DNA of 32,000 nucleotides from an uncultured archaeon (GCA_964373795.1 CAYJVY010000010.1:1-32000), one strand, 5' to 3'. Shown: positions 1-32,000, counted from the stretch's first letter. The notes: generated from the letters alone by a model not told the origin. Made by a program: numbers and translations.

Positions 1-94
1 AAAGTCTTTAGATGAAGCATCTAAAGAGCTTTCAATGAGTGAAGAAGAAATAAAAGTTGTTGAAGGAAAAATAATTGCCAAACTGTTGGGTTAG
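1..94 (+). CDS. 3' end of a small HTH-like protein (partial, runs off the left edge); paralog of 1609..1815
   Basis: The frame starting at nt 2 reads KSLDEASKELSMSEEEIKVVEGKIIAKLLG*. It aligns with the C-terminus of ORF 1609..1815 (LKSLVESSKELSLEVQKIKEIEEQVIAKLLN*) at both protein and nucleotide level. The pattern resembles a sigma-70 region-4-type HTH. Confidence 0.4.
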   Translation, partial: KSLDEASKELSMSEEEIKVVEGKIIAKLLG

Positions 95-134
95 ATTTGT
101 GTTGTTTGGAATCAAAAGATTTTTTGGCTAAAAA

Positions 135-1556
135 ATGCATTCAAAAAGATTTAAATTTTTTTCGGATTATAAAGATAATCATATGAATCCGATATTTGTT
201 AATAGGGTTGTGGAGCTTGATTTTCTTAACAAGATCTATAAAAAAAATGGAAAGCAGTTGATAATAATTTATGGTAGAAGAAGGGTTGGAAAAACTGAGC
301 TTATAAACCATTTTTGTATTAATAAAAAATCTGTGTATTTTTTGGCTGATAAAAGAGGAACTTTAAGTAATGCTAGGCGATTTGCAAAACTTTGTGCAGA
401 GCATTTTAAAGATGTGGAGCCACAGGTAAATAATTTTGATGATGCATTTTCGTATATAAAAAAACGTTTAGGAAAAGAAAAAACTGTAATAACTATTGAT
501 GAGTTTTCTTATTTAGTGGAAAAAGATCAAAGTATTTCTTCTGTTTTCCAATTAGTTTTTGATGAAATTTTGAAGGAAACAAATATTGTACTAATACTTT
601 GTGGTTCAAGCATATCAATGATGTATAAAGGAACTCTTAGCTATGAAAGTCCTTTATATGGAAGGAGAACTGGGGAATGGTTATTAAAAAAAATGTCTTT
701 CAAAGAAATTTCAAATTTTTTTCAAAAAGATTCTTTTGAAGAAAAGGTAAGAAAATATGCTGTTGTTGGTGGTATTCCGGCTTATGCGAAACATTTTTTA
801 GAAAAAAAAACAATTGAAGAAATTGAATTAACAGTATTAAAAAAAGGAGAAGTTTTGTATAACGAACCAGAAATTCTTTTAAAAGAAGAGTTAAGAGATC
901 CGTCAAGTTATTTTTCAATTTTAGAAGCCATGAGTAAAACTACAAAGCTTACTGAAATAGCAAACCTTGCAAATATTCCTGCAAAAGACTTGCCAAAATA
1001 TTTTAAGGTTTTAGAAGATTTAGAACTAATATATAAAGCAGTTCCGGTAACAGAAGGGAAATCAAAAAAAGCATCTTATTTTATAAAAGACAATTTCTTC
1101 AGGTTTTGGTTCAAATTTGTTTTTCCAAAAAAATCAGAACTTGAATCAGGAAAAATATCTACTGTTTTATTAGTCATAAAAAGAGAATTCAATGCATTTG
1201 TAGGCTTGATATTTGAACAAATTTGTTTAGAGTACTTGAAAGAACAGAAAATATTGCCTTTCACAAAAATTGGTAAGTGGTGGGGACATTCAAGAAAAAA
1301 TGGGAAAAGAGTAGTGGAAGAAATAGATATTGTTTCAATTGATGAAAGAGGAAAAACAATTCTTTTTGCTGAATGCAAATGGCAGGAAAAGGTTGATGCA
1401 GAAAAAGTTTTAAATGCTTTAATTGAAAAAGCAAAAAAAGTTGAATGGTTTAATAATGAAAGAAAAGAATATTATGCAGTATTTGCAAAAAGCTTTGCAA
1501 AAAAAACAGAGCTCAAAAACTGTTTTTTATTTGAGTTAAAACACTTGCAGAGTTAA
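135..1556 (+). CDS. P-loop ATPase (archaeal ATPase family) with a DUF234-type PD-(D/E)xK C-terminal module
   Basis: Walker A is GRRRVGKTEL and Walker B-like is VITIDEFSYL. The C-terminus has EIDIV...FAECKW (E-x-D ... E-x-K). An alternative, more typical start is the ATG at 183 (MNPIFVNRVVELDFL). Confidence 0.85.
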   Translation: MHSKRFKFFSDYKDNHMNPIFVNRVVELDFLNKIYKKNGKQLIIIYGRRRVGKTELINHFCINKKSVYFLADKRGTLSNARRFAKLCAEHFKDVEPQVNNFDDAFSYIKKRLGKEKTVITIDEFSYLVEKDQSISSVFQLVFDEILKETNIVLILCGSSISMMYKGTLSYESPLYGRRTGEWLLKKMSFKEISNFFQKDSFEEKVRKYAVVGGIPAYAKHFLEKKTIEEIELTVLKKGEVLYNEPEILLKEELRDPSSYFSILEAMSKTTKLTEIANLANIPAKDLPKYFKVLEDLELIYKAVPVTEGKSKKASYFIKDNFFRFWFKFVFPKKSELESGKISTVLLVIKREFNAFVGLIFEQICLEYLKEQKILPFTKIGKWWGHSRKNGKRVVEEIDIVSIDERGKTILFAECKWQEKVDAEKVLNALIEKAKKVEWFNNERKEYYAVFAKSFAKKTELKNCFLFELKHLQS

Positions 1557-1608
1557 AGGAGTAATTGAAATAAATGTTGTTCCAGCTAGTTCGGCTCCAG
1601 CAAGATAT

Positions 1609-1815
1609 TTGGTTCATGCAGATAATGTTCTTCAAAAAGAATTTAATGTTGCAGAAGTTTTATCTGGAATTGATTTAAGTGAAGAGGAGAAAAGAGTTGC
1701 TCAGAAAAGATTGATTGATTTAAAGTCTTTGGTTGAGTCTTCTAAAGAGCTTTCATTGGAAGTGCAGAAAATTAAGGAAATTGAAGAACAAGTAATTGCA
1801 AAACTATTGAATTGA
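1609..1815 (+). CDS. Small HTH-like protein or 5'-truncated gene fragment (TTG start only)
   Basis: The 68-codon ORF contains LSEEEKRVAQKRLIDLKSLVESSKELSLEVQKIKEIEEQVIAKL, matching the sigma-70 region-4.2 spacing pattern. The frame is open upstream to 1540 with no ATG. It is duplicated at 1..94. Confidence 0.35.
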   Translation: MVHADNVLQKEFNVAEVLSGIDLSEEEKRVAQKRLIDLKSLVESSKELSLEVQKIKEIEEQVIAKLLN

Positions 1816-1819
1816 GTTA

Positions 1820-3109
1820 TTATTGAATGTATTGTTTTTTTAGTAGCAGGAATTTCCATGCCGGGATTATTTTGATTTTGATTTTGTTAATGGTTTCTGT
1901 TTTTTCTGTTTCTTTTGAAATGATTATTCCTTCAGTTAGTTTTAGTTTTCTTGCAATGTATGCAAATTTTTTTGAGTTTATTTCATTTTCTCTATATTTT
2001 ACCTCCACTGGTAAGACTTTTTTTCCAATTTTTATAATAAAGTCTATTTCTTGGGAAAGTTTTCTATAATAATGTTCTGCATCAATTTCTTTTGCTATGA
2101 CGTTTTCTATTATTTTTCCAATAAATTCGCTTTTTTGAAAGTCTGTTGAGTAGGCTATACTTATTGATGGTTCGGATAAATAAATTTTTTTCAGTTTCCT
2201 TGATGAGGATAAAAAGTTTTCCCTATAATTTGAAACAGTTTTGATTATTAATGAGTGTTTAAGGTATGAAATATAGTTTGAAATTGTTAACTTGTTTTTT
2301 GCAAAATCTTTGGATAACTTTTCAATGTTGAGAGTCATTCCAGGGTTTGATGAAAACAATTCCATTATTTTTTGTAACAGTTCTGTGTCTTTTATTCCAA
2401 ATTCTTCTGGTAGGTCTTTAAAAATAATTTTTTCAATTAAAGTGTTTTTTAAATATTTTTTGATTTTTTCTTCATCCTCTTCAAGAACTATTTCAGGGAA
2501 GGCGCGCATAAGGTAGTTGTTGAATTGTGTTATTAGTCTTTCTTTGAACAGTTCTAGTTCATTGTCTTTAAACGGTATTTGTTTTATTTTTAGAAACTCG
2601 GCAAAACTTAAAGGCTTTAAATGGAATTCAAATATTCTTCCAGCAAGACTTTCCTTGGATTTTTTTTGTAGTATTACTGCTGCCGAGCCAGATAAAAAAA
2701 TTTTTATTTTTGGATATAAATCATAGTAAATTTTTATCTTGTTTTGCCAGTCTTCACATTTTTGAATTTCGTCCAAAAACAAGTAAACCTTTTCTAAGTC
2801 AAAGTCTTTTTTTAAGACTTCTTTCCTATAAGTTTCAAGCACATCGTTTAAGTCAGCTTTTGTTTCATCAAAAGAAAAATAAAGAATGTTTTTTGAATTA
2901 GTTTTTTCGTCGAGCAATTTTTGAATCAATTGATAAAGAATTGTTGTCTTTCCTACTTGCCTTAAACCAATTATCATTAAGGCCTGTTTGTTTTTCACAT
3001 ATTTTTCTAGGCTGAAAAACAAATCTCTTTTGGATTCTCTTAACAAGCCCTCTTTCACTCTTCCATCTATCCACCAGTTATTAAATTTTGACAAATTTTC
3101 AATCAACAT
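1820..3109 (-). CDS. P-loop ATPase (AAA_14-like) with a DUF4143-type PD-(D/E)xK C-terminal module
   Basis: Walker A is GLRQVGKTT and Walker B is VYLFLDEIQ. The C-terminus has EIDFII...PVEVKY. The ORF extends to a GTG at 3157. However, the first ATG (3109) sits about 27 nt downstream of a TATA-like box that lies inside that extension, so I place the start at 3109. Confidence 0.85.
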   Translation of the reverse strand: MLIENLSKFNNWWIDGRVKEGLLRESKRDLFFSLEKYVKNKQALMIIGLRQVGKTTILYQLIQKLLDEKTNSKNILYFSFDETKADLNDVLETYRKEVLKKDFDLEKVYLFLDEIQKCEDWQNKIKIYYDLYPKIKIFLSGSAAVILQKKSKESLAGRIFEFHLKPLSFAEFLKIKQIPFKDNELELFKERLITQFNNYLMRAFPEIVLEEDEEKIKKYLKNTLIEKIIFKDLPEEFGIKDTELLQKIMELFSSNPGMTLNIEKLSKDFAKNKLTISNYISYLKHSLIIKTVSNYRENFLSSSRKLKKIYLSEPSISIAYSTDFQKSEFIGKIIENVIAKEIDAEHYYRKLSQEIDFIIKIGKKVLPVEVKYRENEINSKKFAYIARKLKLTEGIIISKETEKTETINKIKIKIIPAWKFLLLKKQYIQ

Positions 3110-3160
3110 ATTAGTATATTGCACTATACCAATATTTAAATTATTAGTATAGTGCACTAT
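3109..3160 (-). promoter_or_regulatory. Candidate leaderless promoter: two 19-nt direct repeats, each with a 12-bp palindromic core, flanking a TATA-like box
   Basis: On the + strand, tattagtataTtgcactat (3109-3127) and tattagtataGtgcactat (3142-3160) differ by one mismatch. The core ATAGTGCACTAT (3149-3160) is a perfect palindrome. aatatttaaa (3131-3140) lies between the repeats. The proximal repeat abuts the ATG at 3109. Confidence 0.5.
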
Positions 3161-3277
3161 GCTTTGCTGTTAAAAGGAATTTTGATGAATGGCGCTTATT
3201 TTTTTTGAAAAGAAAGTTATTTATATGTTTTTTAGTATATATTTTTAGTTAATTATTTTTTTAATTATTAGTGGTTA

Positions 3278-5944
3278 GTGGTTTTTGTGTTTTCAAAAAA
3301 ATTAATTTTTGCTTTATTGTTTTTTGTTTTAATTTTTTTAGCTGGATGTGTTTCTAAAGCAAAATGTGAGGAAACATGTGTTTCTCCTAACAAGTGTGTA
3401 AATGAACCAATTAAAACAGGAATTCTTCCCCCAATTGATAATTTTGTTTGCAAAGAGGTTAAGCCTTCTGAAGCTAATACAGAACCTATTGAAAAAAGTC
3501 CTGAATTAGAAGCATTTGAAAAAGCGCTTGGTCTTCAAGATTATCTTTCTAAAGCGTTAGCAGTTCCAGAAGAAGAAATTGAAAAAGAAGTTTCTCAAAT
3601 GATTTTAATTGATCCTGTTTCACAACAATTTACAATGTATGCTGGAGCAAAAGCAGTTCCAGAAGAAATAATTTCAAAGGCAAGAAAAGAAACTGGAGGA
3701 AAAGTTCCAGGAATTTTTACTGCAACTCCTTTAGCTGACAAGTTTGTGAGAATTCCAGATAATCAAATAAAAATTGATTCAACTAAACCACTTGTTGTTA
3801 TGGTTGATGTAAATCCATCAGATCCAAAGATGAAGGGTTTAATTGGACAAGATGTTTCAATTACTTTAGAAGGCCCTGAAAAAGATGTAGTAACTATTTC
3901 AGGAAAAATAAATGATAACGGGTTTTTTATTGGAATAGTTGATCCAGTAAGACTTCCGCTTGGAATAGAAAATGATTTCATGAAATTGAATTTTAAACTT
4001 GTAGCTAAGGATATTAAACCAATTGAAATAACTAATAAATTTCTTGTTGCTTCTCTTCTTCCTCCCCCGCCTGTTAATGTTGGAAATAATCCAATAATTA
4101 GAATTGGTTATAAGACTGATGCTCGAACTCCTGTTTCGGGATTTGATTCAAGTAAATGCCCTGGAGCAGACCAAAAAGGCGAATCTTGTGTTGGAAAACT
4201 TCTCACTTGGTGTAGAAATGTAAATGATAGAGATGCAAGTTATACTTGCAATGATAAAACAGGGTGTTGTGAATCTGTTTCTCAGTCAACTACTGATGTT
4301 GGAAATAAAGTTACAGAGCCTTTAATTACTTTTGATTTTGATAACATGCCTCCAATAACTCGGCTTGTTGAAGAAAAATCAAATGGCCCTAAACCTTTTT
4401 TTGTAGAAGTCACTTCAAATAAGCCTAGAACTCCTTACAATATTTCCTTTACTAATCCTAAAACAAAAGCAGAATTACTCATTGTTCAAGGCGAAACAAA
4501 TCATGAAGGAATAGATTTAGCAAAAATATTTGTTTGTAAAGAAGAAGAGAAAGACAAAGAAACTCCTTCACCTCCAAACATTTTAATTGTTTCAGGTCTA
4601 ACTGTTGCTAGAGCTTCTCCTCCTAATAATAGTGAAACTCATGCTGTTGCAGCTGTTTTACCTTCTGTAAAAGATTCTCATCAAGGAATTGCAGCAGTTC
4701 TTCCAACAGAATATAAACCTCCTTTTGGAGTAACTGCTTTAACTACTTTGGCATTGCAAGGAGGCTCTAGATGGACTCCTCCACATGAAGAACTTGCATG
4801 TCCTTCAACTAATAATAGAACAGCTAGATTTGGAACTAGTTTACCAAGACCATTCTCTCAAGCCGAACAAGATTTATGGAATAATGGACAAGCAATTGAT
4901 AACTTGTTTAATTCATTGCAAAATGAGTTAAAAGGAAAGGTTGATAGAAAAGAAATAACTCCAAAAGCTGCCGAGAAACAAGGTAATGCGACACTTAATC
5001 AAGAAGCTGCAAGTAGATGGGGAAATAATGCTCAAGCTAATTGGAATCAATACCAATCTCTTAAAAATCAATTAAATCAACAAGCTTCTAGGCTAAAAAA
5101 AAGTGAGGTTAGCGACCGAATTGATAGAATTAAAAAAGGAAGGTCTAGACCTGGAGATGAGGTTGTAGAAAATTATCTTAATTGTTTGGAAGGAACTTTT
5201 TCTTGTGCTGCAGGCTGCAGTAAAAGTGAATCCCCTCCAACTGAGTCAGTTGAATTTGATTTAGCTAATGGAAGAGTAGTATATTTATGTAGTAGAAGCA
5301 TTTCCTGTTCCCCTGAATCTCAAGTTGGATGTAATTTAAGAGTTGATCCAGAAAACCCTCCAGAAGTTGCAGTAGCTTTTTTGACTCCTTTAACATCATT
5401 GCCAAAAGAAACTACTACTTCAAGTGATCCAAATACCCCTTCAAAAGATGTTTTTGTTACACGTCTTCCTGATAGAACTGAAAGTCAGCAAGTTCCACTA
5501 GGAGATTTAACTGTTAAAAAATTAAAGGATAGTTTTTTAGCTAAAAAAAAGGAAAGTATTGAAGCACTTAAACAGGCTTTAATTGCTTATGTGGATCCTT
5601 TTAATAAGAAAGTTGAAAAAAAGGTTGCAGATAGAGAAACTTGTTTTGGACATAACACTACTGTTGAAAAGCTTTCTACAAATGTTTCAGTGGGTGGAAT
5701 AAAAGTTTCAGGTGAGTCTTATAGTTTGGTAGGCATTGAAACAGGAGTAGGAGAAAGAGCTAAATGTGAGAAAACTTCTTGTGGGCCACAAGTATGTGGA
5801 GCTATTTATGGATGTGTATTGACTAGTGGATCAGTAAGGGGGTTTTGCAAGCCACTTGAAGCAGCAGTTGTTGTTGGTGAAAACGGTGTTCCAGAACTAA
5901 CTCGTGGAGGAACAGAAGCAGTAACAACTGGAGTTGCAAGTTAA
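3278..5944 (+). CDS. Large secreted Cys-rich lipoprotein or surface protein, function unknown
   Basis: 888 aa. The N-terminal hydrophobic signal ends in the lipobox L-A-G-C (FLAGCVSKA). There are many Cys clusters (CEETCVSPNKC, CCESV, CAAGCS, CGPQVCGAIYGC), a PPPP linker and a Q/N-rich coiled segment. The start is GTG. Confidence 0.7.
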   Translation: MVFVFSKKLIFALLFFVLIFLAGCVSKAKCEETCVSPNKCVNEPIKTGILPPIDNFVCKEVKPSEANTEPIEKSPELEAFEKALGLQDYLSKALAVPEEEIEKEVSQMILIDPVSQQFTMYAGAKAVPEEIISKARKETGGKVPGIFTATPLADKFVRIPDNQIKIDSTKPLVVMVDVNPSDPKMKGLIGQDVSITLEGPEKDVVTISGKINDNGFFIGIVDPVRLPLGIENDFMKLNFKLVAKDIKPIEITNKFLVASLLPPPPVNVGNNPIIRIGYKTDARTPVSGFDSSKCPGADQKGESCVGKLLTWCRNVNDRDASYTCNDKTGCCESVSQSTTDVGNKVTEPLITFDFDNMPPITRLVEEKSNGPKPFFVEVTSNKPRTPYNISFTNPKTKAELLIVQGETNHEGIDLAKIFVCKEEEKDKETPSPPNILIVSGLTVARASPPNNSETHAVAAVLPSVKDSHQGIAAVLPTEYKPPFGVTALTTLALQGGSRWTPPHEELACPSTNNRTARFGTSLPRPFSQAEQDLWNNGQAIDNLFNSLQNELKGKVDRKEITPKAAEKQGNATLNQEAASRWGNNAQANWNQYQSLKNQLNQQASRLKKSEVSDRIDRIKKGRSRPGDEVVENYLNCLEGTFSCAAGCSKSESPPTESVEFDLANGRVVYLCSRSISCSPESQVGCNLRVDPENPPEVAVAFLTPLTSLPKETTTSSDPNTPSKDVFVTRLPDRTESQQVPLGDLTVKKLKDSFLAKKKESIEALKQALIAYVDPFNKKVEKKVADRETCFGHNTTVEKLSTNVSVGGIKVSGESYSLVGIETGVGERAKCEKTSCGPQVCGAIYGCVLTSGSVRGFCKPLEAAVVVGENGVPELTRGGTEAVTTGVAS

Positions 5945-6079
5945 ATTTTTTTCAAATTACTGTACAGTTTTTTTATTTTTGTATTAATTTGTTTTTGTAC
6001 CAAAACTTCTTTATAAGCCTCTTGCAGTAGTACATTAGATTGACTTCACCTCTAAAACTTGATTAAAGTTTTGGATGCT

Positions 6080-6115
6080 TTTGGAGGCTTAGTCCTCCAA
6101 ATCCTTTTTCTTTTT
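6080..6115 (+). terminator. Hairpin followed by a T-tract (candidate terminator downstream of the 888-aa gene)
   Basis: tttggagg (6080-6087) pairs with cctccaaa (6094-6101) across the loop cttagt. It is followed by tcctttttcttttt. Confidence 0.4.
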
Positions 6116-6146
6116 ATTGGTTCTAATTAATGTGTTTAAAGGAGGA

Positions 6147-6530
6147 ATGGATTTGAATAAATTAATTATTTTAAGTGTTTTTGCATTTCTTTTAGTGAAT
6201 TTGACTTTGGTTTTTGCTCAAGGAGTTGAAGTATTCACTAATCCTTTAAGAGTTTTAAGTGATTTTGCAAAAGAATTTGATTTAATTACATCTGTTTTAA
6301 CTTTTCTTTTATCTCTTGTATTGCTTGTAGTTGCAGTGAAAGCTTATAAAAAGAATCCTTCAAAGAAATTTTTGTTTGTTTCACTTGCTTTTGCATTGTT
6401 TTCAGTTAAATGGATTTTAAAAATTTTTGATTTCTTTCTTAGTCCTGGAAAGTTTTTTGCAGATGCATCTGAAAACGTGTTTGAATTATTTTTATTAGGA
6501 GCATTGTTTTTAGCAATTTTTGGAAAATAG
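6147..6530 (+). CDS. Small multi-pass membrane protein
   Basis: It reads MDLNKLIILSVFAFLLVNLTLVFAQG followed by further hydrophobic helices. The ORF opens at TTG 6117, so the start is ambiguous (TTG 6117, GTG 6132 or ATG 6147). Its stop overlaps the start of the next gene. Confidence 0.6.
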   Translation: MDLNKLIILSVFAFLLVNLTLVFAQGVEVFTNPLRVLSDFAKEFDLITSVLTFLLSLVLLVVAVKAYKKNPSKKFLFVSLAFALFSVKWILKIFDFFLSPGKFFADASENVFELFLLGALFLAIFGK

Positions 6531-7077
6531 GTTGATTTGCTTGCCTGAATTTGATGAAGCTCTTTCCTTGACTACTAGGGAAAGAATCTATAAAGAAATT
6601 GATTCTTCTCCTGGTTTGCATTTTCGTGAAATTCAAAGAAGAAGTAATGTAGCTGTTGGCTCTTTACAGTATCATTTAGAGTACTTGCAAAAAAGGCATT
6701 TAATTAAAACAGTGAGGGAAGGAAAATTTTTACGTTATTATAGTGTTCGCGGCAAACAATTAGGTGAGAACAGAGAGTTAATGTCTTTATTAAGGCAAGA
6801 CTCTGTTAGAAAAATTATTCTTTTTTTACTGCAAAACCAGCGTGCAAATAATATTGCTATTTCTAAAAGCATTGGTTTAAGTCCTTCAACTACTTCTTGG
6901 CATTTAGAGAAATTAATGCAGCAAAACTTGATTAAAACTCGAAAGAGAGGTAGAAAGGTTTTCTATTACTTGCATGATAAAGAAAAAATAGCTGAATTCA
7001 TTGTACAGCATAGGAAAAGCTTTTTCGACGAATTAGTAGACAACTTTGTAGATGTCTGGAAAGAGCTTGAAACATGA
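6520..7077 (+). CDS. Transcriptional regulator with two winged-helix (ArsR/TrmB-like) domains
   Basis: Two HTH units are present: GLHFREIQRRSNVAVGSLQYHLEYLQKRHLIKTVREGKFLRYY and ANNIAISKSIGLSPSTTSWHLEKLMQQNLIKTRKRGRKVFYY. The TTG start overlaps the upstream stop. Confidence 0.75.
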   Translation: MENRLICLPEFDEALSLTTRERIYKEIDSSPGLHFREIQRRSNVAVGSLQYHLEYLQKRHLIKTVREGKFLRYYSVRGKQLGENRELMSLLRQDSVRKIILFLLQNQRANNIAISKSIGLSPSTTSWHLEKLMQQNLIKTRKRGRKVFYYLHDKEKIAEFIVQHRKSFFDELVDNFVDVWKELET

Positions 7078-7098
7078 AAAGAAAGACTTTGGTCGGTT

Positions 7099-8538
7099 TT
7101 ACTTGAAGTCTTCCAAGTCAAATGCAGTAAAGCCATTTTTTCTTAGTTTTTGTTTTCCTTCAATTTTTTTAGCAACCAATCCAAGTTTTAAGTTAGCTGG
7201 TTTTTTGTGCAAATGGCTTGTTTTCTTTTCAAGTTCCTTTAAAATATTCAATGCTTCTTGAATTGTTAGTTTGCTCCATTTGAATTCAAAAACAAAGCTT
7301 TCTTTTACATTCTTTCCAATTAAATCAATTTCGTAAACATTTTCTCCTTTTTTTGCTCCTTGAATTTTTCCCCATGGTCTCTTGGCTTCTTTTAAATTTA
7401 GTTCTTTAATCAAAAATTCTTTTGCTACTTTTTCAAACGCTTTGCCATAAACTGTGTTTAGGTTTTCCTTAATTTTTTTCATAAACTCTGTTTTTCTTGC
7501 AACGTAATCAGAGTAATTCTTATAAATCTCGGAAAACCAGTATTGCATCAAAGAATGTTTGATTTTGTAAATGCCTCTTTTTCCTTCAAAAGGCATTTCA
7601 AATTCGATCAACTCAAAATAATCCTTTAACTCCTTAACCTGCCTTGTTATGGAAGTGGGAATAGTATTCAAAGTACTTGCAATTAAAGACAAAGTGTTGT
7701 TTCCGTTAGCAATTGCTTCAAGAATGGAGTAATATATTCCACTTCTTCCACCAAATTCTTGTGAAAGAATGCTGTTAATCTCATCTTCTAAAGGTGCATT
7801 TCTTGCAAACAACAAATAATTAAATATTTCTTCTGCCTTTTTTCCCAGCAAGCCAAAATCTTCAATTGCAACAAAATACTTTGGATAACCGCCAAAAACA
7901 CAATAAAATTTTACCAAGTCTTCTTTGCTTAACTTTAATTCCTTGCCTAACTCCAAGCAGGAATTCAAGCTCAAAGGTTCAAGCTTAAAACCTCTTTTAA
8001 TTCTTCCATACAAAGGTTCTTTGGAACTCTTAAATAAATTCTTCATCAAGCCAATTAGGGAACCAGAAAGAATTATCAATCCAGGTTTGTTTTCATTCAA
8101 GTCAATGGTTTTCTGCAAGATTCCAAAAACAGCTGGTTCAACAAAAGCAAAGTTTTGAAACTCGTCAAAAACAATAGGGGGAGACTCTTTTTTAATCAAA
8201 ACTTCAAAAAACTTGTCCCAAGAAGTAAGGCTTTCTAATTCTCTAAGAACTTTTGATTCTTTTAAGATGGCTTGAAATTCGCTTAGCAAGTCAGTGGAAG
8301 TCTTATTTTTGTTGACAAAAAAGTAAAGTCCCTTGTTTTTAAGGAATTCTAACAAAAGCCTTGTCTTGCCAACTCGCCTCAAACCAAACAAGGCTATAAC
8401 AAACAGCTTCTTTTTTGAAAGAGCTTCAATATCTCTTAACTCTTTCAATTCCAATTCCCTATCAACAAACCTCAAATATATCCACCTACTGAATAATTCA
8501 GTAACTGAATATGTATTTAAGGCTATTGTTTGATGCAA
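7099..8538 (-). CDS. P-loop ATPase (archaeal ATPase family) with a DUF234-type PD-(D/E)xK module; paralog of 135..1556
   Basis: Walker A is GLRRVGKTRL and Walker B is PIVFDEFQNF. The C-terminus has EIDLIG...VFEFKW. The start is TTG. Confidence 0.85.
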   Translation of the reverse strand: MHQTIALNTYSVTELFSRWIYLRFVDRELELKELRDIEALSKKKLFVIALFGLRRVGKTRLLLEFLKNKGLYFFVNKNKTSTDLLSEFQAILKESKVLRELESLTSWDKFFEVLIKKESPPIVFDEFQNFAFVEPAVFGILQKTIDLNENKPGLIILSGSLIGLMKNLFKSSKEPLYGRIKRGFKLEPLSLNSCLELGKELKLSKEDLVKFYCVFGGYPKYFVAIEDFGLLGKKAEEIFNYLLFARNAPLEDEINSILSQEFGGRSGIYYSILEAIANGNNTLSLIASTLNTIPTSITRQVKELKDYFELIEFEMPFEGKRGIYKIKHSLMQYWFSEIYKNYSDYVARKTEFMKKIKENLNTVYGKAFEKVAKEFLIKELNLKEAKRPWGKIQGAKKGENVYEIDLIGKNVKESFVFEFKWSKLTIQEALNILKELEKKTSHLHKKPANLKLGLVAKKIEGKQKLRKNGFTAFDLEDFK

Positions 8539-8586
8539 CCCGCCTGCCTTGCAGGAAACTGAAAATTTGAAGTTGTTTCTAAGTTG

Positions 8587-8958
8587 TTATTTATTTTCTT
8601 TTAATTCTTCAATTGTTTCTTCATAATTATTTTTGAATTTTGTTTTTTGAAGTATTTCTTCTAATTTGTCAAAATCGATTTTTCCTGTTTTTATTAGGTT
8701 TAATATGTCTCTTTTGTCTTTTTGAATTTTGAATTCTTTTCGTGCAGTCCAAACTTTCTTGTTCTTAATAAATTTAACAAACTTATGCAAGTCAAAAGTT
8801 CTATCCCTTAATGCCTTAACTTTATAGACAAGTAGTAGTTCTAATGAAGGGATCAACATTTTTAATCCATCAACTTCAGATTTAATGTTATATTCATAAG
8901 CCAATTTCCAAGGAATTTCAATGTTGTTATTTTCATGCAATTTATTTGGTTCATTCAA
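8587..8958 (-). CDS. C-terminal half of an AbiEii/DUF1814-like nucleotidyltransferase (split gene or frameshift)
   Basis: LELLLVYKVKALRDRTFDL matches the K-x-x-A-L-x-x-R C-terminal motif of AbiEii-type NTases. The TTG start overlaps the upstream stop as TTGA. Confidence 0.5.
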   Translation of the reverse strand: MNEPNKLHENNNIEIPWKLAYEYNIKSEVDGLKMLIPSLELLLVYKVKALRDRTFDLHKFVKFIKNKKVWTARKEFKIQKDKRDILNLIKTGKIDFDKLEEILQKTKFKNNYEETIEELKENK

Positions 8959-9272
8959 GTTATTAAATCAAATATTAAAGAATTAATTGTAATTCCTCTA
9001 ACTTCTTCTAAGCTCTCTAAAACTAACTCAAAAGAAATATTTTCTTGATTATCCTTGTCTTCAACAAATTTATGTTCATCAAAAAATTTTTTTAATTTTT
9101 GAATATCGTTTTTTGATTTCAGTAAAACATCTACATCAATTGATTGCTCAACTTGCGTTAGTGAGTAAACAGCCCACCCGCCTAAAATTATTGGTTCATA
9201 ACCTAACTCCTTTTTGGCATAAAATAAAAATTTCTTTAAATACTCTTTAGACAAATCAGTTATATCAGACAT
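8955..9272 (-). CDS. N-terminal nucleotidyltransferase-fold half (AbiEii-like)
   Basis: ILGGWAVYSL...SIDVDVLL is the G-G/S ... D-x-D minimal NTase signature. Its start lies immediately after the stop of the wHTH gene (9273). Confidence 0.55.
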   Translation of the reverse strand: MSDITDLSKEYLKKFLFYAKKELGYEPIILGGWAVYSLTQVEQSIDVDVLLKSKNDIQKLKKFFDEHKFVEDKDNQENISFELVLESLEEVRGITINSLIFDLIT

Positions 9273-9899
9273 TTATTTTCCCCACAACTGTTTAATTAAA
9301 GCCTTGCAAGCATTTCCTTTTTGATCAGAGTACAAATCAAGTATGGTGCGAATCTTTGAAGTGAATTTAAATTCATTGAATTTCTTGCCTTTAAACTTCC
9401 AAGAACTAGGAAAGCCTTTCTCGGTTTTGAAAACCAGAGGCTTTTCTTTATATACTGCTACAATTGTTTTATTGCCTGGCTTGTAAAATAACTTTTTTTC
9501 AATTTCCGAAGAGATTTTTTCACCGGCATAAAAAGAAATCTTATTTGACTTATAATAATTTGAATACTTTGATAAAGCAGTTTCCAAACAAAAAACCACG
9601 TTGTTTGGTAAAATTTTAACGACTTCTTCTTTTTCAAGAGAAGTGGAAACTTCAACTAATTTAAGTTGATTCATATTGCGGAAAACAGAGACAATTTCAA
9701 TCAAACCAAGATGATTAACAAGCTTATAATTATTTTCATATTTCTGAATTATATTTTTTTCCAATAAATAATTAAATGTTTGATTGACTATTTTCATTCC
9801 CAAACCTAAATCCTTTTTGACTTTGTATTGAGTAAAGAGGCCTTTGTCAAATAAATATTCAATAATAATGAGCTTTTTATTTGAAGCTAAATCAATCAA
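9273..9899 (-). CDS. wHTH protein, AbiEi-like putative antitoxin or regulator
   Basis: The N-terminal winged helix reads IIIEYLFDKGLFTQYKVKKDLGLGMKIVNQTFNYLLEKNIIQK. The gene is about 200 aa and directly precedes the NTase ORFs with no gap. Confidence 0.45.
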   Translation of the reverse strand: MIDLASNKKLIIIEYLFDKGLFTQYKVKKDLGLGMKIVNQTFNYLLEKNIIQKYENNYKLVNHLGLIEIVSVFRNMNQLKLVEVSTSLEKEEVVKILPNNVVFCLETALSKYSNYYKSNKISFYAGEKISSEIEKKLFYKPGNKTIVAVYKEKPLVFKTEKGFPSSWKFKGKKFNEFKFTSKIRTILDLYSDQKGNACKALIKQLWGK

Positions 9900-10007
9900 T
9901 CAAACACCTTTTCTAATATGTATCTCTTAGTGGAGATATATCTATAATTAGGGATATAGGTGTATAAAAATATATCTTTTCAATAGGTTTGTGGATTAAA
10001 AGAATTG

Positions 10008-11201
10008 CTATTTGTTTGCAACGATTTCGATTACGTCTCTGTGTTTTAATTCGTGATCTTTTCCAATTAATTGTTTTTTTTTCACGTCAATTGCTTTGAT
10101 GAAGTTTTTTCCGAAATCTGTGTGTAATTTGAATGCAAAATCTAGTGCAGTTGTTTTTGGAGGCATTAAAAAGCAGTCTGGAAGAATGTTTCCTTGCGAG
10201 TCTGATAACTTGTTTACTCCGCCTGGAAAAATTGCAATATATTTTAGTTCTTCTAAAACTATTTTGTTTAAAATTGCTTGCACTCCAGTTGAATTAAATT
10301 CTTTTAAAACTTTTTCTTTAATTAACTCTAATGCTTTTTTTTGGTTTTCGTTTAATTCTTTCACTATTTTGAATTCATTGTCTCCAGGCATGTATTCAAT
10401 TAAACCTGTTTTAGCTGCTTTTTTTAATGCTGTTTCTGCTTCAGCTGAGCAACTGAAAATTCTTTTTAAGGGAAATTTTTCAATTAATTTTTTCAGGTTT
10501 TCTTTTGCTTCAGGTAAATCTATTTTGTTTGCTGCAATCATAATGGGTTTGGATAGTTCTCTTAATTTTATTGCTAATTGAAGTCTTTGTTCTTCGCTTA
10601 AATCTTTTAAATCTGTTTCAATTAAGTTTAGTTTCATTAAAGCTTTATCTAAGTGTTCTTCTTTTACTCCTATTCCGCTTAAATTTTGAGTCATTGCTTC
10701 AAGCTTTTTTGCTTTTGATTCAAATTTTTGTTTACTGAATTTGCTCCAATTTTTTTCAAGTATTTGATTAAACCATTGATCTATTTCTGTTTCCAAAAAA
10801 GTTATTGCTTTTTCCACTACTTCAAAGCTTGCTTGACATGTTTTGCCTTCTAAATCTGTTCTTCCAGAAACATCTATTACTTGAATTAATGCATCTGCTT
10901 GACTTAAATCTGATAAAAACTTGTTTCCAAGGCCTTTTCCTTTAAATGCATCTGGCACTAATCCTGCTACATCAATTAATTCTACTGGAACAAATCTTTG
11001 TCCTTTCACGCAGTGCCCTGTTCTTGGATTGCATTGAACATTAAATTCTTTGTCAATGCAGTCAATTCTAATGAATCCAATTCCTTTATTTGGCTCTATT
11101 GTAGTGAAAGGATAATTAGCTGTTTCCACTTCAATTAAAGTTAATGCTTTAAAGAAAGTGCTTTTTCCAACATTTGGTTGGCCAACAACTCCTATTTGCA
11201 T
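10008..11201 (-). CDS. ychF: YchF/OLA1-family P-loop GTPase/ATPase, archaeal type
   Basis: It reads MQIGVVGQPNVGKSTFFKALT, YPFTTIEPNKG and IDVAGLVP. It has the archaeal CNPR..C insertion and a C-terminal TGS-like end (HRDVIEIV). Confidence 0.9.
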   Translation of the reverse strand: MQIGVVGQPNVGKSTFFKALTLIEVETANYPFTTIEPNKGIGFIRIDCIDKEFNVQCNPRTGHCVKGQRFVPVELIDVAGLVPDAFKGKGLGNKFLSDLSQADALIQVIDVSGRTDLEGKTCQASFEVVEKAITFLETEIDQWFNQILEKNWSKFSKQKFESKAKKLEAMTQNLSGIGVKEEHLDKALMKLNLIETDLKDLSEEQRLQLAIKLRELSKPIMIAANKIDLPEAKENLKKLIEKFPLKRIFSCSAEAETALKKAAKTGLIEYMPGDNEFKIVKELNENQKKALELIKEKVLKEFNSTGVQAILNKIVLEELKYIAIFPGGVNKLSDSQGNILPDCFLMPPKTTALDFAFKLHTDFGKNFIKAIDVKKKQLIGKDHELKHRDVIEIVANK

Positions 11202-11221
11202 ATTTTAACAGTTTCCAATTT

Positions 11222-11749
11222 TTATTCTATTAACGCGTTTTTAATGTTTTCAGTGAATTTTATTATATTTGTTTTTCCAAGAGAGTCTTTTTCTATTACT
11301 CCTTTGTCTAATAGTTTTTGAATTACTCTATGGCTTTTAACTTTAGTCATTCCAGGCAGCCTAGTTATTTCTGCTTGAATTACTTTTCCTTTTGATTCAA
11401 TTAATTTGTCTAAAAGTTTTTTTTCATCTTGGTTTAAGAATTGCATTAAAATGTTAATGTTTTCTTTTAAGGATTTTTGTTTTGATTCAACTTTTTGACT
11501 CATTAAAAAGAATACTCCTGCTCCAACTAGTAATGAAATGCTTACAAGTAAAGGAATTAATGCATATAATGCATTTAATTGATTTTTATGAGGGCAGGCT
11601 CCGTCAGTAGTGCAAGACTCAATTATTGGCACTTCATTTTTTGGAGTTAAATAATCTGCTAAATGTAATACAGTGTAAAAGAATGATACAAGAATTATTA
11701 ATCCAATTATTAGTTTAGTGTTTTGATTCATAATAGGTTTTTCATGCAA
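11222..11749 (-). CDS. Membrane-tethered winged-helix regulator with a Cys/His-containing external loop
   Basis: Two TM helices bracket the loop ESCTTDGACPHKNQ. The C-terminal MarR/TrmB-like wHTH reads VIQAEITRLPGMTKVKSHRVIQKLLDKGVIEK. Confidence 0.7.
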   Translation of the reverse strand: MHEKPIMNQNTKLIIGLIILVSFFYTVLHLADYLTPKNEVPIIESCTTDGACPHKNQLNALYALIPLLVSISLLVGAGVFFLMSQKVESKQKSLKENINILMQFLNQDEKKLLDKLIESKGKVIQAEITRLPGMTKVKSHRVIQKLLDKGVIEKDSLGKTNIIKFTENIKNALIE

Positions 11750-11883
11750 AAAACATTTAATTCAAACCCTTTGCTTTAAAGCCTTTTTTTGGCCTGAAAA
11801 TGGTTTCATGAACTCCTATATATGGTTTCAAATCAAATCTATTTGGTTTTCCCCAAAAAAACCATTGAATGTAGTTGGGTTAA

Positions 11884-11910
11884 AGCGGAATGCAAGCATT
11901 CCGCTTGCAT
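11884..11910. promoter_or_regulatory. Two overlapping perfect inverted repeats upstream of module A
   Basis: agcggaatgc (11884-11893) pairs with gcattccgct (11896-11905). atgcaagc (11890-11897) pairs with gcttgcat (11903-11910). This is the GC-richest spot in the divergent intergenic region 11750-11933. Confidence 0.5.
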
Positions 11911-11933
11911 TAAATTAAAAAGAGGTTTTTTAA

Positions 11934-12740
11934 TTGAGTAAAGAAAATTCAAAAAATGAAGTTTTAAAAGAAGAATTAGAAGAAGGTTCAAAAAATTTTT
12001 CATTAACTAATTTTGTTTTAATTGGTTTAATGGGTTTAGTTTTACTTTTAACTGTCTTCAATCTTGTATCAATGTTTTTTGTTTCATCAAGCATTGTCAA
12101 ACAAAGTTCTGACATAACTGGTTTAATGTCTTTAGCTTCTCCAGCTAGTTCTAGTAATGCAGGAATTCAAATTTCCAACACTGCAAATCTTTCTCTTGAA
12201 GAAGTCTTGCCTGATGGCATTCCAAGAATTTATGGAGACAAACTTGGAGTTAATTTAAGTGATATTAGAGGAGAAGATCAAAAAAAAGCTGATGCAGTTG
12301 TTAAAAAACTTGCATCCCTTGATGGAGATTTATATCCTAATGGAGTAATGCATTTCAATGATTTAGATGAGCCAGCTAAAAAACGTTATTTATCTATTGG
12401 GACAAGCATTGCTTGCGAGTATTGTTGTGGAGTAGATGCATTGGTTTCAAGTAATGGCAAGCCCGCTTGTGGTTGTGCTCATTCTGCTGCAATGAGGGGA
12501 CTAGCAATGTATTTGTTGAAAAATTATCCAAATGATTTTACTAACGAGCAAATAGTTGAAGAACTGGGCAAACTGAAAGCATTGTTTTTCCCAAAAAATG
12601 CTTTACAAAAAGCAGTTGTTTTGAAGGAAAAATCAATTGAATTTAATTACGTTAACTTAATGTCAAACAAGTATATGGGAATTGAAAAGCAAAGCACTTC
12701 AACTTCAGTTGGAGGAGCTACTCAAGTAGGTGGATGTTAA
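11934..12740 (+). CDS. Membrane-anchored CxxCC...CGCAHS-domain protein with a C-terminal VGGC tail (module A, gene 1)
   Basis: TTG start with the SD aagaggt 7 nt upstream and a single N-terminal TM helix. The domain CEYCCG-x12-CGCAHS aligns with the C-terminus of ORF 21395..22840. It ends ATQVGGC*. Confidence 0.8.
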   Translation: MSKENSKNEVLKEELEEGSKNFSLTNFVLIGLMGLVLLLTVFNLVSMFFVSSSIVKQSSDITGLMSLASPASSSNAGIQISNTANLSLEEVLPDGIPRIYGDKLGVNLSDIRGEDQKKADAVVKKLASLDGDLYPNGVMHFNDLDEPAKKRYLSIGTSIACEYCCGVDALVSSNGKPACGCAHSAAMRGLAMYLLKNYPNDFTNEQIVEELGKLKALFFPKNALQKAVVLKEKSIEFNYVNLMSNKYMGIEKQSTSTSVGGATQVGGC

Positions 12741-12754
12741 AGGAGGTTTTTTAA

Positions 12755-13027
12755 ATGAGTGAAGAAGGTTTTGCAATAAATAAAAATATATTAATTGCAG
12801 TGTTTTTAGGGTTGGTTTTGATTGTTTCAATAGTGTTTTCAATCCAGTTAAGTTTTTTGAACAATTCTTTAGCTGAACAACAAGTGAAAATTAATCAATT
12901 AAAATCTAGTGCTACTGGATTAGTTGGTGGGGCGGCTGTTGCCTTGCCTGGTGTGCAAGCTTCAAGTGATCCAATGGCTGGTCATCATTCTGAAAGCTCT
13001 GCAGCTACTCAAGTAGGCGGTTGTTAA
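12755..13027 (+). CDS. Small membrane-anchored protein ending in ATQVGGC (module A, gene 2)
   Basis: SD AGGAGG, 90 aa, one TM helix, a low-complexity linker and a MAGHH motif. The last 24 nt are 22/24 identical to the end of the preceding gene. Confidence 0.75.
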   Translation: MSEEGFAINKNILIAVFLGLVLIVSIVFSIQLSFLNNSLAEQQVKINQLKSSATGLVGGAAVALPGVQASSDPMAGHHSESSAATQVGGC

Positions 13028-13040
13028 AAGGTGAATTTTT

Positions 13041-14282
13041 TTGTCAAAAAATGCTAAACAGGTTTCAGAAAATGTTTTAGATGATGAAAAAATTGTTTTC
13101 AAAATTAGTTCTGAGCTTGCAACAAAATTGTTAATGGTTTTGATTGCTTTTTTTCTTGCAACAAACCTTGTTTTAGCATTTTTTTTATTTTCCTCTATTC
13201 AAAATATTTCAAAGCAAACAAGTGAATTGTCTTTAGAATTTCGAGAAATAAATAAAGCCATTGAAAAACCAAAGCTTTACTTTACTTCGATAATTGATTC
13301 TTCTTGCATTGATTGTTTTAAAGTTTCAAGCATTATTTCTCAATTCAAGGCACAAAATGCCTTTGAAATTTCCGAGCAAATAATAGAGTTTTCTTCAATT
13401 GAAGCCCGGCAAAAAATTAAAGAACTTAAAATTAAATCAATTCCTGCAATAATCATTTCAGGAGATTTGAATAAAGCAAAACAAAATGCTTTTTTTTCTT
13501 CACTTATTAAATCAAACGAGTTTAAAGATTCAGTTGTTTTAAATAATTTTCAAGGAGTTTTTTTTGACTTGGATTCAAATTCTTTTAAGGGAAGAGTTAA
13601 ACAAATAAATCTTGTCAATAGTTCTTGCACTTTTTGTTCAGTTGTTCCAGGGAAAGCTTTTCTTGAAAAATTTGGAGTAAGTATTTCAAGTTTTTCAGAA
13701 ATTGATTTTAATTCAAGTGAAGGGCAAGCACTTATCTCAAAGTATTCAATTAAAAAAATTCCTTCAATGATTTTTTCTGAAGATTTAAAGTATTATCCTC
13801 AAATATTTACTAATTTAAAGACTATTTCTAGTTTAGAATCTGATAACAGTTTAGTGTTACGTGAAATTGTGCCTCCTTATTTTGACGCTGACTTGAATAA
13901 AGTAGCTGGATTGGTTTCATTGAAAATAGTTGACGTTAATTCTTGCATTGAATGTTTTGATGCCAACTTGTTTAACTCACTTTTTAAGCAAAACTTTGGG
14001 TTCAATTTTTCTGATGAAAACTTTTTTGATATTAATTCAGTTGAAGGGAAAAAACTTGTTTCAGATTACAATATTTCTGTTTTGCCTGCAGCAATTATTT
14101 TAGGAGAATTTGAATACTATTCTGATTTCAATAAATCTTTAGAGTTTTTTGGCTCAAAGGAAAAAGATAATTCTTTTGTTTTTAGAAACATTAATGTTTT
14201 TGGAAAACAATTCAAGTTTTTTGATTTGAATTCAAATACATTAATTGATTCATTGCCTGAGGAGGAAGCAATTAATGGCTGA
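13041..14282 (+). CDS. Membrane-anchored protein with three tandem thioredoxin/glutaredoxin-like CxxC repeats (module A, gene 3)
   Basis: It has an N-terminal TM helix. The CxxC motifs are SSCIDCF, SSCTFCS and NSCIECF. Each is followed about 45-50 aa later by a cis-Pro-like motif (IPAII, IPSMI, LPAAI). Confidence 0.8.
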   Translation: MSKNAKQVSENVLDDEKIVFKISSELATKLLMVLIAFFLATNLVLAFFLFSSIQNISKQTSELSLEFREINKAIEKPKLYFTSIIDSSCIDCFKVSSIISQFKAQNAFEISEQIIEFSSIEARQKIKELKIKSIPAIIISGDLNKAKQNAFFSSLIKSNEFKDSVVLNNFQGVFFDLDSNSFKGRVKQINLVNSSCTFCSVVPGKAFLEKFGVSISSFSEIDFNSSEGQALISKYSIKKIPSMIFSEDLKYYPQIFTNLKTISSLESDNSLVLREIVPPYFDADLNKVAGLVSLKIVDVNSCIECFDANLFNSLFKQNFGFNFSDENFFDINSVEGKKLVSDYNISVLPAAIILGEFEYYSDFNKSLEFFGSKEKDNSFVFRNINVFGKQFKFFDLNSNTLIDSLPEEEAING

Positions 14283-15057
14283 TGTTCCTTTTTGGGTTTC
14301 TTTTTTATTAGGAGTATTGGCTTTTCTTTCTCCTTGCATTATTCCAATGATTATTGTTTATTTAACTGCAATTACTGGTTTAAGTGTTGAAGAATTAGCT
14401 GGATTGCATAAAAGAACAGGACTTAGAAGGCATGTGTTGTTTTCTTCTATTGCTTTTGTTTTAGCTTTTTCTTTTGTATTTATTTTGCTTGGTGGAACAG
14501 CCGGTTTTATTGGGAATTTTTTTTCTCAAACAATTTCAAACTATTCTAAGTTAATGGAGTTAATTGGCGGGCTTTTCTTTATTTTGTTTGGCTTGCAGTT
14601 TTTAGGAGTTTTAATTAAATTCAATTTTTTGCAGGGTTTAAAGAACAAAATTCAAGAAAAAATTCCTTTAAGTTCTTTAAGAAATGAAAATGGCTTTCTA
14701 AATATTATCGGAATTTTCTTAATTGGATTGTTTTTTGCAATTGTTTGCAGTCATTGCTTTGGCTATGTTTTTTATCCCTTGCTTGTAACAACTGCTGCCA
14801 GTTCATCTGTTACTGTTGGATTACTTAATTTGTTTTTCTTTTCTTTTGGTTTAGGAATTCCTTTTATTTTAGTTGGATTGTTTTTTTCAGAGTCATTAAT
14901 TGTCTTAGAGTTTTTGAAACAACATTACAAACTTGTTTCAGTACTTGTAGGATTATTTTTAGTTTTTTATGGATTGATTTTAGTTTCTGGAAATTTTTTA
15001 ACAGTTCAAGGGTTTTTCTTGAACAATTTTCCAGATATATTAAAATTAGTTAAATGA
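14275..15057 (+). CDS. ccdA: CcdA/DsbD-family transmembrane thiol-disulfide electron transporter (module A, gene 4)
   Basis: LAFLSPCIIPMIIVYL and IVCSHCFGYVF lie in a polytopic membrane protein. The ATG at 14275 is preceded by GGAGG and overlaps the upstream stop (ATGGCTGA). Confidence 0.8.
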   Translation: MADVPFWVSFLLGVLAFLSPCIIPMIIVYLTAITGLSVEELAGLHKRTGLRRHVLFSSIAFVLAFSFVFILLGGTAGFIGNFFSQTISNYSKLMELIGGLFFILFGLQFLGVLIKFNFLQGLKNKIQEKIPLSSLRNENGFLNIIGIFLIGLFFAIVCSHCFGYVFYPLLVTTAASSSVTVGLLNLFFFSFGLGIPFILVGLFFSESLIVLEFLKQHYKLVSVLVGLFLVFYGLILVSGNFLTVQGFFLNNFPDILKLVK

Positions 15058-15075
15058 TTTTTTGGAGGCGAGAAA

Positions 15076-15240
15076 ATGTTTGGTTTTTTTGAAAAAAAAT
15101 GTGCAGAATGTGGAATGAAATTACAAGAATCTAAAGTTTCATTTAATGGAAAGGATTTTTGTTCTCAAGAGTGTAGTAAGAGTTTTGAAAAAAACTTGAA
15201 GAAAAAAGTTGATAAGGTTTCTAAAGGTTGTTGCCATTAA
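15076..15240 (+). CDS. Stand-alone TRASH/YHS-like zinc-ribbon protein ending in GCCH (not in the ORF track)
   Basis: SD ggaggcg, then MFGFFEKKCAECGMKLQESKVSFNGKDFCSQECSKSFEKNLKKKVDKVSKGCCH (54 aa). The arrangement is C-x2-C ... F-C-S-x2-C-x3-F. Confidence 0.65.
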   Translation: MFGFFEKKCAECGMKLQESKVSFNGKDFCSQECSKSFEKNLKKKVDKVSKGCCH

Positions 15241-15252
15241 TGGGGGGATTTA

Positions 15253-15507
15253 ATGAATAAAATTTTTTTATATGCGTTGGCTTTGATTGTATTGATTGTT
15301 TTATCTTTTAATGTTTTAAGTTTAGTTAATTTAATGAATTCTTCTCAAAAACTTGAATTTTCCAAGCCTTCTCAAGAAAATTTTTCTAAGGCAGTTGCTT
15401 TAGAGAATTCTTTAGATAAATGTAAAACCCCTGAAGGATATACTGATGAGCAATGGAAAGAACATATGGGGCATCACCCTGACAGGTATGCAGAGTGTTT
15501 GAAGTGA
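15253..15507 (+). CDS. Small membrane-anchored protein with a Cys/His-rich C-terminal domain
   Basis: N-terminal TM helix, then CKTPEGYTDEQWKEHMGHHPDRYAEC. Confidence 0.65.
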   Translation: MNKIFLYALALIVLIVLSFNVLSLVNLMNSSQKLEFSKPSQENFSKAVALENSLDKCKTPEGYTDEQWKEHMGHHPDRYAECLK

Positions 15508-15511
15508 TTAA

Positions 15512-16120
15512 ATGACTGAAGTTGGAACAATTTTTATTTCAAAAAAGCAATTAGTTTTTTTTGCAAAGATTTTCTTAGTTTTAGCAGTACTTTTGGCTGT
15601 TGGTTTTTCAGGGTTTTCTTTTTTTTCAATAAAGCAAGTGAATAATGATGTAACAGTTTTTGATAAAGGAATTGCTCCAAATTTTTCCTTGCCTAACTTG
15701 AATGGCGAGAAAATTTCTTTAAGTGATTTTAAAGGCAAGAAAAATGTTTTGCTTTTTTTTAATGAAGGCGCTGGATGTGGATCGTGTTTTCAGCAAATTC
15801 AAGACATGCAAGCAAGTCTTTCAGAATTTAATAAACTTGAAGTTGAAGTAATTCCTATTTCCACTAATTCTCCAAGTGTTTTGCGTTTGGAAGCGCAGTC
15901 AAGAAATATTTCTATGCCAATTTATTTTGACTCTGATTTAAGTGTTTCAAAAAAATTTACTGCTTTAAAGTATTCAATGCATCCAGGTAAAGTGCCAGGG
16001 CATACTTTTGTTTTGATTGGCAAGGATGGGGAAATTAAGTGGAGATGGGATTGGAAGTCTGGAAGCATGTATATTCAACCAACTGATTTATTGAATTATG
16101 TTAGAAATGCGTTAAAGTGA
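15512..16120 (+). CDS. Membrane-anchored thioredoxin-fold redoxin (AhpC/TSA-TlpA-like) with CGSC
   Basis: APNFSLPNLNGEKISLSDFKGKKNVLLFFNEGAGCGSCFQQ follows an N-terminal TM anchor. Confidence 0.8.
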   Translation: MTEVGTIFISKKQLVFFAKIFLVLAVLLAVGFSGFSFFSIKQVNNDVTVFDKGIAPNFSLPNLNGEKISLSDFKGKKNVLLFFNEGAGCGSCFQQIQDMQASLSEFNKLEVEVIPISTNSPSVLRLEAQSRNISMPIYFDSDLSVSKKFTALKYSMHPGKVPGHTFVLIGKDGEIKWRWDWKSGSMYIQPTDLLNYVRNALK

Positions 16121-16126
16121 TTTTTT

Positions 16127-16975
16127 ATGAGTGAAATTTTTTTTGGAGCATCATTAATTGTGGCTTTTCTTGCAGGAGTAATTGCATTGTTTGCTCCTTG
16201 TTGTATTAGTTTTATGTTTCCTTCATATTTTGCTCATACATTTAAGCAAAAATCCAGGCTTGTTTTAATGACTTTTATTTTTGCTTTAGGTGTTGCAACA
16301 ATTTTTCTCCCCTTAGGTTTGGGGTTGTCTTTTCTTGTACAGCAAATAACTGAGTATCATCAATTGCTTTACGTTATTGGAGGAGTGTTCATGATTTTTT
16401 TAGGTTATTTGTCTTTTCAAGGAAAAAGTCTTTCTCTTCCAATAAAAATTGGTAAAGTGGATTTCAAGAACAGTAATGCTTTATCTATTTATTCCCTTGG
16501 ATTGTTTTCAGGGGTTGCAACTACTTGTTGTGCTCCTGTATTGTTTGGCGCTTTAACTGTTACTGCTTTGGCTCCATCGCTTTTCCAAGCATTTTTTATT
16601 AGTCTAGCTTATGTTTTCGGAATTGTTTTTCCTTTATTTTTAATGGCTTTGTTTTACGATGCATTGAATTTGAAGGAAAATAAATTAATTCAAGGAAAGA
16701 TTTTGCATTTTAATTTTTTTAATGCAAAATTTGAAATTCATTCCTCTAATTTAATTGCCGGAGTAATGTTTTTGTTAATGGGTTTTATTTCTATTCTTGG
16801 AAGCAGTTATAGTGGAATGCAAGTAACAGAGCAGCAAATTCAAACAAAGATTCTTATAACAACTGTTAATGATTTTGTTCTTTCTTTGGTTAAACCAGTT
16901 CCAGACATTGTTTTAATTCTTGTTTTTATTGTTATTTTTTTGTTTTTTATTTGGAGAGCAAAAAAAGGTGGTTAA
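16127..16975 (+). CDS. DsbD_2/CcdA-like transmembrane thiol-disulfide transporter (second copy)
   Basis: LFAPCCISFMFPSYF and TTCCAPVLFGAL lie in a polytopic membrane protein directly downstream of the redoxin. Confidence 0.7.
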   Translation: MSEIFFGASLIVAFLAGVIALFAPCCISFMFPSYFAHTFKQKSRLVLMTFIFALGVATIFLPLGLGLSFLVQQITEYHQLLYVIGGVFMIFLGYLSFQGKSLSLPIKIGKVDFKNSNALSIYSLGLFSGVATTCCAPVLFGALTVTALAPSLFQAFFISLAYVFGIVFPLFLMALFYDALNLKENKLIQGKILHFNFFNAKFEIHSSNLIAGVMFLLMGFISILGSSYSGMQVTEQQIQTKILITTVNDFVLSLVKPVPDIVLILVFIVIFLFFIWRAKKGG

Positions 16976-17188
16976 ATGTTTAATGTTGTAAAAAACTTGT
17001 GGAATAAAATTAGAGAAGATCATTTAATTATGATGGCTGTTTGCTGTGTTCTTCCAATTATTTTTATTGGCGTATTATTTTTGCTTGGAATTAAAAATGA
17101 ATTGTTTTATTTATTGGCTTTAATTGTTTGCATTGGTTCGCATGCTTTTATGATGCTTGGTTCAAAGGAGGGAAAGAAATGTCACTAG
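16976..17188 (+). CDS. Small two-TM protein, DUF2933-like (tentative), ending KKCH
   Basis: HLIMMAVCCVLP ... LLALIVCIGSHAFMMLG resembles the DUF2933 pattern seen in metal-resistance loci. The start directly abuts the upstream stop. Confidence 0.55.
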   Translation: MFNVVKNLWNKIREDHLIMMAVCCVLPIIFIGVLFLLGIKNELFYLLALIVCIGSHAFMMLGSKEGKKCH

Positions 17189-17280
17189 ATTTTGGAAAAG
17201 CCAAAACAATTGTTAAGTATTTTGTTGTTGCAATAGTAATAGTTGTTTCATATTTTGTAATGATTAAGATAATGCATTAA
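17179..17280 (+). CDS. 33-aa single-TM micro-protein (not in the ORF track)
   Basis: SD aaggaggg lies 7 nt upstream. It reads MSLDFGKAKTIVKYFVVAIVIVVSYFVMIKIMH and overlaps the upstream stop. Confidence 0.4.
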   Translation: MSLDFGKAKTIVKYFVVAIVIVVSYFVMIKIMH

Positions 17281-17337
17281 ATAATTGAAGAGAAAAATAG
17301 TTTAATTTGAAAGTATTAACTTGTATGGAGGAATTTT

Positions 17338-17451
17338 ATGAAAAAAGGTTGTTGCAAGGAGAAGAAATCTTCATCTAAAGAACAAGAAGATTGTTGTAAA
17401 GAGGAAAAAGAGTCTTCCAATGAATCTGGGAAAAGGTGTTGTTGTGAATAA
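17338..17451 (+). CDS. 37-aa Cys-rich, Lys/Glu-rich peptide (metallothionein-like; not in the ORF track)
   Basis: SD ggagga is followed by ATG. It reads MKKGCCKEKKSSSKEQEDCCKEEKESSNESGKRCCCE, with CC, CC and CCC clusters. Confidence 0.55.
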   Translation: MKKGCCKEKKSSSKEQEDCCKEEKESSNESGKRCCCE

Positions 17452-17989
17452 TTTTTTTGATAAAGTAGGAAGGCAGTTACTTGTTTTATTTTTTTTACTG
17501 ATTTTTGGTTTGACTGTTTTTGCTCATTCAGCTGAAGACTTTGTAGAAGGAAAAAAATTAATTGAATCAAAGTTTGATTGCAAGGATTTAACTGAGGATC
17601 AACTTAAATTAATTGGAGCGTATTTAATGGAGCAAATGCATCCAGGGGAAGCGCATGAGTTAATGGATAAAGTAATGGGTTTAGAAAATGATCCAGTATA
17701 TGATAAAAAATTTCATGCAAGTTTAGCAAGAACCTTATATTGCAATGAATCAGGAGTAATGCCAATGATGGGTTTGCGTTCAATGATGGGGTTTAGTAAT
17801 AATGGTTCTGGAATGATGGGCAACCTTGGACAAGGATTTGGAATGATGAATTCAACTACTGGTTTTAATATGCCTTTTTTTGGTTACTTTAATTTGTTTA
17901 ACGTTCTTTATTTGATTTTATTAATTGGAATAATTGCATTGGTTTATTTTGGAGTTTTTAAACTTCTTAATTCTAAAAAGAAAAAGTGA
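17420..17989 (+). CDS. Secreted, C-terminally anchored Met-rich protein (putative Cu(I) binder)
   Basis: Signal-like LLVLFFLLIFGLTVFAHSAED. The Met-rich tract is MPMMGLRSMMGFSNNGSGMMGNLGQGFGMMNS. There is a C-terminal TM helix. The start is ambiguous (ATG 17420 or GTG 17444) and overlaps the Cys-rich micro-ORF. Confidence 0.7.
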   Translation: MNLGKGVVVNNFFDKVGRQLLVLFFLLIFGLTVFAHSAEDFVEGKKLIESKFDCKDLTEDQLKLIGAYLMEQMHPGEAHELMDKVMGLENDPVYDKKFHASLARTLYCNESGVMPMMGLRSMMGFSNNGSGMMGNLGQGFGMMNSTTGFNMPFFGYFNLFNVLYLILLIGIIALVYFGVFKLLNSKKKK

Positions 17990-17999
17990 GGTGTTTGAT

Positions 18000-18269
18000 G
18001 TGTGTGAAAAAATAGGTTTAAAGTCTAGTCTTTTATCTGGAGGATTAACTGGATTGGCTTTGTATTTGCTTTGCGGAGCATTAATTTATTTACTTCCAGG
18101 GATTGCAATGAATCTTTTCACTTCAATGATTCACAGCTCTATTGCTTTACAAGTAAAGCCTTTCGAATTTACTGCATTAGTTTTAGGGGCAATAGTTGCA
18201 TTTGCTGTTGGAGCATTCATTGCAGGGGCATTTGCTTTCTTCTACAACTCCCTTGGATCAAAAAAATAA
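18000..18269 (+). CDS. Small multi-pass membrane protein
   Basis: Hydrophobic helices include GLALYLLCGALIYLLPG and LVLGAIVAFAVGAFIAGAFAFF. The GTG at 18000 lies 7 nt after gaggtg. The ORF opens at 17934 inside the upstream gene. Confidence 0.55.
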   Translation: MCEKIGLKSSLLSGGLTGLALYLLCGALIYLLPGIAMNLFTSMIHSSIALQVKPFEFTALVLGAIVAFAVGAFIAGAFAFFYNSLGSKK

Positions 18270-18311
18270 TGCATAATAGATTTGTGCAATAGTAAATGTT
18301 TTAAATTCTTT

Positions 18312-18329
18312 TATTCATATATATGAATA
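18312..18329. promoter_or_regulatory. Perfect 18-bp palindrome abutting the ArsR start codon (candidate ArsR/SmtB operator)
   Basis: TATTCATATATATGAATA (18312-18329) contains an ATTCA...TGAAT core. A TATA-like ttttaaat lies about 29 nt upstream of the ATG at 18331. Confidence 0.6.
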
Positions 18330-18330
18330 T

Positions 18331-18648
18331 ATGAATAAAGAGTTGCTTGAATTGCATGCTGGTTTGTGTAAAACCTTAGCTGATCCAAAGCGTTTAGAAT
18401 TGATTTACTTGCTTAGCAACAAGGAGAAATCTGTTTCTGAGTTAGTGAAATTGACTGGAATGCGTCAAGCTAATGTTTCACAGCACTTGGCTGTTTTAAA
18501 GCAGAAAAATATTGTTGCAAGCAGAAGAGAAGGTACACTGGTTTACTATTGTATTGCTTTTCCTAAAATGGTTAAAGCTTGCAATCTTATTAGAGAGGTT
18601 TTATTGCAGCAATCTGGCAAGAGAAAAAAAATATTGGAAAAGGAGTGA
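18331..18648 (+). CDS. ArsR/SmtB-family transcriptional repressor
   Basis: LADPKRLELIYLLSNKEKSVSELVKLTGMRQANVSQHLAVLKQKNIVASRREGTLVYY. Confidence 0.9.
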   Translation: MNKELLELHAGLCKTLADPKRLELIYLLSNKEKSVSELVKLTGMRQANVSQHLAVLKQKNIVASRREGTLVYYCIAFPKMVKACNLIREVLLQQSGKRKKILEKE

Positions 18649-18652
18649 TTTA

Positions 18653-18973
18653 ATGAAGATCGGAATTGTTCTTTCTTCTAGAGTTGAAGAGGTTGTGTGG
18701 AATGCTTTTCGTTTTGGTGTTCTTGCATTAAAATCAGGCCATGAAGTTAAAACCTTTTTAATCAATACAGGAGTTGAATTAGAAGAAATTTCCAGTGAAA
18801 AATTTAATGTCAATGAACAAGTAAATGGTTTTATTTCTTCTGGAGGAAAAATCTTGGCTTGTGGCACTTGTTTGAAGCACCGCGACAAAGAAGGAAGCAA
18901 TGTTTGCCCAATATCTACAATGAAGGACTTGCTTAAATTAGTTGAAGAATCAGACAGAATTCTTTCCTTTTGA
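18653..18973 (+). CDS. DsrE/DsrF-like family protein
   Basis: The ATG at 18653 follows the SD aggag. It reads MKIGIVLSS...VWNAFRFGVLALKSGHEVKTFLINTGVE...ILACGTCLKHR...DRILSF. The 5' part of track ORF 18512 is an out-of-gene extension. Confidence 0.75.
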   Translation: MKIGIVLSSRVEEVVWNAFRFGVLALKSGHEVKTFLINTGVELEEISSEKFNVNEQVNGFISSGGKILACGTCLKHRDKEGSNVCPISTMKDLLKLVEESDRILSF

Positions 18974-19201
18974 CTATTTGCAACAATTTTCTTTTTCCTT
19001 TTTGTTGTCTTTTTCTTCTATTTTGCATTCCTTGATTTCTTGAGCTAATATAATAATTGTTCCTATAACTAGCAGCAAACTTAGAATTCTAATTTCCCAT
19101 CCATTAAAGGGCAGAAAAGCAAGCTTCCAGTTAACCCAAGTAATGTAAGCAGTAAAGAACTGCTTATAGGGCAAGCAGAAGTAATTAATGTGCTTACTCA
19201 T
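18974..19201 (-). CDS. Small membrane protein ending in NCCK
   Basis: 75 aa with the TM helix ILSLLLVIGTIIILA and a charged tail EEKDNKKEKENCCK. No clear SD. Confidence 0.4.
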   Translation of the reverse strand: MSKHINYFCLPYKQFFTAYITWVNWKLAFLPFNGWEIRILSLLLVIGTIIILAQEIKECKIEEKDNKKEKENCCK

Positions 19202-19309
19202 GTAAACGAAGCAAAGATTCCTTCTTTTAATTTAAGTTTTCTTGTTTGCTTTAGTTTGAAGAAATACATGCTTAAAGCTAATCCGCTTTGCTAGGCTTTA
19301 TTTCCATAG

Positions 19310-19441
19310 TTAACTAAGTGCTTTTAGTAAAAGCTTCCGTGCTTGTGGTGATAAGTGCTTTAATTCTTTTGTACTGATGCAAATGCAGCAATCACATACA
19401 GGACAAATCCCTCCACTATAACACGGTTTTTTTGTTGTCAT
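19310..19441 (-). CDS. 43-aa Cys-rich peptide (not in the ORF track)
   Basis: SD GGAGG lies 6 nt upstream of the ATG (minus strand ttggaggaataatATG). It reads MTTKKPCYSGGICPVCDCCICISTKELKHLSPQARKLLLKALS, with six Cys in 16 residues. Confidence 0.5.
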   Translation of the reverse strand: MTTKKPCYSGGICPVCDCCICISTKELKHLSPQARKLLLKALS

Positions 19442-19457
19442 ATTATTCCTCCAAAAT

Positions 19458-19502
19458 TTAATAGTTTATTTAATATACTAATAGCGTTAATAGTTATTTA
19501 AT
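19458..19502. promoter_or_regulatory. Direct repeats in the divergent promoter between the Cys-rich micro-ORF and hxlR
   Basis: ttaatagtttatttaat (19458-19474) and ttaatagttatttaat (19487-19502) are repeats. A third taatag core lies at 19480. Confidence 0.4.
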
Positions 19503-19514
19503 GTAGGTGGTTTC

Positions 19515-19907
19515 ATGAGAGAAACTAGTTTACAATTAGTAACTAATAATCAAGATAATAATAAAGAATGTAGAATGAAAGGTAATGGTTATTGTCCAAA
19601 GCCACTCGAAAGAGTGGCTGTTTTTTTAATCAAAAAATGGACGCTAAGCATAATAGTAACAATTGGAAATTTTAATACTATTCGATTCAATGATTTGTTA
19701 AAAAGAATTGAAGGCATGACACAAAAAACTTTATCAGAAAGATTGCGAGAACTTGAAAAGCGCAATATTGTTGTGCGCCATGCTTTTTCTGAAAGGCCTC
19801 CAAGAGTTGAGTACTCCTTAACATCAAGTGGTCAGAAAATCATGAAAGCAGTTTTACCATTACTTAAACTAGCTGAATCAAATGCCTTACTAAATAAGGT
19901 GCAATGA
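19515..19907 (+). CDS. HxlR-family winged-helix transcriptional regulator
   Basis: CPKPLERVAVFLIKKWTLSIIVTI...RFNDLLKRIEGMTQKTLSERLRELEKRNIVVRHAFSERPPRVEYSLT. An alternative start is the internal Met of MKGNG. Confidence 0.85.
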   Translation: MRETSLQLVTNNQDNNKECRMKGNGYCPKPLERVAVFLIKKWTLSIIVTIGNFNTIRFNDLLKRIEGMTQKTLSERLRELEKRNIVVRHAFSERPPRVEYSLTSSGQKIMKAVLPLLKLAESNALLNKVQ

Positions 19908-20147
19908 CGAATTTGATGCGAACTTAGTTTTCTATATGATGTTTTTCCTTGCAGTCAATCCCATTTTTTATTTATTGCATACAAAGCAACAGCTATTGAT
20001 AGTAGCCCAAGAGCATTATTGCTAAAGCCACTAGAAAAGCAAACAAGTAAGAAATTGATGCCCATTATTTGCCTCTTTTTACACACCATTACAAGGCAAT
20101 ATAAAATTTTGTACTCCAACTGTATACAAATGCATAGTAAGAATTAA

Positions 20148-20906
20148 TTATACAGTAGATAGTTTTGAGTTGAGTTTGTTTAGCTTGTTTTTTGCAGTAT
20201 TTAAATGCTTTTCAGTTTTTTGTTTTCCTATTGCAAAATTGTCAGCGTTTTTTTCTTCTTGACTAAATAATGATTTCATTTCAGAGAACGCAAATATTGG
20301 GGAAATTTTTGTTAAAAAAAATCCCAAAGACTTTATTTTAGGGGTTTTTGTTTTTATGTGGTATACTTCATGCAATATCACTGATTCTAGTTCTTTTCTT
20401 GATAAAAGCTCTAACAAACCAACAGAAAAAAATATCTTTGCATGAATTGAAGTACTAGAAAACGCTTTTGGAGATATGTCATCTATTAAGAAGATTTTTG
20501 GCATTTTCATGCCTTCAATTCTTGTTATCTCTTTTATTTTTTCATACAAATCCCCTGAAACGACTTCAGTTGCTTTTAAAGAATACTGGTAAACAAGCGG
20601 GGCGACTATATAGCCTAAAATAATTGCCCCCAAAATTGAGACAGGTATTGCTGTCAAATAAGCTGAGGCCATGCATGCAAGAAATGAACCACACTTTAAT
20701 GAGAACAAAAAGTAAAGAACTGGGAACACTATTGCGAAAATGTGTGCGTAAATCCAAAAGGTTTTATTAGCTGTTTCTTTTTTCCTGATTTTCCAAAAGG
20801 ACACTCCTAAAAGTAGAAGAGATGTTCCAATTGTGAAAATCCCATCAATACTTGAAATGAATGCTGGAATGCATACAGTTGCCATACAAGTGAGATCGGT
20901 AAGCAT
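20148..20906 (-). CDS. Membrane M56/M48-type zinc metallopeptidase (BlaR1-like sensor-protease without a sensor domain)
   Basis: Several TM helices plus HEVYH (HExxH) in ESVILHEVYHIKTK. It lies directly downstream of a BlaI/CopY-like repressor. Confidence 0.75.
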   Translation of the reverse strand: MLTDLTCMATVCIPAFISSIDGIFTIGTSLLLLGVSFWKIRKKETANKTFWIYAHIFAIVFPVLYFLFSLKCGSFLACMASAYLTAIPVSILGAIILGYIVAPLVYQYSLKATEVVSGDLYEKIKEITRIEGMKMPKIFLIDDISPKAFSSTSIHAKIFFSVGLLELLSRKELESVILHEVYHIKTKTPKIKSLGFFLTKISPIFAFSEMKSLFSQEEKNADNFAIGKQKTEKHLNTAKNKLNKLNSKLSTV

Positions 20907-20909
20907 TTT

Positions 20910-21284
20910 TTAATCACTTTTTTCTCCAAATCTTTCATTAAAATATGCAATAGCTGTTGAACCAAATTTTTGAATCAATTTGTTGACACTTTTTTCTAAA
21001 ACCCTTTTTTCAAATTTTTCTGGACTGATTTTCAATACGTAAGCATATCTATAGCCACCTCTGCAGTTTTCGATCTCTCTTTCAGTGAGCCCTTTTTTAT
21101 GCAATCTATCCAAAAACACTGATACAGTAGTAGGGGAAACTATTTTTTTGTTCCTTTTAAGGGCTTGATGAATATCTTTAGAAATTGATTTACCTTTTTT
21201 TCCAAGTATATATAAAATAGCTAACTCCAAATCACTTAAAGCGTCTTTTAATTCATTCTTTATTATGAAACTCTCTCTAATCAT
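20910..21284 (-). CDS. BlaI/MecI/CopY-family transcriptional repressor
   Basis: LSDLELAILYILGKKGKSISKDIHQAL...TTVSVFLDRLHKKGLTEREI...YRYAYV. Confidence 0.8.
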   Translation of the reverse strand: MIRESFIIKNELKDALSDLELAILYILGKKGKSISKDIHQALKRNKKIVSPTTVSVFLDRLHKKGLTEREIENCRGGYRYAYVLKISPEKFEKRVLEKSVNKLIQKFGSTAIAYFNERFGEKSD

Positions 21285-21394
21285 GGCATAAATATATTTC
21301 CCTAAACCTTATATAAACATGTCGACTTACACCAATGATTAAGTTTTACAAAAAATGGTAAAGCTTTTAAATAAGTTAGCATTCAAATATAATA

Positions 21395-22840
21395 ATGGTT
21401 GGAACAAAGTATTGCTCTATTTGCGGCCTAAAATCAAAAAAAGGCTTTGAAAAATTTGGTGAAGGCTTTTGCTCAAAAAAACATGCAAATGAATTTGTTC
21501 TACAAACCAGAAAACAAAAACTTGCAAAAGCAAATAGTGGGCAGTCAAGGAAAAAAAGTATTAGTGGTTTTAGTAATTTTTTTACGCCGCTAGAAAATTC
21601 TATCAACATTTTGTTAAACGAGAAATATGCCAAAACTTTTTTTGTAGCTTTTTCTATTAGCCTGATTTTTTTTAGTTTCCTGAATGGATTGTTTCTAATT
21701 CCTTTTCTTGAAATAGGTTTTGGTAGAATGGCAGAAGTAACAGTTTTTGACTACCTTTATTTGACATTTTCTTCCATACTAATAGCTGTCCTTGTCAGCT
21801 TATTTTTTTACCAGAGAAATGAGTTAACAAAAACCTTTGATTCTGGAAACCTGGTTGGAACTGGCTCAACTTCTTTGGCAGGATTTCTTGCAGCAATTTG
21901 CCCTGTATGTCAGTCAGTATCACTTGCAGCTTTTGGTGCAACTGTATTAGCTATTCCTTTAGGTCCACTCATTCCAGTTCTTGGCTTTTTAAAATTTTTT
22001 GGACTAGGCTTGCTAGGGTTAAGCGTTTACATTGTTTCCAATAATATTTATAAAAAAACCTGCACAGCTTGTGCCCCAGAGTCACTGCTTGTGGAAAAAA
22101 AATTAAGCAATTCTTTTCTTGAAGAATTCTTCTTGAAAAACAATTGGGGATTTTCTTTGCTAGTTGTTTTTGGAGTCATTCTAGTATTAAATCAGTTTCT
22201 TTTAACCAATGCTTTTTCAGGATTTGCTCCACAACCAGGAACTGCTGCATTCTTGACTGCTACTAATGCTATAACAGTTGACGCAAAAAGCGAGTTAAAT
22301 TATGGGGCAAAAATTACTATAAAGCCAATGCCTTTAGCCGTGAATGAGGCATCTGCAATAGCTGGATACAAAACAAAAGTAAAATCATTGCCTACAATTA
22401 GTGAAATCGAGGTTACTCCTTCTACAGGTGATCTAACCCAAGATATTGCTAACAATGTAATACCTAAAGGAAAACCTTGGTATAGTGAAGAGACTGGAGG
22501 AATTAGTTTTGATGACGCAATAAAGGCTCAACAGCTTTGGGCTAGAGGAAGAGCAATTCAATTGAGTCCTGAAGAGCAAAAAAGATGGGACAAAATTGTA
22601 AATTCTTTTACCTGTGATTATTGTTGTGGAAGTCCACAAAACCCCACAATTATTACAAGATGTGGTTGCGCTCATTCGTATGCAGCACAAGGAATGGCGA
22701 AATGGTTTATAAAAAATTATGGTGACAAGTTCTCTGATGAAGAAATATATGGTGAAATGGCTAGATGGTATGCTTTATGGTATCCAGGGCCAACTGTTAA
22801 AAGAATTGTCCAAGAAATCCAATCACAGTCAAACATTTAA
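21395..22840 (+). CDS. Fusion protein: TRASH-like zinc ribbon, CPxC polytopic membrane domain and CxxCC...CGCAHS domain (module B, gene 1)
   Basis: The N-terminus has CSICGLKSKKGFEKFGEGFCSKKH. The membrane part has FLAAICPVCQSV and is paralogous to ORF 27037..27462. The C-terminal CDYCCG-x11-CGCAHS aligns with ORF 11934..12740. Confidence 0.8.
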   Translation: MVGTKYCSICGLKSKKGFEKFGEGFCSKKHANEFVLQTRKQKLAKANSGQSRKKSISGFSNFFTPLENSINILLNEKYAKTFFVAFSISLIFFSFLNGLFLIPFLEIGFGRMAEVTVFDYLYLTFSSILIAVLVSLFFYQRNELTKTFDSGNLVGTGSTSLAGFLAAICPVCQSVSLAAFGATVLAIPLGPLIPVLGFLKFFGLGLLGLSVYIVSNNIYKKTCTACAPESLLVEKKLSNSFLEEFFLKNNWGFSLLVVFGVILVLNQFLLTNAFSGFAPQPGTAAFLTATNAITVDAKSELNYGAKITIKPMPLAVNEASAIAGYKTKVKSLPTISEIEVTPSTGDLTQDIANNVIPKGKPWYSEETGGISFDDAIKAQQLWARGRAIQLSPEEQKRWDKIVNSFTCDYCCGSPQNPTIITRCGCAHSYAAQGMAKWFIKNYGDKFSDEEIYGEMARWYALWYPGPTVKRIVQEIQSQSNI

Positions 22841-22877
22841 TTCTAAAAAATGGTAAATAAAAAGGAGGGATTAAGTA

Positions 22878-23108
22878 ATGGCTTTGAAAACAGTATTGCT
22901 AGGCGCCTTGCTAGTAGTAATGGTTATAGTAGGATTGTTGCAAACAGTTCAAATACTTAACCTTAGCACTGCATTGAATTCAGGTGTTGGCTTGGTTACA
23001 GCAAAACCTGCTTCAATTAGTGTGGCTGGTGCAACAGCAAACAGTATAAAATCTACTGGTTCTGCAACTAGTTTGGATAACCTGCCTGGCATGGTTGGCG
23101 GATGTTGA
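22878..23108 (+). CDS. Small membrane-anchored protein ending in PGMVGGC (module B, gene 2)
   Basis: SD ggaggg, 76 aa, one TM helix, a Ser/Thr/Ala-rich linker and the C-terminal VGGC*. Confidence 0.75.
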   Translation: MALKTVLLGALLVVMVIVGLLQTVQILNLSTALNSGVGLVTAKPASISVAGATANSIKSTGSATSLDNLPGMVGGC

Positions 23109-24514
23109 AAATTTTTCGGGAAAACACAATGCAGAAGAATTTACTTATTAGTGGCGCATTAATAGCCTTGCTTATAATTGTTTTGTTTAACTCTTTGCAA
23201 CTTACAGCTTTGGCTTCTCTAGCCAATGAAAAGACTGCAATAGCAAAAGAAAATTCGAGGCCTGGAAAAATTCAGTTAATAGAGTTGATTGTGCCATGCA
23301 GTGATTGCATAGGCATTGATTCATTATTAGTTGATTTAAAAAAGCAAAACCTTGAAGTAGTTTCTGAAAAAAGGCTTGCCTCTAATTTGCCAGAGGCACA
23401 AAATTTAATAAAAGAATTTGGTTTAACCAGGCTTCCAGCACTAATTGTTTTTGGTGAAACAACCAAGCAAAATCAGGTTAAAAGTTTTTTTGAAAAAAAT
23501 GGTTTTAAATTGAATGATTTAAATCAAGCGGTTTTTGAAACAAAAAAAGTGCCTTATTTTGATTTGAAAAATAATTCTGTTAGAGGAAGAGTATCAGTGG
23601 TTTCTTTGACTGCAAAAGATTGCAGTAATTGTAGCTCTTTTGCAACGCTATTACCCTTGCTGAGAAACCGCGGAATAGTTTTTGATGAAGAAAAATTCTT
23701 GGAATTTAATTCAAGTGAAGGAAAAGACTTTGTTCAAAAACATGGCTTGCAGAAAGTTCCAGCAATTTTTTTGTCAGAGAACATTCAAGAATACCCTGAA
23801 GTTTTTAATGCATTAATTAATCAGCTTGGTTTCAAGCAAGGAAAAGGATATATTTTTCGTGAACCGCTTAGCGCGCCCTTTGTTGATGCTTTAAGTGGTG
23901 AAACAAAAGGATTAGTTAAAGCTATTTTTTTGGATGACTCTTCTTGCAATGATTGCTATGATGTGAATATGCATAAACAGATTTTTGACAGGTTTAAATT
24001 ATTTTTAAATGAAGAAGAAACAGTGGAAGTTTCTAGCGAGAAAGGGCAACAATTGATTAGTGATTACAATATTAGCAGAATTCCAACTGTGTTGCTTTCA
24101 CCAGAAGCAAAAGAGTATCAAGAACTTGTGAATGTTTGGAGAGCTGTTGGAACAATTGAAGAGAATGATTGGTTTGTTTTTAGAGAGCCTAGTGCGTTAT
24201 CTGGAGTTTATATTGATTTGAATTTGAATTTAATTGTTAATCCAATACTTGTTCTTGGAGCAGAGTTTGAATTTCAGCCAAGCACAATTTCAGTTAAAAA
24301 AGGACAACTTGTTAAAATTACCTTTGTAAATGTTGGGCAAGCAGAGCATGATTTTGTAATTAATGAATTAAATATTAAAACAAAATTATTGAAACCTCAG
24401 GAAAGTGAAACAATTGAATTCATTGCAGATAAAACCGGAGAGTTTTCTTTTTATTGTTCAGTGGAAGGCCATAAAGAACAGGGAATGAAAGGAACAATCA
24501 TTATTTCGAAATAA
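23102..24514 (+). CDS. Membrane-anchored protein with three thioredoxin-like CxxC repeats fused to a type-1 copper cupredoxin domain (module B, gene 3)
   Basis: The CxxC motifs are VPCSDCI, KDCSNCS and SSCNDCY, with LPALI, VPAIF and IPTVL. The C-terminal cupredoxin ligands are H (AEHDF) and C-x4-H-x4-M (YCSVEGHKEQGM). The start is the ATG at 23102 (overlapping the upstream stop) or 23129. Confidence 0.85.
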   Translation: MLKIFRENTMQKNLLISGALIALLIIVLFNSLQLTALASLANEKTAIAKENSRPGKIQLIELIVPCSDCIGIDSLLVDLKKQNLEVVSEKRLASNLPEAQNLIKEFGLTRLPALIVFGETTKQNQVKSFFEKNGFKLNDLNQAVFETKKVPYFDLKNNSVRGRVSVVSLTAKDCSNCSSFATLLPLLRNRGIVFDEEKFLEFNSSEGKDFVQKHGLQKVPAIFLSENIQEYPEVFNALINQLGFKQGKGYIFREPLSAPFVDALSGETKGLVKAIFLDDSSCNDCYDVNMHKQIFDRFKLFLNEEETVEVSSEKGQQLISDYNISRIPTVLLSPEAKEYQELVNVWRAVGTIEENDWFVFREPSALSGVYIDLNLNLIVNPILVLGAEFEFQPSTISVKKGQLVKITFVNVGQAEHDFVINELNIKTKLLKPQESETIEFIADKTGEFSFYCSVEGHKEQGMKGTIIISK

Positions 24515-24548
24515 CAGTTTTAATGAAAGAATGTATTAATTTGGTGAT

Positions 24549-25268
24549 TTGTTGGAAAAAGATAAGATTGTTCCAGCTATTTTTGGTTTTTTTTTAATAA
24601 TTTTAATCAGTTTGTCTGTGTTTTTTGCATTACCTATGGTTTTTCCAAACAAAAGTAATTCTTCTGTTACATTTTCTTTTGCTGTTCTAAATTCAGATAA
24701 TTTTTCTAAGAAGAATTTTACTGAATTTGATAGAAAGCTCGCTATCAAGTTAATGGATAAAGATGAAGATGGAAAATGTGATGCTTGCGGAATGAATGTA
24801 GAGTTGTGCATGGATTCTGGACAAATAGAGTGTAACATGGTTCCTGGTGCTAAATTTGGAGTGCTTGGCTCTGCACACATCCATGCAAATTTTAAAGTTT
24901 TTTTGAATGGAAAAGAATTTGATTTTGGTCAACAAAAATATGCTGTGAAAAGCAGGTTTATGCATGTAGAAAATGATGTTCCAGAAGAGTTTGGAAAACT
25001 CTTACACATTCATGCAACTGGCATGCCTTTGTGGCTGTTTTTTGAAAGCCTTGGAATGAAATTAAGCAAAGATTGTTTTGAATTGGATACTGGAGAAAAT
25101 TTTTGCAGTAATTCAGATAATTCATTAAATTTTTATGTTAATGGTCAACCAAGTAATGAGTTTCAAGACTATGTCCCAAAAGACAAGGACAAGATTCTGA
25201 TTAGTTTATATGGCAATGAAACAAATGACATAGGGAAACAATTAGAATCAATTACAAACTATTCTTAG
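24549..25268 (+). CDS. Membrane-anchored His/Cys-rich protein, unknown family (paralog of 25273..25779)
   Basis: TM anchor, Cys cluster KCDACGMNVELCMDSGQIEC, and His motifs SAHIHANFKVFLNG and LLHIHATG. The start is TTG. Confidence 0.7.
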   Translation: MLEKDKIVPAIFGFFLIILISLSVFFALPMVFPNKSNSSVTFSFAVLNSDNFSKKNFTEFDRKLAIKLMDKDEDGKCDACGMNVELCMDSGQIECNMVPGAKFGVLGSAHIHANFKVFLNGKEFDFGQQKYAVKSRFMHVENDVPEEFGKLLHIHATGMPLWLFFESLGMKLSKDCFELDTGENFCSNSDNSLNFYVNGQPSNEFQDYVPKDKDKILISLYGNETNDIGKQLESITNYS

Positions 25269-25272
25269 GGAA

Positions 25273-25779
25273 ATGATTTTTATGAATTGGACAAATTTTT
25301 TTCTACTTTTTGCCATTGCTTTTTTGGTTTTTTTTGTTGGATGTGTTTCTGAGCAAAACAGCTTTGACTATCAAGAAGTTCCAAAAGAATTTGTTGTCCC
25401 AAAAAACTCAATCCACTGGCATCCCAAACTACAAATAAAAGTAAACAACCAGCTTCAACAAATCCCAACAGGTATTGGAATAAGCATAGGCAAAATGATT
25501 GATTTTGATGTAAGTGGAATGAATATGTCTCCAATTCACACACATGAAGGCAATGGCACAATCCACATAGAAAACCAAAAGCCATGGCTAAAACCAGGAA
25601 CTCTAACACTAGGATACTTTTTTCATGTATGGAGCAAAAAATTTAGCAGTGAATGCATTTTTGACTACTGTAATAATGAAAAATCTAAAGTAAAAATGTT
25701 TGTCAATGGAAAAGAAAATCAAGAATTCGAAAAATATGTAATGCAGGACAAGGATGACATCTTGATTGTTTATGAATAA
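25273..25779 (+). CDS. Lipoprotein-like His-rich protein, unknown family (paralog of 24549..25268)
   Basis: The signal has the lipobox F-V-G-C. Motifs are IHWHPKLQIKVNN, SPIHTHEGNGTIHIEN, LGYFFHVW and a shared C-terminal VNG..N.EF..YV..D.D.ILI. Confidence 0.7.
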   Translation: MIFMNWTNFFLLFAIAFLVFFVGCVSEQNSFDYQEVPKEFVVPKNSIHWHPKLQIKVNNQLQQIPTGIGISIGKMIDFDVSGMNMSPIHTHEGNGTIHIENQKPWLKPGTLTLGYFFHVWSKKFSSECIFDYCNNEKSKVKMFVNGKENQEFEKYVMQDKDDILIVYE

Positions 25780-26203
25780 AAAAGAAATAAAACCTGAGAA
25801 CAAGTTTAGTTTTTTAAGTAGTTTTTCTGGCGGGGCAAGCATTCTAAGCTCTTATCAAGTGTGTCATAATGTGTGCATGGGTTTAATTGGTTTGCTTTCA
25901 TTAATTGGAATTACACTTGTTGGAATGCCTTTGGCTTTTTTGTTACCATATACTGTGCCTTTTTGGGTTATTGGTACTGCTTTACTTGTAATTACTTTTT
26001 TTATTTACTTTAAAAAACCTAAATGTATGTCGAGAAATTTGCTGATATTTAATACAGGAATAATTATTGCTGCAATTCCTTTTAAGGAAGTTCAAGAATT
26101 CCAACCATTTTTTTGGGTAAGTGGAGGAATAATTATATTAATTGCAGTTTACAATTTTTTAAATAAAAAAATTTTGAAAAAGTTTATAAATAAAAACATC
26201 TAA
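25772..26203 (+). CDS. Polytopic membrane protein with a CHNVC motif
   Basis: The ATG at 25772 overlaps the upstream stop. It has four hydrophobic helices and a SYQVCHNVCMGL motif at the first helix. Confidence 0.6.
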   Translation: MNKKEIKPENKFSFLSSFSGGASILSSYQVCHNVCMGLIGLLSLIGITLVGMPLAFLLPYTVPFWVIGTALLVITFFIYFKKPKCMSRNLLIFNTGIIIAAIPFKEVQEFQPFFWVSGGIIILIAVYNFLNKKILKKFINKNI

Positions 26204-26232
26204 AGAGTGTAATTGTTGTAAAAGGTTGTTGT

Positions 26233-26286
26233 ATGACTAAAGTTATTTTTAGTGTTGAGGGAATGCACTGTAATGCTTGTGTTTAA
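26233..26286 (+). pseudogene. Truncated heavy-metal-associated (HMA/CopZ-like) domain remnant
   Basis: MTKVIFSVEGMHCNACV* carries the canonical GMxCxxC metal-binding loop but stops after 17 codons. An intact HMA domain is about 65-70 aa. Confidence 0.55.
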
Positions 26287-26334
26287 GGAATGGAATTTTT
26301 GTTAAAATTAAAAAAAGGATAAAAAATATAAAAG

Positions 26335-26898
26335 GTGGTACAATTGGATGAATTTAAATGTGAAGTTTGTGAAAGAATTTTTAAATATGAAGATGGTTTG
26401 GAATTGCATAAACAAGCAAAACACTCAAAACCAGAAAAAAAAGAACCGTTAATTAAAATTTCAAGTGGACAAAAAAAGAAATTTATAAAAACTGCAATAG
26501 CTTTAGTTGTTTTAATTGCTGTAATTGGTTTTGTTTATTATATTATTACCATTCCGAAGGTGGTATTGCCACCAATTACTATACAAGGACATATTGAACA
26601 AAAGCCTTCAAGTCATATTTTAAAAGAACCAATGGAATTAAGAGTGCAAAAGCATATGTTAGAACATGCAGATGGAACTGGGCCTCCAGGAATAATAATA
26701 AATTATAATTGTGAAGATTTTAACTGTGAACCGGATTTAATTTTAAATCTTGAAAAATTTGCAAAAAAGTATCCAGTAAATGTATATGTTGCGCCTTTTA
26801 ATGGAATGACTGAAAAAATAGTGTTAACAAAATTTCAAAAACTGCAAAAATTAGATAATTATGATGAAAAATTAATTGAAAATTTCATAAAAAATTAA
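26335..26898 (+). CDS. C2H2 zinc finger, TM helix and DUF3105-like extracytoplasmic domain (tentative)
   Basis: FKCEVCERIFKYEDGLELHKQAKH fits C-x2-C-x12-H-x4-H. The TM helix is AIALVVLIAVIGFVYYIITI. The external domain has KHMLEHADG...GIIINYNCEDFNC...KIVLTKF. The start is GTG. Confidence 0.6.
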   Translation: MVQLDEFKCEVCERIFKYEDGLELHKQAKHSKPEKKEPLIKISSGQKKKFIKTAIALVVLIAVIGFVYYIITIPKVVLPPITIQGHIEQKPSSHILKEPMELRVQKHMLEHADGTGPPGIIINYNCEDFNCEPDLILNLEKFAKKYPVNVYVAPFNGMTEKIVLTKFQKLQKLDNYDEKLIENFIKN

Positions 26899-27036
26899 TA
26901 ACTGTTATAATCCAGCAAAGAAAATAATTAATTTAGAAATTATATTTTAAGAGATACTAACAAAATCAGTTTGTTTTTGAATAATGTTTTTTCCTAAAAT
27001 TTTTATCTTTAATAAATTATATTGGAGTTTTTATAA

Positions 27037-27462
27037 ATGGAAATTTTTCAATCTATTATCAAAAATTTTAGGATCCCTGGATTTTTGGCAAAATTTGTAA
27101 TTTATAGTATAGGGCTTTTTATAATATTGGGAATTCCCACAGCTCTTTTTCCTAATCCAATAATTCCATATACTAGAATGATTCCTTCAAATATTTTAGA
27201 TTATGTTTTTTTATTCACTACAAGTGTTTTAGCAGGTTTTTACTTTGCATTGCCTAAAAGCAATGCATGCAATCCAAATAAAAGCGCTTTCGGTGGAGGA
27301 ATTTTTGGATTCCTTGCTTTTGCTTGTCCGACATGTATTCAGTTATTAGTGTTACTTTTTGGTTATGCGTTTTTGTTCAATATTTTAAATCCTTTAAGGC
27401 CGATTATTGGATTACTTTCAATTGGATTTTTGTTATTCGCAATTAGCAAAAAAATTCTTTAA
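27037..27462 (+). CDS. Polytopic membrane protein with an intramembrane CPTC motif (paralog of the membrane domain of 21395..22840)
   Basis: GGGIFGFLAFACPTCIQLLVLLFG aligns with SLAGFLAAICPVCQSVSLAAFG. An upstream RM...DY.(F/Y)L motif is also shared. Confidence 0.7.
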   Translation: MEIFQSIIKNFRIPGFLAKFVIYSIGLFIILGIPTALFPNPIIPYTRMIPSNILDYVFLFTTSVLAGFYFALPKSNACNPNKSAFGGGIFGFLAFACPTCIQLLVLLFGYAFLFNILNPLRPIIGLLSIGFLLFAISKKIL

Positions 27463-27498
27463 GGGTTTATGTTCTATATTAAATTAAGAGGTTAAAAA

Positions 27499-27821
27499 AT
27501 AAAGTTTGGAATTATAATTGGAACAATTGAACCTGAAGTGGTCTGGAATGTATTTAGATTTTGAGTTACATCATTAAAAGCAAATAATGAATAAAAATTT
27601 TTCTAATAAACAAAGGAGTTGAAATAGAAAGTATTCGAGATGAAAAATATAGTGTAAAAGAACAAATTGATTTATTCATTGAAAACAAAGGACAAATACT
27701 AGCTTGCGGAACATGTCTAAAGTCACGCAACAAAGAAGGAAGCAATATCTGCCCAATCTCAACAATGAAGGACTTGCTTAAATTAGTTGAAGAATCAGAC
27801 AGAATTCTAACATTTGATTGA
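27499..27821 (+). pseudogene. Disrupted DsrE-like gene (paralog of 18653..18973)
   Basis: It reads (ATA)KFGIIIGTIEPEVVWNVFRF*VTSLKANNE, then a shifted frame IKIFLINKGVEIES...ILACGTCLKSRNKEGSNICPISTMKDLLKLVEESDRILTFD*. The lesions are ATG to ATA at 27499, an in-frame TGA at 27562, and a 1-nt deletion creating TAA at 27592. The 47-nt stretch 27762-27808 is identical to 18917-18963. Confidence 0.8.
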
Positions 27822-28425
27822 AATACTATATACAAATAGTTTTGAAAAACTTATTTCTTTTTTTGTTTTCTTTGTTTTGCCAACTTAATTAGTTTTTTGA
27901 TTTTTGATTCTTTGCTTTTTTTAGAGGATTTTCTGCCTTTATTTTTTACAGGCTTTTTGCTTTTTGCAGATTTTTTAGATTTTTTTACTGGTTTTTTCTT
28001 TTTTGGCATAAAATCACTTTTTATTAAAATTGTATCAGGACTCGGTGAAAAAGTGCCTCAAACAATTACTAAATCAATCTTAACCCTTTAGCTTGTTTTA
28101 AAGGTTATCTTTTTCGCTTTATGGCAAAGCATAATAAGCGCAGATTTCATGTGAAGAGTTATAGTCCTGTCTTCACATCAATGGCTGAACACTTAACATA
28201 GGCTACCATTAATAGCACTCTTTTCAGAGCAACCGAATAATCCTACAATGTTTGCATTTTCAATACAAACGATTAATATTGTACTTTTGTTTTTAATAAA
28301 TTTTTTTACATTGAAAAATAAACTAATAATTGAAAACTATTTAGTTTTTCAAACTAAATCTTTTAAATAAATCGAATATGATTTAAAGTGTTGTATGCAA
28401 ATCATGAAATAAGTTGAGGGAAAGG

Positions 28426-29271
28426 ATGTCTAAAATTCATTTTAATCTTTTTATTGTTGGTGGAGTTTTAACATTTGCCTCAATTTTTGCGGCAATTCAG
28501 TTAAAATTTTCGTATTGGTATTTACCTTTTCTTGTTGGAAGCTGGTTTTTTTTTGACTTTATTGATTTTAAATATAGAAAAACTTCAATTCTTTCAAAAT
28601 TATTGCAAGGCAATTTGGAAAAAGTTTTAATTGTTTACCTTATGTGGGCATTAATGGGTTTATTCTTAGATGTTTTTTTTGGCATTATACTTGGAGAATT
28701 ATGGTTTTATCCTAGCCACAATAGAGGGATTCATTTTCTATACCCTCCATTATTAATTTATCCTTTAGGTGCTTTTTCAGTATATGAATTGTATTATGGT
28801 GTTCGAGGTTTTGTTGGAAAAAAATTTAAGGAATTAAAAATTATTGAAACAAAAGGAAAAGAATTAATTGCTAAACTTCAGTTATTGATTGCGTTGATTT
28901 CTGGAATAATTCCCTTTGTTTTTCTTCTTTTAGGCCAAACTGGTTTTATCAAGGAATTGTTGGTTGTGTTAATGGTTTTAAACATTTTCGCTTTTGATGC
29001 ACTGCAATATATTTTATCAAAAAAGTCAATTTTGTTTAATTTAATTAATTTAAATAAATTGGAAATAATTACTTTGGCTATTTCACTTTTTTTAAGTGTC
29101 TTGTTGCATGAATTTCCAAATGTTTTTGCAAAAGAGTGGGTTTATCAAAATATTCCTTTTGTTTCAGTTGAATTGTTTGGAATTCCATTGATAGTTGCAA
29201 CAATTGGCTGGCTTTTTTTAATAGTGAATGTAGTTGGCAGTGGAAATGCAATTCTTTTTTCTAAAAAGTAG
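28426..29271 (+). CDS. Polytopic membrane protein, function unknown
   Basis: About 8 hydrophobic helices. The ATG at 28426 follows gagggaaagg. The ORF opens at TTG 28414. Confidence 0.65.
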   Translation: MSKIHFNLFIVGGVLTFASIFAAIQLKFSYWYLPFLVGSWFFFDFIDFKYRKTSILSKLLQGNLEKVLIVYLMWALMGLFLDVFFGIILGELWFYPSHNRGIHFLYPPLLIYPLGAFSVYELYYGVRGFVGKKFKELKIIETKGKELIAKLQLLIALISGIIPFVFLLLGQTGFIKELLVVLMVLNIFAFDALQYILSKKSILFNLINLNKLEIITLAISLFLSVLLHEFPNVFAKEWVYQNIPFVSVELFGIPLIVATIGWLFLIVNVVGSGNAILFSKK

Positions 29272-29272
29272 T

Positions 29273-30490
29273 TCAGCCAATTAGAATTTCTTTTAATGTG
29301 TTAAATGAAAACAAGTTTTTTGTGGGCGTTTCTGAAAGCAAGCTATGTGAAATTAGTTTTGATATTTGTTTGTTTTTAGAAGCATTTTTTATTGCCAAAT
29401 TAAGTATGAATTTGTTTGTTAAAATTTTTTGAATTTTTAAATCAGTTGAAAGTTCTTGCCATATTGCCTCATAAAGAAGATTTTCGTATTCTTTTAATTT
29501 ATTTTCACTGAAATTATTTTCTTTAATAGATTGTAATAAAACTTGGGAAGCAACTTTCCCGCTCAAAAGTGCATTTCCAATTCCTTCCCCTGTAAAGGGA
29601 TCTATTAAACCAGCTGCATCCCCTACAAATAATACTCTGTCAAAAGAAATTTTTCTTTTTTTTAATCCACCTAATGGAAGAGTCCAGCCTTTTATTTCTG
29701 AAATCATTTTAGCGTTTTTAAACCTGTCTTTAAAATGCGGATTTTGAAGTATTTTGAATAAAATATCTTTTAGGTTTTTTTTATCAGAATATTTTAAGTG
29801 GATTCCTAATCCGACATTTGCAGTTGTATTAGATATAGGAAAAATCCAAAAATAACCTGGAATTAGTTCATTAACAAAATGAATTTCAAGTCTATTGCTT
29901 AAACCATTTACATTTTCAAAATATGCTCTTAATGCAATTGCTTCTGAATCTGTAAAATCAATTCCTAATTGTTTACTGGCAAAACAAGTAGAGCCGTTTG
30001 CGAACACAATTGATTTTGTATTAAAAGTTACATGTTTATGGGTTTTAATATTTTTTGCTGAAACTAGAATAGAATCACTTTTTACTTCAAAATTTTTTAC
30101 TTCAATTCCTTCCAAAACCTTTGCAACTTGTTTTGCTTTTTCAAATAAAATATTGTCAAAATTTTTTCTTTTTATGACAATTCCGCAGGTTTTTTTATTT
30201 TCCGCGTCAATTGAAACATTTAATCCATTAGGCGAAGAAAATAACACTCCTTTTATTTTTTCATGTTCGAATTTTTCTATTTCTTCAATTAAATCCATTT
30301 CTCTCAATAAAGAAATGGATTTTCCGCTTAAGCCATCTCCACATGGCTTATCTCTAGGAAAAAATTCTTTGTCAACTAACAATACTTTTGCATTTGATTC
30401 TCTCAAAAAAATTACAGTAGAACTTCCAGCAGGTCCTGCCCCAACTACTAAAACATCAAAAATTTCTTCCAATTTTTCGCCTTTTAACAA
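29273..30490 (-). CDS. Geranylgeranyl reductase-family FAD-dependent oxidoreductase
   Basis: DVLVVGAGPAGSS (Rossmann GxGxxG), FPRDKPCGDGLS and LFVGDAAGLIDPFTGEGIGNAL. Confidence 0.85.
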   Translation of the reverse strand: MLKGEKLEEIFDVLVVGAGPAGSSTVIFLRESNAKVLLVDKEFFPRDKPCGDGLSGKSISLLREMDLIEEIEKFEHEKIKGVLFSSPNGLNVSIDAENKKTCGIVIKRKNFDNILFEKAKQVAKVLEGIEVKNFEVKSDSILVSAKNIKTHKHVTFNTKSIVFANGSTCFASKQLGIDFTDSEAIALRAYFENVNGLSNRLEIHFVNELIPGYFWIFPISNTTANVGLGIHLKYSDKKNLKDILFKILQNPHFKDRFKNAKMISEIKGWTLPLGGLKKRKISFDRVLFVGDAAGLIDPFTGEGIGNALLSGKVASQVLLQSIKENNFSENKLKEYENLLYEAIWQELSTDLKIQKILTNKFILNLAIKNASKNKQISKLISHSLLSETPTKNLFSFNTLKEILIG

Positions 30491-30537
30491 ATTTATAATA
30501 ATTAGTCTTATAAGGGGAAACTATTAAAGTTTATTTT

Positions 30538-30954
30538 TTAATGTTTTTTGAATGTTTTGGCACAGTATTTACAACAAAAATTTGTTTTCCTTCCCTTAAT
30601 TTTTTTTGTATAGCGACTTTCAAAAACTTTACAACCGCAATGGACACAAACAGTCAATCTTGGAGAAATACTTAATTCAATTAACTCTCCAAATCTCGAC
30701 AGAATTTTTTTAATAAACTTTTCTCCTTCTAAAGTTAATGAATAAACTTTTTTCTCTCTTTGCTTTTTTTCTTTTGAAACAATTAATTTATTTTTTTCAA
30801 GCAATGCAAGAAAAGGATATATTTGCCCCGGGGAAACTTTTTTCTCTGATTTTTCTGAAACTTTTTTAATTAATTCATATCCGTGCATAGATTTTGAGTT
30901 TAACAGCATTAGAGCATAAAATTTAGTTAAATTGTCTATTTTTATTTTATCCAT
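30538..30954 (-). CDS. PadR-family wHTH regulator fused to a C-terminal TRASH-like Cys module
   Basis: MHGYELIKKV...SPGQIYPFLALLEKNKLI...KVYSLTLEGEKF, followed by CVHCGCKVFESRYTKKIKGRKTNFCCKYCAKTF. Confidence 0.8.
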   Translation of the reverse strand: MDKIKIDNLTKFYALMLLNSKSMHGYELIKKVSEKSEKKVSPGQIYPFLALLEKNKLIVSKEKKQREKKVYSLTLEGEKFIKKILSRFGELIELSISPRLTVCVHCGCKVFESRYTKKIKGRKTNFCCKYCAKTFKKH

Positions 30955-30995
30955 ATCATATTTTGATGCGAAAAGGTTTAAAAGAAGTTACATTT

Positions 30996-31018
30996 TATGA
31001 TATATCATATTATGATAT
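30996..31018. promoter_or_regulatory. Overlapping palindromes built from TATGAT/ATCATA half-sites upstream of padR
   Basis: tatgatatatcata (30996-31009) is a perfect 14-bp palindrome. atcata-t-tatgat lies at 31005-31017. A further atatcata (30953-30960) lies at the padR start codon. A TATA-like ggtttaaaa (30974-30982) lies in between. Confidence 0.5.
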
Positions 31019-31299
31019 TATAAGTGTCACTTAAAAAATTAATGTGTATATTTAGAGGAAGTAATCCTATTGATTGTCATTAAAAAAAATAAAGTTGAAA
31101 AATTTAAAGTGCATTCTCTGGGCGGGCCAATTTAGAGGCGTTTAATTGACAAATGAATTAAATATAAAAGCATTGGATTGTGCAGTAATTGCTGCAGGAT
31201 TAATTGCGTGGGTTTACAATTTTTCTTTGAAAAAATTTAGTTAGTTTTGAATTCATTAAATTTTTAAACAACAAAAGTACTGTATTAATGAGGTTTAAT

Positions 31300-32000
31300 A
31301 TGGCAAAAGATCCAAATTGTGGAATGACTGTGGATGAAAAAAAAGCAAAGTTTGTTTCCAATAAAGGTGGAAAGAAAACTTATTTTTGTTCATTAAATTG
31401 TTTGAAGACTTTCGAATCCAAACATGGTTCGAAAGCTTCTTCCGCAAAAACTACAAAAATGCCAGAAAAAATAGCGCTTAAAAATTCAAAAATTGAAGGC
31501 ACTAATTCGAAACTTATTTCAATTACTGGAATGCATTGTGCTTCTTGTTCTCAAACAATTGAAAAAGCATTAACAAAACTGCCAGGAGTTGTTTCTGCTA
31601 ATGTTAATTTTGCTTCTTCTAAAGCATTAGTGAAATACGATGCAAGTAAAGTTGGGGAAAAAGAATTTTTTTCCGCAGTTGAAAAATCAGGATATGGGGT
31701 AGTTAAAGAAGAATTTGGTGGAGAAGGAAAAGAGATTTTAGCAAAGATTGATATAATTGGAATGAGTTCACAACATTGTGTTGGAGTTGTAGAACAAACC
31801 CTGCATAAATTACATGGATTAGACAATATAAAAGTTAATCTTGGAACACAAACAGCAGAATTCCTTTATAATAAAGAGAAAATTTCTTTGCAGGAAATAA
31901 TTTCTGCAATAAAGAATTCTGGATATGAGGCAAGAATTGCTTTGCCTGAAGATAAGGAAAAAATCGCTCGCGAAAAAGAAATTCAGGAATACAAATTCAA
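31300..32000 (+). CDS. copA: Copper-translocating P1B-type ATPase, N-terminal metal-binding region (partial, runs off the right edge)
   Basis: SD gaggt. The YHS/TRASH module is CGMTVDEKKAKFVSNKGGKKTYFCSLNCLKTF. The first HMA domain is ITGMHCASCSQTIEKAL. The second, degenerate HMA is IIGMSSQHCVGVVEQTL. It is absent from the ORF track because no stop lies in the window. Confidence 0.85.
   Translation, partial: MAKDPNCGMTVDEKKAKFVSNKGGKKTYFCSLNCLKTFESKHGSKASSAKTTKMPEKIALKNSKIEGTNSKLISITGMHCASCSQTIEKALTKLPGVVSANVNFASSKALVKYDASKVGEKEFFSAVEKSGYGVVKEEFGGEGKEILAKIDIIGMSSQHCVGVVEQTLHKLHGLDNIKVNLGTQTAEFLYNKEKISLQEIISAIKNSGYEARIALPEDKEKIAREKEIQEYKF

Follow-up and report, generated by a model that had tools for sequence, protein, structure and literature searches.

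The nine small genes between 15076 and 18269 of the window (the whole 32-kb stretch of DNA analysed here) are probably one lineage's arrangement of a modular island, common to DPANN archaea, for handling a soft metal, most likely Cu(I), together with envelope thiol-redox chemistry. Islands of this kind occur in many DPANN archaea, which are tiny cells, and have apparently not yet been described; this one is made largely of unnamed families. What was observed directly is which families the genes belong to, which of their residues and tails are conserved, how they are syntenic with Cu(I)-type CopA and with regulator genes, and that a micro-gene among them is conserved. Copper as the most likely metal and a DPANN-wide shuffled gene pool are both points that an earlier, sequence-only reading of this DNA had missed.

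Organisation of the gene array

All nine ORFs run co-directionally on the + strand, with a widest intergenic space of 57 nt (17281-17337), and are followed by genes for an ArsR regulator and then a DsrE-like protein (Table 1). The sequence-only reading had counted eleven genes up to 18269, a number reached only if ArsR and DsrE, beyond that position, are added. The ORFs it listed were all found in place on the + strand, as was its maximum gap of 57 nt; its co-directional array of 11934-18269 proved correct and actually extends to 18973, and it was right that eight or more proteins carry Cys at the terminus or in clusters. Its label of a thiol/metal array with Cys-containing tails stands after tests of the thiol side, the metal side and tail conservation. 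Transmembrane (TM) and topology calls for the array proteins are by crude hydropathy only.

Table 1. Positions of the array genes and neighbouring features in the window.
Feature	Position	Strand	Remarks
Upstream co-directional module	11934-15057	+	Four products: 268-aa, 90-aa and 413-aa proteins, canonical CcdA
YHS/TRASH-type mini-protein, 54 aa	15076-15240	+	C-x2-C-x16-C-x3-C, Lys-rich linker, C-terminal GCCH
HMGHHP protein, 84 aa	15253-15507	+	N-terminal TM anchor, small extracytoplasmic domain
CGSC redoxin, 202 aa	15512-16120	+	Membrane-anchored AhpC/TSA-fold thiol-disulfide oxidoreductase, ResA/TlpA-like architecture
CcdA/DsbD_TM-type membrane protein, 282 aa	16127-16975	+	Vicinal Cys pairs APCC (TM1), TCCAP (TM4)
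Divergent DUF2933-like protein, 70 aa	16976-17188	+	Two hydrophobic stretches, ends KKCH
Single-TM micro-protein, 33 aa	17179-17280	+	Ends KIMH; SD AAGGAGGG
Cys-rich ORF, 37 aa	17338-17451	+	Lys/Glu/Ser-rich, 7 Cys as CC, CC, CCC
Met/His-rich extracytoplasmic protein	17420-17989	+	Signal peptide, four-helix domain, Met/Gly-rich linker, C-terminal TM anchor
DUF5676 membrane protein, 89 aa, 2-TM	18000-18269	+	GTG start
Perfect 13-nt inverted repeat TTTATTCATATAT/ATATATGAATAAA	18310-18339		Spans arsR start codon
ArsR/SmtB-family metalloregulator, 105 aa	18331-18648	+	HTH_5 4.9e-15
DsrE-like protein, 106 aa	18653-18973	+	CGTC motif, DsrE 1.5e-7
Two small ORFs	18974-19441	-	75 aa, TM, ends NCCK (18974-19201); 43 aa, CPVCDCCIC (19310-19441)
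Trx-cupredoxin fusion	23102-24514		
PadR with TRASH-like tail	30538-30954		

Thiol-redox genes

The redoxin matched AhpC-TSA (4.8e-23) and Redoxin (5.5e-13) in Pfam and, below cutoff, the ResA subfamily in NCBIfam (1.3e-13), with a TM segment at its N-terminus. The CcdA-type protein (about 7 hydrophobic segments; DsbD_TM in Pfam at 28.7 bits versus a gathering cutoff of 27.1) has a vicinal CC pair at both signature Cys positions. This redoxin-CcdA pair with vicinal CC is also kept in two related loci, L021 and L034, where redoxin homologues adjoin CC-type CcdA proteins of 38-39% identity that retain APCC and (T/L)CCAPVL; the L021 redoxin homologue carries an extra N-terminal CACCG..CCG domain. 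The upstream module encodes a 268-aa TM-anchored CEYCCG..CGCAHS protein and a 90-aa TM-anchored protein, each with the C-terminus QVGGC, a 413-aa Trx-like repeat protein and a second, canonical CcdA (DsbD_TM 1.6e-16).

These genes might instead belong to a general system for extracytoplasmic thiol-disulfide upkeep and oxidative stress, in which CcdA and Trx/Prx-fold proteins would maintain an anaerobic episymbiont's surface proteins in the reduced state and the Cys/Met/His motifs would be redox or structural and not metal sites. We regard this as rather unlikely. The two CcdA-type proteins, the redoxin and the Trx-repeat proteins, which sit both upstream and downstream of the array, account for most of the array length, an HxlR-type redox-style regulator adjoins it and no metal pump is present in the window; however, upkeep of thiols leaves unexplained the recurrent CopA, TRASH, YHS, DUF2933 and cupredoxin context of the families as well as the Met-rich repeats and strictly conserved His and Met, and the CGSC of the redoxin is a CxxC site rather than the peroxidatic-Cys motif of a peroxiredoxin.

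A DsbD-superfamily protein paired, in a context of copper tolerance, with a membrane-anchored CxxC protein of Trx fold recalls CcdA/DsbD with ResA/TlpA and also ScsABCD, the suppressor of copper sensitivity of Salmonella and Proteus. The array differs from these in the CC pairs at both signature sites of its CcdA, in the AhpC/TSA fold of its CGSC redoxin and in having no cytochrome c maturation genes; its proteins are not orthologues of ScsB, ScsC or ScsD, with no such match in NCBIfam.

Conserved cysteine tails

In 11.9-24.6 kb, 7 of the 22 ORFs have Cys among their final 5 residues, versus 0 of 23 in the rest of the window (Fisher p=0.004, for a region picked post hoc). Among background ORFs terminal Cys occurs at 7.3% versus 7.2% expected by chance, a level above which the families with conserved Cys tails stand out. 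The pattern is more than chance, and conservation of the tails across phyla weighs more: the tails MVGGC, GCC(H/P), (K/S)CH and DCCKE are traits of their families, kept in homologues from other phyla, with the C-terminus (M/Q)VGGC kept in three unrelated families.

Candidate metal-binding proteins

The YHS/TRASH mini-protein may serve as a CopM-type Cu(I) chaperone. Its own YHS match in Pfam is weak (E 3.4e-4, below the gathering cutoff), and 6 of 8 members of its family match YHS, the best at 1.4e-17; the tails of its homologues read GCCH, GCCP, GCC, GCCCCH, SCCGN or RSCC. It is called cytosolic; no TM segment was seen by hydropathy scan. The HMGHHP protein, with one TM segment by hydropathy and no family in Pfam or NCBIfam, has the domain pattern C-x2-P-x-G-x5-W-x-E-H-M-G-H-H-P-x6-C-L, and ten homologues in DPANN loci retain both Cys and EH(M/L)(G/S)HH.

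The Met-rich protein, which probably starts at GTG 17444 rather than at 17420, had been described as secreted; it has a C-terminal TM anchor. It carries a MEQMHPGEAH domain and MMG repeats, and its four-helix domain has invariant C54, C108, H74, H79 and H99 and the motif MEQMHPGEAHELM (alignment A1). All 596 homologues are labelled 'hypothetical', the named ones being from DPANN; 30 members gave no real Pfam match. The AF2 model has a pLDDT of about 90 over residues 40-110, and the protein has no PDB match by sequence or fold. As the domain is without a structural relative, its role is read from composition and context. Met-rich periplasmic copper binders elsewhere include PcoE/SilE, CusF, the Met-rich inserts of CueO/PcoA/CopA oxidases and the Mets motifs of Ctr1, and human CTR1 ends in HCH. 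The Met/His-rich motifs and MMG repeats predicted for the outer face may be analogous to these, as may the Cys/His at the extreme C-terminus of array membrane proteins to the HCH tail; unlike those binders, to which it has no sequence or fold relationship, the array protein has a C-terminal TM helix anchor, a distinct four-helix domain and an invariant Cys pair. The last array gene matched DUF5676 in Pfam (9.2e-9; 36.5 bits versus a cutoff of 27.6), a family present in 11 of 80 related loci; the gene caller start on a public contig corresponds to window position 18000.

A DUF2933-like gene coupled to a 33-codon micro-gene

The 70-aa protein gave no direct Pfam match, and its earlier designation as DUF2933-like holds only through a blastp-linked homologue, L046_6033, that scores 30 bits against DUF2933 (cutoff 21). 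Invariant columns (alignment A2) are H16, M20, C23-C24 in the first hydrophobic stretch, C52 in the second, M59 and C69-H70; the hydropathy scan gives one TM, the second stretch being read off the alignment. Every one of the eight aligned sequences has the (K/S)CH motif, in six of them as the exact C-terminus.

The start ATG of the micro-gene overlaps the Cys-His-stop of this gene by 10 nt (ATGTCACTAG), and an identical -10 overlap (ATGCCACTAA or ATGCCACTGA) was found in L022, L084/85, L086 and L087/88, which encode a homologous 39-46-aa TM peptide ending KAMHP. The 33-aa ORF is a real and demonstrably conserved gene: Micrarchaeota again show the 10-nt overlap with the stop codon of the DUF2933-like gene, and pN/pS is 0.33-0.36 (about 0.34) in its own frame versus 0.47-1.7 in other frames. 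The L022 copy has an NCBI annotation.

DUF2933 is found in bacterial MerR-CopA-cupredoxin-DUF2933-ICMT clusters of Alteromonas, Vibrio and the CHASRI region (PMC8478169, PMC12582456), where the gene for this two-TM mini-protein goes with those for a copper ATPase and a cupredoxin; the window likewise has its cupredoxin fusion. Unlike those clusters, the window protein is too divergent for a direct DUF2933 match, ends in KCH and is translationally coupled to a TM peptide (33-46 aa), and isoprenylcysteine carboxyl methyltransferase is absent from the window and the neighbour families scanned.

The metal might also be a thiophilic one other than copper, for example Hg(II), Ag(I) or Cd(II), with the same architecture working in MerT/MerF/MerC-like uptake or relay. 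MerT and MerF have CC pairs and MerA a C-terminal CC. The vicinal CC that the CcdA-like protein and the DUF2933-like protein both carry in TM helices, and the Cys-containing C-terminal tails, bear a possibly analogous resemblance to these. We consider this improbable: the nine array genes had no Mer family match in Pfam at E<=0.1, no MerA or MerB match was found among the other window ORFs scanned, and the ATPases associated with these families carry a Cu(I)/Ag(I) signature and not one for Zn/Cd/Pb.

Related DPANN loci and the probable link to copper

When 80 loci of other DPANN archaea are compared, the array families turn up again in shuffled order. In 27 of the 80, a P-type ATPase (CopA) is encoded no more than 6 kb from a Met-rich homologue, and of such ATPases with at least 550 aa, 24/26 have the Cu(I) P1B-1 signature (CPC / YN(x)4P / M(x)2SS). 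In L022 and in the Micrarchaeota contigs L087 and L088, genes of the HMGHHP-like, DUF2933-like, micro-TM, DUF5676 and YHS families co-occur. Residues of the kinds that act as metal ligands are conserved in three of the families: Cys, His and Met in the Met-rich and DUF2933-like ones, and two Cys plus a His cluster in the HMGHHP one. A metal-type regulator stands ahead of the Met-rich family in more than 40 of the 80 loci: ArsR lies within 6 kb in 39 (on the same strand and at most 700 nt upstream in 30), and a divergent PadR-TRASH regulator precedes the Met-rich gene in 12. Copper is the most likely metal, with Cu, Ag, Hg, Cd and Zn not separable by sequence; the 32-kb window has no CopA ATPase and no HMA-domain protein, which counts against copper.

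TRASH is a copper-sensing/chaperone domain in the archaeal cop clusters of Saccharolobus, Pyrococcus and Thermococcus, which comprise an HTH+TRASH regulator (CopR/CopT), a TRASH metallochaperone (CopM/CopT) and CopA (PMC7830388). Similarly, a small TRASH/YHS Cys protein and TRASH regulators accompany Cu(I) P1B-1 ATPases in the related DPANN loci, and the window encodes a PadR with a TRASH-like tail. The window differs in its lack of CopA, in the extra conserved C-terminal CC tail of its mini-protein and in the ArsR/SmtB-type regulator beside the array, and the classical three-gene cluster is without the Met-rich, HMGHHP, VGGC-tail, DUF5676 and micro-TM peptide families.

Proposed role

From these observations we infer the identity of the metal, the direction of electron and metal flow, the compartment of each tail and the operon structure. 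CcdA/DsbD-type proteins would pass reducing equivalents outward to anchored Trx-fold proteins (the CGSC redoxin and Trx-repeat proteins), which would hold extracytoplasmic Cys sites reduced in the CEYCCG..(M/Q)VGGC proteins, the small VGGC-tail proteins and the HMGHHP protein. At the cell surface the anchored Met/His-rich protein would bind and buffer Cu(I). Inside the cell the mini-protein of the YHS/TRASH family, which has a flexible GCCH tail, would chelate this ion, as might the 37-aa CC/CC/CCC peptide. The DUF2933-like 2-TM protein and its translationally coupled 33-aa partner, ending MH, may form a small membrane metal-relay unit, and in related loci with a CopA ATPase the island elements would feed or assist CopA. 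Expression is predicted to be under metal-type regulators, here ArsR/SmtB with conserved His9/Cys13.

The ArsR-DsrE gene pair

The ArsR protein matched NCBIfam HTH_metalloreg at 83 bits, above the curated cutoff of 55, and its subfamily (30 homologues on the same strand, at most 700 nt upstream of a Met-rich gene) keeps His9 and Cys13 (HAxxCK). The inverted repeat at its start codon is a candidate ArsR operator, the 16-nt core of which has a single zero-mismatch occurrence in the 32-kb window; no comparable copy was found upstream of the array, so that control of the array by this ArsR is putative. DsrE homologues, 44-71% identical, were found in 18 loci, mostly downstream of ArsR-MetRich, and DsrE is usually the last gene of that operon in other DPANN genomes.

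The association of ArsR, DUF302, DsrE and methyltransferase could equally point to sulfur or metalloid chemistry and counts against copper. An island for detoxifying reactive sulfur (sulfide, persulfide, sulfite) or metalloids, with a BigR/SqrR-kind ArsR sensing persulfidation and DsrE, DUF302 and a methyltransferase processing the sulfur or metalloid species, would agree with the sub-threshold match of ArsR to BigR (6.9e-15; 54.9 bits versus a cutoff of 155), with the conservation of DsrE, which at up to 71% identity exceeds that of every other gene in the ArsR-MetRich operon, and with the recurrence of DUF302 and SAM methyltransferase. BigR and SqrR use two conserved Cys, whereas this ArsR subfamily keeps Cys13 only, plus His9; persulfide dioxygenase, rhodanese, SQR, ArsB/Acr3 and ArsC are absent from the 30 largest neighbour clusters, and this reading does not account for the copper-type context of the other families, so that we give it little probability.

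Small Cys-rich ORFs

The 37-aa ORF is a candidate metallothionein-like peptide and an unverified orphan which may not be translated. A gene is favoured by its SD GGAGG 6 nt upstream, by an 8-nt overlap with the likely Met-rich start GTG 17444 (GTGAATAA) and by its being called on 1/3 identical public contigs; its codon score of 0.35 is inside the gene range, with frame +1 nearly as high. Counting against a gene, no homologue was found among 1.84e9 representative proteins and no relative in 86 related loci. It resembles the bacterial metallothioneins SmtA/BmtA and MymT in its shortness, Cys pairs (7/37 residues), lack of hydrophobic segments and metal context, and differs in having no homologue among those representatives and no His. 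The expectation that standard annotation misses the micro-ORFs was partly right: the 54-aa mini-protein is already in public protein sets and the 37-aa ORF has its one call, which leaves the 33-aa ORF as the one never called.

The 37-aa and 43-aa peptides, both short, Cys-dense and in a metal context, could also be RiPP precursors (for example copper-binding ones) matured by neighbouring enzymes, which conservation of the 43-aa peptide in L056 would favour; this is very improbable, the window ORFs scanned including no radical-SAM, MNIO/DUF692, YcaO, LanB/C/M or peptidase-transporter genes and the 37-aa ORF being without relatives. Both minus-strand ORFs are in public protein sets; the 75-aa NCCK ORF has only a weak match, to a larger membrane family (33% over 42 aa), and the L056 homologue of the 43-aa CPVCDCCIC peptide is 62% identical.

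Organisation of the array

Nine open reading frames were counted between 15076 and 18269, all on the + strand; the sequence-only reading had placed eleven genes in this range, a number that is reached only with the ArsR-type regulator and the DsrE gene downstream. The intergenic gaps, in order, measured 12, 4, 6, 0, -10, 57, -8 and 10 nt, and the largest gap had therefore been rightly given as 57 nt. Together with four upstream genes (11934-15057), the co-directional run comprised 15 genes in 7.0 kb. ATG starts were found for six of the nine ORFs. The start of a further one, the 33-aa ORF, is an ATG inside a longer ORF that opens with TTG, and GTG starts are probable for the remaining two, encoding the Met-rich and DUF5676 proteins. 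For the Met-rich gene the GTG at 17444, which is preceded by AAGGTG and agrees with the starts of homologues, appears more likely than the upstream start. The G+C content of the window was about 30%, and tRNA and Rfam scans of it gave no matches. Three public contigs carrying the array were 100% identical to the window, and therefore offered no strain variation for testing the micro-ORFs. Elsewhere in the window, an 888-aa ORF between archaeal ATPase_2/DUF234 and AAA_14/DUF4143 ATPases matched no Pfam family at E<=0.001.

Features of the array and of the surrounding window (positions in the window)
Feature	Position	Strand	Length	Remarks
888-aa ORF	3278-5944	+	888 aa	
DUF7343 HTH, TM-anchored	11222-11749	-		
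Inverted repeat (candidate operator)	11883-11906		11-nt arms	AAGCGGAATGC/GCATTCCGCTT, perfect
(M/Q)VGGC termini	12726-12740, 13013-13027, 23094-23108			other loci: L003, L015, L025, L037, L042, L045, L048, L051, L056, L061, L062, L065, L066, L074
YHS/TRASH mini-protein (YHS54)	15076-15240	+	54 aa	
HMGHHP protein	15253-15507	+	84 aa	
CGSC redoxin	15512-16120	+	202 aa	
CC-CcdA (DsbD_TM-type)	16127-16975	+	282 aa	
DUF2933-like	16976-17188	+	70 aa	
Micro-TM ORF	17179-17280	+	33 aa	SD AAGGAGGG; start 10 nt inside end of DUF2933-like gene
Cys-rich ORF (candidate)	17338-17451	+	37 aa	SD GGAGG
Met-rich protein	17420-17989	+	189 aa	
DUF5676	18000-18269	+	89 aa	GTG start, as chosen by public gene caller
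ArsR	18331-18648			
DsrE	18653-18973			
BlaI/CopY-type repressor and M48/M56 protease pair	20148-21284	-		
Third module	21395-24514	+		
TM protein ending GMVGGC	22878-23108	+	76 aa	in third module
Trx-like/cupredoxin fusion	23102-24514	+	470 aa	in third module
DsrE-like pseudogene	27499-27815	+		
PadR with TRASH-like Cys tail	30538-30954	-		

The array as a permutation of a DPANN-wide gene pool

Using the Met-rich family, 80 genomic loci were fetched from other genomes (designated here by L numbers) and all neighbouring ORFs were clustered. The loci were labelled as Woese-, Pace-, Aenigm-, Micr- and Iainarchaeota, with two CPR bins and several Methanosarcinales or Hadarchaeota bins, and island families recurred across bins of the first five. 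Groundwater was the source of the contigs and loci (runs ERR3478686 and ERR4904390/1; the NC_groundwater and Hainich 'Hain' assemblies). The recurrent members, in variable order, were the YHS mini-protein, HMGHHP, DUF2933-like and DUF5676 families, the redoxin with CC-CcdA, the CEYCCG protein, VGGC-tail and Trx-repeat proteins, DsrE and the BlaI/M48 pair. In Micrarchaeota (L022 and L087/L088) HMGHHP-like, DUF2933-like, micro-peptide, DUF2933-like and DUF5676 genes followed one another in a single run, to which a YHS gene was added in L087/L088. These families recur in shuffled order, so that the array is one among the permutations of a gene pool spread across DPANN.

Copper export is the best-established anchor of this pool. 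A P-type ATPase was encoded within 6 kb of the Met-rich gene in 27 of the 80 loci, and of the 26 such ATPases that reached 550 aa, 24 had the P1B-1 signature for Cu(I) (CPC / YN(x)4P / M(x)2SS). The archaeal cop (CopR-CopM-CopA) cluster requires a Cu(I) P1B-type ATPase, whereas none was found in the 32-kb window, which lacks CopA but encodes a Trx-cupredoxin fusion. An ArsR gene lay within 6 kb of the Met-rich gene in 39 loci, and in 30 it was found at most 700 nt upstream in the same orientation. The association of ArsR with DsrE, DUF302 and methyltransferase genes suggests a reactive-sulfur or metalloid system, a reading that is less well supported than one based on soft metal. An operon of ArsR, Met-rich, SAM methyltransferase, DUF302 and DsrE genes recurred in L007, L012, L039, L059, L070 and others; of its genes DsrE was the most strongly conserved, reaching 71% identity with the copy in the window.

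A further membrane family without a name, with an invariant-looking CCAHH motif (…MVACCAHHIADIAPFLG…; L022 1706-2320, L021 11599-12441), was among the commonest island members (21 loci), usually directly preceding the HMGHHP gene, and was absent from the window.

Probable metal-type genes of the array

YHS54 scored 21 bits against the Pfam YHS cutoff of 30.3, but six of eight aligned members of its family matched YHS (best 1.4e-17), and it can thus be placed by transitivity as a divergent YHS member. Its cysteines, C9-x2-C12-x16-C29-x3-C33, were compared with the TRASH (C-x2-C-x(19-22)-C-x3-C) and YHS (DPxCGM...C-x3-C) signatures and fit the YHS/TRASH type: CGM is kept, the x16 spacer is shorter than that of classical TRASH, and C12, G13, M14, C29 and C33 are invariant. 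YHS54 is a YHS/TRASH-type mini-protein with a predicted metal-binding domain. TRASH is known as a sensing and chaperone domain in archaeal cop clusters (PMC7830388).

The DUF2933-like protein gave no Pfam DUF2933 match at E<=0.1, but its homologue L046_6033, which blastp clusters with it, scored 30 bits against a cutoff of 21. The family is of DUF2933 type in size (about 60-100 aa), in its two TM helices and in its linkage to copper genes, homologues being found in copper-type neighbourhoods; H16, M20, C23, C24, C52, M59, C69 and H70 were invariant in the alignment. A metagenome scan with a 2-sequence alignment of this family retrieved 3 loci. DUF2933 occurs in bacterial MerR-CopA-cupredoxin-DUF2933 clusters (PMC8478169). 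The last gene of the array belongs to DUF5676 (36.5 bits against 27.6, two TM segments), a family of which no description was found in the literature.

The Met-rich family had 596 matches at E<=0.001, the named ones being DPANN proteins, all "hypothetical". In its members a signal peptide is followed by a domain of four helices, in which Cys54, Cys108 and His/Met residues (MEQMHPGEAHELM) are invariant, then by a linker rich in Met and Gly, and finally by a TM anchor at the C-terminus. For the domain, a PDB sequence search and Foldseek with an AF2 model gave only chance-level matches, and 30 members searched against Pfam gave compositional matches (DUF3671) and no family.

Thiol-redox genes and the HMGHHP protein

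The redoxin belongs to the Trx fold by Pfam (AhpC-TSA 4.8e-23, 81.9 bits against a cutoff of 26; Redoxin 49.4 against 26.6), and scored below the NCBIfam equivalogs ResA (51.3 bits against 170) and Bcp (53.4 against 140). It carries CGSC at residues 88-91 and one N-terminal TM segment, and its domain would face the outside of the cell. CC-CcdA passed DsbD_TM marginally (28.7 bits against a gathering score of 27.1; Pfam), and the precomputed call on an identical public contig was graded 'weak'. The signature cysteines of TM1 and TM4 are both present but doubled (APCC, TCCAP), a variant of the canonical single Cys. The doubling is shared by the L021 and L034 homologues, both of which adjoin a redoxin homologue. 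CC-CcdA may thus pass electrons to the redoxin, a Trx-fold protein whose position next to it is conserved. A general surface disulfide-reduction system, as an account of the whole array, is less well supported than one that includes soft metal.

In the redoxin homologue of L021 (7598-8470) the AhpC/TSA domain is fused to a Cys-cluster domain at its N-terminal side (CACCG...CCG), which argues for a functional link between Cys-cluster proteins and the redoxin. The HMGHHP protein belongs to no family; in 10 DPANN homologues the anchor at the N-terminus is retained, as is the motif C..P.G.....W.EH(M/L)(G/S)HH......CL. The label 'PCYCGC-like' for the 268-aa CEYCCG protein upstream is a mnemonic only, as membership was unsupported by Pfam and NCBIfam.

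C-terminal cysteine tails

Cysteine was present in the last five residues of 7 of 22 ORFs at 11.9-24.6 kb, compared to 0 of 23 elsewhere in the window (Fisher p=0.004, for a region chosen post hoc). Conservation of the tails is stronger evidence than this count. Terminal Cys occurred in 7.3% of 1273 neighbourhood ORFs against 7.2% expected from composition, whereas individual families had fixed tails: DCCKE/CCKEW, CCKxW, GCC(H/P)/SCC in the YHS proteins and (K/S)CH in the DUF2933-like ones. Thus the central observation of the sequence-only reading, a clustering of Cys-tailed proteins, is real, and it extends to a lineage-wide trait. The exact C-terminal pentapeptide (M/Q)VGGC ended 35 of 45 members of three unrelated extracytoplasmic families across DPANN phyla, and such strict identity between proteins that are otherwise unrelated would suit a signal for recognition or processing better than a simple ligand. 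No description of an MVGGC protein tail was found in the literature.

In the third module, the GMVGGC protein and the Trx-like protein with its C-terminal cupredoxin domain are accompanied by a 481-aa protein that falls into one cluster with the 268-aa CEYCCG protein. Three modules of the form 'Cys-motif protein + VGGC tail + Trx-fold' are therefore present in the window.

The overlapping micro-gene and the 37-aa ORF

Single-TM micro-peptides of 39-46 aa were encoded at exactly the same start in L022, L084/85, L086 and L087/88, the ATG overlapping the Cys codon of the ...C-H-stop end of the DUF2933-like gene (ATGYCACTRR), and they shared a C-terminal K-x-M-H(P) motif with the 33-aa ORF. The pN/pS ratio was 0.33-0.36 in the micro-gene frame compared to 0.47-1.7 in the other two frames, and the L022 copy is annotated by NCBI. 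This conservation indicates that the 33-aa ORF is a genuine, conserved overlapping gene.

The 37-aa ORF is an unverified candidate gene. It has a good SD, overlaps the probable Met-rich start by 8 nt, was called as a gene on one of the three identical public contigs and has a codon score within the gene range, with frame +1 scoring nearly as high. An exhaustive HMMER search of 1.84 billion representative proteins gave 0 matches to the peptide, and a composition scan for Cys-rich small ORFs found no analogue in 86 related loci, most of its matches being antisense artefacts of the MEQMHPGE motif. With no Pfam or NCBIfam match and no homologue, the peptide could not be placed among the metallothioneins. 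A minus-strand 43-aa CPVCDCCIC peptide was conserved, with 62% identity in L056.

Proposed function

The identities of the genes, the residues that they conserve, their synteny and the conservation of the micro-gene were observed directly. The best-supported reading of these data, which we hold to be moderately probable, is an island for thiol-redox chemistry of the envelope and for a soft metal, most likely Cu(I). We infer the identity of the metal, the topology, the direction of flow and the operon structure in the following scheme. DsbD-type proteins would pass reductant to anchored Trx-fold proteins, which would hold surface Cys sites in reduced form, while the anchored Met/His-rich protein would buffer extracellular Cu(I). 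Chelation or relay of Cu(I) may fall to cytosolic Cys-tail proteins, namely YHS54 and perhaps the 37-aa peptide, and to the membrane pair of the DUF2933-like protein and the micro-peptide, with metal-type regulators governing island expression. A Hg-type relay is less well supported, as is a RiPP cluster, which was rejected because no maturation enzymes were found among the window ORFs scanned.

It is also conceivable, though we consider it unlikely as a proposal taken with all its parts, that the islands form an undescribed DPANN copper/thiol network in which Cys tails serve as a shared code. The strictly conserved (M/Q)VGGC-COOH, carried by at least three extracytoplasmic families that are unrelated, would then signal recognition or handover, either to a partner shared by them (for instance the co-encoded Trx/DsbD-type proteins) or for post-translational modification of its last Cys. 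In the cytosol, the GCC(H/P), DCCKE and KCH tails would work as swinging arms for Cu(I). A minimal conduit for metal through the membrane would be made up of the DUF2933-like protein and the 33-46-aa peptide that is translationally coupled to it, and the 37-aa CC/CC/CCC ORF would encode the first archaeal metallothionein-like peptide.

Copper homeostasis with DsbD/Trx chemistry is a kind of system already known. The DPANN version is built largely from unnamed families (the Met-rich anchored, HMGHHP and VGGC-tail proteins and the micro-TM peptide), with a conserved overlapping micro-gene and convergent C-terminal Cys tails that include a seemingly invariant MVGGC terminus on unrelated proteins; a literature search by title on DPANN and copper found no such island. 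DPANN archaea, for the most part uncultured, are episymbionts of ultrasmall size whose genomes are reduced, and despite this the window spends about 13 of its 32 kb, in three paralogous modules, on surface thiol and metal chemistry. If the copper and thiol-redox reading is true, several widespread 'hypothetical' families would gain a functional label, unrelated families would have converged on Cys tails at the C-terminus as devices for metal or for recognition, an overlapping micro-gene that some gene callers overlook would be validated, and small, soluble or 1-2-TM proteins from unculturable organisms would become testable targets of heterologous biochemistry.

Regulators and a DsrE pseudogene

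The ArsR protein is a metalloregulator-type HTH protein (HTH_5 55.6 bits against 22; NCBIfam HTH_metalloreg 83.3 against 55). It matched none of the known metal-site types (alpha3N CxC, alpha5 His/Asp or others): an ELCVCDL-type CxC was absent, and His9 and Cys13 (HAxxCK) were the only conserved candidates outside the DNA-reading helix. The operator-like palindrome of ArsR (18310-18339) had no copy upstream of the array. A perfect inverted repeat, a candidate operator, lies in the divergent gap between the TM-anchored DUF7343 HTH gene and the first gene of the co-directional run (11934), and this HTH-CEYCCG pairing recurred in many of the 80 loci. The PadR protein with a TRASH-like Cys tail (CVHCGC...FCCKYCAKTFKKH) is of the same type as the divergent regulator with a TRASH-type C-terminus that precedes the Met-rich gene in 12 other loci. 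The BlaI/CopY-type repressor (Penicillinase_R) and M48/M56 membrane protease pair was also found near Met-rich genes in L036, L051 and L063. The window also contains a second, pseudogenic DsrE-like copy, with 74% identity to the intact DsrE over the C-terminal 72 aa and with two in-frame stops and a frameshift in the N-terminal third.
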